Source: an uncultured Bacilli bacterium (GTDB taxonomy: Bacteria > Bacillota_I > Bacilli_A > RFN20 > CAG-826). From it: a stretch of DNA of 64,000 bases. The position numbers and the translations under genes were made by a program. Positions 1 through 64,000 of this stretch are shown piece after piece (within the stretch, counting starts at the first letter, position 1; every line of letters starts with the position of its first letter). The notes beneath the pieces were generated by a model that saw nothing but the letters and a program-made list of their open reading frames with translations, searched no databases and was not told the origin of the DNA. The DNA lies in the NCBI GenBank assembly GCA_944349595.1, contig CALVNF010000002.1, positions 175,468-239,467 on the forward strand. The letters run 5' to 3'.

Positions 1-861
1 ATTCCTTTAGCACCACTACATAATAAAGCTCATTTAATTGGAATTAAAGCTTTTGAATCCTTATTGCCACATACTTTAGAAACATTGACATTTGATACTG
101 CTTTTCATCAAACAATGGAACCTCAAGATTACACATTCCCAATTCCATATCATTTAACAGAAACTTATGATATTAGAAGATATGGTGCTCATGGCACTTC
201 TCATCAATATGTTTCTGAAGTTGCAATTAAAAAATACTTAAATAATAAACCTAACAGCAAAATCATTTCTTGTCATTTGGGAAGTGGATCATCAATCACG
301 GCAATTTTAAATGGAAAATGTGTTGCAACATCAATGGGATTAACTCCTCTTGGTGGAATTATGATGGGTACTAGAACTGGAGATTTGGATCCATCTGTTA
401 TGAATTATATTTGCGGACAAACAAAATTAAGTGTTGAAGAAGTTTATCAAATTTTTAATAAACAATCTGGATTTTTAGGAGTTTCTGGTATTTCTAATGA
501 TACAAGAGATGTTGAAAATGCTTATTTTAAAGGCGATAAAAGAGCAAAATTAGCTATTGAATTATTTGCAAGAAGAGCAGCTGATTTTATTGGTCAATAT
601 TTTGTAAGATTAGGTGGTTGTGATTTATTAATTTTTACAGCTGGTATCGGTGAAAACGCTGCTTTATATAGAAAAGCAATTTTAGACAATATTAAAGAAG
701 CTTTAAATATTAAATATGATGAAATAATAAATAATGAAATAATTAAAGGAAAGGAAGGAATTATATCTACTGCTTCTAGTAAAGTTATGGTTGTTGTTAT
801 TCCAACTGATGAAGAGGTAGTTATTGCAAGAGATGCATATAATTTATATAAAAATCAATGA
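1..861 (+). CDS. ackA: Acetate kinase, C-terminal ~287 aa (5' end lies outside the window)
   Basis: Frame 1 is open from nt 1 (IPLAPLHNKAHLIG...), with acetate/propionate kinase motifs and the C-terminus ...VVIPTDEEVVIARDAYNLY. It ends at a TGA inside an ATGA overlap with the next gene. Confidence 0.85.
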   Translation: MPLAPLHNKAHLIGIKAFESLLPHTLETLTFDTAFHQTMEPQDYTFPIPYHLTETYDIRRYGAHGTSHQYVSEVAIKKYLNNKPNSKIISCHLGSGSSITAILNGKCVATSMGLTPLGGIMMGTRTGDLDPSVMNYICGQTKLSVEEVYQIFNKQSGFLGVSGISNDTRDVENAYFKGDKRAKLAIELFARRAADFIGQYFVRLGGCDLLIFTAGIGENAALYRKAILDNIKEALNIKYDEIINNEIIKGKEGIISTASSKVMVVVIPTDEEVVIARDAYNLYKNQ

Positions 862-1841
862 ATCAAGAAATTTTAAATTACTCAAATAAACAAAAAGAAA
901 ATTATGATAAAGTTTTAAAATTAATTAATAAATATAATAAGATTTGTGTTTTTAGACATAGAGTTCCAGATTTTGATGCTTTAGGTACTCAATTGGGTTT
1001 ATATTACTTTTTAAAAGATAATTTTCCTAATAAAGATATAATTTGTGTTGGAGATGATCATAATAAATTCACCCCAAAACTTTATGAAAAAATGCAAATA
1101 ATCCCAGATGAATGGTTTGATGATGAATTTTTAAGTATTGTTGTCGATGCTTCAGATAAATCAAGAGTTTCTGATGAAAGATTTATCAAAGCAAAAGAAA
1201 TTGTTGTTTTTGATCACCATCCATATGTTAAAGATTATAATTGTCTTGCAATTATTGATACTGAAATCGCAGCAGCTAGTGAATTAGTAGCCGATTTTAT
1301 GATATATTCTAATCTTAAAATATTAGAAAAATCTGCTTATTATTTATATTCAGGTCTAGTTGGAGATAGTGGAAGATTTTTATATTCTTCAACTAATCAA
1401 CATACATTTGCAATTGCCGAAGAATTAATTGACAAAAAAATTGATATTAATAAAATTTATAGTTTAATGTATGAACAAGAAATTAATGATTTAAATATTT
1501 TAAGATATATTTTAAATCATTATAAAGTGTCAAAAAACGGCGTTGCTTATTATGTTTTAAAAGAATCAAGAATGAAAAAACTTGGTTTAAATCAAATGAA
1601 TGCTAAAGCTTTTGTAAATACATTTGCAAACATCGAGGGAATTGAAATATGGTGTTCTATTGCTCAAGATGTTGTTTCTAATTGTTATAGAATTTCAATT
1701 AGATCTAAAAAAATAGCTATTAATGGCATTGCAAATAAATATGAAGGCGGAGGCCATGCCCAAGCAAGCGGATGTAAGATTAATTCTTTAAAAGATTTAA
1801 AGAAATTTATTTCAGATTTAGATAATTTAATTATTAAATAA
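858..1841 (+). CDS. nrnA: DHH/DHHA1 phosphoesterase, bifunctional oligoribonuclease / pAp phosphatase NrnA-like
   Basis: 327 aa. Contains the DHH motif (VFDHHP) and the DHHA1 C-terminal GGGHAQASG motif. Confidence 0.75.
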   Translation: MNQEILNYSNKQKENYDKVLKLINKYNKICVFRHRVPDFDALGTQLGLYYFLKDNFPNKDIICVGDDHNKFTPKLYEKMQIIPDEWFDDEFLSIVVDASDKSRVSDERFIKAKEIVVFDHHPYVKDYNCLAIIDTEIAAASELVADFMIYSNLKILEKSAYYLYSGLVGDSGRFLYSSTNQHTFAIAEELIDKKIDINKIYSLMYEQEINDLNILRYILNHYKVSKNGVAYYVLKESRMKKLGLNQMNAKAFVNTFANIEGIEIWCSIAQDVVSNCYRISIRSKKIAINGIANKYEGGGHAQASGCKINSLKDLKKFISDLDNLIIK

Positions 1842-4800
1842 TGAATTTTGTTCCATTACATGTAAATACTTCATATTCTATTTTATCTAGTTGCATAAAA
1901 TTAGATGATTTAATGATGAAATTAAAAAAAGAAAATATTTCATCATGCGCAATAACAGATCAAGATACATTATTAGGCTTTCCAAATTTTTATAATATTT
2001 GTAAAAAAAATAATATAAAACCACTTTTTGGTCTTGATTTAATAATTGATAATAATAAATTTACATTATTAATTAAAAACGAATTAGGATATAAAAACTT
2101 AATTAAATTATCTTATATTAAAAATATAAAATCGGAAAATTTAAATTTTGATGATGTAAAAAAATATCTAAATAATATTGTTTTAATTATTTCAACTCAA
2201 GAATCAGATATTTTTAATAACCCATATGATTCATGGCCATTTTTGTTAAAAAAATATAGTGAACTTTTAAAAGATGATTTTTATATCGGACTTGAATTTT
2301 ATTCTCCAAATGATAAAAATAATGAAGTTTTGCGGGGATTTTTAAAAAAATATCCTTTTAATTATCTTGCATTTCCTCATATTAAATACATTAATCCTCA
2401 AGATGCAATAACAATCGAAATTCAAAATTGCATTAAAGAAAAATTTACTTATTCATTAGATATAGATAAACAAGAAGACATAAAAAGAGTTGGAAAAAAT
2501 TATTTTATGTCCGAAGAAAAAATTAAAGAAATTTATAATAACGAAGAATTAATTAATACAATATTTTTGACAAGTAAATTAAATTTTAACTTTGATATTA
2601 AAAGAGGAAAAATATTAAGATTTTCTACTAATCAACAGCAATCTTCTCAATTAATAAAATCACTTTGTTATGAAAAATTAAAACAATTAAAATTAGATAA
2701 TAATCATAATTATATTGAAAGATTAAATTATGAATTAGATGTTATTGATCGAATGGGATATAACGACTACTTTTTAATTGTTCAAGATTATGTAAATTAT
2801 GCAAAAAATAATGATATTTTAGTCGCTCCTGGAAGAGGTTCTGCTGCTGGTTCTCTTGTTTCTTATCTTTTAAATATCACCGAAGTTGATCCATTAAAAT
2901 ATGATTTACTTTTTGAAAGATTTTTAAATATTGACCGTGTGTCAATGCCTGATATTGATATTGATTTTGAAAATACAAAAAGAGATTTAGTTGTTTCATA
3001 TTTAAAAAATAAGTATGGTCAAGATCGAGTTTGTCAAATCGTAACAATTCAAACTCTAAAAGCAAATCAATCTATTAGAGATATTGGAAGAGTATATAAA
3101 ATTCCACAAGAACATATTGACAATTTATGTAAGAATTTAGATGATAAATTAACATTAAAACAATCTTATGAAAAAAATCCTAAATTAAGAAATTTTGTTA
3201 ATCAAGGAGTAAATGACAAAAACGATTACTATTTAAGAATTTTTTACTTAGCTCAAAAAATTGAAGGATTACCAAGACAACTTGGAATTCATGCCGCAGG
3301 TGTTGTCTTAAACGATGAAAAAATAATTGATGATTTACCACTTATTTATTCAAAAGAATTTAATATAAATTTATCTCAATATGAAATGAATAACTTAGAG
3401 CAACAAGGTTTTTTAAAAATGGATTTATTGGCTCTTAAAAATTTATCAACAATTCATTTCATTTTAGATTTAATTAAAAAGAATAAAAATATTACACTTA
3501 AATTTGAAGATATACCAATTGATGAGCCTGAAATTTATTCAAAATTAATTAATAAAGGCCTAACGATGGGATTATTTCAACTTGAATCAGATGGAATAAA
3601 TAATGCAATTAGTATAATCCAGCCAAATTGTTTTAATGATATTGTTGCAACAATTGCTTTATTTAGACCTGGCCCAATGCAATCAATTCCATTATATGCA
3701 GAAAGAAAGCATAATCTTGAAAAAGATCCAAATTATAAAATTAATTATTATAGTAATGATTTATATGACATTTTAAAATCAACTTATGGAATAATTATTT
3801 ATCAAGAACAAATCCTTCAAATTTGTCAAAAAGTTGCTGGTTTTACTCTTTCAAAAGCTGACATTTTTAGAAGAGCAATTTCAAAAAAGAAAATTAGTGA
3901 AATTGAAAAACTGAAAAAGGATTTTATTGAAGGCTGTTTAAAAAATCATTATAGCTATGAAATTGCGGTTAACTTTTATAATTTAATTGAAAAATTTGCT
4001 GGATATGGTTTTAATAAATCTCATAGTGTATCTTATTCTATGATTACAACAAGACTGGCTTATTTAAAATTAAAATATCCGGAAGAATTTTATATAGCGC
4101 TTCTTCAAACAACAAATAATAGCAATGATGATAAATTTAAGAAATTTATTGACGAAATAACACTTAGAAATATTAAACTAGGTTTACCAGATATTAATTT
4201 AGCAGATAATATTTTTGTTTTAAATAATAATGAAATGATTATGCCACTTTCTTCAATAAAAGGGTTAAATATGGATACAAGAGAAAAAATTTTATTTGAA
4301 AGAAAAAACCATGGACAATTTAAATCATTTTTTGATTTTATCGAAAGAATGTATGAATATAAAGTGTCTCAATCTCAAATACAAAAATTAATTGAAGCGG
4401 GTTGCTTCGACTCATTAATTAAAAATAGAAATGCGCTTTTAGATAAAATCGAGTTGTGTTTTAAATATGCAAATGTAACCTCTAAAACAGGAAATTTATT
4501 TGATGAATCAAATGAAAATGAAATTCAATTTGATGAAAATATATATGAAAATAAGTTTCAAAAAATAATAAATGAAATTAAATTATTAGGCATTGCAATT
4601 TCTGACAATCCTCTTAAATACACAATTATTGATGCAAATAAAAGATTCAAAAATCATATTATTGATATAAAAGATTTAAAATTAAATGAAGTTTCTTATA
4701 TTCATGTCTATATTTCTAGAATTAAAAAATCAAACAAAGATCCAAATAAGATAACTACTTTTTTGAGCGTTTTTGATATAAATAATACTACTTTAGATTG

Positions 4801-4957
4801 CATCATTTTTAATGATACTAGACTTGCAATGAAAGATTACTCAAATCTTGCCGAGGATAAAATCGTTACATTAAAAGGCACACTCTCTCAAAGAAATGAT
4901 AAAAAATCATTTATTGTTGAACAAGGTGAAATTATGGAGATTAAAGAAAATGAATAA
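1841..4957 (+). CDS. dnaE: DNA polymerase III alpha subunit (DnaE-type)
   Basis: 1038 aa. N-terminal PHP domain (MNFVPLHVNTSYSILSS), then polymerase core and an OB-fold region. Confidence 0.9.
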   Translation: MNFVPLHVNTSYSILSSCIKLDDLMMKLKKENISSCAITDQDTLLGFPNFYNICKKNNIKPLFGLDLIIDNNKFTLLIKNELGYKNLIKLSYIKNIKSENLNFDDVKKYLNNIVLIISTQESDIFNNPYDSWPFLLKKYSELLKDDFYIGLEFYSPNDKNNEVLRGFLKKYPFNYLAFPHIKYINPQDAITIEIQNCIKEKFTYSLDIDKQEDIKRVGKNYFMSEEKIKEIYNNEELINTIFLTSKLNFNFDIKRGKILRFSTNQQQSSQLIKSLCYEKLKQLKLDNNHNYIERLNYELDVIDRMGYNDYFLIVQDYVNYAKNNDILVAPGRGSAAGSLVSYLLNITEVDPLKYDLLFERFLNIDRVSMPDIDIDFENTKRDLVVSYLKNKYGQDRVCQIVTIQTLKANQSIRDIGRVYKIPQEHIDNLCKNLDDKLTLKQSYEKNPKLRNFVNQGVNDKNDYYLRIFYLAQKIEGLPRQLGIHAAGVVLNDEKIIDDLPLIYSKEFNINLSQYEMNNLEQQGFLKMDLLALKNLSTIHFILDLIKKNKNITLKFEDIPIDEPEIYSKLINKGLTMGLFQLESDGINNAISIIQPNCFNDIVATIALFRPGPMQSIPLYAERKHNLEKDPNYKINYYSNDLYDILKSTYGIIIYQEQILQICQKVAGFTLSKADIFRRAISKKKISEIEKLKKDFIEGCLKNHYSYEIAVNFYNLIEKFAGYGFNKSHSVSYSMITTRLAYLKLKYPEEFYIALLQTTNNSNDDKFKKFIDEITLRNIKLGLPDINLADNIFVLNNNEMIMPLSSIKGLNMDTREKILFERKNHGQFKSFFDFIERMYEYKVSQSQIQKLIEAGCFDSLIKNRNALLDKIELCFKYANVTSKTGNLFDESNENEIQFDENIYENKFQKIINEIKLLGIAISDNPLKYTIIDANKRFKNHIIDIKDLKLNEVSYIHVYISRIKKSNKDPNKITTFLSVFDINNTTLDCIIFNDTRLAMKDYSNLAEDKIVTLKGTLSQRNDKKSFIVEQGEIMEIKENE

Positions 4958-7526
4958 AATAATAATTATAGATGGCTATTCGATACTATTTAGAGCATAT
5001 TATGCAACGGCATATAAAGGCGAAGATACAATTTTAAAAACTTCTACTGGAATTCCAATTAATGCCATTTTTACTTTTTCAAATATGGTACTTCCACTTT
5101 TATCTAATTTAAATAAAAACGATACTATTTTTGTTGCACTTGATAGTGGAAAAGAAACAAAAAGACATAAAGAATTTGCTGAATATAAGGCAAATAGACC
5201 TTCATGTCCTGAATCTTTAAAAATTCAAATGCCAATTTTAAGAGAACTTTTAGAAGCATTTAATATTCCTTTTTTTGAACAAGAAGGTGATGAAGCTGAT
5301 GATATTGCTGGTAGTGTTGCCAAAATGTCAAATGAACACAATTATAATGTTGAAATTTATACTAGTGATAAAGATTATCTACAATTAGTCAATAATAAAA
5401 CTTCAATATCTTTAATAAAAAAAGGCATGAAAGACATTCAAAAAGTAAATTTTGACAACTTTTATAACTTATACGACATGTTTCCAGAACAAATTAAAGA
5501 TTATAAAGGTTTAAGAGGGGATTCAAGTGATAATTTAAAAGGAATTCCTGGAATTGGAGAAAAAACTGCAATTACATTATTAAAAAAATATAATAATTTA
5601 GAAAATATCATTAATAATGCTCAAGAAATTGGCGGAAAATTATCACTTAAAATTATTGAAAATAAAGATAGTGGCATTTTATGTAAAAAATTAGCAACAA
5701 TTGATGTGGATTTGAATTTACCATTCAATTTTGAAGATATTTTATTTAAAGGAATTGATTTTAAAAAAGCAACGAACTTTTTAAATAAATATGAAATGAA
5801 AAGCTTAGTTAATAAAATTTCTAATATTGAAACAGAAATCACAAAACATGAAATAATAGAAAATTTTAATTTTGAAGAAGTAAATAATATTCCGGAGATT
5901 AATGACAAAGAAATTGGAATTTCTTTAAATTATGATTATACTTCAAATTACCACAACTGCGATATTTCAGGGTTTTTTATATCAACAAAAAACGCGAATT
6001 ATTATATTAAATATGATAATGCGATTTTAGATAAAAACTTTAAAAATATTTTACAAAATAGCGATATTAAAAAAGACTGTTTTAATTATAAAGCAATTGG
6101 ATATATATTAAAAAAGAATAATATAAATTTAAATGGAATAAATTGTGACTTATTATTATGTTCTTATTTATTAAATTCAAACAATTCTAGTGATGTTAAA
6201 ACAACCTTTTTATTTTTTGATAAGACTGATATAGATCCAAAAATTGATCAATTTAATTCATCGTTAAAAATTTCAATATATTCAAGACTTTTAAGCAATA
6301 AAATTCTTGATGATTTAAAAAATAAAGATGATTTTAATTTATATGAAAATATTGAGTTACCACTTTCTAAATGTTTATTAAATATGGAATATGAAGGATT
6401 TCCATTAAATAAACAAACATTATTAAATATTGCAAAAAATTATCAAGACAAACTAGATATATTAACTCACGATATTTATCAACTTGCTGGATGTGAATTT
6501 AATATCGATTCCCCAAAACAAGTTAGTAATTTATTATTTAATGTTTTACAATTAAAATCTAATAGAAAGTCGTCAACTTCTATTGATTATTTAAAATATT
6601 TAGTTGATGAACATCCTATAGTTGAAAAAATTTTGTCTTATCGAAAATATGCAAAATTATTAAACACTTATGTAAATGGTTTATTAAACTATATTGGAAA
6701 AGATAATAAAATTCATTGTATCTTTAACCAAGCTCAAACAACTACTGGAAGATTATCATCTAGTGAGCCAAATATGCAAAATATTGCCGTTAGAGATGAA
6801 GAATCAAAAGAAATTAGGAAAGCATTCTTCTATGATAATGATTTATATTACATATTATCTTATGATTATTCTCAAATTGAATTAAGAATTTTAGCTTCTC
6901 TGTCAAAATGTAAAAATTTAATAGATGCTTTTAATTCAAACATCGATATACATACCTTAACTGCTCAAAAAATATTTAATAAATTGGAAATTAACGAGCA
7001 AGAAAGAAGAAAGGCAAAAGCTGTCAATTTTGGAATAGTATATGGAATTTCTGATTACGGATTAAAAGAGCAAATTAATGTACCATTAAAAGAAGCAAAA
7101 GAAATAATAAATAAGTTTTATGAAACTTATCCAGAAATTAAAACATATATGCAAAATCAAATTGAATTTGCTACAAAAAATGGATATGTAAAAACAATAT
7201 TTAATAGAAAAAGATTTATTGAAGAAATAAATTCCCCTAATTATAGTAAAAGAGAATTTGCAAAAAGGGCCGCTTGTAATGCGCCAATTCAAGGCAGCGC
7301 TGCCGATATTATAAAAATTATAATGACTAAAATTGACAAATTACTTAAAAATTATGACTCAAAATTAGTTCTTCAAATTCATGATGAACTAATATTTAAA
7401 ATTAATAAAAATGAACTTGAAGAATTAAAAACAAAAATCAAAGACATCATGGAAAATACAATTAAATTAGATGTCAAATTAACAGTTGATGGAGGATATG
7501 CCAAAGATTGGTATAGTGTGAAATAA
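4950..7526 (+). CDS. polA: DNA polymerase I (5'-3' exonuclease + polymerase)
   Basis: Starts MNKIIIIDGYSILFRAYYA (5'-nuclease), with a Pol A-family polymerase C-terminus (RRKAKAVNFGIVYG, ...QIHDELIF). The ATG at 4950 is chosen over the upstream in-frame ATG at 4896, which would overlap the dnaE 3' end. Confidence 0.9.
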   Translation: MNKIIIIDGYSILFRAYYATAYKGEDTILKTSTGIPINAIFTFSNMVLPLLSNLNKNDTIFVALDSGKETKRHKEFAEYKANRPSCPESLKIQMPILRELLEAFNIPFFEQEGDEADDIAGSVAKMSNEHNYNVEIYTSDKDYLQLVNNKTSISLIKKGMKDIQKVNFDNFYNLYDMFPEQIKDYKGLRGDSSDNLKGIPGIGEKTAITLLKKYNNLENIINNAQEIGGKLSLKIIENKDSGILCKKLATIDVDLNLPFNFEDILFKGIDFKKATNFLNKYEMKSLVNKISNIETEITKHEIIENFNFEEVNNIPEINDKEIGISLNYDYTSNYHNCDISGFFISTKNANYYIKYDNAILDKNFKNILQNSDIKKDCFNYKAIGYILKKNNINLNGINCDLLLCSYLLNSNNSSDVKTTFLFFDKTDIDPKIDQFNSSLKISIYSRLLSNKILDDLKNKDDFNLYENIELPLSKCLLNMEYEGFPLNKQTLLNIAKNYQDKLDILTHDIYQLAGCEFNIDSPKQVSNLLFNVLQLKSNRKSSTSIDYLKYLVDEHPIVEKILSYRKYAKLLNTYVNGLLNYIGKDNKIHCIFNQAQTTTGRLSSSEPNMQNIAVRDEESKEIRKAFFYDNDLYYILSYDYSQIELRILASLSKCKNLIDAFNSNIDIHTLTAQKIFNKLEINEQERRKAKAVNFGIVYGISDYGLKEQINVPLKEAKEIINKFYETYPEIKTYMQNQIEFATKNGYVKTIFNRKRFIEEINSPNYSKREFAKRAACNAPIQGSAADIIKIIMTKIDKLLKNYDSKLVLQIHDELIFKINKNELEELKTKIKDIMENTIKLDVKLTVDGGYAKDWYSVK

Positions 7527-8929
7527 TGCCAGAATTACCAGAGGTTAGAACCGTTGTTGCCATATTAAATAATGAAGTTATTGGCAAAAAAATTAAAAAT
7601 GTAGAAATTATTTATGAGAGAATTGTCCAAAATGATTTAAATTTTTTTAAAGATGAATTAAAAGATCAAAGTATTATAAAAGTTGAAGCATTAGGAAAAT
7701 TTATCATATTTCATTTAACAAATAATCTTATTTTAATTTCACATTTAAGAATGGAAGGTAAATATTCTTTACTTAACAAAGATGAAAAAAATCCTCCTCA
7801 CTCTTGTGTAATTTTTTATTTTTATGATAATACAAAACTTGTTTATCACGATACAAGAAAATTTGGAATAATGGAATTAAAAACAACTTATAATTATTTA
7901 ACTTCAAAACCACTTTCTAATCTTGGACCAGAACCTTTTAAAATAGATGAAAATAATATTGAAAATATCTATAAAAAAATAACTAAAAATAAACCAATAA
8001 AAGAATTATTAATGGATCAAAGTATTATTTGTGGTATTGGCAATATTTATGCAGATGAAATATTATTTAAAGCAAAAATTAATCCTCTAACAAAAGGAAA
8101 AGATATTTCTTTTGAAAAATTTAAAGAAATTGTCTCAATATCAAAATCTACTCTAACAAAAGCAATAAATTTAGGTGGCTCAACTATTAAATCTTACCAT
8201 CCAAAAGATGGAATTGATGGAAAATTTCAAAACGAACTAGTTTGTTATGGACATTATGGAAAACCTTGTCCAAATTGTGGGACTTTATTTCATAAAATAT
8301 TTTTAAATGGTCGAGGAACTACTTTTTGCCCAAATTGTCAAATAAATTATGAACTAAAAAAAGCAGTTGGAATAACTGGAATTATAGGTTCAGGAAAAAG
8401 TGAATGCTTAGAAATATTTAATGAACTCGGTTTTAAAACGCTTTCTTGTGATAAAATTATAAAAAATTTATACGAAAATAATGATGAATTAAAACAAAAA
8501 ATTAATAAATTATTTTTTTATAAGGCACTAGATAAAAACAAAAATAAATTAAATTATTCAATTATGAGACAATTTATTTCTCAAGATGAAATTTTGCATG
8601 AAAATTTGGAAAATTTGGTATTTCCATTTGTTGAAGATGTTTTAATTAATGAAATTAAAAATTCAAATTATACTCTTATAATTGAAGTTCCACTCCTTTT
8701 TAAGGCGCATTTGCAGTATCTTTTTAAAAAGATAATATATGTAGAATCTAATAAAGAAACAATATTAGAAAGGTTAAAATTAAGAGGTTCAAAAAATCCA
8801 TTAGCAGACTATGAACTTTATTTAAAGAATAATAACTTTAAAATTTCTGATAATGTAATTATTTTAAAAAATAATTCAGATCTTAATAGCTTAAAAGAAC
8901 AAATAATAAAAATTAGTAAAGACCTTTAA
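7526..8929 (+). CDS. Formamidopyrimidine-DNA glycosylase (Fpg/MutM) fused in frame to dephospho-CoA kinase (CoaE)
   Basis: N-terminal MPELPEVRT and the zinc finger CPNCG...CPNCQ (~aa 1-275), then AVGITGIIGSGKSECLEIFNELGF..SCDKI, the CoaE P-loop and fold. This is one continuous 467-aa ORF. Confidence 0.8.
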   Translation: MPELPEVRTVVAILNNEVIGKKIKNVEIIYERIVQNDLNFFKDELKDQSIIKVEALGKFIIFHLTNNLILISHLRMEGKYSLLNKDEKNPPHSCVIFYFYDNTKLVYHDTRKFGIMELKTTYNYLTSKPLSNLGPEPFKIDENNIENIYKKITKNKPIKELLMDQSIICGIGNIYADEILFKAKINPLTKGKDISFEKFKEIVSISKSTLTKAINLGGSTIKSYHPKDGIDGKFQNELVCYGHYGKPCPNCGTLFHKIFLNGRGTTFCPNCQINYELKKAVGITGIIGSGKSECLEIFNELGFKTLSCDKIIKNLYENNDELKQKINKLFFYKALDKNKNKLNYSIMRQFISQDEILHENLENLVFPFVEDVLINEIKNSNYTLIIEVPLLFKAHLQYLFKKIIYVESNKETILERLKLRGSKNPLADYELYLKNNNFKISDNVIILKNNSDLNSLKEQIIKISKDL

Positions 8930-9836
8930 TTCCATCGATTTTCATCTCTTTAAATGTATTTTTAAATACATTTATGAGAGATTTATTTTTTAATGATTTA
9001 TAATCTTTGGTTGAAAAACTATTTATAGTATTTTCAATATCATAATCGCTGATAATAATTGTTAATAATCCATTTTTAATTCTTTCATTTAATATAGGAA
9101 TTAAGATTGTATCTCTTTTATAATCATTAAACGAACAATATGAAAAATTATCTAACACTAAAACTGAACAAGTTTTATATTCTTTTAATAAATCATTAAA
9201 TTTAATTTTGTCAATAAATGATAAGTCATTCAATTCTTGAATTCTTGATACACAATCTGCATATATACCATTAATTTTATTTTCCATTAAATATTCATTA
9301 AAAAATTTACTAACAAGAAAAGATTTACCACTTTTTTTGTCACCATATATAAAATAAAATTTATTTCCTTTTTTCTTTTTAACAACTTTAAAAAATTCTG
9401 TTATTACATTTAGTTTTGTACCTGAACAATCATCAAAAGTTGATTTTTTTAAATCGCTTAAATCAAATTGAATATCATTAATTAAAAATAAGGAATTTCT
9501 TAATGATATCTCTTTATAGAATTTACAAAAGTCATACTCTAAATAAATTGTTTTATTTTCATATTTTAAAATTGGGCAAAACCACATATTTTTTAATTTA
9601 CAACTATTAAAATCTCTGCAATTCTTACATATTTTTGTTTCATTATCATAATTGATAAACAAATTAATATTTTTTGCAACTTCAAAATTGGATATATTAT
9701 TTTCTTCTATAAAATTAATTATATCTTCATTTTTTAAAGCTTTATTAACAATATCTTGATTAGATTCTTGTTTATCGTTTAATTTAGATAAAAATTCATT
9801 ATCAATTAATTTAACAATTTCTTCACTCTTCATCAT
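8913..9836 (-). CDS. dnaI: Primosomal helicase-loader DnaI-like AAA+ protein
   Basis: 307 aa. N-terminal Cys-rich Zn-binding region (CKNCRDFNSC...CPIL), C-terminal Walker A GDKKSGKSF in an IstB/DnaC-like domain. It is co-oriented with and overlaps the upstream DnaB-like gene, as in the Bacillus dnaB-dnaI pair. Confidence 0.6.
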   Translation of the reverse strand: MMKSEEIVKLIDNEFLSKLNDKQESNQDIVNKALKNEDIINFIEENNISNFEVAKNINLFINYDNETKICKNCRDFNSCKLKNMWFCPILKYENKTIYLEYDFCKFYKEISLRNSLFLINDIQFDLSDLKKSTFDDCSGTKLNVITEFFKVVKKKKGNKFYFIYGDKKSGKSFLVSKFFNEYLMENKINGIYADCVSRIQELNDLSFIDKIKFNDLLKEYKTCSVLVLDNFSYCSFNDYKRDTILIPILNERIKNGLLTIIISDYDIENTINSFSTKDYKSLKNKSLINVFKNTFKEMKIDGIKGLY

Positions 9837-11082
9837 TTAATGCCTTCAATATTTCTTCAGTTGTATATATTTTTTTATCATCAATGTCTGTATCTTTTTT
9901 ATTTGTTTTATCAATAGATTTGTTTAAAATTTTTTTGTCAATATTTAACGTGTTATTTTTATTATTTTCAGAATTTAGTTTCTGTAAGAACATGATCGAA
10001 TCATATGCGCTATTTATATCATTTCTTAATAAAGTTGCGCCTATTTTTTCCATGAAATTTAAGTTAAGCAAGCCTTTATTTTTTTCTAAAGTATAGTCAA
10101 CAATTGCATTAATAACTCCATTTGCCAAACCTAAATCTAATTTCAATTTTTCCAATATTTTTAAATCAGAATGTATTGGATTAACATTATTCTGTTTTAT
10201 TTTTAAATAGTTATAAGGATCTAGTTTTTCCATATAATCAATTTTTTTAGATAAATCAGTTGAACTTGAAATCTTATATTTCTTTGTTTTTTGTTTTTTA
10301 ATATTTGCAAAAACAATTGAATCATAGCACTTACTTTTTACTAAATCTAAATCGATTTTTTTATCTTTTGAATAAAAATCAATGCAATTCATGACTATAT
10401 CAGCCATTAAAATTTCAGATAATCCATATAGATTAGCTAATTTTGCAAAATATTTAAGTTCTTCTTTTGTAAAGAAGTCATCTTTTAATTTATACTTTTC
10501 TTGAATTATTTTTTTAAAATAATCATAATCAAAATTCATTGGAGAATCTTTTGTTTTAACTTGCAAAAGAAACTCATTATTTTCTGGATTATAATCAAAA
10601 TCATTTGAATCTACATCAACATCAAATACTTCATCAAAGCGTGATGTTATTTCTTTAAAATTAGTTCTGTCAATTTTATTTGAAAATTCTTTTTTAATTT
10701 GTTCAACTTTATTTGAACCAATCGATCTTACTAATAATCCTTTTAATAAAACATCATCAAAAAAATTAATTGGGGATTTTGGAGAATAAACAACTTCTAA
10801 TAAAACATTGTCTTTAACATAACTTTTGATTAAACCTACTGCTTCTAATATTTTTCTTGCATTATTAAAATCATCTAAATTAAATTTTAAAGACATTAAT
10901 AAATTACTTAATTCATTTTCTTTTTCATTTAAATGAATTTTATATGTGTATAAAAAATATAAGCTTAAAGCATTACATCCAATTATTGGTAAATATAATT
11001 TTGCAATAATCATTTCGCCTATGTTAGATAAGATAGAATTTGTATCTAATTTTATTAAAAAATCTTCATTAATTTTTTCCAT
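9823..11082 (-). CDS. Replication initiation / membrane attachment protein (B. subtilis DnaB / DnaD-domain family)
   Basis: 419 aa. Gene position immediately 5' of dnaI. The DnaD-like C-terminal region is weakly recognisable only. Confidence 0.45.
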   Translation of the reverse strand: MEKINEDFLIKLDTNSILSNIGEMIIAKLYLPIIGCNALSLYFLYTYKIHLNEKENELSNLLMSLKFNLDDFNNARKILEAVGLIKSYVKDNVLLEVVYSPKSPINFFDDVLLKGLLVRSIGSNKVEQIKKEFSNKIDRTNFKEITSRFDEVFDVDVDSNDFDYNPENNEFLLQVKTKDSPMNFDYDYFKKIIQEKYKLKDDFFTKEELKYFAKLANLYGLSEILMADIVMNCIDFYSKDKKIDLDLVKSKCYDSIVFANIKKQKTKKYKISSSTDLSKKIDYMEKLDPYNYLKIKQNNVNPIHSDLKILEKLKLDLGLANGVINAIVDYTLEKNKGLLNLNFMEKIGATLLRNDINSAYDSIMFLQKLNSENNKNNTLNIDKKILNKSIDKTNKKDTDIDDKKIYTTEEILKALNDEE

Positions 11083-11193
11083 AACAATATATTAACATAA
11101 AATGATTTAAGAAATATAAAATGAATTGTTATATTTTTAAAAAAAATATAAAAAATATGTTAATATATTTAAGTAATTAGGAGAGACAAAATA

Positions 11194-12147
11194 ATGAAAA
11201 TAGGAATCTTAACTTCGGGTGGCGATGCCCCAGGAATGAATGCTGCAATTAGAGCGGTAACTTTTGCTGCAATTAACAAAGGTTTTGAAGTTTTTGCCAT
11301 ATATGATGGCTATAAAGGTATGGTGAATGGAAACATCAAAAAATTAACAAAAAATGATGTTGATGAAATAATTAATCGCGGCGGAACTATTATTAGATCT
11401 GCTAGATTACCAGAATTTAAAGAATTAGAAGTTAGAAAAAAAGCCGTTGAGCAACTTAAAAAACACGATATTGACGCAATTGTTGTTATCGGTGGTGATG
11501 GTTCATACATGGGAGCTAAAAAGCTTGAAGAACTTGGAATTAAGTGCGTCGGCTTACCAGGAACTATTGATAATGACATTTCTAGCACTGATTTTACAAT
11601 TGGTTTTGATACTTCATTAAATACAATTGTTGAAGAAATTGAAAAAATTAAAGATACTGGAAGAAGTCATTCACGTTGCATGCTAGTTGAAGTTATGGGT
11701 AATCATTGTGATGATTTGGCTTTATATAGTGCAATTGCAACTGGTGCTGATTTAGTAATTTCAAAAAATCATATGATATCTAATGAAGATACCGTAAAAA
11801 GATTAAACAAAATGAAAGAAAATGGTCAAATATTTTCTTTAGTTGTTGTTGCTGAAAAAACAATAGATACAAATAAATTATTACAAGATATTCAAGAAAA
11901 TACCGATTGGGACGCAAGATTAACAATTCTTGGTCATACTCAAAGAGGTGGCATTCCTTCTGCAATGGAAAAAGTTTTAGCAACAAAAATGGGATATTAT
12001 GCTGTTAAACTTTTATCTCAAAATATTACCGGAGTCTGCGTTGGAATAAAAGAAAACAAGATTGTTTATGAAGATATTCTTGATGCATTAAAAAAGGAAA
12101 CATTAGTTTCTAATGAATTAGTTGAAGTTATTGATAATTTAAATTAA
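11194..12147 (+). CDS. pfkA: ATP-dependent 6-phosphofructokinase
   Basis: MKIGILTSGGDAPGMNAAIRAV..., GGDGS and the TILGHTQRGG motifs. It is the first gene of the classical pfkA-pyk operon. Confidence 0.9.
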   Translation: MKIGILTSGGDAPGMNAAIRAVTFAAINKGFEVFAIYDGYKGMVNGNIKKLTKNDVDEIINRGGTIIRSARLPEFKELEVRKKAVEQLKKHDIDAIVVIGGDGSYMGAKKLEELGIKCVGLPGTIDNDISSTDFTIGFDTSLNTIVEEIEKIKDTGRSHSRCMLVEVMGNHCDDLALYSAIATGADLVISKNHMISNEDTVKRLNKMKENGQIFSLVVVAEKTIDTNKLLQDIQENTDWDARLTILGHTQRGGIPSAMEKVLATKMGYYAVKLLSQNITGVCVGIKENKIVYEDILDALKKETLVSNELVEVIDNLN

Positions 12148-12159
12148 GGGGATGATATT

Positions 12160-13614
12160 ATGTATAACATCACAAGAAATACTAAAATTGTTTGTACGAT
12201 CGGACCTGCAAGTGACAATAAAGAAACACTTAAAAAATTAATTAAAGCAGGCATGTCTGTTATGAGAATTAATTTTTCTCACGGTGATTATGCCGAACAC
12301 CAAAAGAAAATTGATTTAATTAGAGAAATTGAAAAAGAAGAAAATATTTGTGTCCCAATTATGTTAGATACAAAGGGACCAGAAATTAGAACCGGAAAAT
12401 TTGTAAATGGATTAGCCACAATTAAAGATAAATCAATTGTTAGAATTTTAATGAAAGAATGTTTAGGTGATGAAACTAAATTTTCTGTCACATTTACTGA
12501 TTTATATGATGATGTTGACATCGGAAATATAATTAAATTAGATGATGGAAAATTAGAGTTAAAAGTAATTGATAAAGATTCAGAAAAACGAGAATTAATT
12601 ACACAAGCTTTAAACACTCATACTATTAAAGATAAAAGAGGAGTTAATATCCCTGGAGTTCATTTATCTTTACCATTTATTTCTGAAAAAGATAAGAACG
12701 ATTTAATTTTTGGCTGTAAAAATAATGTCGATTATATTTCTGCAAGTTTCATTAGATCACCTGAAGATATTAAGGCAATTAGAAAAATTTTAAAAGATAA
12801 TGGCAAAGAAAACATTAAAATCATTTCAAAAATTGAAAACCAAGAAGCATTAACTTGCCTTGATGAAATTGTCAAAGAATCTGATGGAATTATGGTTGCA
12901 AGAGGTGATTTAGGTGTTGAAGTCCAAGCTGAAGATGTCCCAATTATTCAAATTGATTTAATAAAAAAATGTAGAAATTTAGGAAAACCAGTCATTACTG
13001 CTACTCAAATGCTTGATTCAATGATTTCAAATCCAAATCCAACTAGAGCTGAAGTTAGTGATGTTGCTACTGCTGTTTCTGAATCAAGCGATGCTGTTAT
13101 GTTATCCGGCGAATCTGCAAATGGTCTTTATCCTGTTGAAGCTTGTTCAATGCAAGCAAAAATTGCTCATAAGATGGAAAAATATCTTGATTATGAAAAA
13201 TTAGCTCAAGAAGCATATGATACTTCAAATAAGGATAATAACGATGCTATCGCAAATTCAATTGCAAATACAGCTTTATTAATTGGAGCAAAATTAATTG
13301 TATGTTTTACTGAAACTGGCCGTACTGCTTTTAGAATTTCAAAAGCAAGACCATGTTGTCCAATTATTGCTGTAACAAATAATAAAAATACTGCTGAAAA
13401 TTTGGGTGTTTATTGGGGTGTTTTTGCAAGCTATATCCCAACAAAAATTATGCCAGATTTTATTGAAGAGATGGAAGTTATCGCTCTTTCAAATGCAATG
13501 AAATATGGCCTAAAACCTGGTTCAACAATTATTGTTGCTGGTGGTACACCAACTGGAAGTGGAAATACCAATTTCATGAGAATTGTATATGTTCCTGAAT
13601 TAAAGGATATTTAA
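12160..13614 (+). CDS. pyk: Pyruvate kinase
   Basis: 484 aa. TKIVCTIGPAS, MVARGDLGVE, and the C-terminal regulatory domain. Confidence 0.9.
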   Translation: MYNITRNTKIVCTIGPASDNKETLKKLIKAGMSVMRINFSHGDYAEHQKKIDLIREIEKEENICVPIMLDTKGPEIRTGKFVNGLATIKDKSIVRILMKECLGDETKFSVTFTDLYDDVDIGNIIKLDDGKLELKVIDKDSEKRELITQALNTHTIKDKRGVNIPGVHLSLPFISEKDKNDLIFGCKNNVDYISASFIRSPEDIKAIRKILKDNGKENIKIISKIENQEALTCLDEIVKESDGIMVARGDLGVEVQAEDVPIIQIDLIKKCRNLGKPVITATQMLDSMISNPNPTRAEVSDVATAVSESSDAVMLSGESANGLYPVEACSMQAKIAHKMEKYLDYEKLAQEAYDTSNKDNNDAIANSIANTALLIGAKLIVCFTETGRTAFRISKARPCCPIIAVTNNKNTAENLGVYWGVFASYIPTKIMPDFIEEMEVIALSNAMKYGLKPGSTIIVAGGTPTGSGNTNFMRIVYVPELKDI

Positions 13615-13615
13615 T

Positions 13616-14452
13616 ATGAAAAATGCTATTTGTTTAGATATTGGAGGAACTAATCTTCGTTGTGCTTTAATTAACGAAAATTATGAAGTTGAAAAAGTTT
13701 TAATCAAACAAACTCAAGTTGGATCTCGTGATGTATTTTTAAGCGAAGTTGAAAACATTATTAAAGAAATATCACCAAATGAAAACACTGTTGGAATCGC
13801 AATGGGAGTTCCAGGTCCAGTTAATTTTAAAGGTTATGTAAGCGAACTTCCAAATGTTGGAATTAAAGATCTTCCACTTGCAGAATATATTAATTCTAAA
13901 CTCCACTTACCTACCATTGTTTTAAATGATGCTCAAGTTGCGGCTTTAGGAGAAGGTTGTATCGGTGCTGGAAAAGGTTATAAATCAACATTTTTTATAA
14001 CTATTTCAACTGGTGTTGGTGGTGCTTTAGTAAAAGATGGAAAAATTGTCATTCCTGATGATGAAATCGGCCATACTAATATTAAATACAAACATAAATA
14101 TTACGAATTTGAAAAATTAAATTCTGGAAATGGCTTATTGAATTTATGTAAATTAAATAAATTAAATGTTCAAAATGCTCAAGAATTTTTCTTACTTAAA
14201 TCTCAAAATGATAAAAATGCATTAAAGGTATATAAGTTATGGTTAAATAATTTAACTTATTTAATTCAATTTATTAAAAAATATTTTCAAGTTGATGTAA
14301 TTGTTATTTCAGGTGGAGTTATTAAATCTCAAGAGTACTTCTTTGAAGATTTAAAAAACATGAATAACAACGTTAAATTATTTTTAGCAAAATTCCGTCA
14401 ACAAGCTGGATTAATTGGAGCCGCTTACGCTTGCTTTAATTATATAAAATAA
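13616..14452 (+). CDS. ROK-family sugar kinase, probable glucokinase
   Basis: CLDIGGTNLRCAL and ROK glycine-rich motifs. It is operonic with pfkA-pyk. Confidence 0.7.
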   Translation: MKNAICLDIGGTNLRCALINENYEVEKVLIKQTQVGSRDVFLSEVENIIKEISPNENTVGIAMGVPGPVNFKGYVSELPNVGIKDLPLAEYINSKLHLPTIVLNDAQVAALGEGCIGAGKGYKSTFFITISTGVGGALVKDGKIVIPDDEIGHTNIKYKHKYYEFEKLNSGNGLLNLCKLNKLNVQNAQEFFLLKSQNDKNALKVYKLWLNNLTYLIQFIKKYFQVDVIVISGGVIKSQEYFFEDLKNMNNNVKLFLAKFRQQAGLIGAAYACFNYIK

Positions 14453-14465
14453 TATATTGATTATT

Positions 14466-14493
14466 TTTTATACTATATTATAATAATTGTGCG
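14466..14493 (+). promoter_or_regulatory. Sigma-A type promoter for thrS leader (TTGATT-N16-TATAAT)
   Basis: -35 TTGATT at 14466-14471 and -10 TATAAT at 14488-14493, upstream of the T-box leader. Confidence 0.45.
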
Positions 14494-14499
14494 TTGAAA

Positions 14500-14712
14500 A
14501 AGACATGATTATATATTGATTCAACACAGCGATTAAGAGTTTGGTGAAAGTCTTAAATGATAAATATATAATTACCACTTTGGAGCATCAAAAGTAATTT
14601 TGTCGTAACGCTTGCGTTAAAAGCATGATGAGAGCCAATAATTTTGTTGGAATTAAGGTGGTAACACGGAAAAAATTTCGCCCTTATGTAATATTACATA
14701 AGGGTTTTTATA
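14500..14712 (+). ncRNA. T-box riboswitch leader (threonine specifier ACC) with intrinsic terminator
   Basis: Conserved T-box sequence AATTAAGGTGGTAACACGG at 14651-14669. Terminator hairpin CCCTTATGTAAT/ATTACATAAGGG plus U-tract at 14681-14712. Candidate specifier ACC-A at 14574-14577. It lies immediately 5' of thrS. Confidence 0.7.
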
Positions 14713-14727
14713 TTTTGGAGGAAAATT

Positions 14728-16647
14728 ATGAAAGTATTTGTAAAAAATCAACCATTTGAATTTGAAAATCAAGTAAATGGTTTTCAAGTTGCAAAAAGCT
14801 TTGATCAAGAGCATCATAAAAACATAATTGCTTATAAGAAAAATAATCAATTATTTGATATGTCAACTTTATTGAATGATGGAGATGAAATTGAATTTAT
14901 TTATAAAGGCGATGATGATAAAGTTGCATTTGAAATATTAAATCACTCTACTTCTCATTTAATGGCTGAAGCAATTTTAAAATTATTCCCTGATGCAAAA
15001 TTAGGATTTGGTCCAGCAATTGATGAAGGATTTTATTATGATGTTGATTTTAATGACTATCAATTAAAAGAGGAAGATTTAGCTAAAATTGAATCTTTAA
15101 TGAAAAAATTAGCTAAAGAAAATAATAATTTCAAAAGACAAGTTGTTAGTAAGCAAGAAGCATTAGAAATATTTAAAAACGATCCATATAAAATTGAATT
15201 AATAAATGGAATCAATGATGAAATCACAATTTATACTCAAGGAAGTTTTACTGATTTATGTCATGGAATCCATTTACCAAACACATCTTATATTAGAAAC
15301 TTCAAACTTTTAAGTATCGCTGGTGCTTATTGGAGAGGCGATATCAAAAATAAACAATTAACAAGAATTTATGGTATTTCTTTTTATGAACAAGAAAATT
15401 TAAATAAATACTTATTAATGTTAGAAGAAAGAAAAAAGAGAGATCATCGTAAACTTGGAAAAGAATTAGGTTTATTTATGATTTCTGAATATGGACCAGG
15501 TTTTCCGTTCTGGCTTCCAAATGGCATGATTTTAAGAAGAGAATTGGAAAATTTCTGGTATGATTATCATCAAAAACACGGTTATGTTTTTTGTAAAACT
15601 CCAACAATGTTATCTAAAGAATTGTGGATAATTTCTGGCCACTGGGATAATTATAAAGATAATATGTACACTTCAACAATTGATGGAAAAGAATTTGCAA
15701 TTAAACCAATGAATTGTCCAGGTGGCATGTTAATTTATAAAAATTCTATCCACTCTTATAAAGATTTACCAATAAGACTTGGTGAATTAGGATTAGTTCA
15801 TAGACACGAAGCAAGCGGCGCTTTAAATGGTTTATTTAGAGTTCGTACATTTACTCAAGATGATGCTCATATTTTTATTAGAAAAGATCAATTGATTGAT
15901 GAAATTTCTAATTTATTAAAGATTTTTGATGATATTTATTCTGTTTTTGGTCTTGAATATCACATTGAATTATCAACAAGACCAGAAAAGAAATACATTG
16001 GAGATATTGAAATTTGGAATGAATCCGAAAAAATTCTTTCTGAAGCTTGTAAAAAATCAAATAAAAAATTCATTATTAATGAGGGTGATGGTGCTTTTTA
16101 TGGACCAAAACTTGACTTTAAATTAAAAGATTCAATGAATAGAATTTGGCAATGCGGTACAATTCAACTTGATATGAACTTACCAGAAAGATTTGATTTA
16201 ACTTATATTGATGAACATGGTGAAAAAGTAAGACCAATTATGCTCCATAGAGCCGTTTTAGGTTCAATTGAAAGATTTATTGGAATAATAACTGAAAACT
16301 TTGCTGGTGCATTCCCAACATGGTTAGCTCCAGTTCAAGTTAGTATCTTAACTGTTAATAACGAACACCACTTACAATATGCATTGAAGGTAAAAGAAGA
16401 ATTGGAAAAAGAAAATATTAGAGTTATACTAGATGATTCTAATGAAAAACTTGGATATAAATTAAGAAATTCACAAATTAAAAAAATACCTTACACTATT
16501 GTAATTGGCGACAATGAAAGAGATAATCAAAAAGTAACATATCGTGTTTATTCTCAAAAAGATGAAATTACAATTCCATTAAGCGAATTTGTAAATAAAG
16601 TTAAAGAAGATATTACATCAAAAAAATTACCAAAAGACAGAAAATAA
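14728..16647 (+). CDS. thrS: Threonyl-tRNA synthetase
   Basis: 639 aa. TGS, second-site editing domain and class II catalytic core, and anticodon-binding domain. A T-box leader lies upstream. Confidence 0.9.
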   Translation: MKVFVKNQPFEFENQVNGFQVAKSFDQEHHKNIIAYKKNNQLFDMSTLLNDGDEIEFIYKGDDDKVAFEILNHSTSHLMAEAILKLFPDAKLGFGPAIDEGFYYDVDFNDYQLKEEDLAKIESLMKKLAKENNNFKRQVVSKQEALEIFKNDPYKIELINGINDEITIYTQGSFTDLCHGIHLPNTSYIRNFKLLSIAGAYWRGDIKNKQLTRIYGISFYEQENLNKYLLMLEERKKRDHRKLGKELGLFMISEYGPGFPFWLPNGMILRRELENFWYDYHQKHGYVFCKTPTMLSKELWIISGHWDNYKDNMYTSTIDGKEFAIKPMNCPGGMLIYKNSIHSYKDLPIRLGELGLVHRHEASGALNGLFRVRTFTQDDAHIFIRKDQLIDEISNLLKIFDDIYSVFGLEYHIELSTRPEKKYIGDIEIWNESEKILSEACKKSNKKFIINEGDGAFYGPKLDFKLKDSMNRIWQCGTIQLDMNLPERFDLTYIDEHGEKVRPIMLHRAVLGSIERFIGIITENFAGAFPTWLAPVQVSILTVNNEHHLQYALKVKEELEKENIRVILDDSNEKLGYKLRNSQIKKIPYTIVIGDNERDNQKVTYRVYSQKDEITIPLSEFVNKVKEDITSKKLPKDRK

Positions 16648-16649
16648 TA

Positions 16650-16678
16650 TTGAATGTAAAAAATTTATCTATTATAAT
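16650..16678 (+). promoter_or_regulatory. Promoter for infC-rpmI-rplT (TTGAAT-N17-TATAAT)
   Basis: -35 TTGAAT at 16650-16655, a 17-nt spacer, and -10 TATAAT at 16673-16678, directly after the thrS stop. Confidence 0.5.
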
Positions 16679-16684
16679 ATTAAG

Positions 16685-16815
16685 CGTACATAAAGTAGAA
16701 AGTTTGAAGTACTCACTTCATCACCAGATTAATTAATATATTAATTGGTAGATAGCTACAAATTTATTCTTAATTTGTAATTTTTAGTGGGTATTAAAAA
16801 CACCCACTTTTTTAT
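16685..16815 (+). ncRNA. Candidate ribosomal protein L20 leader / attenuator upstream of infC
   Basis: Structured ~130-nt leader ending in the hairpin AGTGGGTATTAAAAACACCCAC plus TTTTTTA (16786-16814), just 5' of the infC SD. The Firmicutes infC operon is known to be attenuated by L20. Confidence 0.45.
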
Positions 16816-16828
16816 TAGGAGGAAAACG

Positions 16829-17386
16829 ATTATAGCCACGAATTTTAATAGCCAACAACGAAAACCAGATAAAAATAATGGTGATTTAGTCAATGAAGCA
16901 ATTAGATTTCCAGAAGTTCTTGTTATTGACTCAGATGGTACACAACTTGGTAAAATGACAAGAAGACAAGCTTTAGATAAAGCTTACGAGGAAGAATTAG
17001 ATTTATTATGTGTTGCACCAAAAGCAAACCCACCAGTTTGCAAAATAATTGATTATGGAAAATACAGATTCCAAAATCAAAAAAAAGCTAAAGAAGCAAA
17101 AAAGAAACAACATGTAATTGAAATTAAAGAAATTCAATTAACACCTCAAATCGGAATGCATGATTTAGAAATTAAAGCTAAAAAAGCAAAAGAATTTTTT
17201 GAGGAAGGTAATAAAGTTAGAGTTGTTGTAAGATTTCGTGGAAGACAACTTTCTCATACAGAAGTTGGCGAAGAAGTTCTTCAAAAATTTATTACTATCG
17301 TACAAGATTATTCACAAATTGAAAAACAACCAGTTTTAGAAGGTCGAAACCTAACTGTTGTTTTATCGGCTAAAAAATTAAAATAG
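16829..17386 (+). CDS. infC: Translation initiation factor IF-3, predicted AUU start codon
   Basis: SD AGGAGG at 16817-16822, a 6-nt spacer, then an in-frame ATT at 16829 (IIATNF...). IF-3 motifs follow (NEAIRFPEVLVIDSDG). No plausible in-frame ATG has an SD. The AUU start is the conserved autoregulatory feature of infC. Confidence 0.85.
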   Translation: MIATNFNSQQRKPDKNNGDLVNEAIRFPEVLVIDSDGTQLGKMTRRQALDKAYEEELDLLCVAPKANPPVCKIIDYGKYRFQNQKKAKEAKKKQHVIEIKEIQLTPQIGMHDLEIKAKKAKEFFEEGNKVRVVVRFRGRQLSHTEVGEEVLQKFITIVQDYSQIEKQPVLEGRNLTVVLSAKKLK

Positions 17387-17398
17387 GAGGAAGATTTT

Positions 17399-17590
17399 AT
17401 GCCAAAAATGAAAAGTAAAAGAGCTTTAATGAAAAGAATTAAAGTTACTGGAAGCGGTAAATTAAAAAGAGATTGTACAAAAAGAAGACATTTAGCTCCA
17501 AACAAAACTCATAAACAAAAAAGACATTTAAGAAAAGCTACTGTTGTATCAGCTAGCGATTACAAGAGAGTTAAATATCTTATTAAATAA
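17399..17590 (+). CDS. rpmI: 50S ribosomal protein L35
   Basis: [24 protein letters not shown]. Confidence 0.9.
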
Positions 17591-17604
17591 GGAGGAAAAT
17601 TGAA

Positions 17605-17961
17605 ATGAGAGTAAAAGGCGGTTCTGTTACAAGACAAAGAAGAAAAAAGATAATTAAAGCTGCTTCTGGTTATTTTGGAAGTAAACATATTTTATTTAAA
17701 ACTGCTAAAGAACAAGTTTTAAGATCATTAAGATATTCTTATATCAATAGAAAACAATTAAAAAATGATTATAGAAAATTATGGATCAAAAGAATTAATG
17801 CAGCTTGCAGATTAAATAATATTTCATATTCAACATTTATGCACGGTTTAAAATTAGCTGAAGTAAATGTTAATAGAAAAATGTTAAGTGAAATTGCAAT
17901 TTCTGATCCAAAAGCATTTACTGAATTAGTAAAAGTTGCTGCAAAAGCTTTAAATAAATAA
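17605..17961 (+). CDS. rplT: 50S ribosomal protein L20
   Basis: [25 protein letters not shown]... Confidence 0.9.
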
Positions 17962-17984
17962 TATTAATTTATCATAGATTTATT

Positions 17985-18012
17985 AAAAAAATCCGAAATT
18001 ATTCGGATTTTT
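17985..18012. terminator. Bidirectional intrinsic terminator between rplT(+) and thiI(-)
   Basis: AAAAAAATCCGAAATTATTCGGATTTTTTT, a 7-bp stem flanked by an A-tract and a T-tract. Confidence 0.7.
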
Positions 18013-18017
18013 TTCTT

Positions 18018-19205
18018 TTAAATATTCAATTCACTTTTTTTGATAATTATTGTATTAATATTCTCTACTGCTTCTTTTATTAAAGTTTCATAATCAGCTT
18101 TTGCTTCATATTTTAATACCTCTTCTAATTTAGGAGCAGTTTTAGGATTTTTAGGTTTAAAAATTGTACAACAATCTTCATAAGGTCTTATTGAAATTTC
18201 ATACGTTTTAATTTTTTTAGCAATTTCAATAATATCTTGTTTATCAACAACACTTAATGGTCTTAAAATTGTCAAATTAATTCCATCAGTAATTGTATTC
18301 ATAGATTCTAAAGTTTGGGAAGCAACTTGACCAATTGACTCTCCTGTGCAAATTGCTTTCGCATGAATTTTATCAGCAACAATTTTAGAAATTTTAAACA
18401 TCATTCTTCTTAAAATAGTTATTGCATAAGATACATCCGTATTTTTATAAATAGTTTCTTGAATTTTTGTAAATGGTACAATATGTAAATAAATTTTGTC
18501 TTGATATATATTTAAAATATCTAACAATTCTTTAATTTTGTCAATAACGCCTTCTTGAGTATATGGAGGAGAGGCGAAATGTATAAAATCAAGCTTTAAT
18601 CCTCTTTTCATTAATAAAAAAGATGCAACTGGAGAATCAATTCCGCCACTTAATAACATCAATGCATTTCCCAGGCTTCCTAAAGGGTAACCTCCGCTTC
18701 CTCGAATTGAATTAAAATAAACAACTATTCCATCCTGGTGAACTTCAATATTAATAAATAAACCTGGATTATGAACATCAACTTTAAATAAATCTTGTTT
18801 TAAAATTTTCGTTGCAATTATTTTAATAATATCAATTGAGTGCATTGGAAATCGTTTATCAGATCTTTTACAATTAACTTTAAAAGTTTTAACTTTATCT
18901 TTAACTTTTAAAATATAATCAAGACAAAAATCCGATAATTTGTCAATATCTGCATCTAACTTATATACTATTGAAAAAGAATGAATACCTGAAATATTTT
19001 TTAAAATTTCAATAATTTCATTGATATTGGAATTATCATCTAGATTAATGTAACTATGATCGTGAGTATGATATAAATCGTTAATATTAATTAAATTACC
19101 TAATGAATGTCGAATATTTTTTTCTAACATTCTAACAAAATCAATTTTATTTTTACCTTTAGTATTTAATTCACCATATCTAATCATTATTTGTTTTTTT
19201 ATCAT
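18018..19205 (-). CDS. thiI: tRNA 4-thiouridine(8) synthase ThiI
   Basis: THUMP domain plus the PP-loop SGGIDSPVA. 395 aa. Confidence 0.85.
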   Translation of the reverse strand: MIKKQIMIRYGELNTKGKNKIDFVRMLEKNIRHSLGNLININDLYHTHDHSYINLDDNSNINEIIEILKNISGIHSFSIVYKLDADIDKLSDFCLDYILKVKDKVKTFKVNCKRSDKRFPMHSIDIIKIIATKILKQDLFKVDVHNPGLFINIEVHQDGIVVYFNSIRGSGGYPLGSLGNALMLLSGGIDSPVASFLLMKRGLKLDFIHFASPPYTQEGVIDKIKELLDILNIYQDKIYLHIVPFTKIQETIYKNTDVSYAITILRRMMFKISKIVADKIHAKAICTGESIGQVASQTLESMNTITDGINLTILRPLSVVDKQDIIEIAKKIKTYEISIRPYEDCCTIFKPKNPKTAPKLEEVLKYEAKADYETLIKEAVENINTIIIKKSELNI

Positions 19206-19206
19206 A

Positions 19207-20346
19207 TTAAAAGCCTCTTTTTTCTAATTTTAATATTCCTTCAATTAAATTTTTAATAAATATATCAACTTCTTCTTTTGTATTTTCATAAGAGAAAGAA
19301 ACTCTAATTGTATTTTTTGCTAAATTCATATCATCATATTTATTTAATATAACATATGAAAATGATTCATTTTTTGAATTACAAGCCGATGTTGAAGAAA
19401 CATATATCTCTTTATTTGATAAATATTCTAAAACTACACTTGCTTTGACTGTTTTTAATGAAAAATTTAATATAAAATAATTGCAATTTTTAATATCTGT
19501 ATTAATTTGTATCAAATCTTTATAACTTTCTAATTGCTTTATTGTATAGTTAAATAAATTAATTATATCTTCAGAATTATTATTATATTTATCAATCGAA
19601 AGACACATTGCCTTATAAAATGACGCAATTAAAGGAATATCAACGGTCCCACTTCTAAGTCCGTATTCTTGTCCTCCACCTAAAAGAATTTCATTTAATG
19701 TAATATTATTTTTTATTATTAAAGCTGCAATTGATTTTAATCCGTGTATTTTATGACTTGAAATTGTAAACATATCACAATAATTTAGCAAATTTAAATC
19801 AGTTTTTAAAAAACTTTGAGCCATATCACAGTGAAACACAATTTTATATTTATTTAAAACTTCGTAGACTTCTTTTATATTTAAAATTTCTCCTGTTTCA
19901 TTGTTAACGCACATTAATGAACAAAAAATTGTATTAGATTTTATACTTGACAATAATTCATTTATGTCAATTTTCCCATCTATTTTATTTTTTAAATAAG
20001 TAACCTCAAACCCATTTTTTTCTAAATATTTAAAAACTTCAAGAACTGATTTATGTTCGTTTAAACTTGTGATTATATGATATTTATTTTTTTCTTTATT
20101 TTTTAAATATCCAAAAGTTGCTAAGTTGTTTGATTCTGTAGCTGAGCTTGTAAAAATAATTTTATAATTATTTAATTTTAATTTATTTAATATTTCTTTT
20201 TTAATTCTTTCTTCCAAAAATAAATTATTTTTTCCCGTTTTATAAATTGAAGATGGATTAAAAAAATTATTCTCAGCGTATTTGCAGTATGTTTCTAAAA
20301 CCTCTTTATAAGGTTTACATGTTGAGGCGTTATCTAAATAAATCAT
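19207..20346 (-). CDS. Cysteine desulfurase (NifS/NifZ-like class V aminotransferase)
   Basis: PLP-lysine motif SSHKIHG and active-site Cys in SSTSACNS. It sits next to thiI, as nifZ-thiI does in Bacillus. Confidence 0.8.
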   Translation of the reverse strand: MIYLDNASTCKPYKEVLETYCKYAENNFFNPSSIYKTGKNNLFLEERIKKEILNKLKLNNYKIIFTSSATESNNLATFGYLKNKEKNKYHIITSLNEHKSVLEVFKYLEKNGFEVTYLKNKIDGKIDINELLSSIKSNTIFCSLMCVNNETGEILNIKEVYEVLNKYKIVFHCDMAQSFLKTDLNLLNYCDMFTISSHKIHGLKSIAALIIKNNITLNEILLGGGQEYGLRSGTVDIPLIASFYKAMCLSIDKYNNNSEDIINLFNYTIKQLESYKDLIQINTDIKNCNYFILNFSLKTVKASVVLEYLSNKEIYVSSTSACNSKNESFSYVILNKYDDMNLAKNTIRVSFSYENTKEEVDIFIKNLIEGILKLEKRGF

Positions 20347-20348
20347 TT

Positions 20349-22055
20349 TTAAAATAAATCTTTTTTAGATGAATAAATACTTGAAAGAATTTTATAAGCG
20401 TCGCTATATAATGCTTTTTGATATAATTCTTCAGCGGTATTTAATTCAGCATTTACATCGCTAAAACCATCTCTAATTTTATTTAAAACTAACATCATTT
20501 TATCACATTCATTAATTAAGTTTTTAATATCATTAATTTCCTTAAATAGCGATTCTTCCAAGGTTTTAAATTCTAATAAATCTCTATTTAAATCAGTAAC
20601 ATTGATTGGTTCTTTTTTTAAAATCAAAGCCATATTATTTAATAATTCAAAACATCTATCAAACCTTGAAATATAATTTTCTCTGTTATTTACACTTAAT
20701 TTATAAAATTCTGATTTTTTTGCTTTTAAGTTAATGAATTCAACTTTTATTAATGCAAAAACTTTATCACAATCATTTTTTAGTGATAAAACATATTTTT
20801 CAAAAGAATTTATTAAATCATTTGTATCTTTTATAGCACTATCTAAAGTCTTTAACCTATCGCTTATTATAGAATATGGCTGTCTATTTGTTGATAGTGT
20901 GGATAAATCAAGAGAAGTTTTTGCACTAGAAAAAATTCTTTCTTTTTCTTGAAGTAATTCCAAAATATGTGCATATTCATCATTAAAGATGTATATTTTT
21001 TGATAATTTGGAATTCTATTATAAACAGAAATAATTTTATCTGATAAATCTTTGAAACTTTTAATAACTAAATTGAAGTTTTGATCACAATAATCTTTTG
21101 CTTCTTTTTCTTTAGAAAGAGAAACGTTTAAAGAATTAAAATCTTCCCTTAATGAATTTATTAAAGAAACGGCGGTATCAATTTTTAGTTGAGAAATATT
21201 TAATGAAATTTCATCAACTTTATCTTTTAAATTTTTGAGCTTTTTCTTTGGATTTATATTATATAAAGGAATTTTTAAGGCTTCCATTTCTGAAATTTCT
21301 TTTTTTAAGAATTCAACTTTATTTGGATATTCTTCATTTATAACTAAACATAAATCTGGAAGAATATCTACTGCTTTATCGAGCTCACTAATTACTTTTG
21401 ATAAACTTGGTAGTAATTTTAAAGCATCATCATATTGAGCACTATCAATAAAAGAATCAAATTTTTCAAACCTTTGATCAATTTTATCAAATAAAACATC
21501 TATAGTTTGGCTTGCAATATCAAATAAAGTTCTGTTTTGAATATATTTTTTTCTTACAATGCTTTCCTTTTCCTTAATTTTAAAAGCATCGTTTCTTGCA
21601 TCTTCTTCGGGTTTAATAATAGATAATAGTTTTTCTCTTAAAGCAGAAACTTTTGAAATATATTCTTCAACTACTTTGCTAGAATTTTGATAGACAAGTT
21701 TAAAACCTTTTTTTCTTTTATTAAGAATATAATCATCTAAATTTTCAACTGCTTTTTGAGCTTTTTTATCATCAGATTGATATATTTCTAAATAAGTTTT
21801 TAAATTTTCAGCATGTATTTGAGAATATAATAAATTTGAATGAGAAATGATTTCTAATCTTTGTAAAATTTGATTACATTCGCCAAGTAATAAACCATTA
21901 AAATATTCATAACGGGTATCCAAATCTTTAATTTTTTTTGCTTTAATTCTTTCTGCAAAAACAAAAACATACAGTAAAAGTCCACAAATTACCAAAAATG
22001 CTATAATTCCAATAACAATACCTATAATACCGCCAATACTTAACAAAAATTTCAT
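20349..22055 (-). CDS. ezrA: Septation ring formation regulator EzrA-like (N-terminal TM + long coiled-coil)
   Basis: 568 aa. Single N-terminal TM helix, then a coiled-coil-rich body. Its position relative to nifZ-thiI and rpsD matches the B. subtilis ezrA locus. Confidence 0.6.
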   Translation of the reverse strand: MKFLLSIGGIIGIVIGIIAFLVICGLLLYVFVFAERIKAKKIKDLDTRYEYFNGLLLGECNQILQRLEIISHSNLLYSQIHAENLKTYLEIYQSDDKKAQKAVENLDDYILNKRKKGFKLVYQNSSKVVEEYISKVSALREKLLSIIKPEEDARNDAFKIKEKESIVRKKYIQNRTLFDIASQTIDVLFDKIDQRFEKFDSFIDSAQYDDALKLLPSLSKVISELDKAVDILPDLCLVINEEYPNKVEFLKKEISEMEALKIPLYNINPKKKLKNLKDKVDEISLNISQLKIDTAVSLINSLREDFNSLNVSLSKEKEAKDYCDQNFNLVIKSFKDLSDKIISVYNRIPNYQKIYIFNDEYAHILELLQEKERIFSSAKTSLDLSTLSTNRQPYSIISDRLKTLDSAIKDTNDLINSFEKYVLSLKNDCDKVFALIKVEFINLKAKKSEFYKLSVNNRENYISRFDRCFELLNNMALILKKEPINVTDLNRDLLEFKTLEESLFKEINDIKNLINECDKMMLVLNKIRDGFSDVNAELNTAEELYQKALYSDAYKILSSIYSSKKDLF

Positions 22056-22394
22056 ATAATTATTTTATATTTATTTTAATATAAAATAAAGTTTTTAAAT
22101 TTGAAATGTATGAATATTTTAAAAAAATTATTAGATTTGTCTCATAAATTAATAAATTTTTTTAAAAAAAATTGAGGTTTTGTAGAGTTTTTTAAATATT
22201 TACAAAATAAATTTTGTTTTTTTATTAATTAGTAGTAAAATATTTAAGCGTGTTTAAGCATGTGAATATTTATTTGTCTGATGATTAATAAATAATAGTA
22301 TCTTATTTGCTTGATAAGGGAAATTAATTCATCCGAAATAAAGAATTCGCACCTATGCTTTATTCATGTAAAATAAAGAAAGGAGTTATAAATA

Positions 22395-23003
22395 ATGAGA
22401 GATACAGGTTCAACTTGGAAGAAAAGTAGATATTTAAATATGTCTCTTTCTGAAACTGGAAAAGAATTAAAGAAAAGACCTTATGTCCCTGGTCAACACG
22501 GATCACCATTAAGAAGAAAAAAATCTTCTGAATACGGAAAGCAATTAATCGAAAAACAAAAATTAAGAACTTTATATGGTGTAAACGAAAGACAATTTAG
22601 AAGATTATTCAATTTAGCTTCTAAATCAAAAGGAATTACTGGCTTAGAATTCTTTAGAATTCTTGAATCAAGATTAGACAATTTAGTATATCGTTTAGGA
22701 TTTGCTCCAACAAGAAAAGCTGCAAGACAATTAGTTAATCACGGTCACATTCTTGTAAATGGTAAAAAAGTTGATATTCCATCATATTTATGTAAAGTAA
22801 ATGATGTAATTTCAGTTAAAGAATCCTCAAGAACATTAAAAGTTATTAAAGAATCACTTGAAAGTGCTCCAGCTACTGTTGGATATGTTGAATTAGATAA
22901 GGAAAAACTCTCTGGTAAATTCATTAGAGTTCCAGAAAGAAACGAACTTTCTCAAGATATCAACGAAGCTGCAATTATTGAATACTACAATAGATTATTG
23001 TAA
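22395..23003 (+). CDS. rpsD: 30S ribosomal protein S4
   Basis: [36 protein letters not shown] aligns with the N-terminus of Bacillus S4. A 340-nt leader lies upstream. Confidence 0.9.
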
Positions 23004-23019
23004 TTTCAAAGATAAATTA

Positions 23020-23058
23020 AAAAAGATGACCTTTATTATAAGGTCATCTTTTTTTTAT
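23020..23058. terminator. Bidirectional intrinsic terminator between rpsD(+) and tyrS(-)
   Basis: AAAAAGATGACCTTTATTATAAGGTCATCTTTTTTTT. Confidence 0.75.
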
Positions 23059-23078
23059 TCTAACAATTTATATTTTAT

Positions 23079-24335
23079 TTATTTAGTTGATAATAAATAA
23101 AAATTCTTTTTTCCTTTTTTTAAGACAATAAATTGATCGTGAAGTAAATTAAGATCACTTAATTTATAATCTATATCAGTAATTTTATTTCCATTTAATG
23201 ATATAGAATTACCACTAATTAATTCTCTTGCTTCTCTTTTTGATTTACATGCTCCAACTTCAATTAGTGTATCCATAAAGTTATTGGATACATCAATTTT
23301 ACGAATTGAATTATTAAATAATTCTAATATGTTTTCTTTACTTAAACTTTCAAATTCATTTTTAAAGAAAGCTTCTGACATTTTTACAGCTTCATTTGCT
23401 TTTTCTTCACCATGAATTATTTTTGTAACTTCGTAAGCAAGCCTTTTTTGAGCAATTCTTTGACCAAGGTTTGCTAAATGTTCTTTTTCAATTTCATTAA
23501 TTTCTTCAACAGGTACAAAAGTAAATACTTTTAAATAATGTACAGCATCTTCATCAGTTGAATTTAAAAAGAATTGATACAATTTATAAGGTGAAGTTAA
23601 TTTTTCATCTAAATATAAAGCACCTTCTTCACTTTTTCCAAATTTTTTTCCATCACTTCTAGTGATTAAATGAAGGACCATACAACCAACTTTTTCTTCA
23701 TCACCTTTAATTTTTCTAATTAATTCTAATCCACTTGTTAAATTACCCCATTGGTCACTTCCACCAATTTGAATAGAAACTCCATACTTTTCATGTAATT
23801 TTAAAAAGTCGATTGATTGTAATAACATATAAGAAAATTCCGTATACGAAATACCATTTGCAAGTCTTGAAGCAACAACATCTTTTGAAAGCATATAATT
23901 AATATTTATAAATTTTCCATAGTCTCTTAAGTATTCAAGTAGTGAAATATCTTTTAACCAATCATAATTATTTAATAAAATTGCTTTAGAAGAATCTTTA
24001 AAATCTAAAAACTTAGATAATTGATTTTTGATACTATTTACATTTTCTTGAACTTTTTCAGCTGTTAAAAATGCTCTTTCTTTAGATTTTCCACTAGGAT
24101 CACCAATCATTCCGGTTCCGCCACCAACTAAAGCAATTACTCTATGACCATATTGAGTAAATCTCATAAGTGTTGCAATCATTATAAAATTACCAATATG
24201 TAAAGAATTTGCACTTGGATCAAAACCACAATAAATTGTTTGTGGAGTAGATAGTAATTCTCTAATTTGGGTTTCGTTTGAATAATCTTTAATTAAGCCA
24301 CGGGCATTTAATTCATCAATTACATTTTTAAACAT
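23079..24335 (-). CDS. tyrS: Tyrosyl-tRNA synthetase
   Basis: HIGN (LHIGNF) and KFGKS class I motifs, with a C-terminal S4-like domain. Confidence 0.9.
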   Translation of the reverse strand: MFKNVIDELNARGLIKDYSNETQIRELLSTPQTIYCGFDPSANSLHIGNFIMIATLMRFTQYGHRVIALVGGGTGMIGDPSGKSKERAFLTAEKVQENVNSIKNQLSKFLDFKDSSKAILLNNYDWLKDISLLEYLRDYGKFININYMLSKDVVASRLANGISYTEFSYMLLQSIDFLKLHEKYGVSIQIGGSDQWGNLTSGLELIRKIKGDEEKVGCMVLHLITRSDGKKFGKSEEGALYLDEKLTSPYKLYQFFLNSTDEDAVHYLKVFTFVPVEEINEIEKEHLANLGQRIAQKRLAYEVTKIIHGEEKANEAVKMSEAFFKNEFESLSKENILELFNNSIRKIDVSNNFMDTLIEVGACKSKREARELISGNSISLNGNKITDIDYKLSDLNLLHDQFIVLKKGKKNFYLLSTK

Positions 24336-24386
24336 ATCAAAACTCCTTTTTTAAATGCAATTAGTATTGTAAATTATATTAATAAT

Positions 24387-25391
24387 TTATTCAATTGTTG
24401 TATTGTACTTTACAATTTTGGCTTCAAATTTATTAACTTTTTTATATAAATTATTATTTGAGATATCAATTAACATTGAAGTTGCAATTTTTCCAACTTC
24501 ATTAAAATCTAAATATAAGTTAGTAATATTTGGTCGAATAATTTTAGAATATTTAGTTCCAATTATTGATAAAACTTGCACATCTTCTGGTATTCTTAAA
24601 TTATTGTCCATTGCAGCATTAAGTACTGCAGCTGCAATTGAGTCACGATATGCAATAAAATAGCCTTTTTTATTATATTTAAAATATTCTTTAAAATCTT
24701 CATAAGTTTGAGTATAAGAATCATCACAATTGATAATATTGTAATCTTTATTGCTATTTTCATGTACTTGAACAAATGCCTTTTCAACTTTATTCAACAA
24801 TCTACCACCATTATGGACATGAATAAATGTCATATCAATTCCATTATGTGATATATTATCTAAAACAACTTTTCTAATTAATTCATCGTGATTAAATAAA
24901 ATACATCCAGTTGTTTCACCAGATACATTATGATTGATAATAACCGCTGGAACACTATAAGAATTAATATTTCTAATATCATCACTTGTTAATTCATCAT
25001 CAAAAATAATTACTCCATCAACGTGGGATTTAATAACGTCTTCAATAACTTTAGTTGCATCTAATTTTGAATGAGATGTTGTTAATAATAAAATTTTAAA
25101 TCCCTTATTTTTTGCAACTTCTTGAATTCCATTTATAAAATTGGAAATATAAACATAATTCGCGCTTGGTACAACAACTGCAATAATAAAAGATTTTGAA
25201 GTTGCTAAACCTTGAGCCAAGGCGCTTGGTTTAAATCCTAATTTTTTTATAACATCATTTACTTTATTTTTTGCTTCTTGAGAAACATTGTTGGCATTAT
25301 TAATAACCCTAGAAACCGTTGCAAGAGAAACACCTGCTTTTTTTGCAACTTCATAAATTGTTACTCTTGGTTTTTTATTATCAGTTGACAT
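24387..25391 (-). CDS. LacI-family transcriptional regulator, CcpA-like
   Basis: HTH TIYEVAKKAGVSLATVSRVINN resembles the CcpA N-terminus. 334 aa, the same length as B. subtilis CcpA. It sits beside tyrS as in Bacillus, and a GH3 glucosidase is the next gene upstream. Confidence 0.65.
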   Translation of the reverse strand: MSTDNKKPRVTIYEVAKKAGVSLATVSRVINNANNVSQEAKNKVNDVIKKLGFKPSALAQGLATSKSFIIAVVVPSANYVYISNFINGIQEVAKNKGFKILLLTTSHSKLDATKVIEDVIKSHVDGVIIFDDELTSDDIRNINSYSVPAVIINHNVSGETTGCILFNHDELIRKVVLDNISHNGIDMTFIHVHNGGRLLNKVEKAFVQVHENSNKDYNIINCDDSYTQTYEDFKEYFKYNKKGYFIAYRDSIAAAVLNAAMDNNLRIPEDVQVLSIIGTKYSKIIRPNITNLYLDFNEVGKIATSMLIDISNNNLYKKVNKFEAKIVKYNTTIE

Positions 25392-25505
25392 TTTTTATAC
25401 CTCTGTTTTAAATATACCATATAAAAATGAAAAATTAAATGTAATTATGAAAAAATTTTCAGTAAATTTTCATTTTTCAAACTTTTAAGATGCTTTGAGG
25501 TTAAT

Positions 25506-27950
25506 TTATTTTTGTTTATTGAAAAATTTTTCAATTTTTTTCTTACTGCATTTATATAATTTAATGCCTTTAATTAAATGACTATTTAAAATTAAAATTA
25601 AAGCGTCTATATAATACTTATTTAAATTATTATTCATTTCATAACTTCTTATTGGAGTTTCAAATAACATTCTTTTAAATTCATTAAATTTCATTTTTTG
25701 TTTCTTTGCTTGAATAAAATAAATTAAATTTAATAATGGTATAAATAATTTATAAAATTTCTTTATTTCTAACACATCTTTAATTGTTGAATTTCTATTT
25801 ATCACTTTTGAAGTATTCGGATTTATTTTTCTATTTAATAAATTTTCAAAATTACTTTGAGAGATATTTTTTATATTTTTTGCATCATAATAAATTTCAT
25901 TATTTTTATGATAATCAAATATATTATTATTGACATTATAAATATATATTTTTTCAGTTAGTAATATATTTCTACTTGAAGAACCAACACTTATTATATA
26001 TTCTCCATTTTCTAAATCATAATCATTTAAAATCGTATTAAAAAATTTTAGATCTTCTATTTCTATTTTAATTTCAACTTTTTGTGTTTCGCCAGGTCTT
26101 AAATAAATTTTTTCAAACTGGCATAGTTCTTTTTCTGCTCGAAATATTTTAGAATTAGGTTTTGAAAAATAAACTTCAACAATTTCTTTTCCATCAAAAT
26201 TTCCAATATTTTTTAATTCAAAAGATAAAGTTATTTCTTTATCATTTTTATCAAATGTTTTTTTATCTAATTTTAAGTTTGAATATTCAAATTTCGTATA
26301 ACTCAAACCATAACCAAATTCAAATAAAACATCGATATTAGCGCTATTATAGTATCGGTAACCTGTATAAATTGATTCTCTGTATTGATAATTTCTATTA
26401 ATATCATTTTGATAATTATAACAAGGAACATCATTTAATTTTTTTGGCCATGTTTCACTAGTTTTACCACTTGGATTAATATTTCCAAATAAAACATTTG
26501 CAATGGAACTACCACTTGTGGTTCCATTTAATTGCATTAAAATTAAACCTCTTATATCATTTATAAATGGTAATTCTACCGGAGTTCCAACGTCTAAAAC
26601 AACAATTAAATCTTTTCTTAATTGAGTAATTTTGTTTATTAAATTAAGTTGATTTTTTGGAAGTTGAAAACTATTTCGATCATAGTTTTCTGTTTCTTGT
26701 CCATCTTCTAAGCCACAAAAGAATATTACTTTATCAAAATTATTGACAATTTTAAGAACTTCTTTTTCAAGTTTATTATTAACCTTATTATTTTTAATAT
26801 TAAAACCTTGTTTATAAATAAAATTATTCGATAAATTTTTAAATTCATCAAACGGAGAAATAACTTTTATTGGATTTACATGACTTGATCCTCCGCCTTG
26901 AATATGAGGATTTTTAAAATATGGTCCAATAATTAATGTTTTTTCTTCTTTTTTAATTGGTAATACGTTATTATCGTTTTTTAATAAAACAATTGTTTCA
27001 TCACTAATTTTTTTAATATTATTCAACATTTCATCATAGTTTAAGTTTATTTCTTTGTTATTAGATGATTTATTTACTTTATAAGCTAATTTAATATTTT
27101 CCTTAACTGAATTATTTATTTCTTCTTCATTAATCTTATTTTCTTTTAACAAATCATATAAATAAACATCCGTTGCTTGATTACATCCTGGCATTTCTAA
27201 ATTTAAACCATTTTTAAAGGAGTTTAAAACATCATTTAATGCACCCCAATCTGTAATAAAAGCACCTTCAAAACCAAATTTATTTCTAGCAACTTCGTTT
27301 AATAAATATTTATTTTCGCTGCAATAAATTCCATTTATTTTATTATATGCAGTCATTATTGAATATGGATGTGATTTTTCAATAATTCTTTTAAATTGTT
27401 TTAAATAAATTTCAAATAATGCTCTGTCATCAACAATTGAATCTGAAATAAATCTATCATTTTCTTGATTATTACATGCAAAATGTTTTAAACAACAACC
27501 AATATTATATTTTTGAATTGCATTTATTCTTTTAATTGCAAGTTCACTTGTAAGATATGGATCTTCACTATAATATTCAAAATTTCTACCACCCATTGGA
27601 TTTCTTTTATGATTAACGGCTGGCGCCAATAATAAATTAACTCCATTTTTAAGACACTCTTTTGCTAAAGAATCTCCTAAAATATCTTCCAATTCACGAT
27701 TAAAAGAACAAGAAATTGCAGATGGGCTAGGATAACAAATTGCTGCGATTGTACTTGTAAAACCAGCTTTTTCATCAAATTTCTGTGTTCTTAAACCATT
27801 TGGTCCATCTGACATTTTAATTACATTAATATTTTTAATTTTACTATTAGTAGTAAAAGCAGTTTCTCCATATAGTAAACTTAATTTTTGTTTTAATGTA
27901 AGTTTTTTTAATTCTTCATCAATTAATTTATTTAGCTCGTTATTATCCAT
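25506..27950 (-). CDS. Glycoside hydrolase family 3 beta-glucosidase (BglX-like) with unusual ~100-aa basic C-terminal tail
   Basis: GH3 N-terminal (GFEGAFITDWGA catalytic Asp region) and C-terminal domains, plus a fibronectin-like domain. 814 aa. Confidence 0.8.
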   Translation of the reverse strand: MDNNELNKLIDEELKKLTLKQKLSLLYGETAFTTNSKIKNINVIKMSDGPNGLRTQKFDEKAGFTSTIAAICYPSPSAISCSFNRELEDILGDSLAKECLKNGVNLLLAPAVNHKRNPMGGRNFEYYSEDPYLTSELAIKRINAIQKYNIGCCLKHFACNNQENDRFISDSIVDDRALFEIYLKQFKRIIEKSHPYSIMTAYNKINGIYCSENKYLLNEVARNKFGFEGAFITDWGALNDVLNSFKNGLNLEMPGCNQATDVYLYDLLKENKINEEEINNSVKENIKLAYKVNKSSNNKEINLNYDEMLNNIKKISDETIVLLKNDNNVLPIKKEEKTLIIGPYFKNPHIQGGGSSHVNPIKVISPFDEFKNLSNNFIYKQGFNIKNNKVNNKLEKEVLKIVNNFDKVIFFCGLEDGQETENYDRNSFQLPKNQLNLINKITQLRKDLIVVLDVGTPVELPFINDIRGLILMQLNGTTSGSSIANVLFGNINPSGKTSETWPKKLNDVPCYNYQNDINRNYQYRESIYTGYRYYNSANIDVLFEFGYGLSYTKFEYSNLKLDKKTFDKNDKEITLSFELKNIGNFDGKEIVEVYFSKPNSKIFRAEKELCQFEKIYLRPGETQKVEIKIEIEDLKFFNTILNDYDLENGEYIISVGSSSRNILLTEKIYIYNVNNNIFDYHKNNEIYYDAKNIKNISQSNFENLLNRKINPNTSKVINRNSTIKDVLEIKKFYKLFIPLLNLIYFIQAKKQKMKFNEFKRMLFETPIRSYEMNNNLNKYYIDALILILNSHLIKGIKLYKCSKKKIEKFFNKQK

Positions 27951-28005
27951 TAAAATTACCTTAAAATAAAAAAAGTTGATATAAACATCAACCTAACTTT
28001 TCAAA

Positions 28006-28081
28006 TGGTGGGCGCTAAGGGAATCGGACCCATGACCTTCTGTACGTCAAACAGATGCTCTCCCAACTGAGCTAAACGCCC
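28006..28081 (-). tRNA. tRNA-Val (anticodon GAC), with a non-canonical T-loop (C at position 55)
   Basis: Reverse complement folds as a cloverleaf. Acceptor stem GGGCGTT/AGCGCCC, D-arm GCTCAGTTGGGAGAGC, anticodon loop TTGACGT, and CCA encoded. The T-loop reads TCCGATT. Confidence 0.55.
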
Positions 28082-28270
28082 ACGTACAAAATATAATACT
28101 TTAATTAAGAAAAAATTTCAACAATAAAATTACTTATTGTAAAAATATCAATCAGTAAAAATAATATTGATGGGGGTAAAATTAAATTAACCAAAAAGGT
28201 GAAAATAACATTTACCATTTTATGGAATATTCTATAATTTTCCAAAAGGAGTAATTACGGAATTAAATTG

Positions 28271-28754
28271 AATATTCTAACGCTTCGGAGCCACCAGTTT
28301 AAAGCTTGTGAGCCATACCCTATTTAACTAATAATTTTGACCTTGAGAGCCATCTTTAAATTATATCCCCTAAAATATTTTTACTTGAGTTTTTATTGAC
28401 TAATTTCAACCATAATTCAGGAAAATATTTTATATAATATTTTTTAAGACGCACAATTGTTCAACTTTTAAAACTTTAAATTCATATAAAAAAACATTAT
28501 TTTTAGTATTATTTAAATAAGGTGGATATGATTTTAGCTAATGTACGTTTTATATTTAAATAAATACAATATTAGTAATAAGAAATATTAAAATAAATTT
28601 TTTTAATTAATTGACAAAATATAGAAAGAAATTTTTAACGATTTATTTTATGAATTTATTTAAAAATGTAGATGCTCCGAAACTCTAAATCGCTAATTAA
28701 AGTGGGTATGGCTCTCAAGCTCTAAACTGAGGCCTCCCAAGCACTAGAATATTC
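28271..28754. mobile_element. ~484-bp non-coding element bounded by 51-bp imperfect inverted repeats (MITE-like or structured RNA)
   Basis: The left repeat at 28271-28321 and the reverse complement of 28704-28754 match at ~43 of 51 positions. The interior is ~380 bp of AT-rich sequence with no ORF. It lies in a 0.9-kb ORF-free gap between tRNA-Val and tRNA-Leu. Confidence 0.4.
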
Positions 28755-28939
28755 ACTTATAAGAGCAACAAATATTAATACTATACATAATTTTTTTAAT
28801 ACTAATTCTTTAGAAGAATTTAAAACGAAATTCATTTCTTCTAAGAATTTAAAAAATAAGCTCATTTCTTTAGAATTTGATATAAATAAAATGTGGAATA
28901 CAAAATCTACCTTGCATTGTATTCAAAGTTCGCCTAAAG

Positions 28940-29069
28940 AAATTATTAAAAGTTGACAGTTTTTAAAGTCTAAATAAAGTTGACAACACTGTCAACATAA
29001 AAATTAAATAACCCCCAAATAACCCCCAAGCAACAAAAAAAGCCGATAAAATCGGCATTATTTATTAAT
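28940..29069. repeat. tRNA-trailing conserved element, copy A
   Basis: Compared with 44433-44561: TTGACA..N27..TTGACAnnnnTGTCAA palindrome, ATAAAAAT, (AAATAACCCCC)x2, and the hairpin AAAAAAAGCCGATAAAATCGGC. The hairpin is a rho-independent terminator for the minus-strand tRNA-Leu. Confidence 0.6.
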
Positions 29070-29156
29070 TGGTGCTCGAAGAGGGACTTGAACCCTCATG
29101 AGTTTAACCTCGATGGATTTTGAGTCCATTGCGTCTACCAGTTCCACCATTCGAGC
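29070..29156 (-). tRNA. tRNA-Leu (anticodon CAA), class II with long variable arm
   Basis: Reverse complement: acceptor GCTCGAA/TTCGAGC, anticodon loop CTCAAAA, T-arm GAGGGTTCAAGTCCCTC, and CCA encoded. Confidence 0.8.
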
Positions 29157-29165
29157 GCTCTAATA

Positions 29166-30308
29166 TTATAAATGTTTTAATATATTATTACAAACAATAT
29201 AACTAGAAGAGAAACAAAGCATTAAATTATACCCTCCACATAAACCATTAATATCTAATATTTCTCCAGCAAAATATACATTTTTTTCTATTTTACTTTC
29301 TAAAGTGTCTTTATTTATGTTTAAAAATGATACGCCGCCAATTGTAACTTGTGAATCACTAAAACTATATGATTCTGCATATGAAAATTCGAATTGATAA
29401 AAATTATTTTTATAATATTTTATTATATAATTAAACATTCTAGAATCAAAAAAACCATGCAAAACCTCAATATTTTTATATTTTGTATAGTAATTCTTTA
29501 TCATTTTTTCATTTTCTTCATCAAATACTTTTAATATTATTTTTGGACTCTGAATGTTTTTATTTTTAATTATACTTTCAATATTAAAAATACAAATTCC
29601 ACTTAATCCATCTTCTTTAAAAATAACTTCACCATCTTCTGAATAAATTAAGTTTGATGAATTATCATATAAACAGGCTTTGCATTTTATACGTTCATTT
29701 TTTAACTCTTTTGTTGATTCAAGTGTTTTAATAGGACATAAACCTGGTTGTAAATTAGATATTGTATAAAAATGTTCTTTTAAAATATTAAATAAATTGC
29801 CATCACTTCCAAGATTTGGAGTAGATTTTCCTCCACTTGTAAAAATAAGAAAGTCAAAATCATCAATATTTAAATAATTTTCAAATATTAAATTATATTT
29901 TTTTAATACATTTTGATTATATGATTTTAATTTATGATTCAAATATACTTTAATATTTAATTTTTTAACCCAAAATTCTAAATTTTCAATGTAGTTTTTT
30001 GCACTTAAAGAAAATGGATAAACATATCCTTGTATATTTCTTGTTGCAATATTTAATTCTTTTAAAATATGAATTTGTTTATTTATATCACAATTTTTGT
30101 AAATTCTATAAGCTTCAATTGAATTAAAAAATTTTAAATTATCATTAAAGTTTCCTAAATTACATCTACCATTTCCAGTTGCATAAATTTTTTTCATTAA
30201 TTTATTTTCTTTTTCAAATATATAAACATCAATATCATTATTTTGTTTTTTTAATAATATTGATAATATAACTCCAGAATATCCGCCACCAATAATTGCA
30301 ACTTTCAT
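29166..30308 (-). CDS. HI0933/BaiN-family FAD-dependent flavoprotein
   Basis: MKVAIIGGGYSGV Rossmann motif and the ATGNGRCNLGN family signature. Confidence 0.75.
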   Translation of the reverse strand: MKVAIIGGGYSGVILSILLKKQNNDIDVYIFEKENKLMKKIYATGNGRCNLGNFNDNLKFFNSIEAYRIYKNCDINKQIHILKELNIATRNIQGYVYPFSLSAKNYIENLEFWVKKLNIKVYLNHKLKSYNQNVLKKYNLIFENYLNIDDFDFLIFTSGGKSTPNLGSDGNLFNILKEHFYTISNLQPGLCPIKTLESTKELKNERIKCKACLYDNSSNLIYSEDGEVIFKEDGLSGICIFNIESIIKNKNIQSPKIILKVFDEENEKMIKNYYTKYKNIEVLHGFFDSRMFNYIIKYYKNNFYQFEFSYAESYSFSDSQVTIGGVSFLNINKDTLESKIEKNVYFAGEILDINGLCGGYNLMLCFSSSYIVCNNILKHL

Positions 30309-30345
30309 GAGAATATAATACCACTTTTCTTATAATTTCCATAAT

Positions 30346-30370
30346 AAAAAGCCCGTTTTTAGCGGGCTTA
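30346..30370 (-). terminator. Intrinsic terminator after enolase
   Basis: Minus strand: AAGCCCGCTAAAAACGGGCTTTTT. Confidence 0.7.
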
Positions 30371-30398
30371 GTCTGTTTATGAATGTATTAAACTTTAG

Positions 30399-31736
<1,338 letters not shown>

Positions 31737-31773
31737 TCAAATTAAATATTAAATAATTAAAATTATTTATAAT

Positions 31774-34455
31774 TTACATTAAAGCACCAGAACCATTATA
31801 ATTTTTGTCATATATCATAATTAAAAATTCTGGGTGATCAATAAATGGATTTCTATTATGTTGATAATATTGATCAACATTATTATTTCTATTAACTTCA
31901 TAATCACTAACTGGATCTTGACCACTTGTTGCCCATTTATATAAAGCAGCAAAATCTCCATGAAGTCCATTTGCTCCAGAGGTGAAATTATTATATAAAG
32001 TATTGTCAATATTACCACCCACTTCTAAATCTTTTTCACCACTATCTCCTTCATATCTAACAGCCATATAGAATATAGTTCTTGCAATATCACCTTTAAA
32101 TTCATCTTTTGGTTCAAAATATGATGAGTCTCGATAATTTCCAATCATAGTCGATCTAAATTGTGGTTTGCTATGATCAAGATTATCATTTTCTTCACCG
32201 ACAAATCCAAAATCTAAATTGCCTCTGCAACTATTTAGCCAGTTATCACATGGATGTAAATTATTTAAATCAGAACCTTCTGGAATTCTTGTATCAAAAT
32301 CACCATGACTTTTAGCCCAGACATGCTCCTTATTCATACCAGTAGATTTAGGATAACTTCCTTCATACATTATGATATAATTTTTTGAATTAAATGGATC
32401 TTCATCAATTAAATTAAAATCAGAAGAATCTAATTCTCCATATCCAAAAGTTGTGTGGTCATCAATTATATTATGTAATGCTTGTTTTAATTCAGCGCCT
32501 TTTAAACCTCTAACTGGTTCATAATAAGTATCAATACTTCCTTGATTTCCTCTTGATGGATAGATTGAATTATTTCCATATAAATAATCATAATTATCAT
32601 TATGAGATGTTTGTTCTTTAAATATAATGCTTAAAACATTATTTTCTTGAGTTAATCTGAATTTATAATTATTAGATGAAATAAATTCTCCACTATTACC
32701 ATTTAAAGTAATTGAAGAGACAAAATACCCATTATTTGGGGAAGTTTTAACATTTATGTAGTCTCCAACAAATAAATTGTTATTTGGAGTTACACTTACT
32801 TCACCTTCTCCAGTTTTATTTATAGTTAAATTAGCTTTAACTGGTTCTTTATTTAATAAATATGTGATATTAATTCCATATAAAATCGCTCTATTTTCAC
32901 CATTTGTTTTTAATTCAAGATTTGTAACATTATCAGTATTAAAAATATAGACATTATTACTTAAAACTTTTTGAGTAATAGATTTTAAGGAAGTTGTGAA
33001 ATTTTTTAAAGTTAATGTAATTTCCGGATCATCATCATTATATTGTTTAACAATTAATTCTACAGAAACAATGCTTATTGTACTAGCAAATTCAAATTCA
33101 ATAGTCGCACCTTTACTAGTTCCTGTTCTAAAACTATCTTCATTACTATCTTTATATAAGTTTGAAGAAGTAACTGAATTTATTTCAATATCTTTAAGTT
33201 CTAAATTATTTTCTTGTAAAGAAAAATAACCATTAGTATTTAAATTGACAAAATTAATACTTCCAGTAACTTCGTTTAATATAGGTTCATCTTTTATAAA
33301 ACTTGCAGTTATTAAATATTGTTTTTCTTCATTAACTACAAAACTTAAAGTTGATAAAATTGAAGCACCATTAACTTCAAGAGATGATAATTTGTAACCA
33401 TCATTTGGAGTAACAATTACTTCTATTTCACTTCCTAATAAAACACTTGAATTATTTTCATAATCTTTAAATTTTACACTACCATTTTCTATATTATTAG
33501 ATATAGAGATAGTTGCGTATTTATCAGTATTTCCAATATATTTAAATGTTGCATTAACAACATATTCAATATATTCTTCCACTATAAAAGATTTACTACT
33601 TTTAATTGAAATACCATTAACAGTTAAAGTATCTAATTCATAATCTTTATTGGGAATAACTTCAATTTCAACCTTTGTATTAAGACTAACTTTTGAATTA
33701 TTTTCATAATTTTTAAACTTTATGACACCATTTTTTATACTTTCGTCAATTTTAATAGTTGCATATTGTTCTACAGGTGGAACATATTTAAAACTTGCTG
33801 AAACTAAATATGTTATTTCTTCTTGTGCAATAAAACTTAAACTTGATTTTATTGAAACTCCATTAACTGTTAGTGTGTCTAGTTCATAATTGGTATCAGG
33901 AGTTATTTTTAAATCAACATTTGTATTTAATTTAACTTTATCGCCGTTATTAAAATTGATAAATTCGATTTTTCCATTTTGTATATTTTCATCGATTTTA
34001 ATAGTAGCAAATTTTTCTTCTTCACTTATTTTTTTAAATGTTGCATCTACATAATAATCTTTTTCTTCATTGACAATAAAACTTAAACTTGATTTTATTG
34101 AAAGTCCATTAACAGTCAATGTATCAAGTTCATAATTTACATCTGGATTTACAACAACATTAATTTTTGTATTAAATAATACTTTTGAATTATTTGAATA
34201 ATCTTCAAATCTAATTGAACCATTTATGGTATTTTCATTAAATATAATAGTTCCATATTTTTCATCTTGACTAGTTGTTGTAGTTGTTGAATTTGAATTA
34301 CTAGAGGTATTTTGACTTGTCGTATTAGTTGAAGTTGTTATATTAGTTGTAGTTTGATTTGAAGAACTACTTGAATTTGAAGTAGTTAAATTAGTTGTGC
34401 TACATGATGTTAAGAAAAGTGTTAACATCATTAATAAATTAAATTTTCTAAACAT
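31774..34455 (-). CDS. Surface lipoprotein with Ser/Thr-rich linker, four tandem ~85-aa repeats and C-terminal Endonuclease-I (EndA/NucM-type) nuclease domain
   Basis: Signal peptide plus lipobox LFLTSC. Linker TTSNSSSSSNQTTTN... Four repeats of YATIKIDExIxNGxIxF...DYELDTLTVNG(L/V/I)SIKSSLSF. The C-terminus carries the motifs NKEHVWAKSHG, NLHPCDNWLNSCRGN and GDIARTIFYM, which are characteristic of the Endonuclease_1 family. Confidence 0.6.
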   Translation of the reverse strand: MFRKFNLLMMLTLFLTSCSTTNLTTSNSSSSSNQTTTNITTSTNTTSQNTSSNSNSTTTTTSQDEKYGTIIFNENTINGSIRFEDYSNNSKVLFNTKINVVVNPDVNYELDTLTVNGLSIKSSLSFIVNEEKDYYVDATFKKISEEEKFATIKIDENIQNGKIEFINFNNGDKVKLNTNVDLKITPDTNYELDTLTVNGVSIKSSLSFIAQEEITYLVSASFKYVPPVEQYATIKIDESIKNGVIKFKNYENNSKVSLNTKVEIEVIPNKDYELDTLTVNGISIKSSKSFIVEEYIEYVVNATFKYIGNTDKYATISISNNIENGSVKFKDYENNSSVLLGSEIEVIVTPNDGYKLSSLEVNGASILSTLSFVVNEEKQYLITASFIKDEPILNEVTGSINFVNLNTNGYFSLQENNLELKDIEINSVTSSNLYKDSNEDSFRTGTSKGATIEFEFASTISIVSVELIVKQYNDDDPEITLTLKNFTTSLKSITQKVLSNNVYIFNTDNVTNLELKTNGENRAILYGINITYLLNKEPVKANLTINKTGEGEVSVTPNNNLFVGDYINVKTSPNNGYFVSSITLNGNSGEFISSNNYKFRLTQENNVLSIIFKEQTSHNDNYDYLYGNNSIYPSRGNQGSIDTYYEPVRGLKGAELKQALHNIIDDHTTFGYGELDSSDFNLIDEDPFNSKNYIIMYEGSYPKSTGMNKEHVWAKSHGDFDTRIPEGSDLNNLHPCDNWLNSCRGNLDFGFVGEENDNLDHSKPQFRSTMIGNYRDSSYFEPKDEFKGDIARTIFYMAVRYEGDSGEKDLEVGGNIDNTLYNNFTSGANGLHGDFAALYKWATSGQDPVSDYEVNRNNNVDQYYQHNRNPFIDHPEFLIMIYDKNYNGSGALM

Positions 34456-34478
34456 AATATAAATTTTTGTTCTATCTA

Positions 34479-35669
34479 TTATTGTTTATTAGATTTAAAA
34501 CATGACATTAAAATTTTATAAACATCATCATGATTTAAAATTTTATAGCTTGTTGGTGATAAATTTACACTATATGCAATTTCTTTAACTAAATCTGCAT
34601 CATGAACGCCAAGTTCTTCTAAACTTGTTGCAAGTTTAGAAGCTTTTATAAATTCTTCTAGACAATCAATTCCTTTTAAAGCGACTTCACCATCACTTTT
34701 TCCGTTTGGATTTACATTAAAAACATTTGTTGCAAATCTTTTAAATTTTTCAAGTCCATCTTTATATATGTATCTATAATAATTTGGAGAAATAACTGCT
34801 AATCCCATGCCGTGAGCGCAATCTGTATATGCTCCAATTTGGTGTTCAATATTATGAACATTCCAATCTTGAGTTTTTCCAACTCCTAAAATTGTATTTA
34901 ACGCCATAGAAGCAATCCACATTAAATTACTTCTTGCAATATAATTTTTAGGATTTTGATAAGACAAATATGAATTTTTTATTAATGATTTCATTAAAGC
35001 TTCTAATAAATCATCACTTACATTATCATCACTTCCGGAAAAATATTGTTCCATCATGTGAGAAAATGCATCAAAAATCCCACTTCTCATTTGATATTCA
35101 GAAACAGTATATGTTAATTTTGGGTTTAATATTGAAAATTTTGGTTCGCAACCAAAAAATACTCTTCCTTCTTTAATATTTAAATCATAATTAGTTATAA
35201 CAGATCCGCCATTCATTTCACTTCCGGTTCCAACCATTGTAAGAATTGATCCAACTGGAACAATTTTTTGATTTTTATCTAGTGGTTTTTTAGCTAAATA
35301 TAAATCTTTAAATACATCACCTTTTTCGTAATATGCACCAACCGATATTCCTTTTGCACAGTCAATAACACTACCGCCACCAACTGCTAATATTAAATCA
35401 ACATTATTTTCTTTTACCAATTTAATACCTTCTAAAACTTTTTCGTATGATGGATTTGGTCTAACATCACTTAATTCAAATACATTCTTTTTTGAATTAT
35501 TTAAAATTTTAATTAAATAATCATATAATCCAATTTTTTTAATTGATTCATGACCATAAACTAATAAAATATTATCACCATAATTTGTTAATTCATCTTT
35601 TAAATAATCAAGTGATTTTTCTCCAAAATATATCTTTGTTTTGTTTTGATAAATGAAATCTTGCAACAT
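34479..35669 (-). CDS. Iron-containing alcohol dehydrogenase
   Basis: GGGSVIDCAKG motif. The start is set at MLQDFIY (35669) because GGAGGGG sits 3-4 nt upstream. The ORF-track start at 35681 would include the SD. Confidence 0.8.
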   Translation of the reverse strand: MLQDFIYQNKTKIYFGEKSLDYLKDELTNYGDNILLVYGHESIKKIGLYDYLIKILNNSKKNVFELSDVRPNPSYEKVLEGIKLVKENNVDLILAVGGGSVIDCAKGISVGAYYEKGDVFKDLYLAKKPLDKNQKIVPVGSILTMVGTGSEMNGGSVITNYDLNIKEGRVFFGCEPKFSILNPKLTYTVSEYQMRSGIFDAFSHMMEQYFSGSDDNVSDDLLEALMKSLIKNSYLSYQNPKNYIARSNLMWIASMALNTILGVGKTQDWNVHNIEHQIGAYTDCAHGMGLAVISPNYYRYIYKDGLEKFKRFATNVFNVNPNGKSDGEVALKGIDCLEEFIKASKLATSLEELGVHDADLVKEIAYSVNLSPTSYKILNHDDVYKILMSCFKSNKQ

Positions 35670-35774
35670 AAACCCCTCCAAAAATAGTTGTCAAAACCTA
35701 ATTCTTTATTATTATATAATAATAAAAATTTTTTTCTACTTAGGTATTTACAATAAAAATTAATTATATTAAAA

Positions 35775-35792
35775 TAGTTCGGTGGCGAACTA
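35775..35792. promoter_or_regulatory. Perfect 18-bp palindrome TAGTTCG-GTGG-CGAACTA overlapping the marR SD; candidate MarR autoregulatory operator
   Basis: Seen directly in the sequence. It ends 3 nt before the marR ATG (35795), in the divergent region shared with the Fe-ADH gene. Confidence 0.4.
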
Positions 35793-35794
35793 AA

Positions 35795-36241
35795 ATGGTT
35801 AATTATCAATTATTAAAAGAATTGTTAGATACTAAAAAAAATATATCATCACTACTTGATGATTTTTTTAAAGATGAATTCGATTCTCATCTATTTGCAA
35901 TGATTTTAATCTATATTTCTGAAAACAATCAAATAGTTCATCAAAAAGATATTGAAGATGAATTTAAATTTAAAAAATCAACAACTAGTGATTTTTTAAA
36001 TTTTTTAGAAAAAGAAGGATATATTGTAAAACTAACAAGTCCAAATGATTCTAGATACAAAGAAATTCTATTAACTAATAAAGCTAAAGAAAGAATTCCT
36101 AAGTATAAAGAATTGATTAAAAATGTAAATAAAGCATTAACTGATAATTTAGGTGATGCTGAAATTGAAAAATTTAAAACCATTATTGAAAAATTAAATG
36201 AAAATATAAGGAGGTATTCACATGACAAACTCAAAAAGTGA
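35795..36241 (+). CDS. MarR-family transcriptional regulator
   Basis: 148 aa. Winged-HTH region (..IVHQKDIEDEFKFKKSTTSDFLNFLEKEGYIV). First gene of an operon with two ABC exporter genes. Confidence 0.75.
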   Translation: MVNYQLLKELLDTKKNISSLLDDFFKDEFDSHLFAMILIYISENNQIVHQKDIEDEFKFKKSTTSDFLNFLEKEGYIVKLTSPNDSRYKEILLTNKAKERIPKYKELIKNVNKALTDNLGDAEIEKFKTIIEKLNENIRRYSHDKLKK

Positions 36242-38048
36242 GAAAAAAGTTCCATTTATGCTTTATGTTAAAACACTATTAAAATCGGTAAGACAGTATA
36301 AAAAAGAAACTTTTTTAACAATGTTATTTGTTGGTCTTGAAACGATTTTAGAATGTGTAATTCCATTTATTATGATGTTTCTTATTAATGATATTGAAGC
36401 ATATGATCCAGCAAACGGTATGCAAACTCTTTATAAAATACTGATTTGGGCAGCTGTTTTGTTAGTTTTAGCTGGATTTTCACTAACTTGTGGTATTTTG
36501 TCAGGTAGATTTTGTGCATTCGCGTCAGTTGGATTTTCAAAAAATTTAAGGCAAGATATTTATTATAAAATTCAAACTTTTTCATTTACTAATATTGACA
36601 AATTTTCTGTATCAAGTTTAGTTACGAGACAAACAACTGATATTATGAATATTCAACTTGCATATTTCTTAGTAATTAGAATTGCAGTTCGTAGTATTTT
36701 AATGTTAATTTTCTCAATTGTTATGGCATTTATTGCGGCTCCTAGTATTGCTTGGATTTATTTAATTTTAGTTCCAGTTTTATTTGGTGTCTTATTAGTA
36801 ATTGTTTTAATCTGTTATCCAATTTATAGTGCTGGATTTAAAAAATATGATAAATTAAACGAATCAATTCAAGAAAACGTTAAAGGAATGAGAACGGTTA
36901 AAACTTATGTTAGAGAAGATTATGAAAAAGAAAAATTTCACAAACAAGCATATAGTTTACAAAAATTCTTTAAAAAAGCTGATAGATTAGCGGCTTTGAG
37001 TTCACCAATTCTTCAATTCTTTATGTGGGCTTCAATGTTATGCATTATATCAATTGGATCATTTTTAATTATTCAAAATAATATTGATGGTATTGAAAAC
37101 GGAATGACTGTTGGCGCTTTGACTTCTTTAATTACTTATGGTGCTCAATGTTTATCATCAATTATGATGGTAACTATGATTTTAACAATGATTATTATGT
37201 CATTAGAATCAATCCATAGAGTCTATGAAGTATTAACAGAAGAAAATAAATTATTATTAGAAGAAAATGTAGAAGGTGCTAAACTTACTAATTTAGATGA
37301 TGGTAGCATCGAATATAAAGATGTTTATTTTAGATATGATAATACAAGTGAAAAATATGCTCTTGAAGATATTAATTTGAAAGTTAAATCTGGTCAAACG
37401 CTTGGAATTATTGGTGCTACTGGTTCTTCTAAGTCGACTTTAGTTAATTTATTGCCTCGATTTTTTGAAGTAACAAAAGGTTCTTTAACAATCGGAGGAC
37501 ATGATATTAAAGAATATGATATTAGAAGTTTAAGAGAACAAATTGGTATGGTTTTACAAAAAAATATTTTGTTCTCTGGAACAATTAAAGATAATCTTTT
37601 ATGGGGAAATAAAGACGCGAGCGACGAACAAATTGTTCAAGCTTGTAAAGTTGCCCAAGCCGATGAATTTATAAGAAATTTTAAAGATGGTTATAATTCA
37701 AGAGTTGAACAAGGAGGAACTAATCTCTCTGGTGGACAAAAACAAAGATTGTGTATTGCTCGAGCAATAATTAAAAATCCAAAAATATTAATCTTAGATG
37801 ACTCTACTAGTGCTGTTGATACAAAAACTGATGCCTTTATTAGAGATGGTTTAAAAAGAGTATGTCCTAACACAACAAAAATTATCATTGCTCAAAGAAT
37901 TTCTTCTGTTCAAGATTGCGATCAAATTATTGTCATGAAAGATGGTAAAATTGATGGAATTGGAAATCATGATTATTTAGTTAAAAATAATGATATTTAT
38001 AAAGATATTTACAATATCCAAAATAAAATTGGAGGTAATCAAGAATGA
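36222..38048 (+). CDS. ABC transporter, fused permease/ATP-binding subunit (type I exporter, heterodimer half A)
   Basis: Six N-terminal TM helices. Walker A GATGSSKST, signature LSGGQKQR and Walker B ILILDD. SD AAGGAGG lies 7 nt upstream. It ends in TGA within an ATGA overlap. Confidence 0.85.
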   Translation: MTNSKSEKKVPFMLYVKTLLKSVRQYKKETFLTMLFVGLETILECVIPFIMMFLINDIEAYDPANGMQTLYKILIWAAVLLVLAGFSLTCGILSGRFCAFASVGFSKNLRQDIYYKIQTFSFTNIDKFSVSSLVTRQTTDIMNIQLAYFLVIRIAVRSILMLIFSIVMAFIAAPSIAWIYLILVPVLFGVLLVIVLICYPIYSAGFKKYDKLNESIQENVKGMRTVKTYVREDYEKEKFHKQAYSLQKFFKKADRLAALSSPILQFFMWASMLCIISIGSFLIIQNNIDGIENGMTVGALTSLITYGAQCLSSIMMVTMILTMIIMSLESIHRVYEVLTEENKLLLEENVEGAKLTNLDDGSIEYKDVYFRYDNTSEKYALEDINLKVKSGQTLGIIGATGSSKSTLVNLLPRFFEVTKGSLTIGGHDIKEYDIRSLREQIGMVLQKNILFSGTIKDNLLWGNKDASDEQIVQACKVAQADEFIRNFKDGYNSRVEQGGTNLSGGQKQRLCIARAIIKNPKILILDDSTSAVDTKTDAFIRDGLKRVCPNTTKIIIAQRISSVQDCDQIIVMKDGKIDGIGNHDYLVKNNDIYKDIYNIQNKIGGNQE

Positions 38049-39952
38049 AAAATAAAACAAATATTTTAGCGAGACTTGTCAAAGATATTTTTCTTTCAAA
38101 TCCACTTGTATTTATATTATCAATTATTTGCGTATTATTATCTTCAGTTGGAATTATAATAGCTCCAATTATGTTACAAGAAATTGTAAATAATGTTGTA
38201 GAACCAGCTTTAAAAGGCAATTTAGTTAATTGGCAAGAACCACTTATTAACAACATTATTATTCTTGCGACTTGTTATTGTGTTGCATTAATTGGTACAT
38301 TTTCTTATACACAATTAACTCAAAATTTAGGTAATAACTTCATGCAAAAAACAAGAGAAAGATGTTTCTCTCATATGCAAGATTTACCAATCAAATTTTT
38401 TGACCAACACAATCATGGTGACATTATGTCTGTTTACACAAACGATATTGACTCAATTAGACAATTTGCCGCAAACTCACTTCCAGTAATGTTTAACTCA
38501 AGTTTTATTGTTTTGGTTAACTTTATATTAATGATTACTATTTATTCAGTGTGGCTTGCAATTGTTGTTTTAATTGGTGTTATTGTGATGCTTTTTGTGA
38601 CAAAAATTGTTGGTTCAAGAAGCTCTAGAAATTATGTTACACAACAAAAAATGATCGGTAAAATCGAAGGTTTTATTGAAGAAAATATGAATGGTTTAAA
38701 AGTTATTAAATCGTTCTGTCATGAAGAAGAAAGTAAAAAAGATTTTGATAAAGTTAATTCAGATTTATTTATTGCTGCAACCAATGCAAATAAATTTGGT
38801 AATATTTTAATGCCAATTCTTGGAAATATAGGAAATATTGTTTATATTGCAATCGCAATTGTTTCTGGTATTTTCTTAGTTTTACAAGGACAAAATTATA
38901 ATATTGTAAGTGGTTTACAAAAAACTTTAGAAATTGGAACAATTGTTGCATTTTTAACCGTAACAAGACAAGTAACTTATAATTTCTCTGAAGTAGCAAA
39001 CCAAGTTAACTCTATTGCTTTAGCAATTGGAGGAAGTAAGAGAGTTTATGCTTTAATTGACGAAAAACCCGAAGAAGATAATGGTTATGTAAAATTAGTT
39101 AAAGCTAAATATGATGAAAAAGGAAATATTGTAGAATGTCCAAAAGATTCCAAAGATTTTACAATTTGGGCATGGAAGCATCCTCATACTGCCGATAATT
39201 CCGTTACTTATCAAAAACTAGAAGGCGATATTAGAATGTTTAATGTTGATTTTAGTTATGATAATAAAAATATTGTCTTACACGATATTACATTATATGC
39301 AGAACCAGGTCAAAAAGTTGCTTTTGTTGGAGCAACTGGTGCTGGAAAGACGACTATTACTAACTTATTAAATAGATTCTATGATATTGCAGATGGAAAA
39401 ATAAGATATGATGGAATAAATATAAATAAAATATGTAAAAAAGATTTAAGAAGATCAATTGGTATGGTCTTACAAGATACATCACTATTTTCTGGAACAG
39501 TCATGGATAATATTAGATATGGACAACTCGATGCAACTGATGAACAATGTATTGAAGCTGCTAAACTTGCAAATGCTCATGATTTTATTGAAAGACTACC
39601 TCATGGTTATCAAACAATGTTAACCGGTGATGGAACAAATCTTTCTCAAGGTCAAAGACAATTATTATCTATCGCTAGATGTGCTTTACATAATGCTCCT
39701 GTTATGATTTTAGATGAGGCTACTTCTTCAATTGATACAAGAACAGAAGCTTTAGTAACAAAAGGTATGGATAATTTAATGAAGGGAAGAACTGTATTTG
39801 TTATCGCTCATAGATTGTCAACGATTCAAAATTCTGATGTTATTATGGTTTTAGATCATGGTAGAATTATCGAAAGAGGCGATCATGATTCATTAATTGC
39901 TGAACAAGGAGTATATTATCAACTTTATACTGGTGCTTTTGAACTTGAATAG
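38045..39952 (+). CDS. ABC transporter, fused permease/ATP-binding subunit (heterodimer half B)
   Basis: Walker A GATGAGKTT, signature LSQGQRQL, Walker B MILDEATS and H-loop AHRL. Confidence 0.85.
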   Translation: MKNKTNILARLVKDIFLSNPLVFILSIICVLLSSVGIIIAPIMLQEIVNNVVEPALKGNLVNWQEPLINNIIILATCYCVALIGTFSYTQLTQNLGNNFMQKTRERCFSHMQDLPIKFFDQHNHGDIMSVYTNDIDSIRQFAANSLPVMFNSSFIVLVNFILMITIYSVWLAIVVLIGVIVMLFVTKIVGSRSSRNYVTQQKMIGKIEGFIEENMNGLKVIKSFCHEEESKKDFDKVNSDLFIAATNANKFGNILMPILGNIGNIVYIAIAIVSGIFLVLQGQNYNIVSGLQKTLEIGTIVAFLTVTRQVTYNFSEVANQVNSIALAIGGSKRVYALIDEKPEEDNGYVKLVKAKYDEKGNIVECPKDSKDFTIWAWKHPHTADNSVTYQKLEGDIRMFNVDFSYDNKNIVLHDITLYAEPGQKVAFVGATGAGKTTITNLLNRFYDIADGKIRYDGININKICKKDLRRSIGMVLQDTSLFSGTVMDNIRYGQLDATDEQCIEAAKLANAHDFIERLPHGYQTMLTGDGTNLSQGQRQLLSIARCALHNAPVMILDEATSSIDTRTEALVTKGMDNLMKGRTVFVIAHRLSTIQNSDVIMVLDHGRIIERGDHDSLIAEQGVYYQLYTGAFELE

Positions 39953-39976
39953 TTAAAATATAAAGGGCTATAAATT

Positions 39977-40948
39977 ATGGTTAATGTCTATAAAGCAGAA
40001 AATAACGAATTAGTTAAAAAAAGTTTAACTAATTCTAATATCAAAGATTTAAATCCAATTGAAACTAGAACTTGGATTGATTTAAATAAGCCTACTTTAG
40101 AAATTTTACAATCATTATCAAAACTTACTAATATTCCAATGAGTTTATTAAATTCTGCTCTTGATGAAGAAGAATCAGCTCATATTGATAATGAGGATGA
40201 TAATGTTTTAATTGTTTTAGACGTTCCATATATTGATAAAGAAACAAATAATATCAGTACAAAACCATTTATTATTGCCTATAATTCAGATTATTTTTTA
40301 ACAATTTCAAAGTATAATAATACTTTAATTCCAAATTTATTAAATAAAGTTAAAAATTTAAAGCCTCAAAAACAATTACGTTTTACTTTATTAATTATTT
40401 ATAATCTTGCCAAAGAATTTATTTCTACTTTAAAACATATTGATAGTCAAACAAAAGACGTTGAAAAAAGACTACATACATCCATGAAAAATAAGGAAAT
40501 ATTTGAACTTATGGATATTAATAAAACTTTTGTTTATATATCAAACGCTATCAGTGCTAATAAAGTTGTCTTAAATAAATTATTGAAATCATCATTATAT
40601 AAAAAATATGATGAAGATATTGATTTAATTGAAGATACAGAAGTTGAATTAAACCAAGCTGCTGAAATGTGTAATCTTTATCGAGACATTTTGGCTGGTA
40701 CTATGGATGCTTTTGCTAGTATTATTTCAAATAATTTAAATATCGTTATGAAAACATTAACAATTATAACAATTGTTATTTCAATTCCAACATTAATTGC
40801 ATCTATTTTTGGAATGAATGTTGATTTGCCATTTGTAGATGAAAATAAATATGGATTTTATATAATTATTGCAATATCAGTAGTTCTTGCAATATTAGGA
40901 GCAATTTTATTAATTTATTTTACCAGAAACAAAAAACCAAAAAAGTAA
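39977..40948 (+). CDS. corA: CorA-family Mg2+/Co2+ transporter
   Basis: C-terminal two TM helices with the GMN motif (IFGMNVDLPF). Confidence 0.8.
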   Translation: MVNVYKAENNELVKKSLTNSNIKDLNPIETRTWIDLNKPTLEILQSLSKLTNIPMSLLNSALDEEESAHIDNEDDNVLIVLDVPYIDKETNNISTKPFIIAYNSDYFLTISKYNNTLIPNLLNKVKNLKPQKQLRFTLLIIYNLAKEFISTLKHIDSQTKDVEKRLHTSMKNKEIFELMDINKTFVYISNAISANKVVLNKLLKSSLYKKYDEDIDLIEDTEVELNQAAEMCNLYRDILAGTMDAFASIISNNLNIVMKTLTIITIVISIPTLIASIFGMNVDLPFVDENKYGFYIIIAISVVLAILGAILLIYFTRNKKPKK

Positions 40949-41000
40949 AAAAACTCTGCAAAACCTTAATATTTTTTAAAAATTAGTTATTTTTTAGTAC

Positions 41001-41906
41001 TTATTCAGTAATTTCTATTTCAAATTTATAAATAATTTTTTCACTTGGTTTTAATGTTTTATAAACAATTTCATTATCCATTTTAGAAGTTGAAGGCTCA
41101 AGACCTAATGCGTAATCACCACTTTTATATGATTTCCATTCAGCGATTATTGGTAATAAACTACTATCATATTTTAATTTAAATTTTAATTTTGATTTTT
41201 TGTTAAAAACTTCAACTAATCCATTATTATTTAAACAATAAAATACTTCTTCTATTGAATTATCGCATGGTGTTTCAAACATTTTTTGTCTTGATATGTT
41301 TTTGTTTGCAATTTCTGTTTTTGCTACAATATTTTCATTTCCAAATTTAATCTCACAATTTTCATCTAAAAATGGATATCCAAGATTAAAGTGATATAAA
41401 AGACAATATTTTGCTTCTTCATAACCAATATTTGAAACTTCATCTTCAATATGGAATTTACTAGATAAATAATTAAATTTTATTGTTCTTTTAAGTTTTA
41501 AATTTTGTTCAAAAAACTTATTGTCAAATACTTCACCTTCAATAATAATTTCGTTTTCATTAACAATTTTTTTAGTTAATATTGCTTTTTTTAAATGATA
41601 CATTCCGTGTTTAAATTTACCATTCATTGTCCCAATATTATCTAAACCACAAGTATAAAGTAATCCTCCTTCAAATCTATAAGGAAAATCATCTAATTTT
41701 GAATTAATACCCATTTTTGATAAATATGAAATATTAACTCCTTTATATTTTAAACTTGTAATATCTAAACCATTATCAACAGAAATTAAGCATTCAAAAA
41801 CTCCGTTATATACATCAATTAAATTTTTTCCTTTAGCTTCACCTTCGTTTAAAATAATTGATCTAGCATACATTATTTGTTCTAAATTTGAAATTCTTTT
41901 ATTCAT
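41001..41906 (-). CDS. Aldose-1-epimerase (mutarotase)-like fold protein, function uncertain
   Basis: 301 aa. Weak resemblance to galactose-mutarotase-like family proteins. Last gene of the kinase-aldolase operon. Confidence 0.35.
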   Translation of the reverse strand: MNKRISNLEQIMYARSIILNEGEAKGKNLIDVYNGVFECLISVDNGLDITSLKYKGVNISYLSKMGINSKLDDFPYRFEGGLLYTCGLDNIGTMNGKFKHGMYHLKKAILTKKIVNENEIIIEGEVFDNKFFEQNLKLKRTIKFNYLSSKFHIEDEVSNIGYEEAKYCLLYHFNLGYPFLDENCEIKFGNENIVAKTEIANKNISRQKMFETPCDNSIEEVFYCLNNNGLVEVFNKKSKLKFKLKYDSSLLPIIAEWKSYKSGDYALGLEPSTSKMDNEIVYKTLKPSEKIIYKFEIEITE

Positions 41907-41910
41907 AATA

Positions 41911-42762
41911 TTAATCCTTCATAGAAAATATTTTTATTGCTTCTTCAACATTTTTTTCCATAGCTTTCATTGCTTCAAATTCCACATCGTGTAAATAACT
42001 AGTTTTATTTGATTCAATTAATTTTTTCGCAGCTTCATAACCTGCTTTTGACATATATGAATAATAATTTATTTTTCTAATTCCAGCTTTAATACAATCT
42101 TGGAATTGTTCTTTGCTTAAACCACTTCCTCCATGCATAACTAATGGAACATTTACAACTTTTTTAACTTCTTTAATTACATTTACATCTAATACTGGTT
42201 TTTCTTTATAAAAACCATGAGCTGTCCCAAAAGCAATTGCTAAGGCATCAACATTTGTTTTTTCTACAAATTCTTTTGCTTCATTTGGTTTTGTATAATA
42301 ATATTCTTTTGATTTTGTTTTATTACTAACACCATCTTCAGATGTAATTAATTGTCCAATTTCCCCTTCAACACTTATATTTTTAGGATGACACATATCA
42401 ACAACTTGTTTTGTAAATTTAATATTTTCTTCAAATGGTAAACTTGAAGCATCAATCATAATTGAAGTAAAACCTAAATTTATTGCTCTTTTTATCATTT
42501 CTAAAGTTGTTCCGTGATCTAAATGAACACAAACTGGAACTTTACAATTTTTTGCTAAACTTAACATAACAGGTGCAACTAATGAAATATCATTATAAAC
42601 ATTATGAACTTCAGCATGAGCTAAAATTACAGGTTGATTTAATTTTTCTGCAGCTTTTATAATTGCTTGTAATGAATCAAATCCAGTTGCATTAAACATT
42701 CCTACTGCGCATTTATTATCTTCTGCATATTTTAATATTTCTTTTAAATTAACTAGCATCAT
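41911..42762 (-). CDS. Class II ketose-bisphosphate aldolase (tagatose/fructose-1,6-bisphosphate aldolase family)
   Basis: ...HLDHGTTLE... and MHGGSG motifs of the FbaA/GatY/KbaY family. 283 aa. Confidence 0.8.
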   Translation of the reverse strand: MMLVNLKEILKYAEDNKCAVGMFNATGFDSLQAIIKAAEKLNQPVILAHAEVHNVYNDISLVAPVMLSLAKNCKVPVCVHLDHGTTLEMIKRAINLGFTSIMIDASSLPFEENIKFTKQVVDMCHPKNISVEGEIGQLITSEDGVSNKTKSKEYYYTKPNEAKEFVEKTNVDALAIAFGTAHGFYKEKPVLDVNVIKEVKKVVNVPLVMHGGSGLSKEQFQDCIKAGIRKINYYSYMSKAGYEAAKKLIESNKTSYLHDVEFEAMKAMEKNVEEAIKIFSMKD

Positions 42763-42790
42763 TTTACTCCATTTTATTTAGATTATTTTT

Positions 42791-43804
42791 TTAAAATTTT
42801 CGTCTATTAAATTTATTTAATTTCATTACTTCATTTATATTTTTTGCATTACCTATCGAATCATAGCTAGCTAAATTATTAGCCGCCGAACAAGATGCTA
42901 TTTCTAAAATTTCTTTGTCATTCAAGTTATGTAAAATACCGTAAAGGCATCCTGCACAAAATGCATCACCAGCTCCAACACTTCCTTTAATATATCCATT
43001 AGGTAATAATAAAGATCCAAGGACTGTAAATAAATTATTACTAAAAATTATTCCTAGTTCTGGACAATGTATAATTATTTTTTTAAAATTGCCTAATTGT
43101 GATATTTTTTTACAAATATTTTTTAAATTATTTACAATTAGATTTTCATTATCATCTCTTACTTTAATATCTGTGATTAAACTTGCTTCAATTTCATTGA
43201 TAATTAAATAATCACAATATTTTAAAGATGGCATAACTACTTCTTTAAATCTTGGAGAGTCCTCGCTTACTAAATCTAGTGATATTACATAGTCTTTGCT
43301 TTTTAAATAATTTAGAAATTTTGCCATAACTGTCCCATATTCATCTTCTTTAGCATCAAAAGCGTCTAGCAACATTAAATATCCTAAATGAACATGACAT
43401 GGTTTTAATAAAAAATTACTTAAATCTATATCATTTGGAGAAAAAGTTTTATTAGTTCCTTTAAAGTGAAAAAATGTTCTATTTCCATTTTTATTTGTCA
43501 TAACATTTGTGAAACCAGTATTATTAGATTTATCTTTATTAATATTATTTATATTTATATTATATTTTTTTAATTTATCTAATATAAATTTTCCTTCATT
43601 ATCATCCCCAATTTTTCCAAAAGCATAAACTTCTATACTTTCATCTAAACATTTTAAATCGATGGCTGTATTACACAAACATCCTCCAATTGAATTTTCA
43701 ATACTATTAATATTAACTAACATTCCTTCTTTAGGATAAGAATTAATGGTCATTATTTTATCTACAATAGCATTTCCAATAATATAAATTCTATTATTTT
43801 TCAT
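42791..43804 (-). CDS. PfkB-family carbohydrate kinase (ketose / ketose-phosphate kinase)
   Basis: The GAGDAFCAG motif near the C-terminus is the PfkB signature 2. 337 aa. Confidence 0.75.
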   Translation of the reverse strand: MKNNRIYIIGNAIVDKIMTINSYPKEGMLVNINSIENSIGGCLCNTAIDLKCLDESIEVYAFGKIGDDNEGKFILDKLKKYNININNINKDKSNNTGFTNVMTNKNGNRTFFHFKGTNKTFSPNDIDLSNFLLKPCHVHLGYLMLLDAFDAKEDEYGTVMAKFLNYLKSKDYVISLDLVSEDSPRFKEVVMPSLKYCDYLIINEIEASLITDIKVRDDNENLIVNNLKNICKKISQLGNFKKIIIHCPELGIIFSNNLFTVLGSLLLPNGYIKGSVGAGDAFCAGCLYGILHNLNDKEILEIASCSAANNLASYDSIGNAKNINEVMKLNKFNRRKF

Positions 43805-44072
43805 GTTAAATTCCTTTTACTCAACTATTATACCTTATTACTTTTGACTATTCTTTAAAATTTAATAACTAAAAAATTATCAAACCATTTTTTAATTAAT
43901 AAAAATTTATTATCTAATATCAATAAAATGAAAGGGCATTCTTAAATATGATTAAAATATTTCTCTTTTCTATTTTTATTTTTCAAGTTATATATATTCA
44001 TGTAAATTTCTTTTAACAACTGTATCTTCCTATTTACAATAATATAGCCTTATGTAATACTATAAATAAGAA

Positions 44073-44141
44073 AAGCACAGCCTGATGGGTGTAGGTCTGC
44101 AATTGTAAGACTGCCATTGACAGGAGTGCTTTTTTTGTTAA
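44073..44141. terminator. Extended nested hairpin followed by T7 (bidirectional terminator-like structured element) in an ORF-free 630-bp region
   Basis: AAAAGCAC-AG-CCTG-[ATGG..GGTCT-loop-AGACT..CCAT]-CAGG-AG-GTGC-TTTTTTT, with an A-tract on the 5' side. Confidence 0.35.
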
Positions 44142-44432
44142 TAAATAGTTGTAATAATAAGATTATTTAAAATAATGCTCATAAATCCAACACTTGATAG
44201 TAATTTTTTTAATATTTATAAATTCTATTATTTTTGAGAGTAAAATTTACCATCTTAAATTAATTATTTAATATAAGAGATCGTTCCACAGACTATTATA
44301 TGAATTTTTAATTTATAATTTCTTCTAAACTTGATTAAAATAGCAAACGCTTGAACATTTAATTGTTCACGTCCAAATATTAACAATGATATAGATTATA
44401 CTTTAATATTAAAGTTATTAAAAATGATTAAT

Positions 44433-44561
44433 ATTGACACTTTGTAATCATTAAAGAACTTTGACACCTGTGTCACCATAAAAATCAAATAACCCCAAAA
44501 TAACCCCCAAATAACACCCAAATAACAAAAAAAGCCGATAAAATCGGCGTTTTATATCATT
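44433..44561. repeat. tRNA-trailing conserved element, copy B (three tandem AAATAACCCC-type units)
   Basis: Homologous to 28940-29069. Contains TTGACAcctgTGTCA, ATAAAAAT, (AAATAACCCC / AAATAACCCCC / AAATAACACCC), and the AAAAAAAGCCGATAAAATCGGC hairpin that terminates tRNA-Gly. Confidence 0.6.
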
Positions 44562-44635
44562 TGGAGCACCATGCGAGAATCGAACTCGTATCATTGGCTT
44601 GGGAAGCCAAGGTTCTACCATTGAACTAATGATGC
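44562..44635 (-). tRNA. tRNA-Gly (anticodon CCC), 4-nt variable loop
   Basis: Reverse complement: acceptor GCATCAT/ATGGTGC (one G.U wobble), D-arm GTTCAATGGTAGAAC, anticodon stem TTGGC/GCCAA with loop TTCCCAA, T-loop TTCGATT, discriminator T, and CCA encoded. Confidence 0.6.
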
Positions 44636-44715
44636 GCAAAATTATTTTACTATATTACTTTAATTCATAAAAGTTTTTATTTATAAGATAACAATTTTAA
44701 ACTATAATTTTACAT

Positions 44716-45348
44716 ATGGAAGAAAATAATAAAGAAAAAATTTTACAAGAAGCAGAAAACAGCGATAAAGAAATTGATGATAGAATAGAATTAACAAGAA
44801 AACAACGTTTCGCAAATAAAGTTCATCCTAATGGTTCTCTTATTTTAATGTTTGTAATTATAATTTTATTAGGTGTTGCTATTGGTACAATTTATTTGGA
44901 TAATTTTGTAAAAGTCAGTATGTGTTTGTTTATTGTTTCTTGTTTGCTTGTTATATTATCTTATAATTTTTTAAAATTTTATAATATTTCATATTTGTTA
45001 CTTATTTTTATATTATCTATTTATTCTTTAATAGCTACTTATGCATTTAATAATAATGATTTATTATACCAGGCTCCAATATTATGTTTCTTATTTAATA
45101 TTATATTAGTAAGTGGAAAATTTCTTGATTTAAAAAAGGTTTCAAATAAAAAGTTTAATATTGCTTCATTTATCATATTACTATTATTATTAATTTCAAA
45201 TATTGTATTAATTAGTTTATTTTCATTAATCAATTATAAATTATTAACACTCGTTTTAATGTGTTTAAACTTAGTTTTTATAATATATAATTTAGTTTAT
45301 TTAATAATTTTTAGTAATAAAATTGTAAGTTTAACTTCAAAAAACTAA
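44716..45348 (+). CDS. Hypothetical polytopic membrane protein
   Basis: Acidic N-terminal cytoplasmic segment followed by ~5 hydrophobic helices. No recognisable motif. Confidence 0.35.
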   Translation: MEENNKEKILQEAENSDKEIDDRIELTRKQRFANKVHPNGSLILMFVIIILLGVAIGTIYLDNFVKVSMCLFIVSCLLVILSYNFLKFYNISYLLLIFILSIYSLIATYAFNNNDLLYQAPILCFLFNIILVSGKFLDLKKVSNKKFNIASFIILLLLLISNIVLISLFSLINYKLLTLVLMCLNLVFIIYNLVYLIIFSNKIVSLTSKN

Positions 45349-45370
45349 GCAAAACCCCAATATTTTAAAA

Positions 45371-46129
45371 TTAAACATTCTTTTTTGAATCTTTATAATA
45401 GTCAGTTCTTTTTATTTTTTTAATGAAATTTTCGATTTCTTTATCCCATAATCTCCATTCATGATCATAATTTTTATACCACTTATAATCAAAATGAATA
45501 TATTTCTTTTTTAAAAATAAAATAAAATCTGCGACTTCATCTTTTACAATATTATCTTTTTCACCACATGATATATAAATTCTAGGTAAATTGTTTTTAT
45601 TTTTAACTACTAAGGATTTTAAGGTAGAATCTTTATTTTTATTTATTCTTCTCATAGTAATTCCGGGAGAAAAAGCACCAATTTCTGCATATGCATCTGG
45701 ATTTGAAAGTCCATGATATAATGCTCCAAATCCTCCCATTGATAAACCAGCAATAAAATTATCTTCTTTCTTTGGTGATATATTAAAATTACCATATAAA
45801 TAATCTTTTAATTCGGTTTCAATAAAATCAGAAAAGTTATCACTACTTCCTTTATTTAAATATGATTTATTCTCTCCAGATATCATACATACAGCAATAT
45901 TATTTTCTTCAGCGTACATATCTATTTTACTAAATCTTTCATATGCCATATAATTACCACCATATCCATGAAATAATAACAATAAAGGAAATTTATTTTC
46001 TTTATTATCTTGATAAAAATTTTTCCTATAATCACCAGCATTACCACATGCAAGACTTGGATAAATAAGGATAAAGTTTACATCTCTTTTTAATATACAG
46101 CTATAAAAACAAATATCTAATCGTGCCAT
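45371..46129 (-). CDS. Esterase / alpha-beta hydrolase (putative esterase family)
   Basis: LLLFHGYGGN and the nucleophile elbow GLSMGG. Confidence 0.65.
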   Translation of the reverse strand: MARLDICFYSCILKRDVNFILIYPSLACGNAGDYRKNFYQDNKENKFPLLLLFHGYGGNYMAYERFSKIDMYAEENNIAVCMISGENKSYLNKGSSDNFSDFIETELKDYLYGNFNISPKKEDNFIAGLSMGGFGALYHGLSNPDAYAEIGAFSPGITMRRINKNKDSTLKSLVVKNKNNLPRIYISCGEKDNIVKDEVADFILFLKKKYIHFDYKWYKNYDHEWRLWDKEIENFIKKIKRTDYYKDSKKNV

Positions 46130-46212
46130 ATTGTTTCTTCCTTCTTAAGTTTTTCACATAGAATATTTTAAATTAAAAAATATCGATTTTAAACCGATAT
46201 TGATATATTTTA

Positions 46213-46288
46213 TGGTGCCTACTAACGGTTTCGAACCATTGACCTACTCATTACGAATGAGTTGCTCTACCAGCTGAGCTAAGTAGGC
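46213..46288 (-). tRNA. tRNA-Thr (anticodon CGT)
   Basis: Reverse complement: GCCTACTTAGCTCAGCTGGTAGAGC...anticodon loop TTCGTAA...GGTTCGAAACC...AGTAGGCACCA. Confidence 0.8.
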
Positions 46289-46353
46289 ATTTTGTTATGT
46301 TAATAAACATAAAACGCCATTATTTTGCAATAATGGCGTTGTAATTTTTAAAT

Positions 46354-46430
46354 TGGTGACCCGTACGGGATTCAAACCCATGAATGCATGCGTGAAAGGC
46401 ATGTGAGTTAAGTCACTTCTCCAACGGGCC
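46354..46430 (-). tRNA. tRNA-Glu (anticodon TTC)
   Basis: Reverse complement: GGCCCGTTGG...CTTTCAC...GGGTTTGAATCCCGTACGGGTCACCA, which closely resembles Bacillus tRNA-Glu. Confidence 0.85.
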
Positions 46431-46438
46431 GCAAAGAA

Positions 46439-46514
46439 TGGCGCCTACTGAGGGACTCGAACCCACGACCGATCGGTTAACAGCCGATTGCTCTACCGAC
46501 TGAGCTAAGTAGGC
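46439..46514 (-). tRNA. tRNA-Asn (anticodon GTT)
   Basis: Reverse complement: GCCTACTTAGCTCAGTCGGTAGAGC, anticodon loop CTGTTAA, GTGGGTTCGAGTCCCTC, and AGTAGGCGCCA. Confidence 0.85.
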
Positions 46515-46532
46515 ATCCAAACGTGCTTAATT

Positions 46533-46561
46533 ATTATATTTTACAAGCACATTAATTGCAA
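46533..46561 (-). promoter_or_regulatory. Promoter for the tRNA Asn-Glu-Thr cluster (TTGCAA-N17-TATAAT)
   Basis: Minus strand: -35 TTGCAA at 46556-46561, a 17-nt spacer, and -10 TATAAT at 46533-46538, about 19 nt upstream of the tRNA-Asn 5' end. Confidence 0.5.
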
Positions 46562-46564
46562 GAA

Positions 46565-46795
46565 TTATTTAATTTTTTCTTTAATTAAATTAATTAAATC
46601 TCCTGCCGTTTTGAGATTATTCATTTCTTCAGAAGAAAGATCTAAATTAATATTATATTTTTCTTCTAATCCTAATAAAAATTCTACAACATCTAATGAA
46701 TCAATTTGTAAATCAGTTAAAGATGCATTTAAATTTAAATCTTTAATTTCGAATTTTTCTTCCATTTCGTTAACTATTTGATCAATTTTTTCCAT
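46565..46795 (-). CDS. acpP: Acyl carrier protein
   Basis: Phosphopantetheine attachment motif LQIDSLDVVEF. The start is set at MEKIDQ (46795) because GGGAG sits 7 nt upstream. The longer ORF-track start is unlikely. Confidence 0.7.
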   Translation of the reverse strand: MEKIDQIVNEMEEKFEIKDLNLNASLTDLQIDSLDVVEFLLGLEEKYNINLDLSSEEMNNLKTAGDLINLIKEKIK

Positions 46796-46883
46796 AAATT
46801 TTCTCCCTAAAAACAAATTAAACGCATAAATTTAATCTTAAATATATTAACATTTTTTTAATAAGAAATGAAAAGTTTTATTT

Positions 46884-46910
46884 TTAGCACTCTTTATTGA
46901 CAAGTGCTAA
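46884..46910 (+). promoter_or_regulatory. CIRCE element (HrcA operator) overlapping htpG promoter
   Basis: TTAGCACTC-N9-AAGTGCTAA (consensus TTAGCACTC-N9-GAGTGCTAA, one mismatch). Promoter -35 TTGACA at 46897-46902, a 16-nt spacer, and -10 TATAAT at 46919-46924. Confidence 0.7.
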
Positions 46911-46955
46911 AAAGGGACTATAATAATTATGTGATTTATAGAGGAGGAAATTTTT

Positions 46956-48872
46956 ATGGAAAAAATGAAATTCCAAGCAGAATCAAAACAATTATTAAAT
47001 TTAATGATAAACTCAATTTATAGTAATAAAGATATATTTCTAAGAGAAATTATCTCTAATGCATCCGATGCAATAGATAAATATCACTATGATGTCTTAA
47101 TGAGTGATTCAAAACTTAAAGACAGAAATTATGAAATCTATATTTCAGTTGATAAAAAGAATAGAGTCTTAACAATTTCTGATAATGGAATTGGCATGAC
47201 TAAAAATGAATTAATTGAAAATTTAGGTACTATTGCTAAATCAGGTTCTAAAGAATTTTTAGAAAAATTAGCTCAATTAAAAGATTCAAATAATATTGAT
47301 ATTATTGGTCAATTTGGTGTTGGTTTTTATAGTGCTTTTATGGTTGCTAAAAAGATTCAAGTTATAACTAGATCATATAAAGATGAGAAAGGTTATATTT
47401 TTGAGTCAGATGGTGAAGATTCATACACTATTGATGAATTTGAAACAGAAAACTTTGGAACTAAAGTAAACATTTATTTAAAAGATGATTCAAAAGAAGA
47501 AAATTATTCAAAATATTTAGAACAATACGAACTCGAAGACTTGGTTAAGAAATATTCTGATTACATCAGATATCCAATTAAAATGGAAGTCACTGTATCT
47601 AAACAAGATTTAGATAAAGATGGAAAACCAATTGAAAATAAATATCACGATGAAAAAGAAATCAAAACATTAAATTCAATGATACCTCTTTGGAAGAAAA
47701 ACAAAAAAGAAGTCACTGAACAAGAATTAAATGAATTTTATAAGAATAAATTTTATGATTTTGAAGATCCACTTTTAGCACTTAACATAAATGTTGAAGG
47801 TATGATGTCTTATAAATCGTTGATTTTTATTCCATCACACGCTCCTTATGATTTATACAGCGAAAATTATGAAAAAGGATTAACTTTATATGTAAAAGGT
47901 GTATTTATTAAAGATAAAGTTAAAGAATTGGTTCCTGATTATTTAAAATTTATCAAAGGTTTAGTAGATTCAGATGATCTTTCTTTAAATATCTCAAGAG
48001 AAATTTTACAACAAACTGCTCAATTAAGAAGAATTAAAGATAGCATTGAATCAAAAGTTATTACTGAATTAAAAAAATTAAAAGATAATGATTTTGATAA
48101 ATATAATAAATTCTTCGATCTTTATGGAAGCCACTTAAAATATGGTATTTACACAAGTTATGGCTCTAAGAAAGATGAATTACAAGATTTGTTAATTTAT
48201 AAATCATTAAATAACCAAGAAAAATCAATATCTTTAAAAGAATATGTCGATAAAATGCAAAAAGATCAAAAATATATCTACTATGCAGCTGGTTCAACAA
48301 ATGAAGCAATAAATTTAATGCCACAAATCGATATATTTAAGAAAAAAGGTTATGATGTATTATTTTTAACTCAACCAGTAGATGAATTCTGTTTCATGAT
48401 GATGAAAGATTATAATGGTAAAGAATTTAAATCTATTACAAATGAAGAAATTGACATTTTAAATGATGAAGAAAAAAAGAAAATCGAAGATTTAAACAAT
48501 CAAAACAAAGAATTGTTAGATAAAATTAAAAATTCTTTAAAAGATAAAGTTGATGATGTCATTATTTCTTCAAAATTAACTACTGCTCCTGTTTGTCTTT
48601 CAAATAAAGAAGGTTTAACTCTTGAAATGGAAAACACTTTAAATAATATGCCAGGAAATGATGAAAAACATAAAGCAATTAAAGTATTAGAAATTAATCC
48701 AAATCATGAATTATTTAAAAATTTATCAACATTATCAAGCGATGAAGACATTAATTTCTATTCTAATTTGTTATATGATCAAGCAATGTTAATTCAAGGT
48801 TTCCAAATTAAAGATCCAGAAAATTTTTCAAAATTATTAACTGAATTAATGTTAAAATCATTAAATAAATAA
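46956..48872 (+). CDS. htpG: Molecular chaperone HtpG (Hsp90)
   Basis: N-terminal GHKL ATPase (LRELISNASDAIDK, GQFGVGFYSAFMVA). 638 aa. Confidence 0.9.
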   Translation: MEKMKFQAESKQLLNLMINSIYSNKDIFLREIISNASDAIDKYHYDVLMSDSKLKDRNYEIYISVDKKNRVLTISDNGIGMTKNELIENLGTIAKSGSKEFLEKLAQLKDSNNIDIIGQFGVGFYSAFMVAKKIQVITRSYKDEKGYIFESDGEDSYTIDEFETENFGTKVNIYLKDDSKEENYSKYLEQYELEDLVKKYSDYIRYPIKMEVTVSKQDLDKDGKPIENKYHDEKEIKTLNSMIPLWKKNKKEVTEQELNEFYKNKFYDFEDPLLALNINVEGMMSYKSLIFIPSHAPYDLYSENYEKGLTLYVKGVFIKDKVKELVPDYLKFIKGLVDSDDLSLNISREILQQTAQLRRIKDSIESKVITELKKLKDNDFDKYNKFFDLYGSHLKYGIYTSYGSKKDELQDLLIYKSLNNQEKSISLKEYVDKMQKDQKYIYYAAGSTNEAINLMPQIDIFKKKGYDVLFLTQPVDEFCFMMMKDYNGKEFKSITNEEIDILNDEEKKKIEDLNNQNKELLDKIKNSLKDKVDDVIISSKLTTAPVCLSNKEGLTLEMENTLNNMPGNDEKHKAIKVLEINPNHELFKNLSTLSSDEDINFYSNLLYDQAMLIQGFQIKDPENFSKLLTELMLKSLNK

Positions 48873-48931
48873 GCATATTATTGAAGAATAAAAAATAATT
48901 ATGTAATAATAAATATATCGGGAGGTTTCTT

Positions 48932-49285
48932 ATGAAATTTTATAAAACAAAAGATAACAAAATTGTATTAAGTTTTGTCGAACAAAATTTAGATTGCTTG
49001 AAAGAAGTTACAGCAAACACGACAGATGGCGCTTTAGAAAAACATGTTCCATTTGTTAAAAAAGAAGGAAATAAGATTCTTGTTGATGTTGGGGAAGTAT
49101 TACACCCAATGTTAGATAATCATTATATTGAATTTATTTTATTAAAAACAAATAAAGAAATTCATATAAAAGAATTAAATCCTGGCGATGAACCAAAAGC
49201 TGTTTTTGAACTTTCAGAAAATGAAGTTGCTATTGAAGTCTATGAATATTGTAATTTACATGGACTTTGGAAAACAGTTTTATAA
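48932..49285 (+). CDS. Superoxide reductase (1Fe-SOR / neelaredoxin-type desulfoferrodoxin)
   Basis: Active-site ligand motifs EKHVP, HPMLDNHYIEF and CNLHGLW. Confidence 0.75.
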   Translation: MKFYKTKDNKIVLSFVEQNLDCLKEVTANTTDGALEKHVPFVKKEGNKILVDVGEVLHPMLDNHYIEFILLKTNKEIHIKELNPGDEPKAVFELSENEVAIEVYEYCNLHGLWKTVL

Positions 49286-49327
49286 TAACTAAAAAATTAA
49301 ATTAAAAAACTTTACTATTTCGGAGGA

Positions 49328-49753
49328 TTGATTATGCTAATCGATGAAATTAAAAGAGAAAATGTAAATGCTATAAAACAAAGAGATCATGTAAAAAAGG
49401 GTATTATGAGTATTATCATAAACAAATACATGATTTTATCCTCTGATAAAAATCATGTAGAAAATAAACCTACTGATAATGAAGTTATATCAATAATTCA
49501 AAAAACAATTAAAGAATTAGAAGAAGAAAAACAAGGTTATTTATCTGTTAACAATACTCAAAAAGTTGATGACATTCAATATCAAATTAATATTATTTCA
49601 ACTTTTTTACCAAAAATGTTAACAGATGGTGAAATTTTAAAAATTATTGATTCTTTAGAAGATAAATCACTACCTTCTGTAATGAAATATTTCAAAATTC
49701 ATTACACTGGAAGAGTTGATATGAAAAAAGTTTCTGAATTAATCAAAAAATAA
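49328..49753 (+). CDS. GatB/YqeY-domain protein
   Basis: 141 aa, with a YqeY-like helical-domain pattern. Confidence 0.55.
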   Translation: MIMLIDEIKRENVNAIKQRDHVKKGIMSIIINKYMILSSDKNHVENKPTDNEVISIIQKTIKELEEEKQGYLSVNNTQKVDDIQYQINIISTFLPKMLTDGEILKIIDSLEDKSLPSVMKYFKIHYTGRVDMKKVSELIKK

Positions 49754-49807
49754 ATTTTTTAATTAAAAAAGCCTAATATTGTAGTATAATTATTAGGCTT
49801 GTTTTTT

Positions 49808-49881
49808 GGGGAATTAGTTTAATGGTAGAGCAGCGGTCTCCAAAACCGTTGATATGGGTTCGATTCCTATATTCCCCGCCA
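49808..49881 (+). tRNA. tRNA-Trp (anticodon CCA)
   Basis: GGGGAATTAGTTTAATGGTAGAGC, anticodon loop CTCCAAA, GGGTTCGATTCC, and ATTCCCCGCCA. The anticodon is CCA rather than UCA. Confidence 0.85.
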
Positions 49882-49896
49882 TTGATTTTGACTTAA

Positions 49897-49925
49897 TAAG
49901 TGCGTTAATTACGCACTTTTTTTAT
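49897..49925. terminator. Bidirectional intrinsic terminator (tRNA-Trp + strand / pilin gene - strand)
   Basis: AAGTGCGTTAATTACGCACTTTTTTT. Confidence 0.7.
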
Positions 49926-50143
49926 TAAAATACTAATTCGCCAAAACCTTGTGCTTGAGTAGTGTTTTCATTGAAACTACTAATCTCTTCACTTAATTTA
50001 TTTTCAATTTCATTTGTTGTGTTATTAAACATTGAAATCATAACACCTGCTACTGAACCAAAAATAGCTAATACTAATAAAACTCCTAAAATTTGACCTT
50101 TAATTTCTGACATTTTTTTCTCCTTTTTATCTAAATTCTCCAT
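49925..50143 (-). CDS. Flp/class-III-signal-peptide pilin-like protein (72 aa)
   Basis: MENLDKKEKKMSEIKG|QILGVLLVLAIFGSVAGVMISMF: a charged leader ending in KG, then a ~22-residue hydrophobic segment and a short polar tail. It is the last gene of the TadA-containing cluster. Confidence 0.45.
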   Translation of the reverse strand: MENLDKKEKKMSEIKGQILGVLLVLAIFGSVAGVMISMFNNTTNEIENKLSEEISSFNENTTQAQGFGELVF

Positions 50144-50486
50144 TATAAAGACCTACAATTACTGATCTTTTTATTGACAATGAGTTCAAATTATTTAAGA
50201 AAAATAATGGTTTAATTTCGCTGACCAATTCAAACTCAAGTCTTTCACCTACGATTGATGTATCATTAATTATATTTATATGAATTAATGAACTTTGTTT
50301 TTCAATGTATTGATTTACTTCATCTAGTGCTCTTGTCCCTCCTCTCATTGAAAATATATTACAAATCGTTGACGAAATTGCATCTAAATTAACATAGTCG
50401 GCTTGTATAACAATTAAATCTATAAAAAATAATGCGCAAATAAAGAAAATAAATAATGAAAGTAAACTACCTAATTTAGAACCCAC
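50127..50486 (-). CDS. TadE-like / pseudopilin-like membrane-anchored protein
   Basis: 119 aa. N-terminal hydrophobic helix (LLSLFIFFICALFFIDLIV) then a small extracellular domain. Overlaps its neighbours, consistent with an operon. Confidence 0.35.
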   Translation of the reverse strand: MGSKLGSLLSLFIFFICALFFIDLIVIQADYVNLDAISSTICNIFSMRGGTRALDEVNQYIEKQSSLIHINIINDTSIVGERLEFELVSEIKPLFFLNNLNSLSIKRSVIVGLYNGEFR

Positions 50487-51147
50487 TTATAACACTCCCC
50501 ATTAAATTAATAACACCGACTATAATTGCTAATATAAAAATAGCTCCGCCAACCAAAGAATAATTTGCCTTTGATAAAAGATTTTGTTTTTTTCTTTCTT
50601 CTTGTTCTTTTTGATTATTTTCTAAAATTTTGTCAAATAAATAGATAAAAGAATTAATATGTTTTGTATCCGATAATGAATCATTCATTTCATAAATCGA
50701 TAACATTAATTGATCAATAATTTCTCTATTAAAATTTTTTGCAAAATTTAAATACGGAACAACCGATTTATCATTATCAATTTGTGATAACATTATTTTT
50801 ATTTTTTCAGATAATTCATTTGATGAATATTTTAATATCTCGTTAAAAGCTTGATATATATTAAATCCTGCTTCTAAATAAATTCTAAAATATATCAGAG
50901 AATTGATAAAATCATTAAATAATCGATTCTCTTTTGCTTTTTTTGAGGATTCATATAAGAAATACATTATAACTGGGGTAATTAATAATAAAACTGAACT
51001 AACAATTATATATATTATATTTTTATATAGAAAAGATAATCCTACTCCAGCTGTTAAAAGAATTAATTCAATAATTAATATTTTTAATATTTCTTTTTTG
51101 TAATTTTTACCAATTGCTTCAAAATAATCTTTAATTTTTTCCATCAT
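50476..51147 (-). CDS. TadC/TadB-like (T2SS-F-type) inner-membrane platform protein
   Basis: 223 aa. N-terminal TM pair, a ~120-aa cytoplasmic helical domain, and a C-terminal TM segment (GspF-like topology). Confidence 0.4.
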   Translation of the reverse strand: MMEKIKDYFEAIGKNYKKEILKILIIELILLTAGVGLSFLYKNIIYIIVSSVLLLITPVIMYFLYESSKKAKENRLFNDFINSLIYFRIYLEAGFNIYQAFNEILKYSSNELSEKIKIMLSQIDNDKSVVPYLNFAKNFNREIIDQLMLSIYEMNDSLSDTKHINSFIYLFDKILENNQKEQEERKKQNLLSKANYSLVGGAIFILAIIVGVINLMGSVISGF

Positions 51148-51842
51148 AATTTGTACTCCATGATATAATCTGTTTTATAAAGTCTTTTCATATATAAATA
51201 TAAACTGACAATATAGAATAAAAACCCACAAAAACTAATTATTTTAAAATACAAGCTTTCAATAATCTCACTTGTAAAATTTCCTAATGATAATTTAGCA
51301 ACGAGTAAAATTAAAAACGCAAATAACCACATTGATATAAACGAAAATAAATAACTCACAGATTCTTTTTCAGTTTTTATATTTAAATATGAGAGTCTTT
51401 TTGTTTCATTTAATAAATTTTTTGAAATATTTAAGAAATTTCCACCAACATCTTCAAATATTTTTAAACATTGTTTAAAAATATTAAATATATTAAAAGT
51501 GTAATGTTTATCTAAAAAATATAGCAGATCTTCACTATTTTTATTGTTTTCATCAAAATTTTCTAATGTCTTTTTATTTAATTTTTTCTTTGCATTATTC
51601 AGTGCCGCTGTTGTTGAATCAACAAAATTAAAGCTAATTATTGTATTTTCAATAAAATTACAGCATTCAGAAAATCTACTTATTTTATATGTGTATTTTT
51701 TGTCAATAAAGTAAATAAATATTAAATAGGATAAACTAATTCCACAAAATAAAATAACAAAAATAAGATCTGGAATTATATAACATATTATTAATGTCGA
51801 TATTAAAATTGACATTATGTTTAGTATAAAATTTTTGCTCAT
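51144..51842 (-). CDS. TadB/TadC-like (T2SS-F-type) inner-membrane platform protein
   Basis: 232 aa. N-terminal TM helices, a cytoplasmic domain, and C-terminal TM helices. Sits immediately 3' of the ATPase. Confidence 0.4.
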   Translation of the reverse strand: MSKNFILNIMSILISTLIICYIIPDLIFVILFCGISLSYLIFIYFIDKKYTYKISRFSECCNFIENTIISFNFVDSTTAALNNAKKKLNKKTLENFDENNKNSEDLLYFLDKHYTFNIFNIFKQCLKIFEDVGGNFLNISKNLLNETKRLSYLNIKTEKESVSYLFSFISMWLFAFLILLVAKLSLGNFTSEIIESLYFKIISFCGFLFYIVSLYLYMKRLYKTDYIMEYKL

Positions 51843-51850
51843 ATTAACTC

Positions 51851-52861
51851 CTAATTAACCTGTAATTGAAATCCTTTAAACGCAGAATATGCTTCTGGGA
51901 GTTTAAAAAATTTTCTTACACCTTTTTCTTCTTTGTATATTTTTTTATAATCTTTCCCATCTGATATTAAAATTTCATTTATATATCTTTTAACTCGACC
52001 ATTTGTGAATTCTTTTTTTACACCAATTAAAACATTTATATTTTCGTAAATATCTTGTTCAAAAATATTCATGTTAATATCATTTTTTTGAAGTAAAAAT
52101 TTGATTCTTGATACTAAACTTAAACCAGTTTTTGCATGCATGGTTGTTATTGTAGAGATACCCGTTAAAAGAGAATTATAAACATCTAAAAATTCATCAC
52201 CTCTTGCTTCTGCTAAAATTAAATAATCTGGATTAAGTCTTAAGCTTGTTTTAATTAAGTTATTAACATTACAAAATCGTGATTTTTCTGGAATCATTAT
52301 TGATATATCAGAATTCTTATAATCAAGATCCAGTTCATTAATAGTATCAATAATTACAAGCCTCTCATTATTTTCAAACATTTTTAATAAATATTTTTGA
52401 AATTCAGTTTTTCCGCTTGATGGTTCTCCATAAATAATAATTGAAAGTTTATTTTTTAAGATAAATTTAAAAAATTCATACAATTTTTCGTCAAAGAAGT
52501 CATTATTATTGGTGATTCTAATTTCTTTTGAAAATTTACGGATTGAGAAAATCAGTCTTTTATTTCCATATTTTTTAGAAATCGATTCATGAACAACGTT
52601 TAATCTAATATTTAAAAAAGAAACATCAACAATTGGATTTGAAATTGAAAAATTAATATCTAAAAAATTTGTTATATCTTTAATTAAATTTCTTATTTCA
52701 TCGTACTCGACTTTTTTATCATATAATTGTCTGCCTTTAAAGTTATCTAAATAATAAATTTTTTCACCATTATAAGATATATCAGTTATTGAATCAATAT
52801 TTAAAAGCTCTGCAAAACAGCTATTATTTAATCTATCAATTACTTTTTCAATCATTTCCAT
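51851..52861 (-). CDS. TadA/CpaF/VirB11-family secretion ATPase
   Basis: Walker A GEPSSGKTE, VIIDTINEL, Asp/Arg box LRLNPDYLILAEARGDEF, and His box TITTMHAKTG. These are co-linear with CpaF motifs (GGTGSGKTT / VTIEDAAEL / RMRPDRIILGEVRGPEA / TLHANTP). 336 aa. Confidence 0.7.
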   Translation of the reverse strand: MEMIEKVIDRLNNSCFAELLNIDSITDISYNGEKIYYLDNFKGRQLYDKKVEYDEIRNLIKDITNFLDINFSISNPIVDVSFLNIRLNVVHESISKKYGNKRLIFSIRKFSKEIRITNNNDFFDEKLYEFFKFILKNKLSIIIYGEPSSGKTEFQKYLLKMFENNERLVIIDTINELDLDYKNSDISIMIPEKSRFCNVNNLIKTSLRLNPDYLILAEARGDEFLDVYNSLLTGISTITTMHAKTGLSLVSRIKFLLQKNDINMNIFEQDIYENINVLIGVKKEFTNGRVKRYINEILISDGKDYKKIYKEEKGVRKFFKLPEAYSAFKGFQLQVN

Positions 52862-53222
52862 CTTCTATAAAATAAGTTATTCCTTTCTTGAATTTTCCAT
52901 AAACAAAATCTGATGTAACAACAATTGTTACTCCTTTTGGTTTATCATCAAATGTCATTACTTTATTTTCGTTGTAGTATTCTAAATATATCTTAATTGT
53001 TTTAACAAGACTATTAACATTGCTTTGAAAATGATTTTTTAAATTTTCTTTTAATAAATCTTTATCAATATAAACATCTTTCATCGAATAATGACAAGAA
53101 TTAGTAATAAAATTACTTGTTATTTCGTTAAATGCGTTATTTAACGAAGTAAAAGATACAGAAGTAATAGAAAAATTAATTCCAAGAATTAATGATAAAC
53201 CACCAAGTAAAACGCCCCACAT
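52848..53222 (-). CDS. Small membrane-anchored protein (possible minor pilin/TadG-like)
   Basis: 124 aa with a single N-terminal hydrophobic helix. Overlaps the ATPase gene. Confidence 0.3.
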   Translation of the reverse strand: MWGVLLGGLSLILGINFSITSVSFTSLNNAFNEITSNFITNSCHYSMKDVYIDKDLLKENLKNHFQSNVNSLVKTIKIYLEYYNENKVMTFDDKPKGVTIVVTSDFVYGKFKKGITYFIEDGND

Positions 53223-53224
53223 AA

Positions 53225-54433
53225 TTAAACAATAAACACCTCATTGTACTTATTATCACCAGTATTAAATTGTCCATTTAAATAATATTCATTTTTGTGA
53301 TTAAAATATAATTCTTTTCTAAATCCTATTTTTTCATTTGAACAAGATATATAGAATTTATCTAAAGAAATGCTAGGTCTACAATACATCCATCTATATC
53401 CTTTGTAAGAATTTAAATTATTTGCAAAATATATTGCATCTGAAATTTTATACCCGGTTTTTAAATATCTATTTACATCTTTTTCTAATACATTAACCAT
53501 ATAAGATGGATTGTCACTATAATGCATTTTTACTTTACCATCAGTGACTATATCTTCTAAAACCATGTATCCGTCTTTATAAATATAGCTATAATCGTAA
53601 TGTCCACCTATATCACTGCTACCGCATTGAGCATCATAACCAGTAAAACGACAACTAATTGTATCTTCGTTAAATTTAATATTTAGACACATTTTTAAAG
53701 ATGTTTTAACATCTCTATAATGCGAACTTCTCACACATTTTGAATTGAGTTTTGAATCTAATATTGGATTTTCTGGATCATTATCCGTATATCGATACTT
53801 ATAACAACTATAATCAACTTTACCATAATATAAATCGTGTATGTCATTATATCGTAATGTTGAAAAATCATACACTTGAATTAAATTTGTAAATCTTCCA
53901 TTTAAAATTACTGGAACTCCCCGCTCATATTCAAATATTTTTTGTGTTAATAAATCATCTTGATTAATATGTAATGTTGTTGAATCTTTAAATTCAGAAT
54001 TATATAAGCTTATAAATCCATCATTAACACCATCATTAAATCTAAAATCAATGAAATCTTCACTTTTATCAAAATAAAATTCGCAAGTTGCTTGATATTT
54101 TCGACTTATAGAAGACATTCGTGAAGGTAAATCAACTTTAAAAATTCCGCCTTTTGTTTCGACTTCAAAAGATACTTTAATAGCATTTCTAACTAAAGGT
54201 GTATAACTAAATTTTATTTTATAATAATAATGAGGTTGATAACTTGATGGTTGTCCATACTGATGATAAACAATTTCGGTTCTATCAAATTCCATAACAA
54301 AATCTTCTATTTTGTATTCGTCTTGATAAATATAAGTTCCATCTTCTATTTTATTATTATTTATACCAGCGCTTGTTAAAAATAAAAATGATAAAACTGA
54401 AAATAAAACTAAACTACCCTTTGATACTTTCAT
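53225..54433 (-). CDS. Secreted Tyr/Asp/Cys-rich protein of unknown function
   Basis: 402 aa. N-terminal signal peptide (MKVSKGSLVLFSVLSFLFLTSAG). No known motif. Lies in the same operon as the Tad-like genes. Confidence 0.35.
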   Translation of the reverse strand: MKVSKGSLVLFSVLSFLFLTSAGINNNKIEDGTYIYQDEYKIEDFVMEFDRTEIVYHQYGQPSSYQPHYYYKIKFSYTPLVRNAIKVSFEVETKGGIFKVDLPSRMSSISRKYQATCEFYFDKSEDFIDFRFNDGVNDGFISLYNSEFKDSTTLHINQDDLLTQKIFEYERGVPVILNGRFTNLIQVYDFSTLRYNDIHDLYYGKVDYSCYKYRYTDNDPENPILDSKLNSKCVRSSHYRDVKTSLKMCLNIKFNEDTISCRFTGYDAQCGSSDIGGHYDYSYIYKDGYMVLEDIVTDGKVKMHYSDNPSYMVNVLEKDVNRYLKTGYKISDAIYFANNLNSYKGYRWMYCRPSISLDKFYISCSNEKIGFRKELYFNHKNEYYLNGQFNTGDNKYNEVFIV

Positions 54434-54719
54434 GTTTACTCCCTATTGAATAAAAATAATAAAATTTATTTAATGTAATATTTTTAAAATTTCCATATTG
54501 TTTATTCGTGTAATATTTTTTCCACCAAGTATTATCTAAAGTAAAATAAATACTATTAAATAATTTTTTCTCTTCCGTATTTAATTTATTTAATGCCAAT
54601 TCAAATTTAATAATTTTCCTATGATCTTGTTGAGTATCAATTCTTTTTATTATTTTATATTGACATATAAGATATTCGTTTTTTAAATTTTCAATTTCTT
54701 TTAATTTTTGTTTTTCCAT
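54414..54719 (-). CDS. Small hypothetical cytoplasmic protein
   Basis: 101 aa, basic and coiled-coil-like. It is the first gene of the cluster and overlaps the next gene by 20 nt. Confidence 0.3.
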   Translation of the reverse strand: MEKQKLKEIENLKNEYLICQYKIIKRIDTQQDHRKIIKFELALNKLNTEEKKLFNSIYFTLDNTWWKKYYTNKQYGNFKNITLNKFYYFYSIGSKHESIKG

Positions 54720-54810
54720 TTTTTTATCTCCCTACTTAATAAGTCGTAGTAAAAAATAATTTTTTCCAAAAATTTTAAAATTTTTTTGAAAATTTTTTTA
54801 TTAATTAATG

Positions 54811-54819
54811 TGATATAAT
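54811..54819 (+). promoter_or_regulatory. Extended -10 promoter (TGnTATAAT) placing the TSS at or next to the gmk-like ATG (leaderless mRNA candidate)
   Basis: TGATATAAT at 54811-54819, with only 7 nt between the -10 element and the ATG at 54827. No SD is present. Confidence 0.4.
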
Positions 54820-54826
54820 ATTTTAC

Positions 54827-55363
54827 ATGATTATTTTAGTTGGGGCGTCTGCTTCAGGGAAAACTGAAGTTGCTAAAAAATTAATAAAAAATTACGGTTT
54901 TGTTAAAGTTGTAACTTATACAACAAGAAAAAAACGTGAAAGCGAAGTTAATAATATTGATTATCACTTTATTACTGAAAACAAATTCTTAAAACTAAAA
55001 GAAGAAAATTTCTTTTTAGAAACAACTTTATATAATGGTAATTATTATGGAACCCCATTAAATGAAATAGATGTAAATAAAGTTTTAATTGTTGATCCAA
55101 AAGGTTTAAAAATATTTAAAAAATTAAAAAATCCTTCAATTATTACATTTTATATAACTGGTAGTGAAGAAAATCGAAGAAAAAGAATGGAACAACGTGG
55201 AGATTCTAAAGAAGAAATAGAAAAAAGAATTCAAAACGATAAAAAAGACTTTGCATATAAAAATATTGGTAAGACTGATTTTGTTATTGATGGCGATAAC
55301 AAAACAATTACCGAAATGGCACAAGAAATTTATTATAAATATTCTAGTAAAGTGAAGTTCTAA
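54827..55363 (+). CDS. gmk: Guanylate kinase family protein with atypical P-loop
   Basis: TYTTRKKRESEVNNIDYHFI and YNGNYYGT match Gmk. The P-loop reads GASASGKT instead of GPSGVGK. 178 aa. Confidence 0.6.
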   Translation: MIILVGASASGKTEVAKKLIKNYGFVKVVTYTTRKKRESEVNNIDYHFITENKFLKLKEENFFLETTLYNGNYYGTPLNEIDVNKVLIVDPKGLKIFKKLKNPSIITFYITGSEENRRKRMEQRGDSKEEIEKRIQNDKKDFAYKNIGKTDFVIDGDNKTITEMAQEIYYKYSSKVKF

Positions 55364-56658
55364 TCTTCACTTTTATTTTCTTCTTCGTCTTGTTTTTTAT
55401 TAATTGTAACTTGAATACGCTCAACAGTATATTCATCTACACTTAAAACTTTAATATGTAAATTTTCAAAATCAAATTCATCATTTTCTTTTGCAAATCT
55501 TTCGAGATTATCAATAACCCAACCAGAAACAGTATTAAAACTTGGGTCATCAAATTCTGGCTCAATTTCAACAAGTTCAAAGAAATCATCAATATTCATG
55601 CTACCAGAAACAATATAACCGTCTTTTGTTTCTGAATAATCTTTTTCAATTTTATCTGTTTCATCAAAAATTGGACCAACTAATTCTTCTATAATATCTT
55701 CAATCGTTACAATACCTTCAACACCGCCATATTCATCTAAAACAACAACCATATGGTGACCATTCTTTTTAAATAAAGATAAAATATCTGTTATTTTAAT
55801 GCTTCTTGGAACAAATGTTGGTTTATAAATTAATTCCTTTAAATTAATTTCAGAATTAGTTAATATTTTTCTTTGTAATAATTTTATTGGTAAAATTCCA
55901 ACTATATTATCCTTATCTTCTTCATAAATTGGAATTCTTGAATATCTAAAATATTCACTATCATTAATTAAATTTTCGATATCATCATTAACATCAAACA
56001 TTAAAACATCGACTCTTGGAGTCATTATTTCATAAGCTTCTGTTGAGTTAAATTCGATAGCACTTCTAATTAAATCGGCTTTATCTTCATTTATAATTCC
56101 TTCATCTTCAATTGTTTGAACCATCTCTTGAAGTTCATCACCAACTTCTGTTTGAATATTTTCTTCAACTTTTTTAGTACCTTTAAGGAATAATTTTGAA
56201 AAGAAATAAGCAATTTTTGTAAATATAAATGTAAATGGATAAAAAATGTATTTACAAGTTACAACAAAATAAGAAAAGAATAAACTAAGTCTATAATTGT
56301 AAATTTTTGCAATTTGCTTTGGAATAACTTCTCCACATAAAAGTAAAATAAAGGTAGAAATTAAAATTGAAATTACATTTTCAATTGTCTCGTTTGTACC
56401 AGCTAAATTTTGAACAACAAAAACCATTATTGAAGATATACCAATATTTGTTAAATTGTTACAAAATAAAATTGTAGAAATTGTATCTTCATAATTAGTT
56501 ATTAATTTATAAGCAATTTTGGCACTTCTTTTATTATTTTCGGCGTCTTTTTTAATTCTTAAAATATTAACACTTGAAAGTGCCATATCTGACATTGAAA
56601 ACATTGTTGATAAAACAATTAAAATGGCAATTATTGGAAGTGATATGTAGTAAGGCAT
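55360..56658 (-). CDS. CNNM/HlyC-CorC family transporter (DUF21 + CBS pair + CorC_HlyC)
   Basis: 432 aa. N-terminal 4-TM DUF21, tandem CBS domains, and a C-terminal transporter-associated domain. Confidence 0.8.
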   Translation of the reverse strand: MPYYISLPIIAILIVLSTMFSMSDMALSSVNILRIKKDAENNKRSAKIAYKLITNYEDTISTILFCNNLTNIGISSIMVFVVQNLAGTNETIENVISILISTFILLLCGEVIPKQIAKIYNYRLSLFFSYFVVTCKYIFYPFTFIFTKIAYFFSKLFLKGTKKVEENIQTEVGDELQEMVQTIEDEGIINEDKADLIRSAIEFNSTEAYEIMTPRVDVLMFDVNDDIENLINDSEYFRYSRIPIYEEDKDNIVGILPIKLLQRKILTNSEINLKELIYKPTFVPRSIKITDILSLFKKNGHHMVVVLDEYGGVEGIVTIEDIIEELVGPIFDETDKIEKDYSETKDGYIVSGSMNIDDFFELVEIEPEFDDPSFNTVSGWVIDNLERFAKENDEFDFENLHIKVLSVDEYTVERIQVTINKKQDEEENKSED

Positions 56659-56660
56659 AA

Positions 56661-57725
56661 TTAAATAACCTCCTTATTTTCAACATTTGAAACATTTTCA
56701 TTTTGACCAACAAGTTCTTCTAATAAATCATCCATTGTGACCATGCCAACAACAATATTTTTATTTTTAACAATTGCAATATGGGTATGAAATTTATTAA
56801 AACCTTCAAATAAATCATCTAATTTTGTGTTTGGATCAACAAAATAAGGTTTTGATAAAATTGAAGAAATATTAACATGTTTGTCTTCCATATATTCATT
56901 GAAATATTTTTTAACTGTTAAAATTCCAACAATATTATTTTTATCCTTTTTATAGACTGGAATTCTTGAAAAGTTTGAATTTAAAAGCTTTTCATTTAAC
57001 ATTTCATTTGTAATGTTATCGATATCTATCATTTCCATTTTATTTGCAGGTGTAAAACATTGTTTGACATCTGTTTCAAGAAAATCTAGTGAATTTAAAA
57101 TAATATCAGTTTCATCTTCATCTAATTTTCCATCTTCTTCAACTTCATCAACAAAATTTGAAAAATCTTCTTCTGTTAAGGTTACATCCTTTTTAATTTT
57201 GAATAATTTTTTTACACCTAATGATAAGAAATAAAATAATTTATTTATTACATAAAATACATAATAAAAGAACATTAATGGATAAGCAAATAATGTTAAA
57301 TATGTATCTGGAGCACGTTTTGCAACAATTTTTGGTAAAGTATCACCAAAAATATAAATTAATATTGTTATTACAATTGTTGAAACTAAGTTAACTATCC
57401 ATTCAGCTTTTAAATACGCTGAAAAAACAATTGTTGCAACTGTTGAAATAATGGTTGTAACAATATTATAACCAACTAAAACAGAAATTATCTGTTCATC
57501 AAATTTATTAATTATCTTTATTACTAATTTAGCAGTACGACTTCCCTCACCAGCTTTAACTTTAAACTTAAATTGATTACAAGATTCAATAGCAGTTTCA
57601 GCACCACTAAAGAATGCAGTTAAAATTGTTAGAACAAGAATCAATATCCACCATAGATTAATCAACCCATAGGGATCAGCATTAGAACTTGTCCCAGTAG
57701 CATCAGTAAGAAAACTCGGTCCCAT
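56661..57725 (-). CDS. CNNM-family paralog (DUF21 + CBS pair, no CorC C-terminal domain)
   Basis: 354 aa, in tandem with the previous gene. Confidence 0.7.
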   Translation of the reverse strand: MGPSFLTDATGTSSNADPYGLINLWWILILVLTILTAFFSGAETAIESCNQFKFKVKAGEGSRTAKLVIKIINKFDEQIISVLVGYNIVTTIISTVATIVFSAYLKAEWIVNLVSTIVITILIYIFGDTLPKIVAKRAPDTYLTLFAYPLMFFYYVFYVINKLFYFLSLGVKKLFKIKKDVTLTEEDFSNFVDEVEEDGKLDEDETDIILNSLDFLETDVKQCFTPANKMEMIDIDNITNEMLNEKLLNSNFSRIPVYKKDKNNIVGILTVKKYFNEYMEDKHVNISSILSKPYFVDPNTKLDDLFEGFNKFHTHIAIVKNKNIVVGMVTMDDLLEELVGQNENVSNVENKEVI

Positions 57726-57794
57726 TAAAAAACTCCTTTAAATAAACTAGAAGCATTATAACATAAAACTTTTAATAATCAACACTTCTAATCT

Positions 57795-58313
57795 TTATTC
57801 AAAATTCGCTTCAATAACTTTATTTTCAATAAAAGTCTTCCTTAAATCAATGATTCTTTGATTTTTTGATCCCCTAAAAAGAAGAGTTAAATCCCTTAAA
57901 GAATCAATGTATGGACCGTCAATTAAATAATCAGATAACTTTAAAAGTTCTAAAAGTTCCGGTTCATTTGAAAATCTTTTTTCTAAGTCCTCAAAAACAA
58001 AACCTGTATAAATAATTATGTTTAAATTATTATCAAATTCTTTTATTTTTTTTACTAATTCAAGACAAGGTTTAATCTGATATAAAGGATCTCCACCTGA
58101 TAAAGTAACTCCTTGTAATAATGGATTTTTTTTAATTTTTTCAATTAATATATCAATATCAACTAAAGATCCTTTATCCATTGGCCAAGTTTCAGGATTA
58201 TGACATTTAAAACAATGATGTAAACATCCTTGAGTAAAAATTGTAAATCTTATTCCTGGACCATCAACAATAGAATCATCAATATATCCAGCAATTCTAA
58301 TCTTGTTTTCCAT
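57795..58313 (-). CDS. nrdG: Anaerobic ribonucleoside-triphosphate reductase activating protein
   Basis: GPGIRFTIFTQGCLHHCFKCHNPETW radical-SAM cluster motif. 172 aa. Overlaps the nrdD 3' end. Confidence 0.85.
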   Translation of the reverse strand: MENKIRIAGYIDDSIVDGPGIRFTIFTQGCLHHCFKCHNPETWPMDKGSLVDIDILIEKIKKNPLLQGVTLSGGDPLYQIKPCLELVKKIKEFDNNLNIIIYTGFVFEDLEKRFSNEPELLELLKLSDYLIDGPYIDSLRDLTLLFRGSKNQRIIDLRKTFIENKVIEANFE

Positions 58314-60624
58314 CTTCTACTTTATAAGAATGTTTTACTCTTGCAGCTTCTTCGGCTCTTTTTCCATCATTAAATCTATCAAGAGTACCAACCAAATAAC
58401 CAGTGATTCTTCTAATTCTTTCAAATTTAACATCTTCTTCATGTCTACCACATTTTGGACAGACATTATCAATAATTCCATTATATCCACAAACTGGATC
58501 TCTATCTACTGGATGGTTTACACTACCATATCCAATACCTTCGTCATGCATACAACGAATTATTCTTTCAAAAGCATCGACATTTTTTGCAACATCACCA
58601 TCAACTTCAACATATGTTATATGTCCACCATTTGTCAAAGCATTATATGGAGCTTCTAATCTAATTTTGTCAAAAATACTTATATTATAATAAACTGGAA
58701 TGTGGAATGAATTTGTATAGAATGCACGATCGGTAATTCCTTCAATAATTCCAAATTTTTCTTTATCAAGTTTTGTAAATCTTCCACTTAATCCTTCTGC
58801 TGGAGTTGCAATTAATGAAAAATTAAGATTATATTTTTTAGTGCATTCATCAGTTTTATCTCTCATATGACCGATAATTTTTAAACCTAATTTTTGAGCT
58901 TCTTCACTTTCACCGTGATGTTTTCCAATTAAAGCCTTTAAACATTCAGCTAATCCAATAAAACCAACTGTTAATGTACCATGAACTAAAACTGGTTTTA
59001 CTTCATCATCTCTTTTTAATTTTTCACTATCAAGCCAGACATGTTGTCCCATTAAGAATGGGAAATTATAAACTCTTCTATGTCCTTGAATTTCATATCT
59101 TTCAAGTAATTGATCTTTTACTAATTCAATTTTTTCATCTAACATCTTGAAAAATTTATCAATATCATGATTTGCAAGCAAACCTAATCTTGGCAAATTA
59201 ATTGATGTAAATGAGAGGTTACCTCTACCGGTTGTAATTTCTTTATCTTTTATAACATTTGAAATAACTCTAGTTCTGCAACCCATGTAAGCAACTTCTG
59301 TACGATAATCACCTTTTTTATAGTATTGTAAATTAAATGGAGCATCTAAAAATGAGAAGTTAGGGAATAATCTTTTACCACTAACTTTACAAGCTTTTCT
59401 AAATAAATCGTAGTTTTTATCTTCTTTATTATAAGATACACCTTCTTTTAACTTAAAGATTTGAATTGGGAAAATTGGTGTTTCTCCATTTCCTAAACCT
59501 GCTTCAGTTGCATCTAGTAAACAATCCATTACCATTCTTCCTTCATCGCTTGTATCAGTACCATAATTTAAAGAAGAAAATGGAACTTGAGCACCAGCTC
59601 TAGAATGCATTGTATTTAAGTTATGAATTAATGCTTCCATTGCTTGATAAGTATCATCTCGAGTTTGATTGTAAGCATCAGTTAAAACATTATTTACAAC
59701 CTTATTAATATTAATGTCAGTATATTTTTTAGCTAAATATTTTTCAAGTGCGGTTTTAAATTCTTCGCTATTCATTTGGCATTTTACACCACTATCTTCT
59801 ATATCTTGAACAATTTGTTTACAATCTTCTCTTTTTAAGTTTTCATCTAAAAAGTTTAATAACGTTAAAAGATAAGAAACGACATTTTTTCTATATGATT
59901 TTCTAACGCCTGGTGCCATAAAATAATCAAAATTAGGAATTGATTGACCACCATGTTGATCGTTTTGGTTAGCTTGAATAGCAATACAAGCTAAAGACGC
60001 ATATGATCTAATACTTCCTGGTTCTCTAATAAAACCATTACCAGTTGAAAATCCACCATCAAATAATTTTAATAAATCAATTTGACAACAAGTCATTGTT
60101 AAAGTGTAAAAATCCATATCATGAATATGAATATCACCATTAATATGAGCTTGAGCAAATTTAGGATTGATAACTTGATTTACATAAAATGCTTTAGCTG
60201 ATTCAGAACCATACTTTAACATTGTACCCATAGCAGTGTCGCCATCTATGTTTGCATTTTCTCTTTTAACATCTTCATCAGTTGCTTTTTTAAATGTTAA
60301 ATTTTTCATTAATTTCATTAAATCAGAATTGCCAGTTCTGATTTTTGTTCTTTTATATCTATATAAAATATATGCTTTAGCAACTTCTGCTTCATTATTT
60401 TTAATCAAAACATCTTCAACAACATCTTGAACATCTTCAACATTTGGAATATCTGAATCTTTAAATCTTTTATTTAAGATTGAAACAACTTCATTAGTTA
60501 ATTTATCGACTAATTCATCACAATTTTCAATTTCACATGCATTAAATGCATCAAAAATAGCATTATAAATTTTTTGTTTTTTAAAACCTTCTTTACGTCC
60601 ATCACGTTTTATTATTTTGTTCAT
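58297..60624 (-). CDS. nrdD: Anaerobic ribonucleoside-triphosphate reductase
   Basis: N-terminal ATP-cone, Zn ribbon CPKCG, and C-terminal glycyl-radical motif RITGYLVG. Confidence 0.9.
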   Translation of the reverse strand: MNKIIKRDGRKEGFKKQKIYNAIFDAFNACEIENCDELVDKLTNEVVSILNKRFKDSDIPNVEDVQDVVEDVLIKNNEAEVAKAYILYRYKRTKIRTGNSDLMKLMKNLTFKKATDEDVKRENANIDGDTAMGTMLKYGSESAKAFYVNQVINPKFAQAHINGDIHIHDMDFYTLTMTCCQIDLLKLFDGGFSTGNGFIREPGSIRSYASLACIAIQANQNDQHGGQSIPNFDYFMAPGVRKSYRKNVVSYLLTLLNFLDENLKREDCKQIVQDIEDSGVKCQMNSEEFKTALEKYLAKKYTDININKVVNNVLTDAYNQTRDDTYQAMEALIHNLNTMHSRAGAQVPFSSLNYGTDTSDEGRMVMDCLLDATEAGLGNGETPIFPIQIFKLKEGVSYNKEDKNYDLFRKACKVSGKRLFPNFSFLDAPFNLQYYKKGDYRTEVAYMGCRTRVISNVIKDKEITTGRGNLSFTSINLPRLGLLANHDIDKFFKMLDEKIELVKDQLLERYEIQGHRRVYNFPFLMGQHVWLDSEKLKRDDEVKPVLVHGTLTVGFIGLAECLKALIGKHHGESEEAQKLGLKIIGHMRDKTDECTKKYNLNFSLIATPAEGLSGRFTKLDKEKFGIIEGITDRAFYTNSFHIPVYYNISIFDKIRLEAPYNALTNGGHITYVEVDGDVAKNVDAFERIIRCMHDEGIGYGSVNHPVDRDPVCGYNGIIDNVCPKCGRHEEDVKFERIRRITGYLVGTLDRFNDGKRAEEAARVKHSYKVEDGKQD

Positions 60625-60770
60625 ATTTTCTCCTTCTTTTTTATTCCTTAAATATGATATTTATTAATTAATTAATAAACAACAAAATAATAAAATAAAA
60701 AAAATTAGTAGCTTTCATTTTGTGAAAACTACTAGTTTTAGTAATTTTTTAGTAATAAACTAGTAGATAT

Positions 60771-62060
60771 TTACTTGAGACCTTGTTTTTTTACTTCTTC
60801 AATTAATTCTCTTGCGTAATCTACATTACCGGCTTCTTTTTTCTTAGAAACTCCTTCGTTTTCCATCATTTCTTGAATTAAAGCTTTAGCTCTTCTAATT
60901 GAAAGACCGGATTTTACTTTAAAGACAAATGGAATATCTTTATAAATATTTTTATCACTTGCATCATCAAATGGAATAGTGCTATCAGCAAATTTTGCAG
61001 GATCAAGTTTCATATATAATTTAACTTTCTTCCCTGAAAATACCATTTTCATGTAAGTAACTCTGTGTAATCTAAATGTATCACCAGAACTTGAAACTCT
61101 TGATTTTACTCCATAAGCTAAAATTTCATTTTTGATTTCATTGTAAATATCTAATTGTTCATCATCAACCATTAATATTCTTTCAAAGAATGAAATTCTA
61201 TTAGAATCTTTATTTGCTAATGCGCCTTCATCGCTAACTGGAGCAACAACAGGTTTTTCTTCTTCATTTGGCTTTTCTTCAACTGGAGTTTCTTCTTTAA
61301 CCTCTTCTACTTTTTCTTCGACAGGTTCTTCTGTTTTTTCTTCAACAGTTTCTTCAGGTTTTTCTTCTGCTGGAGTTTCTTCAGTTGGTTTTTCTTCTGC
61401 TGGAGTTTCTTCTTCCTTATTTTCATAGAAAGCAGCGAGTTCTTCTCTTATTGCTTTTCTAATATCTTCTTCAGTTAATTGTGATAAATCTTCTTTTTCC
61501 TCTTCTTCACTTTCAACTAATTTTAAAGTTTTTGTAAATGCCATCATTTCTAAAACTAAGTAAGCAATGAAAGCAACACTCATTAATAAAACTACAACAA
61601 ATGTTGAATAATTAGCTGAACTTTGTTGAGCAGGGTTTCCTAGACTTGTAAAGGCATCTAAGAAAACTCTATCGGCTCTATTACCGCTTGATTTAATATC
61701 ACCATAATAAGTAAAGAAATATAAACTTACTATGACAAAAAATAAAACTAATCCAGTAACACCAACTGCTAAATAATTAGTTTTTTTCTTCTGAATTGCT
61801 CTTACAATTAATGTTACTAATGCAGCTAAGAAAGCTAACAAAATAACAATATAAACAACTGCCCAGACCATTTTAATAACAAATGAGTCTCCTAAACTAG
61901 CAGAATCTAACCATCCACCAGTAAAGAAATTAGCAATTGAATCGCCTAAAAAAGGAGATGTAAAAACAGGTAAATTACAACATCCTAAGGCAATAAAAAG
62001 TAAAGAGCAAACAATGATGCAAAGATAAGCAACTACGTGTAATCTTTTGACTTCTTTCAT
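60771..62060 (-). CDS. Membrane protein with acidic Pro/Glu-rich tandem repeats (EETPAEEKP) and conserved C-terminal domain; unknown function
   Basis: 429 aa. Four or five N-terminal TM helices. Repeat region EEKEDLSQ...EETPAEEKPTEETPAEEKPEETVEEK..., encoded by a 27-28-nt tandem repeat at ~61360-61420. Confidence 0.4.
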   Translation of the reverse strand: MKEVKRLHVVAYLCIIVCSLLFIALGCCNLPVFTSPFLGDSIANFFTGGWLDSASLGDSFVIKMVWAVVYIVILLAFLAALVTLIVRAIQKKKTNYLAVGVTGLVLFFVIVSLYFFTYYGDIKSSGNRADRVFLDAFTSLGNPAQQSSANYSTFVVVLLMSVAFIAYLVLEMMAFTKTLKLVESEEEEKEDLSQLTEEDIRKAIREELAAFYENKEEETPAEEKPTEETPAEEKPEETVEEKTEEPVEEKVEEVKEETPVEEKPNEEEKPVVAPVSDEGALANKDSNRISFFERILMVDDEQLDIYNEIKNEILAYGVKSRVSSSGDTFRLHRVTYMKMVFSGKKVKLYMKLDPAKFADSTIPFDDASDKNIYKDIPFVFKVKSGLSIRRAKALIQEMMENEGVSKKKEAGNVDYARELIEEVKKQGLK

Positions 62061-62182
62061 ATTATCTACCTCTCTTTAATTGTTAATTTTATTATATATT
62101 AAAAATAATCAAGAATTAAAGAGTTTTTTTAAAAAAAGTTAATTTTTGCATTACTTTTTTTATTAATTTATAAAATCATATT

Positions 62183-63010
62183 TTATTTAGTTAATTTTAT
62201 TATAGAAATATCATCAATTTTTTTAAGTCTTGGATATTTAATTATTTGAGCATCATCTTCTGCTAAATTTTTTATTTTTTCATACACTTCATTAATATTT
62301 TTTGAAAATAATTCATCATAATTTTTATATACATGATAAACATCAAAAGCTTGCATAAATCCATCAGTTGCAAGACAAACCATTTCTACTTCATCTAATT
62401 TAAACTTTTTAGATCTAAGATTAAAATTAATCCCATTTTTATATATAGAAAAAACATCATATCCCATGAATTTATTCATCTTATTGCGATTTATTTTTAA
62501 TAAATTTAATACATCTAAACGAGTTTCATTCATAGATTTATTTTCTTTTTTTGAAAAATAAATCATTCTCTTAACAACTTTATTATCTAATTTTGAAAGT
62601 CTGCTATCTTTAAAAATCTCACTTCCTTTTTTTGTTTTTATATAGACAATTGGATCACCTAATGTATAAATTCTTAATTCGTTATTTTCTTTTGAAATAT
62701 CTACAAATGATAAACCAATAGATGGGAAATGTTCTCTAGTTAAATTTGTATCTTTTATATTTGCTTTATTAATAAATAAATCATAAAGTTTTGCAGAAAT
62801 ATTTTTTAATTCTTTATTATAATTATTAGATTTTTTAAATAGTTTTTTAAATTCATTAACTAAAAATGATGCATCGCTTGGCTTAATATAAGAATCAACC
62901 AAACCAGTTGCTCCATCTAAAGCAGTATAAAAATCATCATTCATAATTAATGCATCTTCATTAAAATCTCTATAACCAATACTTAAACTTTCCACTTTAA
63001 AAAATGACAT
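62183..63010 (-). CDS. PP2C-like protein (phosphatase fold with degenerate metal-binding motif)
   Basis: NEDALIMNDDFYTALDGATG resembles PP2C motifs 1-2 (ED...DGHGG) but reads DGATG. A late LATDGF motif is also present. Confidence 0.35.
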   Translation of the reverse strand: MSFFKVESLSIGYRDFNEDALIMNDDFYTALDGATGLVDSYIKPSDASFLVNEFKKLFKKSNNYNKELKNISAKLYDLFINKANIKDTNLTREHFPSIGLSFVDISKENNELRIYTLGDPIVYIKTKKGSEIFKDSRLSKLDNKVVKRMIYFSKKENKSMNETRLDVLNLLKINRNKMNKFMGYDVFSIYKNGINFNLRSKKFKLDEVEMVCLATDGFMQAFDVYHVYKNYDELFSKNINEVYEKIKNLAEDDAQIIKYPRLKKIDDISIIKLTK

Positions 63011-63011
63011 T

Positions 63012-63932
63012 TTATAAAACCAAAATTAATATAAATCCAATAAATGAACCAAGTAATAAAACAAATACTAATAAATATGATAAATAATTTATTTTAAATT
63101 TTTTATTAGTGGTAAGTAACATAAATAATAAGATAATAGATATAATGAATGTATAACTAAGAGCTAATAAACTTAATGTTAAAGCTAATGCTTTATAATT
63201 AGAAAGTTCTGAAAATGAAGTAATTGAAGCGGTAAAAAAGCTAACAATCGCACTAAAAATTGAAATATAACAAATATTTGTTACTTTTTCATTTCTAATT
63301 GATTCTTCAGTTACTTTAACATTCCATAGTTCAACTTTTGTATCATAATATGCTTTAATTAAAGCAATTTCACTTAAATAATCTTTATAAACAGCAACTC
63401 GTGATTTTCTATCATCTCCGTCTGGTGCTTTTGAAATTGCTTTATTAATTAATTCTCTTGAAACATCATAATCAGAAGTTAAAGCTTTTAATCTTCCTAG
63501 AGTTGCATAAAATTTATCATAATCGCTACTTTTTACAACATCTTCCATTAATTTAGTAGCAACTTGTAATTGTTCGCAAAATTCAATATCGTATTTTTTG
63601 TTATCATTTTTTAATTTAACATATGTTTCATTATCATCCTTTTTAAAGAAAATTCTTCTTCTTTTTTTAATTTTAAATGCTGCCATTGCATCATCTAAAT
63701 GATATGAATAATATTCAGCGACTAAACCAGCAAAGTGATTTACAAAACCAGTTTGTTTTGGATTATTTTCTGCTAATACTTGACACTTATTGATTAAATC
63801 TAATGATAGAGGTTTAGTAAATCCTTCACACATATACTCCATATGTTTAAATAAAGATTGATTAGTAAATTTTGATTGTAATTCGTTTCTATATAAGTCT
63901 CTATTAATTAACGTTGATAATTTTTCATACAT
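63012..63932 (-). CDS. Hypothetical membrane protein (soluble N-terminal domain + 3 C-terminal TM helices)
   Basis: 306 aa. Overlaps and is co-oriented with the PP2C-like gene. Confidence 0.35.
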   Translation of the reverse strand: MYEKLSTLINRDLYRNELQSKFTNQSLFKHMEYMCEGFTKPLSLDLINKCQVLAENNPKQTGFVNHFAGLVAEYYSYHLDDAMAAFKIKKRRRIFFKKDDNETYVKLKNDNKKYDIEFCEQLQVATKLMEDVVKSSDYDKFYATLGRLKALTSDYDVSRELINKAISKAPDGDDRKSRVAVYKDYLSEIALIKAYYDTKVELWNVKVTEESIRNEKVTNICYISIFSAIVSFFTASITSFSELSNYKALALTLSLLALSYTFIISIILLFMLLTTNKKFKINYLSYLLVFVLLLGSFIGFILILVL

Positions 63933-64000
63933 TCCATCTCTTCTTAATCTTGTATAAAGAATAAAAACATAACAGAATAAAATTAAGTAATCAGGATTTT

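Follow-up and report, generated by a model that had tools for sequence, protein, structure and literature searches.

Correia/NEMIS of Neisseria, ERIC/IRU of enterobacteria and RUP of Streptococcus pneumoniae are bacterial MITEs built as long imperfect palindromes. They are small (100–160 bp) and non-coding, have terminal inverted repeats that would form a long hairpin if transcribed, lie between genes or in junk DNA, vary in occurrence among strains, and number from tens to hundreds in a genome, with duplication of TA or a similar target. Mu, Tn7-like and IS21-family elements have multi-site ends with 5'-TG...CA-3' tips, duplicate 4–8 bp of their target, encode transposases of the MuA, TnsB or IstA type, and are known to cause adjacent deletions. 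Long palindromes are also known to be unstable. Prophages and islands that target tRNA genes begin at the 3' end of the tRNA gene, and some large bacterial RNAs, such as ROOL and GOLLD, occur in prophages and in the neighbourhood of tRNA genes.

The segment 28269-28755 of the window (the whole 64-kb stretch of DNA that was analysed) is probably, at a rough probability of 0.6, a non-autonomous, non-coding element of the MITE type that spreads by horizontal transfer among gut-type bacteria of low G+C content and whose site in the window is what remains of a decayed island integrated at the 3' end of tRNA-Leu(CAA). The first-pass annotation had already proposed a MITE-like mobile element, and this proposal stands in part. 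The discrete ends, the unrelated contexts of the copies, the 80–89% identity between them, the strain variation, the gene truncations at the tips and the conserved repeats fit a mobile element, whereas the lack of a target-site duplication, a second copy, an autonomous parent element and a clean empty site, together with the low copy number, stands against it. The element is like Correia/NEMIS, ERIC/IRU and RUP in its small size, its lack of coding capacity, its terminal inverted repeats, its position in DNA between genes and its variation among strains, and it may likewise depend on a transposase supplied in trans. Unlike them, it is 487 bp long with a conserved 265-bp centre, was seen in only one copy per sampled genome, is flanked by no duplication and has no known parent IS.

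The interval 27951-29165 (1215 nt) is free of ORFs of at least 62 aa on either strand and is the largest such stretch in the window, in which the median gap is 61 nt and the G+C content is 24%. The window belongs to a metagenomic scaffold of 264 kb from a Bacilli-like organism. The description of an ORF-free gap flanked by tRNA-Val and tRNA-Leu genes is borne out, since ARAGORN finds both tRNA genes and the longest ORF between them is 47 aa. The element accounts for this largest non-coding gap of the window without the need for a new RNA gene. The features of the interval are listed in Table 1.

Table 1. Features in and around the gap between the two tRNA genes (positions in the window).
Feature	Position	Strand	Basis or remark
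tRNA-Val(GAC)	28006-28081	-	ARAGORN; upstream region to 28168 common to all strains
Block of strain-variable DNA	28169-29066	.	898 bp; blastn against L017, L027, L029, L030
DNA between the element and the DNA common to other strains	28169-28268	.	100 bp; contains TGGAATATTCTA
Element, non-coding	28269-28755	+	487 bp; starts TGAATATTCTA, ends TAGAATATTCA
Left inverted-repeat arm	28269-28379	+	Repeat search, arm alignment, six-arm nhmmer profile
Repeat L1, TTCTAACGCTTCGGAGCCAC	28275-28294	+	Direct-repeat family; conserved in L019
Repeat L2, GTTTAAAGCTTGTGAGCCAT	28297-28316	+	22 nt after L1
Repeat L3, TTTTGACCTTGAGAGCCAT	28335-28353	+	Direct-repeat family, arm profile
AT-rich centre	28380-28643	.	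90% identical to L019, 76% to L021; no conserved ORF
Right inverted-repeat arm	28644-28755	-	Repeat search, arm alignment, six-arm nhmmer profile
Repeat R3, ATTTAGAGTTTCGGAGCAT	28672-28690	-	Direct-repeat family, arm profile
Repeat R2, GTTTAGAGCTTGAGAGCCAT	28708-28727	-	Direct-repeat family, arm profile
Repeat R1, TTCTAGTGCTTGGGAGGCCT	28730-28749	-	Read from sequence, arm alignment
Truncated 3' remnant of AbiLii-like gene	28756-28956	+	About the last 66 codons and the stop codon
TTGACA-N17-TAGACT string	28967-28996	-	At 28995-28967; scan scores promoter-like and terminator-like
Two tandem GGGGGTTATTT units	29006-29027	-	Read from sequence; other strains have three
Intrinsic-terminator-like hairpin 3' of tRNA-Leu	29042-29056	-	Terminator scan
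tRNA-Leu(CAA)	29070-29156	-	ARAGORN; integration hotspot

The boundaries of the element were derived from two other copies, one in L019, a MAG of an uncultured bacterium with a G+C content of 29.5%, and one in L021, a human-gut metagenome contig. The plus orientation of the element is the orientation common to these two copies, and the bounds given at first, 28271-28754, fall short of it by 2 nt at the left end and by 1 nt at the right. The terminal inverted repeat is real and longer than the 51 bp claimed for it: the ungapped arms 28266-28350 and 28674-28758 are 85 nt long and 76% complementary, and a gapped alignment extends the imperfect arms to about 110 nt each. All six arms of the three copies begin with the same 11 nt, the tips are 5'-TG...CA-3' (TGAATATTC...GAATATTCA) in every copy, and the blocks TGAATATTCTA, CAGTTTA and GAGCCATACCC are common to the six arms. 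Between the window and L019 the arms and the centre are about equally conserved, with identities by segment of 90%, 90% and 85%. Conservation of the centre is patchy, with variable patches at about 28445-28462 and 28535-28555, and this pattern hints at a function that may go beyond that of the ends. The element falls within the size range of MITEs (less than about 600 bp, without coding capacity). Its longest ORF, of 32 aa at 28356-28454 on the minus strand, contains a stop codon in L019 (alignment read by eye), and this stop codon together with indels in L021 rules out a small conserved protein encoded in the centre.

Each arm contains three direct repeats of about 20 bp at offsets of 7, 29 and 66 from the tip, so that their spacing is an uneven 22 and 37 nt, and the repeats of all six arms follow the consensus kTTTArrGCTTswGAGCCAy. 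The left arm of the L021 copy has lost exactly one 22-nt unit between L1 and L2, as would be expected of tandem DNA repeats. Outside the element, TGGAATATTCTA at 28223-28234 resembles an element tip; the repeat search places this tip-like sequence in a family of its own. The tips and the arrangement of three unevenly spaced repeats of about 20 bp in ends of about 100 bp are like those of Mu, Tn7-like and IS21 elements, and the position of two of the copies within a few hundred bases of tRNA genes is like that of some Tn7-like and CAST elements. Unlike Mu, Tn7 and IS21, the element has neither a duplication of 4–8 bp nor a gene for a transposase of the TnsB, MuA or IstA type nearby, and the sequence of its repeats, which are putative binding sites, is unrelated to any that could be matched. 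Three repeats in an arm of 110 bp are unusual for bacterial MITEs and, if the reading as a mobile element is true, point to an undescribed parent transposon.

A 21-base pattern shared by the two arms gave one match among 185,579 species-representative genomes, namely L019, in which positions 6493-6980 align with the full length of the element at 89% identity over 491 bp. A 22-base gapped pattern gave one real match in the JGI metagenomes, namely L021, in which positions 36-488 form a third copy about 80% identical to that of the window. The second match of the 22-base pattern, L020, lies inside a coding gene and was set aside as chance. Nine viral matches to an 18-mer (L004-L012), which are single matches with no extended similarity, were also treated as chance, because about 8 chance matches were estimated against the 9 found. 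All three copies begin with TGAATATTCTA and end with TAGAATATTCA, their flanks are unrelated, and homology stops at the tips. Outside the element, the 8-kb locus of L019 shares with the window only a weakly similar GH3 gene (36% identical in amino acids and about 67% in nucleotides). That loci without comparable DNA similarity elsewhere should share an element that is 80–89% identical counts for its mobility as far as the sequences can tell. Because the same 487-bp unit recurs in L019 and L021, chance or local duplication as the origin of the inverted repeat is ruled out.

A profile search of the 64-kb window and about 390 kb of other fetched loci found no second copy and no solo arm. Over these loci and the exact-pattern scans, which gave one true match per collection, one copy was seen per sampled genome; the large pattern scans required an exact match to 18–34 specified bases, so that diverged relatives would escape them. 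No autonomous partner or longer element with the same ends was found in searches of genome, metagenome, viral, phage and plasmid sequences. Blastn searches of phages and plasmids gave no match to the element, nor did five further viral pattern scans, and a phage or plasmid origin was rejected on the grounds that neither method gave a match. No transposase or recombinase domain was found in the 27 window ORFs of at least 150 aa, 8 of which have no Pfam match, or among the called genes of L001 (window about 19,300-40,300), and a transposase encoded in the window was not recognised. Literature searches on the element sequence and on MITEs found nothing relevant. The proposed check for multiple copies and target-site duplications thus gave a divided answer: L019 and L021 contain copies, but none of the three is flanked by a duplication, and the roughly 450 kb examined contain no further copy. 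In its way of working the element resembles a MITE, but we assign it to no named family, since it has no target-site duplication and no known parent and only one copy was seen per sampled genome.

Loci of sister strains were fetched with the neighbouring HI0933-like and GH3 proteins as anchors. The element is present at this site in the window and in an identical Logan contig, L002, only, and it is absent from the site in eight contigs (L017, L027, L029, L030, L034, L037, L032 and L013), the flanks of which are 97–99% identical to the window, or 91% in L013. In L017, L027, L029 and L030, whose flanks are 98–99.6% identical, the tRNA genes are 289 bp apart and an unrelated 199 bp stands in place of window 28169-29066. 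The break falls directly after the CCA end of tRNA-Leu, the right boundary of the 898-bp block being 3 nt past the called 3' end of that gene (29070). L034 and L037 carry an intermediate allele that consists of the terminator, three GGGGGTTAWTT units, the hairpin and about 130 bp. In L032 the site is occupied by a large island that encodes a DUF3800 protein and a PBECR3 protein of 2584 aa. At the distal end of this island (9337-9416, 81 bp), the last 20 nt or so of tRNA-Leu recur with the terminator and the G-rich repeats, as would be expected of attR. L013 is a sister species in which the terminator, the repeats and the hairpin are followed by an AbiLii-like gene, an AbiLi ATPase gene, a tyrosine integrase gene and prophage genes. 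The island of L032 differs from the prophage of L013.

The variable block is thus like tRNA-targeting prophages and islands in that it starts exactly at the CCA end of tRNA-Leu, and sister strains have at this site either a prophage that encodes a tyrosine integrase or a large island whose far end repeats the 3' end of the tRNA. The boundary at the tRNA 3' end and the far-end repeat of L032 mark the 898-bp block, and not the 487-bp unit, as what is left of an att-bounded insertion, and in the window the block is a remnant because the far tRNA repeat is gone there. Unlike the remnant of a tRNA-targeting element, the 487-bp unit has its own boundaries and is found in L019 and L021 away from this site. 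Since the site has these different alleles among strains and the element is found only in the window and L002, the gap appears to be a layered remnant of elements integrated at a tRNA-Leu hotspot, and the element appears to be a separate passenger within the island remnant. The earlier statement that the element is inserted beside tRNA genes can thus be refined, as it lies inside an 898-bp island remnant that begins at the CCA end of tRNA-Leu. The 100 bp at 28169-28268 have no match in any fetched locus.

The other two copies also lie in island-like DNA: that of L021 adjoins PDC-S01 and Schlafen-AlbA_2 genes, and that of L019 adjoins a tRNA cluster with repeat debris. These contexts, together with the AbiL remnant in the window, which belongs to an island adjoining an integrase and a prophage in L013, would suit a module that acts in cis in a plasmid, satellite or integrative element and was inherited as a fragment without moving by itself. 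Such a module could be an iteron-type replication origin, in which the repeats would flank an AT-rich unwinding region, or an attP-like recombination site with arm-type sites. The low copy number agrees with this, as do the AT-rich centre and its six flanking repeats of about 20 bp, two of which are set at a distance of two helical turns. A module of this kind would not explain why the unit ends at the same bases in three contexts with nothing beyond them in common, or why the tips interrupt genes which relatives retain intact. There is no rep or integrase gene beside any copy, an attP that has not recombined should not persist in a chromosome, and the phage, plasmid and viral collections hold no match. 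We consider a cis-acting module unlikely, and the passenger element of the MITE type remains the preferred reading.

The tips of this element coincide with gene truncations at two loci. Between the window and L013, homology extends from tRNA-Leu as far as 28756 and breaks at the right tip (28755/28756). Window 28756-28956 encodes a product 87% identical in amino acids to residues 95-165 of the 165-aa AbiLii-like protein of L013 (tblastn), so that the gene, which is intact in L013, is cut in the window exactly at the right tip of the element. In a PADLOC comparison, the intact gene pair of L013 gave an E-value of 8e-23 for AbiLi and a weak one of 0.006 for AbiLii. Beyond the left tip, the DNA of the window is unrelated to L013. 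In the same manner, L022 and L023, which are 95.3% identical in nucleotides to L019, match it up to 6492, one base before TGAATATTC. Past this point L022 and L023 carry an intact gene for a 533-aa xanthine/uracil permease, of which L019 retains only about the last 26 codons, and the tRNA cluster of L019 lies beyond the other tip. In both the window and L019, therefore, one tip coincides with a gene truncation and the opposite flank comes from elsewhere.

Inspection of the flanks found no target-site duplication (a direct repeat of 2–10 bp) beside any of the three copies. GAATATTC was considered as a palindromic target duplication and was ruled out, since it is missing from the uninterrupted sites of L022 and L013. 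Neither junction comparison gave a clean empty site, since both validated junctions are deletion junctions, and a simple insertion is thus not directly seen. The missing target-site duplications and the unrelated opposite flanks would be explained most simply by adjacent deletions.

These observations are consistent with a mechanism in which the six repeats would be bound by a transposase or recombinase provided in trans. The trans-acting protein would pair both ends and cut at the tips, as at the multi-site ends of Mu, Tn7 and IS21. A truncated gene at one tip with an unrelated flank at the other would then be the trace of an adjacent deletion associated with the element, and such a deletion may have arisen through transposition within one molecule, recombination of one copy with another, or the stimulation of deletion by the palindrome. 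A more specific proposal is that the element is a miniature, trans-mobilised derivative of an undescribed parent of uncultured low-GC gut bacteria that has multi-site ends and resembles Tn7, Mu or IS21, or else a mobile module with a functional RNA or regulatory centre, and that in either case its palindromic ends promote deletions in defence and integration hotspots; stated in this form, the proposal is quite unlikely to be correct. If the reading as a mobile element of the MITE type is true, the element stands for a family of small mobile elements, not described before, in uncultured gut bacteria with very AT-rich DNA. Since two of the three copies lie at exact points of gene truncation and one of the truncated genes is an abortive-infection gene, the element may also cause the loss of genes at hotspots of defence and integration. 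The practical value of this is modest and would be chiefly for transposon specialists, and it opens no major question.

Long terminal inverted repeats may also be read as the stem of an RNA, and a long-stem structured RNA was put forward in the first-pass annotation as an alternative. In this reading, the element would be a large non-coding RNA gene carried as island cargo on the minus strand, as the tRNA genes are, with the arms forming a stem of about 100 bp that closes an AT-rich domain. Like ROOL and GOLLD, the element is about 500 nt long, lies near tRNA genes and island DNA and has a strong predicted fold. Both strands fold far better than shuffled sequences (z-scores of -8.8 and -8.6, equalled by none of 100 shuffles), and the predicted fold of the minus strand is more stable than that of the plus strand (-139.4 against -127.6 kcal/mol). 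Patchy conservation of the centre would also agree with an RNA. Unlike ROOL and GOLLD, however, the element has neither a covariance-model match nor covariation, and it consists of one long inverted repeat instead of several domains. At gathering thresholds, Rfam 15 found only tRNAs and one T-box in the window. Between the tRNA genes at E<=10 the only match was one at chance level (28784-28820, E=6.7), below gathering and outside the element, and over the copies in L019 and L021 nothing was found at E<=1.

Covariation, which had been named as a check should homologues exist, was examined with RNAalifold on the minus strand of the three copies. Among the 75 pairs of the long stem there is no compensatory change; 9 changes on one side keep pairing, and 11 pairs are broken in at least one copy. 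The covariation contribution to the consensus energy is +10.4 kcal/mol, which is unfavourable. In the whole structure of the three sequences, there are 3 double changes against 1.6 in shuffles, and 92 of 500 shuffles reach 3; the whole-structure covariation measures are reached by 32–92 of 500 shuffles, and the count of pair types by 19 of 500. A central helix of 10 bp (alignment columns 169-178 with 386-395) contains two double changes that keep pairing. The arm mismatches compatible with G-U pairing number 10 on the minus strand and 1 on the plus strand in the window, but 7 and 4 in L019 and 3 and 5 in L021, so that the strand bias is confined to the window copy and was discarded as a sign of a minus-strand RNA. 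At arm position 18, the bases are C/G in the window and G/C in L019 and are mismatched in both. L021 lacks 22 nt from one arm only, and the ends, where the flanks of each copy differ, have no conserved promoter or terminator. What is conserved between the copies is the sequence of the repeat motif and not pairing. With the central helix as its sole hint in an alignment of three sequences, the structured-RNA reading is unsupported, and we regard an RNA gene as very unlikely.

As a third alternative to the element of the MITE type, the segment could be a DNA switch, in which a site-specific recombinase acting on the inverted arms would flip a promoter-bearing segment. The inverted repeats do flank a segment in which every copy conserves TTGACA-type hexamers. 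The three copies are collinear, however, and each retains differences specific to one arm (for example at positions 12 and 26 from the tip), which speaks against exchange within the arms. The arms of about 110 bp are also far longer than the repeats of typical invertons. In the neighbourhood of the window copy, there is neither an adjacent recombinase gene nor a downstream gene to regulate, since the neighbours are tRNA genes and tRNA-Val has its own promoter-like site (28121-28093) in the upstream DNA common to all strains. An invertible switch of this kind is highly improbable here.

A promoter-like string pointing into the gap, TTGACA-N17-TAGACT, had been described just after the tRNA-Leu terminator. 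It exists on the minus strand as described, but is found beyond the bounds of the element, where the AbiLii-like remnant has its 3' end, and its bases partly coincide with those of a hairpin, GTTGACAGTGTTGTCAAC, that is followed by a T-run and scored as terminator-like. Since this region recurs in variant forms in L013, L032 and L034, which lack the element, and is missing from the copies of L019 and L021, the promoter-like string belongs to the island remnant and not to the element.

The 3' end of the tRNA-Leu(CAA) gene (29067-29156 in the window) is an integration hotspot within the species complex. Comparison of the window with L013, a contig of the sister species, and with L017, L032 and L034, contigs of other relatives, distinguishes at least five alleles at this end, which are listed in the table together with other features of the window. 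Directly past the tRNA-Leu terminator, GGGGGTTATTT units lie in tandem at 29006-29027 in the window, 7278-7315 in L013 and 9394-9428 in L034, with two copies in the window and three in other strains, and these units might have served the integrase or Xis of the former island as arm sites. The element, a 487-bp MITE-like inverted-repeat unit, is adjoined in the window by an AbiLii-like pseudogene remnant, and in L013 an AbiLi and AbiLii pair (7365-8962) is intact and adjoins an integrase.

Alleles at the tRNA-Leu(CAA) 3' end and other features (window coordinates unless a contig is named)
Feature	Position	Strand	Description
Hotspot allele			Empty; 289 bp to tRNA-Val
Hotspot allele			~250 bp of additional remnant
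Hotspot allele	L013		AbiL pair, integrase and prophage
Hotspot allele	L032		Large island with 2584-aa PBECR3 protein and DUF3800; tRNA 3'-end repeat at its end (from 9337)
Hotspot allele			The window's own
AbiLii-like pseudogene remnant	28756-28956	+	Final ~66 codons
T-box leader	14485-14688	+	98 bits; upstream of 639-aa ORF 14728-16647
ORF-free stretch	43805-44450		Adjoins tRNA-Gly (44562-44635)
ORF-free stretch	46130-46564		Contains tRNA-Thr, tRNA-Glu, tRNA-Asn cluster
Pfam-unmatched ORFs (n=8)	9823-11082, 44716-45348, 50476-51842, 53225-54433, 60771-63932		

Sequences resembling the tip of the element are also seen outside its left end. A near-match, TGGAATATTCTA, to the tip TTGAATATTCTA lies 35 bp beyond the left end in the window (28223-28234), and in L021, a human gut contig carrying another copy, AAATATTC stands immediately against the left tip. 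Both TGGAATATTCTA and AAATATTC could mark a site favoured as a target, or a scar that another copy has left.

In L019, an uncultured-bacterium contig with a further copy, a xanthine/uracil permease gene is cut down to its last ~26 codons (6414-6492) and stops where the left tip of this copy begins; the same gene is intact in 95%-identical relatives (L022 5259-6860). The spacer between this copy and a tRNA-Met gene (L019 6981-7161) contains CTAGTAGA/TCTACTAG repeats and, in the opposite orientation, a T-arm-like fragment, CCGTCGGTTCGAATC, which together may be debris of another tRNA-targeting element. In L021, a GGGTGTGCA/TGCACACC repeat cluster (575-860) separates the element from a Schlafen-AlbA_2 gene, which is followed by a PDC-S01 (AAA_14 + DUF4143) gene. 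The region therefore resembles a defence island.

L013, L015, L022, L025, L032, L034 and L037 have consecutively numbered ENA analysis accessions (ERZ162680xx-ERZ162682xx), and this set includes relatives of both the window organism and the L019 organism. Since the accessions are consecutive, this suggests that the relatives of both organisms come from one study.

Elsewhere in the window, the two tabulated ORF-free stretches are the next in size after the gap holding the element. The T-box leader precedes an ORF whose syntenic position in L017 is taken by a product of 639 aa that bears domains of the ThrRS type (tRNA_SAD, tRNA-synt_2b and HGTP_anticodon). Of the window ORFs, eight with lengths of 210-429 aa match nothing in Pfam at 1e-5. 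A T2SSE-type ATPase gene (51851-52861) has three of the eight on its flanks, and together they may form a competence-pilus operon.

Follow-up and report, generated by a model that had tools for sequence, protein, structure and literature searches.

Why do two unrelated tRNA genes of an uncultured Bacilli bacterium carry the same composite tail? In the stretch of 64,000 nucleotides analysed here (the window; 24–26% G+C), the minus-strand genes for tRNA-Leu(CAA) (29070–29156; ARAGORN, and 54.8 bits with the Rfam tRNA model) and tRNA-Gly(CCC) (44562–44635; ARAGORN) are directly adjoined by related segments at 28940–29069 and 44433–44561, respectively. An initial annotation had claimed that these segments align along their whole length, and MAFFT indeed produced a full-length alignment with a mean column identity of 82%; a repeat search of the window returned the pair at 76–82% ungapped identity. 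The shared terminator was confirmed as well: a 24-nt sequence, ACAAAAAAAGCCGATAAAATCGGC, is the same in both copies, and the hairpin, positioned 13 nt past each tRNA, is terminator-like, with a 6-bp stem including four G–C pairs, a 3-nt loop and a following U7 tract. The two to three tandem G-repeats described earlier number two in the Leu copy and three in the Gly copy, but two of the latter three are imperfect. Similarly, the Leu copy has a perfect palindrome (TTGACAacacTGTCAA, 28980–28995), and that of the Gly copy contains one mismatch (TTGACAcctgTGTCAC, 44461–44476). The module itself is real, yet its boundaries had to be corrected, as the conserved unit extends from the tRNA end to AAAGTTGACA (28949) in the Leu copy and from the tRNA end to AATATTGACA (44430) in the Gly copy.

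Both modules are oriented with their tRNAs, and their parts are given here as read on the tRNA (minus) strand. The Leu module, anchored at the 3' end of its tRNA, opens with a 13-nt spacer, ATTAATAAATAAT (29057–29069), that is specific to Leu-CAA and identical in the phage attachment site of contig L176 described below. There follow the 22-nt terminator-like hairpin GCCGAT-UUU-AUCGGC with U7 (29035–29056; terminator scan, RNA fold and nine-sequence alignment), two tandem 11-nt G-repeats of sequence GGGGGTTATTT (29006–29027), the perfect palindrome GTTGACA-gtgt-TGTCAAC (28979–28996) and a third half-site, TGTCAACTTT (28949–28958), that marks the right boundary of the module; the last two elements are in what we refer to as the phage-type state. 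Homology to the attP and attL copies stops at this boundary in every context. The Gly module comprises its own 13-nt spacer, AATGATATAAAAC (44549–44561; nine-sequence alignment), the same 22-nt terminator-like hairpin with U7 (44527–44548), three tandem G-repeats (GGGTGTTATTT, GGGGGTTATTT and tGGGGTTATTT; 44487–44519), a degenerate palindrome, GTGACAcaggTGTCAA (44461–44476), and the third half-site TGTCAATATT at its right boundary (44430–44439), with palindrome and half-site both in a host-type state.

Within the window, the module is specific to these two sites. The hairpin pattern GCCGATAAAATCGGC, allowing up to two mismatches, matches exactly twice against an expectation of 0.04; AAATAACCCCC, with up to one mismatch, matches six times versus 0.66 expected (about ninefold), and five of the six matches lie inside the two modules. 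The sole three C5 runs on the plus strand also fall within the modules. The palindrome pattern by itself is not enriched in the window (eight matches versus 6.1 expected). The initial annotation had allowed for a generic terminator behind every tRNA operon; no module is present behind the remaining tRNA units (Val, Thr-Glu-Asn and Trp), and it is therefore not of this kind. Repeats of the REP, BIME or MITE type would be expected in many tRNA-independent copies; the module has two copies in 64 kb, both behind tRNAs.

A module of this composition could in principle have a nucleic-acid function of its own, as a plus-strand sRNA with a C-rich seed, as a G-quadruplex on the tRNA strand or as a tRNA 3'-processing signal. 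The hairpin is present in the minimum-free-energy fold, and the terminator scan rates it as terminator-like on either strand. Folding of the Leu copy exceeds that of its shuffles (z = −3.9), and the module offers C-rich unpaired motifs of the sort that Firmicute sRNAs typically show. However, the Gly copy shows no such advantage over shuffles (z = −1.4), and a search with Rfam 15 revealed, besides the tRNAs, nothing at E < 0.01 in or beside either module and nothing in the modules even at E ≤ 1. Reading of both copies yielded no conserved plus-strand promoter hexamers with a proper spacer, and a plus-strand promoter for a C-rich sRNA was rejected on this ground. The G-quadruplex proposed earlier fares no better, as the canonical motif demands four runs of at least three G with loops of 1–7 nt, whereas the Leu and Gly copies have two and three G runs. 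As the attachment-site evidence presented below already explains the pattern of conservation, including the sharp right boundary, we consider an autonomous RNA or DNA structure very improbable. An sRNA or riboswitch in the two non-coding tails was also rejected because Rfam gave no match.

The two copies are direct repeats of the same orientation, 15.5 kb apart, and could conceivably represent attL and attR, or the terminal repeats, of one old insertion spanning 29070–44432, as the initial annotation had suggested. In another sense this idea came near the truth: the prophages of the lysogens described below are indeed flanked by two module copies. The interval in the window, however, encodes enolase, class II fructose-bisphosphate aldolase, a PfkB kinase, an Fe-ADH alcohol dehydrogenase, CorA, ABC transporters/exporters and an HI0933-like oxidoreductase, that is, core metabolic genes with no integrase or phage protein among them; TyrRS, S4 and EzrA are further genes of the window, and together with enolase and others they agree with an uncultured low-GC bacterium of the Bacilli type. 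When six phage proteins were compared with the window by tblastn, nothing was found at E < 0.03, and the integrase had no match at all. Moreover, the tRNAs in front of the two copies are both complete and differ from each other, where a single insertion would show a tRNA and a fragment of the same one, and both sites are used separately as insertion points in other genomes. A single 15.5-kb insertion is thus scarcely credible, and a decayed prophage in the window was rejected for the absence of protein remnants in the tblastn comparison. The 15.5 kb between the copies are core chromosome, the window contains no prophage and both of its attachment sites are unoccupied.

An occupied counterpart of the Gly site is found in a relative, on the 879-kb contig CASDYC010000001.1. 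This contig emerged from a loose AAATAACCCCNAAATAAC scan of species-representative genomes that returned at least 119 loci, mostly chance matches or unrelated arrays; it has at least three matches to the narrow pattern, and all of those listed are linked to a tRNA or a prophage. At the first locus (L094), the orthologous tRNA-Gly gene (4990–5063) is intact and followed by the module, and over 5.2 kb the left flank shares 95.8% identity with the window. Beyond the module lie genes for an XRE-family protein, a DUF3644 protein and a 368-residue tyrosine integrase. At the second (L048), 45,532 bp from the L094 copy, the last 18 nt of tRNA-Gly (TTCTCGCATGGTGCTCCA) precede a second module. The downstream flank of L048 still matches the window at 44579–44051, and the window flank downstream of 44430–44439 correspondingly still matches the B' flank beside this attR. 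The two modules are direct repeats that bracket a 45.5-kb element. Integrated elements are recognised by an intact tRNA gene, a displaced fragment of that tRNA and an internal integrase (PMC4383910), and for tRNA-Gly the intact gene and the displaced 3' fragment are found in direct orientation. Within the element, the integrase is encoded at a distance of 1.5 kb from attL and matches PF00589 at 1e-22 and the family phrog_1 ('integrase') at 1.5e-49. The element further encodes an XRE regulator and an M78/ImmA-like protease, and its sister copies encode a repressor, DUF739, YqaJ and RecT. As judged from sequence, the Gly site of the window is the empty version of the site that is occupied in CASDYC. 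The non-coding tail of about 630 nt after the Gly module (43805–44432 versus 2760–3109 of L048) is only 72% identical between window and CASDYC, in comparison with 96% for the other flank, and beyond this tail the gene content differs, with a pfkB/aldolase block in the window and an oligopeptide ABC transporter in CASDYC; the tRNA-Gly site is therefore a strain-variable junction.

In other metagenomes, the same phage occurs at two further tRNA genes. The P0001 integrase (98% identical) is found in L152, where repressor, DUF739, YqaJ and RecT genes follow directly behind tRNA-Leu(CAA) and its module; identity to the window is 92% over 28949–29919. The opposite end of such a lysogen, attR, is represented by L181/L182: here, the phage right end leads through the P arm to a displaced tRNA-Leu(CAA) fragment, next to which is a module with two G-repeats; beyond the module lie tRNA-Val and a GH3 gene, in a host flank 96.4% identical to window 28168–22178. 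In L175, a sister phage (attL) resides behind the last gene, tRNA-Leu(UAA), of a Val-Tyr-Gln-Lys-Leu cluster. In CASDYC (L061), this Leu-UAA site is empty with the module present, and the hosts of L175 and L061 are 98.9% identical. A further attL at tRNA-Gly is present in L188. The four integrases are 96.7–98.9% identical over 368 residues and serve tRNA-Gly, tRNA-Leu(CAA) and tRNA-Leu(UAA). Empty sites that bear the module are both copies of the window, L061, L186 and L187. All attachment-site junctions were pieced together from assemblies of different samples. The contigs L182 and L003, both from short-read assemblies, end exactly at the terminator or spacer of the module, as would be expected if multiple copies of this repeat disturb assembly.

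Next to the Leu module of the window, non-coding DNA extends from 28948 to the tRNA-Val flank at 28169. Most of this stretch (28169–28944, 776 nt) is specific to the window and absent from the 96.4%-identical L181 host, which has 293 unrelated nucleotides instead. It contains an imperfect inverted repeat of 85 nt (28266–28350 and 28674–28758; 76% complementary, 323 nt apart), and neither an ORF of at least 50 residues nor an Rfam match was found within it. The stretch may be a MITE-like element or decayed cargo, possibly unrelated to the attachment site.

The unintegrated form of the attachment site could be read from L176 (a contig of 46,137 bp), L177 and L178, in which ARAGORN finds no tRNA and P arm, fragment, module and P' arm are contiguous. 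In this attP, a P arm of about 300 nt leads into a 17–18-nt duplicate of a tRNA 3' end; a short spacer separates the latter from the GCCGATTTTATCGGC-T7 hairpin, and there follow three GGGGGTTATTT repeats, the TTGACAnnnnTGTCAAC palindrome, a third TGTCAAC and then the first phage gene. In these contigs, an 18-nt fragment of the tRNA-Leu(UAA) type is joined to a spacer of the Leu-CAA type, the hairpin, three G-repeats, TTGACAatgtTGTCAAC and TGTCAACTTT. A Gp49/HTH gene pair and the integrase gene come next, so that the entire module is carried by the phage. The P arm of attP is 82.6% identical to that at the CASDYC attR, and all P arms retain one extra GGGGGTTATTT, about 135 nt in, beside three TGACAAAATA repeats, whereas on the P' side phage copies have three GGGGGTTATTT. 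L178 and the host contig L186, with an empty Gly site, share the sample ERZ24773244. More distant integrases (43–46% identity; P0003, P0004, P0018 and P0021) were also considered; they do reside in prophages, but the module is missing there and is therefore not a trait of the wider integrase family. Searches of IMG/VR with the P'-arm pattern and the integrase found nothing. The terminator pattern matched nothing in viral contigs; its 21 matches in JGI metagenomes are without exception generic terminators that lack the module. Among deposited phages, the attP DNA had no match and the best integrase match is 32% identical.

Taken together, these data indicate, with a probability of roughly 0.85, that the module is the common attachment region of temperate phages or phage-like integrative elements of about 45 kb that use a 368-residue tyrosine integrase and infect this Bacilli lineage. 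We speak of a phage rather than another integrative element on the basis of lysogeny and early-gene modules in about 20 kb of each element. On integration behind a tRNA gene, the phage copy would take the place of the tRNA 3' end and of all sequence downstream of it (attL), and the old host tail would come to lie at the distal prophage end (attR). Different tRNAs would thus be trailed by the terminator, the G-repeats and the palindrome because phages put them there. Two earlier suggestions were right in spirit. The module does form a dispersed repeat family, albeit a small one with at least three chromosomal sites (tRNA-Gly-CCC, tRNA-Leu-CAA and tRNA-Leu-UAA) plus the phage copy; and it very probably is a protein-binding signal, being the recombination region of a tyrosine integrase. 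As to the remainder of the phage, its right end (L176 1–9129, L180 1633–9390 and L181 1297–9390) encodes a giant polyvalent protein of 2,585–2,702 residues with LPD3/PBECR3 domains. Cargo varies beside the P arm (RloB and AAA_21 in L176, an M78 protease and a 157-residue protein in CASDYC), and on the P' side it consists of DUF3644 or a toxin–antitoxin-like Gp49/HTH pair.

An alignment of nine attachment sequences (attP, attL copies, attR copies, empty sites and the window copies) separates the modules into two types. The hairpin is invariant in all nine and, together with its T-run, in eight, the L181 attR having a run of six T. The perfect palindrome and TGTCAACTTT are found in attP and all attL copies. 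By contrast, the host-side copies (Gly attR, Leu-CAA attR, the empty Leu-UAA site and the window Gly copy) have degenerate palindromes and TGTCAAT(A/T)TT, and right halves of host and phage type are only 52–68% identical. The window Leu copy is 97% identical to the L176 attP in the left half (spacer to repeats) and 95% in the right half (palindrome to boundary), and is therefore of the phage type. It has the look of a phage tail that was deposited recently; the Gly copy resembles an older, degenerate tail of the host type.

The module could alternatively be native to the host, a tRNA terminator with a regulatory or promoter cassette that was copied behind tRNA genes and adopted by phages, with strand exchange in the hairpin or the G-repeats. 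Module-bearing empty sites in several strains (the window, L061, L186 and L187) would agree with such an origin, as would the near-invariance of hairpin and T-run in the face of differing tRNA fragments, and the service of one integrase (at least 96.7% identity) to three tRNAs. In CASDYC, furthermore, no difference separates attL from attR over the 27 nt between the last G-repeat and TTGACA, and divergence is seen only once the palindrome spacer is reached. These observations are outweighed by several others. The right halves are degenerate on the host side while palindrome and promoter are intact in the phage, and the window's other tRNA units lack copies. At the Leu-CAA site, the segment after the T-run is CTTTCTT with three repeats in attL (L152) but GTTG(C/T)TT with two repeats in attR (L181) and in the window; repeat number and 7-nt segment thus segregate as phage type at attL and host type at attR, which places the exchange to the left of the G-repeats. 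Finally, in lysogens of either kind (Gly and Leu-CAA), the displaced fragment corresponds to the tRNA that is occupied, as expected for exchange at the fragment boundary. We therefore regard a host-native module as improbable and favour deposition by phages.

Where within the phage-borne region the strands are exchanged can be narrowed further. In the lysogens, the phage adjoins the tRNA, and the other prophage end consists of the displaced tRNA fragment and then the module. All three P arms join the fragment at one and the same tRNA position, two nucleotides before the 3' strand of the T-stem. In the L181 attR, an 8-nt segment, ACCGGTTC, that matches the T-arm of tRNA-Leu(UAA) abuts the T-stem 3' strand of tRNA-Leu(CAA), and the two halves cannot pair; by all appearances this is a junction in the T-loop. 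Exchange most likely takes place at the T-loop/T-stem boundary, where the displaced fragment begins, and each phage variant would carry the fragment of its target tRNA. A first model had placed the exchange at the TTGACA palindrome and was weakened by the site-matched fragment of L181 and by the segregation of two versus three repeats at Leu-CAA. For one integrase that acts at three tRNAs, the invariant hairpin may be an equally attractive core. The mosaic attP of L176, with its Leu-UAA fragment and Leu-CAA-type spacer, implies that extra homologous exchanges within the module must occur. The presence of the module at empty sites also means that its first arrival is not accounted for by simple integration and precise excision.

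Individual parts of the module can be assigned putative roles. The phage-supplied hairpin would terminate the tRNA transcript and insulate the prophage. Three 11-bp G-repeats, spaced by about one helical turn, lie on the P' side and a fourth lies in the P arm; they represent candidate arm-type sites for the integrase or architectural (bending) sites. In the integrase, Pfam detects the catalytic domain and, below threshold, a SAM-like domain, but no arm-binding domain. The TTGACA of the palindrome forms the −35 element of a promoter-like site, TTGACA-N17-TAGACT/AATAAT, that points from the tRNA into the XRE-family gene which always follows. Palindrome and third half-site could hence constitute the promoter/operator of this first phage gene. 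That the palindrome and promoter are perfect in phage copies but decayed on the host side suggests a function selected on the phage, and a putative operator/promoter role fits this decay. Unrelated lambda-like phage contigs of higher GC content (L123 1168–1213; L130/L138; L137/L140; L015 7283–7337; also L004, L014, L031, L050, L057, L076, L093, L097 and L100) also contain arrays of four to five tandem GGGGGTTATTT units at a distance of 3 nt from TTGACA. There the arrays sit between terminase gpA and gpW-like/portal genes, with four runs that meet the G4 motif. The occurrence of such an array beside TTGACA at a position other than an attachment site argues for a role linked to the promoter, not the integrase. 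Since it recurs in unrelated lambda-like phages, the G5TTATTT array beside TTGACA may be a widespread architectural or regulatory element of phages. Arrays of at least three G-repeat units are also present in very diverse bacteria.

More tentatively, the attachment region might act as a portable cassette by which one integrase is retargeted: after cleavage at the T-loop/T-stem boundary, homologous exchange within the shared tail would swap the tRNA fragment of attP. This possibility, to which we give less than even odds, would explain why integrases of at least 96.7% identity reside at three tRNAs, why their fragments are matched to the site, why the L176 attP is a mosaic and why L181 retains a remnant resembling Leu-UAA. 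If true, it would amount to a natural reprogramming of one integrase among tRNA genes through the swap of a short attP cassette, with relevance for integrase engineering and for the evolution of prophage insertion sites.

Phages and genomic islands with tyrosine integrases are known to integrate at tRNA genes (Reiter 1989; Williams 2002), and as such the attachment region is of a well-known kind; it is unusual in that the shared block is long and composite and in that near-identical integrases make use of three tRNA genes. Long attachment-site identities over a tRNA 3' end are known from HP1 (about 182 bp), SLP1 (about 112 bp) and the streptococcal phage T12 (about 96 bp), none of which is known to use more than one chromosomal site. 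The present case resembles them in an identity of about 100 bp or more over the tRNA 3' end but differs in having three paralogous sites and mosaic attP variants. In lambda, the heterobivalent attP contains the arm-type sites P1/P2 and P'1–P'3, and attB lacks arm repeats. The attP described here resembles this layout, with three tandem repeats on one arm, located at about +55 to +90 relative to the fragment boundary, an additional copy about 135 nt off on the other arm and a second repeat family, TGACAAAATA, present three times in the P arm; in contrast to lambda, the repeats are also found in the bacterial sites and Pfam detects no arm-binding domain in the integrase. As in the tRNA-targeting elements collected in Islander (PMC4383910), an intact tRNA at one end and a displaced 3' fragment at the other are in direct orientation, the integrase lies inside near the tRNA, and the element supplies the replacement 3' end, as seen in CASDYC and L152/L181. 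Unlike in those elements, the shared block here is identical over about 110 nt in one lysogen and homologous over about 165 nt overall, it holds a terminator, tandem repeats and a promoter/operator-like palindrome, and near-identical integrases use three tRNAs with two amino-acid identities (compare PMC4383910). A parallel in size and target is the integrase of the Lactobacillus phage mv4, with 369 residues versus 368 here, likewise from a temperate phage of a Firmicute and directed to a tRNA 3' end, that of tRNA-Ser; it tolerates variable core sites, with a 7-bp overlap setting specificity (doi 10.1101/2023.11.06.565760). Given this tolerance, one integrase with three targets is plausible if attP carries the matching fragment. 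The attB of mv4 is a 21-bp site at a single tRNA-Ser, and neither a long module nor the use of several tRNAs is described there (doi 10.1101/2023.11.06.565760).

For the locus at hand, the phage reading would account for a shared terminator and flanking motifs behind unrelated tRNAs of this gut-type bacterium, in that temperate phages rewrote the tails of tRNA genes. It also marks two empty and, by prediction, directly usable integration sites in this genome, and it defines attP, attB, attL and attR for an uncharacterised phage–host pair, with 32% identity to the best-matching integrase among deposited phages.

The 22-nt terminator is also seen outside this family. In contigs from human-gut metagenomes (L155, L159, L160, L162, L165, L169, L170 and L173), it is part of a different conserved unit, composed of CCCGTCTTTAG..TTCTCAC.., the hairpin and TTATGTTATAAT..TATGGTGAGTATGGTGAG, followed by an ORF; this unit looks like the end of another mobile element, unrelated to the module. 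Two additional features of the window were noted. A T-box leader (98 bits; 14485–14688, plus strand) lies on the strand opposite to the TyrRS gene downstream of the Leu site. At 33295–34264, four tandem repeats of 246 nt (60–74% identical), which correspond to repeated InlB B-repeat-like domains, are found within the gene for an 893-residue secreted endonuclease-I protein.

Follow-up and report, generated by a model that had tools for sequence, protein, structure and literature searches.

In both Vibrio and Bdellovibrio, nucleases of the Endonuclease I family have an effect on biofilm formation (PMC3593177), and in Flavobacterium multidomain outer-membrane-located nucleases with the PF04231 domain are induced by phosphate depletion (PMC8115612). 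The Bacillus enzymes Bsn and binase II are extracellular RNases of roughly 30 kDa that carry an EndA domain (PMC12229549). The lipoprotein nucleases of mycoplasmas are encoded upstream of sugar-type ABC importers and have been read as suppliers of nucleotide precursors (PMC3585158, PMC12115388). B-repeats are found in the internalins of Listeria, and the solved prototype of the InlB B-repeat family is beta-grasp-like, not Ig-like (PMC8900821).

The 893-aa protein analyzed here, from an uncultured bacterium of low-GC gut type, carries a lipoprotein signal, B-repeats and a C-terminal Endonuclease I domain. We consider it fairly likely to be a surface-exposed, lipid-anchored, metal-dependent nuclease, probably indiscriminate between DNA and RNA, that scavenges nucleic acids for nucleotide salvage.

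Gene and Genomic Neighborhood

In the window, that is, the whole 64-kb stretch of DNA analyzed, the gene is a single uninterrupted reading frame on the minus strand (ORF list), flanked by the Fe-ADH and enolase (eno) genes, the latter being the next gene downstream, 70 nt away. At 24.9% GC the gene matches the window as a whole (24.7%) and therefore looks native to this genome. A terminator scan of the window detected a terminator after eno (30349-30369) and none in the stretch from Fe-ADH through the nuclease gene to eno; thus, tentatively, the nuclease gene may be co-transcribed with these central-metabolism genes and constitutively expressed. No recognizable Shine-Dalgarno sequence precedes the gene (3/6 match), as is also the case for 15 of the 42 genes in the window.

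Domain Architecture

The predicted features of the locus are as follows.

31774..34455, minus strand: complete coding sequence, 893 aa and stop codon, ATG start (ORF list; same length in relatives at 93-94% identity)
34402..34455, minus strand: lipoprotein signal peptide, aa 1-18, MFRKFNLLMMLTLFLTS followed by C (read from sequence)
34264..34401, minus strand: low-complexity Ser/Thr/Asn linker, aa 19-64
34018..34263, minus strand: B-repeat 1, aa 65-146 (self-alignment; PF18998 E=0.0035 scanned alone)
33772..34017, minus strand: B-repeat 2, aa 147-228 (self-alignment; PF18998 E=0.0072 scanned alone)
33526..33771, minus strand: B-repeat 3, aa 229-310 (self-alignment; PF18998 E=0.029 scanned alone)
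33280..33525, minus strand: B-repeat 4, aa 311-392 (self-alignment; PF18998 E=2.2e-6, 28 bits alone, above cut-off)
32839..33279, minus strand: beta-sandwich (jelly-roll) of carbohydrate-binding-module type, aa 393-539, no Pfam family
32614..32838, minus strand: divergent B-repeat 5, aa 540-614 (local HMM match; PF18998 E=1.2e-4, 22.4 bits)
31777..32613, minus strand: Endonuclease I (His-Me finger) nuclease domain, aa 615-893
32323..32328, minus strand: Glu710-His711 codons, predicted metal ligand and general base (invariant in 40 sequences; Vvn alignment)
32233..32235, minus strand: Asn741 codon, predicted Mg2+ and scissile-phosphate ligand (invariant; Vvn alignment)

The signal peptide has R3 and K4 in its n-region, a hydrophobic core LLMMLTLFL and, as read from the sequence, a canonical lipobox L-T-S-C with the Cys18 codon at 34402-34404, in agreement with the initial annotation, which had placed the lipid anchor at LFLTSC (aa 13-18). 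A regular expression recovered the lipobox in 22 of the 29 family members checked; five of the seven misses are truncated entries or have a slightly off-pattern lipobox, for instance, L006. The lipobox cysteine is retained in nearly all family members, be it with 0, 1, 2, 3 or 4 B-repeats, and the constant part of the family is the anchor plus the nuclease, the variable part being the length of the stalk. The linker, also recognized earlier, holds 18 Thr, 14 Ser and 8 Asn among its 46 residues; it has the same length in L001 and L004, at an amino acid identity of just 85-87%, and is absent from P0002 and P0003.

Each of the four tandem repeats is exactly 82 aa long, against the approximately 85 aa estimated initially, and a fifth, divergent copy had been missed. 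In self-alignment repeats 1-4 are mutually identical by 43-59% at the protein and 61-69% at the DNA level, and repeat 5 shares 22-28% identity with them. The whole protein matches PF18998 (Flg_new_2) with 63.3 bits against a cut-off of 23.6 (Pfam). The repeats thus match the InlB B-repeat family and, by this match, are predicted to be beta-grasp-like and not of the Ig-like fold that had been proposed. They are old duplications, and because the copies share only 61-69% of their nucleotides they are poor substrates for slippage; Tandem Repeats Finder reported no DNA-level array over the repeat region. The suggested variability of repeat number does not show at short range, as L001 (P0001), L002 and L004, the three closest sequences, all have 893 aa with four repeats at 93-94% amino acid identity to the query (they represent two distinct loci, L002 encoding the same protein as L001), but it holds across the wider family, where the number ranges from 0 to 4.

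The long middle region left unresolved by the initial annotation is indeed present and corresponds to the discrete beta-sandwich domain at aa 393-539. It resembles glycan-binding modules, and its fold class also includes proteins with ligands other than glycans, among them IFT25 and phage nozzle proteins.

Nuclease Domain and Active Site

The C-terminal assignment is confirmed: Pfam places a PF04231 (Endonuclease_1) domain at aa 657-876 with 98.2 bits (cut-off 25, E=8e-28), and all motifs quoted earlier are in place: NKEHVWAKSHG (708-718), LHPCDNW (733-739), RGN (744-746) and DIARTIFYM (789-797). An alignment of 40 sequences, which share 31-95% identity with the query, shows no variation at E710, H711, S716, D729 and N741, so the catalytic His and Asn are kept. 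E710-H711 align to 'EH' at Vvn chain positions 61-62, which are Glu79-His80 in the numbering of the paper, and N741 to chain N109, which is Asn127; the roles of these Vvn residues are taken from PMC5758888. The E-H alignment is weak by itself (0.6 bits) and gains credibility only from its colinearity with the significant C-terminal match and from the invariance of the residues. A predicted beta-strand ends at E710-H711, and N741 falls within a predicted helix after the second strand.

With 95-96% amino acid identity, the nuclease domain belongs to the best-conserved parts of the protein. In comparison with L001 and L004, dN/dS is 0.14-0.15 for the whole gene and 0.12-0.14 for the nuclease domain, so that the gene is functional rather than decaying.

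Gene Context in Relatives and Proposed Function

Whereas no importer or salvage gene adjoins the nuclease gene in this 64-kb window, such genes are found next to its relatives. In L006, a UgpC/MalK-type ATPase gene lies 85 nt after the nuclease homolog and is followed by genes for two permeases and a lipoprotein solute-binding protein. In L005, two tandem nuclease paralogs precede the same type of ABC importer, and in L003 the homolog begins 3 nt after upp (257 bits on TIGR01091, above cut-off). This adjacency to an ABC importer or upp supports the suggestion that the protein contributes to nucleotide acquisition.

We propose that after Sec export Cys18 is acylated, becomes the mature N-terminus and anchors the protein on the outside of the membrane. 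The flexible linker and four B-repeat domains would form a stalk which, by domain count, could be tens of nanometers long, bearing the beta-sandwich, the fifth B-repeat and, at the tip, the Endonuclease I domain. Its His-Me finger site (Glu710, His711 and Asn741 by alignment) would cut extracellular nucleic acid to oligonucleotides, while the beta-sandwich, judging by its fold, most likely attaches the enzyme to a polymeric ligand, be it a glycan or some other surface. The products could then be degraded further and imported, serving nucleotide salvage and the phosphate needs of a small-genome organism.

Alternative Explanations

The protein had been called a surface DNase. The Endonuclease I part stands, but 'DNase' is too narrow, since the nearest named relatives of the nuclease domain outside its own clade (45-50% identity) are Bacillus-group proteins of the Bsn class, annotated as endonuclease or ribonuclease; for the same reason a sugar-nonspecific nuclease seems the safer assignment. 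Lysed cells and gut contents are rich in RNA, and the protein could be mainly an extracellular ribonuclease of the Bsn or binase II type that digests it and has little DNase activity. The EndA domain of these RNases is consistent with this, as is the lack of the four disulfides of proteobacterial DNases (the only cysteines of the nuclease domain, C736 and C743, are not conserved). However, the Bacillus protein names are annotation transfers, not assays, these proteins have an N-terminal PF19886 domain absent here, and the active-site residues are identical to those of the DNA-cleaving Vvn, so that we regard this as possible but rather doubtful. The catalytic family is also shared with the Vibrio extracellular endonuclease I, and an enzyme on a long stalk that also bears a binding module would be well placed to work inside a matrix. 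Remodeling or clearance of extracellular DNA (biofilm matrix turnover, escape from DNA traps, limiting foreign DNA uptake), as described for the endonuclease I Dns of Vibrio cholerae and for Bdellovibrio Bd1244 and in line with the biofilm effects cited above, is nevertheless unlikely to be the main role: the context in relatives is import and salvage, not biofilm or competence genes, and no feature of the window ties the gene to such functions. The two roles, remodeling and nutritional scavenging, are compatible and not mutually exclusive.

A protein that is primarily an adhesin, with B-repeats and beta-sandwich binding host mucus or other cells and an accessory or inactive nuclease, would recall the internalins and suit the glycan-binding resemblance. 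Moreover, P0005 is a lipoprotein consisting of only B-repeats and four beta-sandwich copies, without a nuclease, and the stalk modules can therefore work in the absence of the enzyme. Yet the invariance of the catalytic residues, the strong conservation of the nuclease domain and the many family members reduced to a lipobox and a nuclease with no stalk make this improbable. Least of all do we expect a contact-dependent toxin whose C-terminal nuclease is delivered into competitor cells; a long repetitive surface protein ending in a His-Me nuclease is superficially similar to polymorphic toxins, but enolase, and no small immunity-type ORF, lies downstream, PADLOC gave no defense-system match, Pfam found no toxin-delivery domains in the 893-aa protein, and the C-terminal domain, far from being variable, is conserved throughout the family and also across thousands of housekeeping-type secreted nucleases.

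Comparison with Known Systems

The scavenging nuclease favored here keeps the lipid-anchored Endonuclease I of the initial annotation and departs from it in the repeat fold, the short-range repeat variability and the substrate. The nuclease-importer gene order in the more distant relatives (L005 and L006) parallels the nuclease-transporter modules of mycoplasmas, and the protein combines familiar parts in a new way rather than representing a new type of system.

Domain organization and lipoprotein signal

The nuclease protein consists of a signal region (aa 1-18), a linker (19-64), four tandem repeats R1-R4 (65-392), a middle domain (393-539), a fifth repeat R5 (540-614) and the C-terminal nuclease domain (615-893). 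The main features are:

31774..34455, minus strand: nuclease gene, a single ORF with an ATG start, encoding 893 aa (ORF listing)
32839-33279, minus strand: unnamed beta-sandwich domain, aa 393-539 of the product (profile and AF2 model)

All peptide motifs quoted in the initial annotation were located, LFLTSC at aa 13-18 and the others at 708-718, 733-739, 744-746 and 789-797. The linker contains 18 Thr, 14 Ser and 8 Asn among its 46 residues. The GC content of the gene (24.9%) is the same as that of the window (24.7%), which ruled out horizontal acquisition.

As proposed initially, the N-terminus is a lipoprotein signal: MFRKFNLLMMLTLFLTS, followed by C18, reads as a positively charged n-region, a hydrophobic core and a canonical lipobox, here defined as [LVI][ASTVI][GAS]C within the first ~35 residues. 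Among the window ORFs of at least 100 aa this is the sole convincing signal of the kind; the bare lipobox motif also occurs in two others, within apparently cytoplasmic sequence. The lipobox cysteine is found in 22 of the 29 scanned family members, and the remaining entries are mostly truncated at the N-terminus (four) or, as in the more distant relative L006, carry a ...SLFSC sequence falling outside the regular expression. We predict that the protein is acylated at C18.

The nuclease domain and its active site

For residues 657-876 the Pfam family Endonuclease_1 (PF04231) gives 98.2 bits (cut-off 25; E=8e-28), the match spanning profile positions 6-235 of 235. With the nuclease domain alone as query, 5048 homologues were found at E<=1e-5. 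Beyond its own small clade, the nearest of them come from the Bacillus group, under the names endonuclease or ribonuclease (PF19886+PF04231, 45-50% identity), and from Bacteroidales, as T9SS-tailed endonucleases. In an alignment of 40 sequences, 31-95% identical to the query, residues E710, H711, S716, D729 and N741 are invariant, and R744 and N746 are nearly so.

A single-sequence phmmer search against the PDB returned marginal matches only (E=0.27) and a 66-aa active-site fragment returned none, so profiles were needed. The 40-sequence profile matched only the Vibrio endonuclease I, Vvn (E=5e-15), with N741 aligned to Vvn chain residue 109 (Asn127 in the paper numbering). A shorter profile placed E710-H711 on chain residues 61-62 (Glu79-His80), in a segment that is weak alone and colinear with the significant match. 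In Vvn, His80 serves as general base, with Glu79 and Asn127 as the residues in contact with metal and scissile phosphate (PMC5758888). The catalytic His and Asn noted in the initial annotation were thus retained on careful alignment, with E710, H711 and N741 both invariant in the family and aligned to their Vvn counterparts. The stretch between EH and DLxxL is without residue-level alignment to Vvn; K715 and R744, which are both conserved, are candidates for the counterpart of Arg99, the Vvn residue in contact with the scissile phosphate.

In an AF2 model of the nuclease domain (pLDDT 94.1), NKEH and LHPC lie in consecutive strands and N741 in the subsequent helix, a predicted beta-beta-alpha-metal arrangement, and the domain matches the fold of the solved endonuclease I structures. 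Its only cysteines, C736 and C743, are replaced in the database proteins P0002 and P0003, and the disulfide set conserved in proteobacterial periplasmic enzymes is not present. The deltaproteobacterial members are also without such disulfides (PMC3593177); their absence places the protein outside the Vibrio/E. coli subgroup but still within the PF04231 family. Judged by HMM score, modelled fold and active-site residues, the protein is a predicted Endonuclease I family member in a disulfide-poor clade nearest to the Bacillus Bsn-type enzymes. The nearest PDB entry is ~20% identical to this catalytic clade, which is without a solved structure.

The B-repeats

The four tandem copies described initially are present, with a period of exactly 82 aa rather than ~85 (aa 65-146, 147-228, 229-310 and 311-392), and are joined by a fifth, divergent copy. 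Identity among the four is 43-59% in protein and 61-69% in DNA. Tandem Repeats Finder reported no array for the 246-nt repeats in 31700-34600; the copies are too diverged, and a slippage-prone repeat array in the gene was therefore rejected. The absence of a DNA-level array agrees with old duplications.

The whole protein matches PF18998 (Flg_new_2, "divergent InlB B-repeat") in 4 stretches, with 63.3 bits against a cut-off of 23.6 (Pfam). Scanned singly, R4 scores above the cut-off (28.0 bits) and R5, R1, R2 and R3 below it (22.4, 17.7, 16.7 and 14.8 bits, respectively); all five match PF18998 and no other family, the divergent copy at aa 540-614 with E=1.2e-4. In its solved structure, the InlB B repeat forms a compact domain of beta-grasp-like type, with a flexible link to its neighbour (PMC8900821). 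The label "Ig-like" first given to these repeats is thus probably wrong, and the Pfam match points to a beta-grasp-like fold.

The middle domain

What had been described as a long middle region proves to be a discrete domain (aa 393-539), followed by the fifth repeat. Pfam assigns no family to it in this protein or in nine further ones with the same domain; elsewhere in those nine proteins the Pfam families are Big_2, peptidase C10, dockerin, CHB_HEX_C or Endonuclease_1. By eye, the domain was recognized again in P0002 and P0003, and four times in P0005. An exhaustive profile search of 1.84 billion representatives found it in 626 proteins at E<=1e-3 and in 60 at E<=1e-10, many of them large, of surface type and with multiple copies apiece. 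A word-indexed homologue search with the same alignment was empty, which reflects the sensitivity limit of the index, since the exhaustive search gave 626.

The AF2 model of the domain, built from a 33-sequence alignment, is all-beta (pLDDT 93.4) and matches the beta-jelly-roll fold, similar to carbohydrate-binding modules and galactose-binding domains. Its structural neighbours are at most 17% identical, and by sequence it belongs to no named CBM or Pfam family. On the strength of the model we regard it as a putative ligand-binding domain with a binding-module-type fold. Its copies share the motif ...GLKFGSSK..G.LTL.L....I.KI.....YG.D.......R.YI..I.VY; conservation reaches 90% or more at a single position, an Arg (R522 here).

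Among the proteins with this domain is P0005, a 1201-aa lipoprotein from ENA metagenome data, in which about nine B-repeats are interleaved with four beta-sandwich copies and a nuclease domain is absent. Its composition indicates that the stalk and the binding modules exist also as a stand-alone surface protein.

Family, repeat number and selection

The exact protein is absent from the databases. Nearest to it are P0001 (93% identity, 893 aa), on a 383-kb contig, and the product of the same gene on an 879-kb contig of an "uncultured bacterium" bin, with 94% identity and again 893 aa; among the further relatives is a MAG that carries the label "uncultured Bacilli bacterium". In 29 family members, a local HMM scan revealed a modular plan of a lipobox, 0-4 B-repeats, an optional middle domain and the nuclease. 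The anchor and the enzyme are constant, and the stalk changes over evolutionary time. The expectation that the repeat count is variable thus holds across the family and fails at short range, as the window and the close relatives L001 and L004 all have four repeats and the same total length.

Against these relatives, dN/dS is 0.14-0.15 overall, 0.12-0.14 in the nuclease domain, 0.12-0.28 in the repeats and 0.22-0.25 in the linker; for the adjacent enolase it is 0.03. The gene is under purifying selection, with the faster pace typical for surface proteins.

Gene neighbourhood

The window shares its local gene order with L001 and L004: an Fe-ADH gene, the nuclease gene 23 nt downstream and the enolase gene eno a further 70 nt downstream. 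The terminator scan found none between these three genes and one after eno at 30349-30369, and their co-transcription is possible. Ahead of the enolase gene lie a -10-like TATAAT and a strong SD, and the gene is probably transcribed from its own promoter as well. The 70-nt gap in front of it (31704-31773, minus strand) contains an AT-rich ~17-nt tandem repeat (31728-31766), a -10-like element TTGATATAAT and the SD AAAGGAG. The terminator-like hairpin at 30349-30369 is GC-rich (AAGCCCG...CGGGCTT), has T-runs on both sides and lies between eno and an HI0933-like gene; it resembles a terminator on either strand.

The nuclease gene itself has an SD match of just 3/6, that is, none recognisable. 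A match of at least 4/6 to AGGAGG precedes 27 of the 42 long window ORFs; the 15 without a recognisable SD include, besides the nuclease gene, a polymerase-like 1038-aa gene and the Gmk-like gene. For Fe-ADH (34479-35681, minus strand), the listed start is TTG (400 aa); a TGGAGG stands before the ATG at 35669 (396 aa), which is probably the true start, the called gene of a relative having 395 aa.

More distant relatives have other neighbours. In L006 (6055-13017), importer genes begin 85 nt past the nuclease homologue: a UgpC/MalK-type ATPase of 597 aa comes first, then two permeases after gaps of 3 and 2 nt, and last a solute-binding lipoprotein of 554 aa. In L005 (5830-13967), two tandem lipoprotein nuclease paralogues precede the same importer. 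The 597-aa ATPase of this importer is unusually long, and its solute-binding lipoprotein has ~555 aa. A search for an importer of the L006 type in the window, L001, L003 and L004 yielded nothing beyond a generic likeness of ABC ATPases to the MarR-linked exporters. In L003 (5375-8361), a 786-aa homologue with three B-repeats begins 3 nt after upp, encoding uracil phosphoribosyltransferase (above the TIGR01091 cut-off). A gene of the dCMP-deaminase family lies ~3.6 kb downstream in the same locus. The PNP_UDP_1 gene of L003 was dropped as evidence for purine salvage, being MTA/SAH-nucleosidase-like and below the NCBIfam cut-offs.

Two further observations concern the surroundings. In L001, the 93%-identical relative, an island with an integrase, an AAA_21/SMC_N gene and an HTH gene (11512-14682) lies downstream of the HI0933-like gene; the corresponding window site, ~28100-29165, is a non-coding gap adjoining tRNA-Val. 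The island looks like a strain-variable element integrated at the tRNA. The 18-bp palindrome before marR (35775-35792) was found also by the terminator scan, on the minus strand, as a 7-bp stem with TTTTAATATA after it; in addition to a possible operator role, a function as terminator or attenuator for transcription from the marR side is conceivable.

Proposed function and alternatives

The uncultured gut Bacilli with small genomes are a group in which nucleotide acquisition is largely guesswork. We suggest, with somewhat better than even confidence, that the protein is a lipid-anchored nuclease that cuts extracellular DNA or RNA for salvage. The lipid anchor would hold the protein at the cell surface, and the linker and the B-repeat stalk would display the nuclease at their end, with the putative binding module below the catalytic tip, where it may dock to a ligand. 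Extracellular DNA and/or RNA would be cut by the His-Me finger mechanism, and the products may feed salvage. Standing beside an importer or upp in some relatives, a conserved, surface-tethered Endonuclease I is a concrete candidate for the first step of nucleic-acid scavenging. It also shows that a different nuclease fold can serve to build the strategy familiar from mycoplasmas.

Other uses of the same protein are less probable. The enzyme could act mainly as an RNase, as Bsn/binase II does (PMC12229549); the Bacillus-group proteins are its nearest homologues outside its own clade, and we consider this rather improbable. Remodelling of extracellular DNA or biofilm, as in Vibrio and Bdellovibrio (PMC3593177), is compatible with scavenging and, as the main role, unlikely. 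The occurrence of the stalk modules without a nuclease in P0005 would fit an adhesin with an accessory enzyme, but here the nuclease is among the most conserved parts of the protein, and this reading is very improbable. Least credible is a contact-dependent toxin: the lack of an immunity ORF and of polymorphism at the C-terminus ruled out a toxin/immunity system, and a PADLOC search gave no defence-system family.

Beyond the scavenging role, we tentatively offer two linked readings, which taken together are possible but doubtful. In this uncultured low-GC Bacilli lineage, the position that the SNase lipoprotein has in the nucleotide-scavenging module of mycoplasmas, a surface nuclease plus an ABC importer, may have passed to an Endonuclease I lipoprotein by non-orthologous displacement; envelope thickness or substrate distance would then determine how long the stalk is, with 0-4 B-repeats. 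The 147-aa middle domain, in turn, may represent an unannotated, widespread family of ligand-binding beta-sandwiches with at least 626 representative proteins, and it would direct the nuclease to a specific polymer. Both the catalytic clade and the common unnamed beta-sandwich could be useful targets for structural and domain annotation. Current understanding is not overturned, as the parts and their logic are familiar.

Comparison with known systems

The classical endonuclease I enzymes of Vibrio and E. coli (Vvn, V. cholerae Dns and EndA; PDB 1OUP, 2G7E, 2VND and 2PU3) are 17-23% identical to the nuclease domain, which is ~70 residues larger. They are single-domain, soluble and periplasmic or secreted, whereas here the nuclease forms the tip of an 893-aa lipoprotein. 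Closer in sequence is the Bacillus Bsn/binase II class, with 45-50% identity over 86-92% of the domain, the proteins compared being Bacillus-group homologues. The enzymes of this class are likewise Gram-positive, disulfide-poor and extracellular (PMC12229549). The Bacillus homologues differ in being 330-400 aa long, with an N-terminal DUF6359, and secreted as far as their names indicate; in place of this arrangement the nuclease protein has a lipobox, a linker, five B-repeats and the beta-sandwich. DUF6359 (PF19886) has no match in it and is present in most of the Bacillus-group matches.

A functional parallel may lie in the mycoplasma membrane nucleases (mhp379, MAG_5040, MG_186 and Mpn133), also lipid-anchored nonspecific nucleases from a low-GC Bacilli lineage with small genomes, and often encoded upstream of an ABC importer. 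The gene order of L005 and L006, from the nuclease through the ATPase and two permeases to the solute-binding lipoprotein, resembles theirs (PMC3585158), whereas in the window no importer is directly downstream of the nuclease gene. In the M. hominis group, the lipoprotein nuclease gene is upstream of and co-transcribed with a sugar-type ABC importer, an arrangement read as supply of nucleotide precursors (PMC3585158; PMC12115388). The catalytic domains differ, being Endonuclease I here and SNase/TNASE_3 there, and the mycoplasma enzymes are without a long repeat stalk. No SNase/TNASE_3 match was found by Pfam in the nuclease protein; a review of mycoplasma nucleases covers SNase/TNASE_3, EEP and other folds, endonuclease I being absent from it (PMC12115388). 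Our protein may thus function like the mycoplasma nucleases, yet it stands outside their family because its catalytic domain differs.

Surface nucleases of Bacteroidota also combine PF04231 with non-catalytic beta-domains in a surface-attached protein. For instance, EndA1 and EndA2 of Flavobacterium johnsoniae (fn3+LTD+PF04231) are induced by phosphate depletion and have a nutrient-scavenging role (PMC8115612), and the T9SS-tailed endonucleases are 45-50% identical in the nuclease domain. Their accessories are different (fn3, LTD, DUF5689 and Por_Secre_tail), their anchoring is by T9SS at the outer membrane without an N-terminal lipid, and in the database protein P0007 the nuclease is at the N-terminus. 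As in InlB B-repeat proteins (Listeria internalins and surface proteins of Firmicutes), tandem arrays of the repeat are part of a surface protein (PMC8900821); unlike the internalins, the nuclease protein contains no LRR or GW module, and its repeats would form a stalk for an enzyme. A characterised example uniting a lipobox, Ser/Thr linker, B-repeat stalk, unnamed beta-sandwich and Endonuclease I was not found in the literature. New is this particular combination of domains; each element, and the overall logic, is already known from the systems compared here.

Follow-up and report, generated by a model that had tools for sequence, protein, structure and literature searches.

Eight co-oriented genes, tightly packed or overlapping and all on the minus strand, make up the locus, and they are numbered here g1 to g8 in their operon order; the window is the whole stretch of DNA analyzed, 64,000 nucleotides long. 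A set of eight such genes had been described in an earlier note, and an ORF check found every one of them where it had been placed, the only revision being that the last gene most likely encodes 62 aa and not 72. An AT-rich divergent intergenic stretch between g1 and gmk (54720 to 54826) is the presumed promoter region of the operon; promoter-like matches were no commoner there than in shuffled sequence, and no specific promoter was called. Directly after the g8 stop codon, and before tRNA-Trp, a G+C-rich hairpin with an 8-bp stem (4 GC pairs) is followed by a T-run, and this element (49898 to 49918) is the likely operon terminator.

The first gene, g1 (54414 to 54719), encodes a small cytoplasmic protein of 101 aa, has a GGGAG ribosome-binding site, and overlaps the start of g2 by 20 nt. 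The protein matched the NCBIfam model NF045770 (MG284/MPN403-family C-terminal domain) with an E-value of 8.5e-7 and 28.8 bits against a cutoff of 37.3, and three of four orthologues from related loci scored above that cutoff (52.1, 50.1, and 46.3 bits). Some relatives lack g1 (loci L006 and L023), and its product is possibly a regulator. The g2 product (53225 to 54433; 402 aa) is a predicted secreted or surface protein with an N-terminal signal peptide, and it found no family match in Pfam, NCBIfam, or PHROGs. Its orthologues, of 323-402 aa, are poorly alignable and all carry an N-terminal signal sequence, one of them with a lipobox-like ITC. The position of g2 is that of the Tie adhesin region upstream of gene 36 of the plasmid pLS20, and we regard this fast-evolving protein as a candidate adhesin or filament-associated surface protein. 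Next, g3 (52848 to 53222) encodes a bitopic membrane protein of 124 aa, with an N-terminal transmembrane helix and an external domain of about 100 aa. Among five plasmid families tested with hhalign, its best match was the gene-36 family of pLS20, pDSYZ, and pXO2 (E 5.5e-4, Prob 30%, 66 columns); Pfam Flp_Fap gave an E-value of 0.21, and no conserved Gly was found ahead of the transmembrane helix among relatives. With this weak profile match, g3 appears to be the positional counterpart of pLS20 gene 36, and it is possibly a minor (pseudo)pilin or an assembly factor.

The predicted motor is g4 (51851 to 52861), a 336-aa hexameric-type ATPase of the secretion superfamily and the sole operon protein above a curated family threshold, with 51.2 bits for Pfam T2SSE (cutoff 24.9). 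In NCBIfam, the best curated HMM was VirB11 TIGR02788, with 124 bits against a cutoff of 250, and the TadA-conjugal (88 bits), TrbB (77), FlaI (59), and ComGA (39) models likewise stayed below their own cutoffs, while TfpB gave 15 bits. The best PDB sequence matches were afGspE (archaeal GspE, 2oap; 54.6 bits), HP0525, a VirB11 (54.1), FlaI (48.6), and CpaF (44). A profile of the g4 family scored 232 bits with the ATPase of pDSYZ, 224 with that of pLS20, 217 with that of a B. mycoides plasmid, and 171 with that of pXO2; B. cereus TadA gave 145, Campylobacter VirB11 130, CpaF 113 and 91, and TrbB 78 and 63. The motifs quoted previously for this protein (GEPSSGKT, PDYLILAEARGDE, and TTMHA) were all found, and the core residues of these boxes (Walker A, Asp, Walker B, and His) were at least 90% conserved among 120 homologues, 121 sequences in all. 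In agreement with the lineage first proposed, TadA/CpaF/VirB11 as opposed to ComGA/PilB/GspE, the NCBIfam scores and PDB matches indicate that g4 is, judged by its sequence, a member of the VirB11/TadA/archaeal branch of the superfamily and not of the PilB/GspE/ComGA side.

The polytopic membrane proteins g5 (51144 to 51842; 232 aa) and g6 (50476 to 51147; 223 aa) are the putative TadB-like and TadC-like halves of a platform. Two N-terminal transmembrane helices, a helical cytoplasmic domain, and two C-terminal transmembrane helices make up g5, whose family comprises 252 clusters at 50% identity. With hhalign, g5 matched TadB with a Prob of 93.6% and an E-value of 2.1e-7 over 175 columns, and TadC with an E-value of 6.6e-4; the reference profiles contained three sequences each (for TadB, from Rhizobium, Ralstonia, and B. 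cereus), and the positive control, TadB against TadC, gave 4.6e-10. The pLS20 gene-38 family was also matched by g5 (Prob 95.2%, E 2.4e-8). The preference of g6 was for TadC (E 3.3e-4, Prob 38%, 140 columns) over TadB (E 0.016), and it also matched the pLS20 gene-39 family (Prob 92.2%, E 5.8e-7) and a B. mycoides plasmid protein annotated as 'FlaJ' (Prob 95.2%, E 2.7e-8), a label that was reproduced by neither Pfam nor NCBIfam. At the profile level, then, g5 is a homologue of TadB, and homology of g6 to TadC is suggested, directly with the Prob of 38% and more strongly by way of plasmid gene 39. Moreover, g5 and g6 matched each other as distant paralogues (E 3.5e-5, profile level) and a natural g5-g6 fusion was found (P0319), which fits the split-platform history described for TadB and TadC (PMC6668835). 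Pfam T2SSF matched only 3 of 133 g5-family members, and with g6 it gave an E-value of 0.079, which falls short of the curated threshold. The two T2SS-F-like platform proteins claimed earlier are TadB- and TadC-like by profile-profile comparison, but they are not recognized by curated Pfam or NCBIfam models. The confident AF2 model of g5 (pLDDT 95.3, pTM 0.87) found no GspF match in fold searches of the PDB, and the g6 model (pLDDT 77) gave weak GspF-family matches, the best in the PDB being OutF (5nbg; Foldseek prob 0.87, TMt 0.65), with PilC (2whn), EpsF, and SpoIIIAB as further ones, all with E-values above 1. For the cytoplasmic domain of g6, the top Foldseek matches were GspF-family domains with target-relative TM-scores of 0.56-0.66.

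A bitopic, pseudopilin-like protein of 119 aa is encoded by g7 (50127 to 50486), and its N-terminus is a short leader, MGSKLG/A/S, ahead of a hydrophobic helix. In profile comparison it is a homologue of pLS20 gene 40 (pLS20/pDSYZ/pXO2 gene-40 family: Prob 86.7-89.4%, E 2e-6 to 4.4e-6, about 95 columns). The previous label of TadE-like was not borne out at any curated Pfam or NCBIfam threshold; Pfam TadF gave an E-value of 0.019, short of its cutoff, and hhalign against single proteobacterial TadE sequences gave nothing significant. The last gene, g8, was first listed as 49925 to 50143 (72 aa). Because an AAAGGAG ribosome-binding site lies 7 nt upstream of the ATG at 50113, this ATG lies past the g7 stop, and all eight relatives begin with M(S/G)E(I/L)KGQ, it is most likely the start, which would give a pilin-like protein of 62 aa (49925 to 50113). 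It consists of the six-residue leader MSEIKG, a Q, a hydrophobic helix of about 22 residues, and a short tail; the N-terminus M(S/G)E(I/L)KG-Q(I/L)LG was invariant in eight lineages, and the C-terminus was variable. Flp-type pilins have about 60 aa, and the canonical prepilin motif includes E/D at +5 (PMC3244431); g8 is like them in size and architecture but unlike them in having neither E/D at +5 nor Y at +6. A genuine tad locus of B. cereus likewise has a small pilin that lacks E+5/Y+6. No Flp_Fap match was obtained for g8 in the Pfam scan, and a single match to the archaeal Pilin_N, with an E-value of 0.036, came up among the 21 g3/g7/g8-homologue sequences scanned. Of the Flp-like label given earlier, the pilin-like architecture holds, but the E+5/Y+6 motif and a curated-threshold match do not, and we consider g8 a candidate major filament subunit. 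In the family HMM searches as a whole, T2SSE was matched by g4, but no other operon protein reached threshold for the T2SSF, Flp (Flp_Fap), TadE/F, or archaeal pilin models of Pfam and NCBIfam.

The gene order was kept in eight further distinct chromosomal loci, where the ATPase was about 39-51% identical to g4; one of them is the locus of a remote g5-family member found by profile search, and L012, from a strain almost identical to the window organism, is counted apart from the eight. In all relatives examined, including the remote one, the operon occupied one site, after CNNM-CNNM-gmk and before acpP, and its neighbors are nrdDG, CNNM, gmk, acpP, and htpG. The order shared with distant relatives indicates that the clustering did not arise by chance, and the fixed gmk/acpP position across a broad clade indicates a chromosomal locus passed on vertically, as opposed to a mobile element in decay. 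This clade is one of uncultured, low-GC, small-genome Bacilli, represented here by a gut-type bacterium. As reported before for the cluster, no prepilin peptidase (TadV) gene was found, and this extends, with TadZ/CpaE and CpaB/RcpC, to the operon, the window, and the related loci.

The closest annotated relatives of the operon were not classical tad loci; they were genes 36-41 of the pLS20-family and pXO2 conjugative plasmids. The genes g3-g4-g5-g6-g7 are collinear with pLS20 genes 36-40, and for g8 the correspondence, to gene 41, is one of position and size alone. In hhalign comparisons with the plasmid families, g5, g6, and g7 were significant on the diagonal, g3 reached the value given above, g8 gave nothing, and no off-diagonal pair fell below an E-value of 0.01. 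By these comparisons g5, g6, and g7 are homologous to the plasmid block, and we take the operon to be the sister of this block of genes 36-41 on plasmids of the pLS20/pXO2 type. Gene 37 has been called 'putative VirB11' (PMC8557374), and the block is otherwise annotated as genes of unknown function. Because the plasmid proteins match TadC (gene-39 family: Prob 78.7%, E 1.7e-5) and, weakly, TadB (gene 38: E 0.006), the block may itself be Tad-like.

We think that the operon probably encodes a minimal system that belongs, as a highly divergent member, to the type IV filament superfamily and whose design comes nearest to that of the Tad (type IVc) pilus; the g6-TadC link in this reading leans partly on the plasmid family. 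We infer a mechanism in which g5 and g6 would form a split platform in the inner membrane, on which the ATPase g4 would dock. ATP-driven movements of this platform would extract g8 from the membrane and insert it at the base of a thin, helical filament, possibly after cleavage behind the invariant leader. Bitopic g7, and possibly g3, could prime or cap the filament; g2 would likely be a surface or adhesive partner, and g1 might regulate. The biological role is a matter of speculation; the filament might attach the cell to a host or to particles, or it might serve DNA uptake.

The latter could amount to a pseudopilus with a ComG-like role, in competence or nucleotide scavenging, that pulls extracellular DNA to a ComEC-type channel. 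The sister block lies in DNA-transfer operons, the window encodes an 893-aa secreted protein with an Endonuclease_1 domain, and the short g8 leader ends in KG, which we take to resemble a ComGC-type leader. Micrococcus luteus is reported to need a Tad-type machine for natural transformation (PMC4322843), and the genome-reduced Liberibacter to need one for DNA uptake (PMC8513845). However, in none of the loci was comEA, comEC, dprA, or another competence gene linked to the operon, and the nuclease gene, at a distance of 17 kb, is not a conserved neighbor, which makes this reading unlikely.

The plasmid relationship raises the question of whether the block is a part, domesticated or orphaned, of a conjugative type IV secretion system of the Gram-positive kind, in which a VirB11 would power a DNA or protein channel and the small proteins would be channel accessories and not pilins. 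The nearest annotated relatives of g4, g5, g6, g7, and weakly g3 lie in the conjugation operons of pLS20, pDSYZ, and pXO2 beside VirD4 and VirB4, and the published name of gene 37 and the best curated HMM for g4 both point to VirB11, although this HMM reached only about half its cutoff. The window holds no VirB4 or VirD4 coupling ATPase, as first claimed, and the setting is a housekeeping one; neither these nor VirB6/8, a relaxase, an integrase, or a repeat boundary were found in the window or beside the operon in most relatives. The earlier note had counted a VirB11 of a degraded conjugative element against its own proposal, and the kinship with the plasmid protein touches on this point, but the single chromosomal site across at least 250 clusters at 50% identity points to vertical descent. 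A Tad-like plasmid block would, moreover, merge this explanation into the one we favor, and we hold it to be quite improbable.

Even less probable is an archaeal-type (Epd/FlaI-like) pilus gained independently from Archaea, and not derived from a bacterial Tad system. The best PDB match of g4 was archaeal and FlaI came ahead of CpaF, the KG-Q junction of g8 presumably resembles archaeal class III signal peptides, and the Pilin_N match and the 'FlaJ' annotation point the same way. Yet the afGspE, VirB11, FlaI, and CpaF scores are close (44-55 bits), the family profile scores the Firmicute TadA at 145 bits and the ATPases of Bacillus plasmids at 171-232, clearly higher than the other bacterial ATPases compared, the 'FlaJ' name was not reproduced, and a split platform with TadB and TadC preferences matches bacterial Tad. 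A dedicated export or insertion system for g2 or small membrane peptides, with no filament, would suit the constant upstream position of g2, the missing peptidase, and the pilin families that g8 and the others failed to reach, but it is highly improbable, because g2 has its own Sec-type signal peptide and would not depend on a dedicated exporter to cross the membrane, the invariant g8 leader and hydrophobic helix and the g7 leader are hard to account for otherwise, and the characterized machines that pair this ATPase family with GspF-type platforms are all reported to polymerize pilin-like subunits (PMC6668835; PMC10191384).

The Tad-like filament system that we favor is chromosomal, with neither VirD4 nor VirB4 nearby, whereas the pLS20/pXO2 block is plasmid-borne with both in its vicinity. 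The operon has no TadZ, CpaB, or TadV nearby, and it shares with Tad the order of its core, g4-g5-g6 corresponding to tadA-tadB-tadC.

The eight co-oriented open reading frames that the earlier note had placed on the minus strand at 49925-54719 were confirmed, and in transcription order, from g1 to g8, they encode products of 101, 402, 124, 336, 232, 223, 119, and 72 aa. The last of these lengths had to be revised. The ORF finder set the start of g8 at 50143; read from the sequence, the stop codon of g7 is followed by AAAGGAG, 7 nt, and an ATG at 50113, and in eight out of eight relatives the protein begins at this corrected position with M(S/G)E(I/L)KGQ. Because of the AAAGGAG and ATG and of the start shared by the relatives, g8 was taken as a 62-aa protein encoded at 49925-50113. 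Overlaps were found between g1 and g2 (20 nt), g3 and g4 (14 nt), g5 and g6 (4 nt), and g6 and g7 (11 nt), and the GC content of the operon, about 22-24%, is uniform with that of the remaining window. On the 3' side of the g8 stop codon, a G+C-rich hairpin with a T-run at 49898-49918 forms a probable terminator region common to the operon and a tRNA-Trp gene with the anticodon CCA, which lies immediately downstream on the plus strand at 49808-49881. This tRNA and the long table-11 ORFs are consistent with the standard genetic code, as had been assumed, and not with the Mycoplasma code.

Homologues of the ATPase encoded by g4 form more than 220 clusters in metagenomes, with lengths of about 335-355 aa, and carry generic names only, such as "ATPase, T2SS/T4P/T4SS family [Bacilli bacterium]". 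Besides the locus of a near-identical strain of the window organism (L012), we compared eight further distinct chromosomal contexts (loci L003, L004, L006, L007, L009, L010, L011, and L023), in which the identity of the ATPase went from about 51% down to about 39%, and one of which was reached via a remote member of the 232-aa g5 family. Locus conservation, a check named in the earlier note, was borne out: all eight showed the same series of genes, demonstrating conserved synteny, with products of ~100 aa (sometimes missing), ~320-400 aa, ~107-134 aa, the ATPase, ~232-261 aa, ~160-223 aa, ~107-121 aa, and ~52-72 aa. Wherever the contig extended far enough, the operon was located between a divergent guanylate kinase gene (gmk) and acpP, and two CNNM/CorC genes and nrdDG preceded gmk. 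The acpP gene comes directly after the operon in most other relatives; in the window, as in the near-identical strain, the acpP-htpG-desulfoferrodoxin-yqeY segment (46565-49753) is inverted with respect to L007 (11244-14340). The window, which belongs to an 879-kb contig from a bin of an uncultured bacterium, is housekeeping DNA, with DnaE, PolA, DnaB/DnaI, ThrRS, IF3, EzrA, enolase, TyrRS, and HtpG among its products, and its threonyl-tRNA synthetase gene (14728-16647) is preceded by a T-box leader (Rfam RF00230, 98 bits) at 14485-14688 on the plus strand.

Pfam, NCBIfam, and PHROGs scans were run on all eight proteins, and these returned a significant family for the ATPase and, with NCBIfam, for g1 only; none of the non-ATPase core proteins reached Pfam or NCBIfam thresholds. 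The sole curated model passed among the core proteins was Pfam T2SSE (PF00437), with 51.2 bits for g4 against a cutoff of 24.9, and this places g4 firmly in the ATPase family. In the NCBIfam scan, g4 scored 124 bits with VirB11 (TIGR02788, cutoff 250), 88 with the actinobacterial "TadA family conjugal transfer-associated ATPase", 77.5 with TrbB (cutoff 304.6), 59 with FlaI, 38.6 with ComGA, and 15 with TfpB, all far under the equivalog cutoffs, so that g4 qualified neither as a VirB11 nor as a TrbB equivalog. In the comparison with PDB sequences, afGspE (54.6), HP0525 VirB11, FlaI (48.6), and CpaF were near-tied at 55-44 bits, and BfpD was far behind at 22 bits. Both sets of scores put g4 on the VirB11/TadA/archaeal side, in agreement with the lineage proposed earlier from its motifs, TadA/CpaF/VirB11 and not ComGA/PilB (GspE). 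Judged by these scores, g4 is an orthologue of no characterised subfamily. The TDISYNG stretch of the N-domain, Walker A (G...SGKTE), the Asp box, Walker B (PD....AE.R..E), and the His box (ITT.H) were conserved to at least 90% across 121 members of the family, and this conservation indicates that g4 is a predicted active enzyme under purifying selection.

The following proteins, g5 and g6, had been described as two T2SS-F-like platform proteins. At Pfam and NCBIfam thresholds, this description was not supported: T2SSF gave E 0.079 with g6 and nothing with g5, and it was matched at E ≤0.01 by 3 out of 133 g5-family members, the best at E 4e-4. The g5 profile, searched by HMMER against 1.84 billion representatives, defined a self-contained family of 252 clusters (50% identity), nearly all of 226-262 aa, and a single-sequence word-indexed search with g6 gave six matches. 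The failure of Pfam T2SSF is uninformative for Gram-positive sequences, because genuine B. cereus TadB and TadC also fail, the first with only E 0.011 and the second with no match. Profile comparison did support the description. Here, the TadB and TadC reference profiles were small, covering the tad loci of Rhizobium binae p2, a Ralstonia megaplasmid, and B. cereus pH308197_258, and TadB against TadC as a positive control gave E 4.6e-10. The g5 family matched TadB with Prob 93.6% and E 2.1e-7 over 175 columns (TadC, E 6.6e-4), and the g6 family matched TadC weakly, with Prob 38% and E 3.3e-4 over 140 columns (TadB, E 0.016). Thus, g5 and g6 each prefer the Tad platform holding the same position behind the ATPase, and the order ATPase, g5, g6 reproduces the separate, single-domain tadB and tadC found right after tadA, with the g6-TadC match weak when taken alone. 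On these profile matches, we regard the TadB homology of g5 as established and the TadC homology of g6 as suggestive.

Both proteins are distant paralogues (hhalign E 3.5e-5), and their predicted structures (pLDDT 95.3 and pTM 0.87 for g5; pLDDT 77 for g6) have a common layout in which a TM hairpin on the N-terminal side and TM helices on the C-terminal side flank a helical cytoplasmic domain of ~100 residues. Fold evidence was mixed. The g6 model had its top Foldseek matches in the PDB with SpoIIIAB, which is GspF-like, and with cytoplasmic domains, those of OutF, PilC, and EpsF, with TM-scores of 0.53-0.66 relative to the target, probability of at most 0.87, and every E above 1; the g5 model gave no GspF match in PDB fold searches. 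The GGD(I/F)L motif of g5 was considered as a GxGD aspartyl-peptidase site and rejected, as it belongs to the cytoplasmic helical domain and aligns with the T2SSF-type region; the window g5 reads GGNFL at this position. The 387-aa database protein P0319, from the representative search, is a natural g5-g6 fusion, i.e., one two-domain platform, and resembles the two-domain platforms thought to be ancestral to split TadB and TadC (PMC6668835). In L011 and L023, g6 is short (162-165 aa) and without the N-terminal TM hairpin.

In size, the g8 product corresponds to a Flp-type pilin, and it has the leader MSEIKG followed by a hydrophobic stretch of ~22 residues. Across eight lineages, its N-terminus, M(S/G)E(I/L)KG-Q(I/L)LG(I/V)(I/V)L, does not vary and its C-terminal half does, as one would expect from a recognition or processing site combined with helix packing in a filament core. 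The earlier note had named it a Flp-like pilin, and membership of the Flp family was not sustained: Flp_Fap (PF04964; G-xxxxEY) matched none of seven homologues, its sole match being g3 (E 0.21), and the putative mature N-terminus, QILGV, has V/I, not E/D, at +5 and no Y at +6. Without E/D at +5, g8 fails the PilFind motif, [GAS]-x4-[DE] (PMC3244431). The core of the type IV filament superfamily comprises a T2SSE ATPase, a GspF-type platform, a prepilin peptidase, and a pilin whose class III signal combines a short charged leader, Gly or Ala at -1, and a hydrophobic helix, in most cases with E/D at +5. The small pilin of the genuine B. cereus tad locus is also without E+5 (G-MLIAL), and Gram-positive "Flp-like" pilins diverging from the motif have been described (PMC3244431). 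For g7, previously called TadE-like, no curated threshold was reached; the only family hint (TadE/TadF, PF07811, PF16964) was TadF at E 0.019 and 15.3 bits (cutoff 27.3) in one out of seven homologues, and hhalign against single Rhizobium or Ralstonia TadE sequences gave no significant match. The g7 proteins start with MGSKLG, MSNQLA, MGSKLA, or MGNLLS, followed by a hydrophobic helix, and g3 has a plain N-terminal TM helix.

As for the first two genes, g2 has an ordinary signal peptide, with a lipobox-like ITC in one relative, and its very poorly aligning sequences make it look like a fast-evolving surface protein; a KG-S in its signal peptide was rejected as a pilin-like leader, as it is not conserved and the orthologues have ordinary Sec or lipoprotein signals. 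The g1 protein (54414-54719, minus strand), with the conserved motif WW(K/R)K(Y/S)(Y/F), is in the MG284/MPN403 family (NCBIfam NF045770), together with its orthologues in L003 (6221-6547), L007 (6208-6495), L010 (1932-2249), and L011 (6234-6500), three of these four being above the cutoff. Other known members of this family come from Mycoplasma genitalium and M. pneumoniae.

The cluster had been said to lack a prepilin peptidase gene, and indeed none is annotated in the operon, the window, or the related chromosomal loci; a scan for the Peptidase_A24 signature, GxGD[hydrophobic][K/R], found no such motif in any ORF of at least 100 aa across 282 kb of DNA. No TadZ, CpaB, or Peptidase_A24 gene was detected in the 64-kb window, and TadZ/CpaE ParA-like and CpaB/RcpC SAF-domain proteins, both present in the canonical loci compared, are absent from the eight genes and their neighbours. 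A large, apparently secreted nuclease of 893 aa (Endonuclease_1, PF04231; faint Flg_new_2) is encoded at 31774-34455 on the minus strand; it may matter here should the operon function in acquiring DNA or nucleotides.

A tblastn search with the ATPase against 72,556 plasmids placed the pLS20-family Bacillus plasmids first (~31% identity, 112-132 bits, E down to 1e-31), ahead of Campylobacter VirB11, rhizobial CpaF, and enterobacterial VirB11. With the ATPase-family profile, pDSYZ, pLS20, a B. mycoides plasmid, and pXO2 scored 232, 224, 217, and 171 bits, respectively, against 145 for B. cereus TadA, 130 for Campylobacter VirB11, 113 and 91 for CpaF, 87 for Agrobacterium VirB11, and 78 and 63 for TrbB, the plasmid ATPases (171-232 bits) being the best-scoring annotated relatives. 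In pLS20, this ATPase is gene 37, called a "putative VirB11" in PMC8557374, where the other genes of the block bear the label 'Unknown'; their TM predictions resemble those of g3 and g5-g8. Around gene 37 stand genes 36 (126 aa), 38 (268 aa), 39 (243 aa), 40 (120 aa), and 41 (47 aa), and pXO2 carries the same block; the collinear blocks are at 9446-13334 of pLS20 (L015, NC_015148.1), in pDSYZ (L016), and at 13436-17322 of pXO2 (L019). When profiles were compared, g5 matched gene 38 (Prob 95.2%, E 2.4e-8), g6 gene 39 (Prob 92.2%, E 5.8e-7), g7 gene 40 (Prob 87-89%, E 2-4e-6), and g3, weakly, gene 36 (E 5.5e-4); g8 against gene 41 was not significant, and no off-diagonal pair of window and plasmid families fell below E 0.01 in hhalign. 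The plasmids thus hold a collinear set with homology detectable for genes 37-40 and weakly for gene 36, and for g5-g7 the profile comparisons demonstrate this homology.

The plasmid gene-39 family in turn matched TadC (Prob 78.7%, E 1.7e-5), and the g6 family matched a protein of the B. mycoides plasmid named 'FlaJ' (Prob 95.2%), a name that no Pfam or NCBIfam match supports. The arrangement in this plasmid (L028, NZ_CP020748.1, 1210-3934) differs, with VirD4, a 277-aa protein, the 232-aa 'flagellar assembly protein FlaJ', and the ATPase. Weak matches of pLS20 gene 40 (L015 9552-9914) to Pfam DUF4320 (E 0.006) and the NCBIfam 'MAG1140 family' (E 0.017) were observed, and gene 36 (L015 6389-6769) matched DUF5411 (E 1.4e-5, just under the cutoff); g7 and g3 gave no match to these three models. 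In the literature searched, we found neither a link of pLS20/pXO2 genes 38-41 to TadB/TadC nor, among work on MG284/MPN403 and on Tad in Mollicutes or RF39, a prior description of the g1-g8 operon. Plasmids of B. anthracis were reportedly noted by Grynberg et al. 2007 to carry tad-like genes, and PMC3244431 cites an older note on such genes in an operon of this species.

The best explanation of these data is that the operon encodes a type IV filament machine of a Tad-like kind, minimal and very divergent. The ATPase and the split TadB/TadC-like platform would drive it, and a small subunit resembling a pilin would complete it, together with one or two bitopic proteins for priming. Formation of a filament and cleavage of the leader are what we infer from this composition, and any biological role, adhesion or DNA uptake, is speculative. 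Adhesion is what Tad pili do by default, and the variable surface protein g2 would be in keeping with it. The link to DNA-transfer operons would suit DNA uptake, for which there are precedents in Micrococcus (PMC4322843) and the genome-reduced Liberibacter (PMC8513845).

A bolder reading, which we consider improbable, takes the ATPase, the split platform, the two bitopic primers, and the 56-62-aa subunit as a self-sufficient six-protein filament machine that works without a dedicated TadV-type peptidase, TadZ, or CpaB, its pilin, MSEIKG-Q, being unprocessed or unconventionally processed. The operon would then be the free-living chromosomal form of a module co-opted by pLS20/pXO2-type plasmids, serving DNA or nucleotide acquisition or attachment in small-genome hosts, and the plasmids would build a Tad-like mating filament with it. 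To our knowledge, Gram-positive conjugation systems are generally said to lack a pilus; if this reading were true, they would make such a filament.

The plasmid homology could also be read the other way, with the window locus as a degraded conjugative element. Arguing against this are a chromosomal site fixed across a family of at least 250 clusters (50% identity) and the lack of T4SS genes nearby: VirB4, VirD4, or relaxase domains were detected neither in the 64-kb window nor around the operon in the eight further loci, extending to these the absence of VirB4 and VirD4 stated before. That pLS20/pXO2-type plasmids carry a Tad-like module appears to be the better reading. A prophage or mobile island was rejected, given the uniform composition and the presence of integrase or Rep genes only beyond acpP, in some relatives and without conservation. 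The locus is a conserved chromosomal operon and not a mobile-element remnant. Just past acpP, integrase, Rep_trans, or serine-recombinase genes occur in L003 (11494-14291), L004 (9012-11421), and L011 (11639-17020), and because of these genes an insertion hotspot appears to lie on the acpP/tRNA side of the operon, which itself stays put.

Of the classes derived from Gram-positives, only the classical Mollicutes were reported to be without type IV pilus genes, and they served as a pilus-free negative control (PMC3244431). Given that a clade of very small, low-GC Bacilli genomes conserves a Tad-like operon, a surface filament or uptake machine would have been kept despite strong genome reduction, and this retention suggests that it is important for host-associated life. 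No curated model covers the families of five of the eight proteins, so that current annotation pipelines miss the system. For the 'unknown' genes 36-41 and the pXO2 block, the homology offers a testable hypothesis, a candidate Tad-like pseudopilus, which, if true, bears on how Gram-positive mating pairs form. Among the candidate gene sets for type IV filaments known to us, the operon is one of the smallest, and it could serve as a minimal model. Another Tad-like locus in a Firmicute is no astonishment to a specialist; noteworthy are the type of host, an extremely reduced gene set, protein families that go unrecognised, a leader both invariant and non-canonical, and the homology to unexplained genes of model Gram-positive conjugative plasmids.

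When set beside known systems, archaeal type IV pili (Epd, Aap, and the archaellum FlaI/FlaJ) show comparable ATPase similarity, with the afGspE and FlaI values already given, and a leader with a basic residue followed by Gly, and paired platform genes also occur in some archaeal systems (PMC6668835). They differ in that the window host is a bacterium within the Bacilli, the FlaI model gives 59 bits (cutoff 550), the matches of the two platform halves are specific to bacterial TadB and TadC, and archaeal accessory genes are absent. With ComG of Bacilli, the locus shares a monoderm Bacilli host and a short leader ending in K-G, and in the model organism the gene for the ComG prepilin peptidase lies outside the operon (PMC3244431). 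However, a ComGA-type ATPase with a two-domain ComGB was not found (NF041000, 38.6 bits against a cutoff of 300): the window ATPase is in the other major branch of the superfamily, two separate proteins of ~230 aa replace the single two-domain ComGB, and ComG pilins have a globular domain and E+5, unlike the window pilin-like protein.

Compared to Tad/Flp systems (type IVc; Aggregatibacter tad, Caulobacter cpa, B. cereus pH308197_258), the window locus is without TadZ/CpaE, CpaB/RcpC, TadV, and secretin, its ATPase has 336 instead of 450-480 aa, its platform proteins ~230 instead of ~300 aa, and its pilin leader six residues instead of 13-26, with g8 lacking the E+5/Y+6 Flp motif. Both have one bifunctional-type ATPase of the TadA/VirB11 branch, two single-domain platforms in the order TadB-then-TadC, and then small pseudopilin-like and ~60-aa pilin-like genes, and neither has PilM/N/O or a retraction ATPase. 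The pLS20/pDSYZ/pXO2 block is mobile and lies amid VirD4, VirB4, VirB6, VirB8, and VirB1 genes; the window operon, by contrast, stands by itself on the chromosome, at a fixed site between gmk and acpP. The plasmid ATPases have an extra N-terminal region of 65-105 residues, the small plasmid peptide (MLDQNADRMYWVIG...) is without the KG-Q leader of g8, to which its similarity is not significant, and no plasmid counterparts of g1 and g2 were detected. Otherwise, plasmid block and window operon follow the same succession of a ~120-aa bitopic protein, the ATPase, membrane proteins of ~270 and ~245 aa, a 120-aa bitopic protein, and a single-TM protein of ~47 aa, and both have a gene for a large surface adhesin upstream, a putative one in the window.
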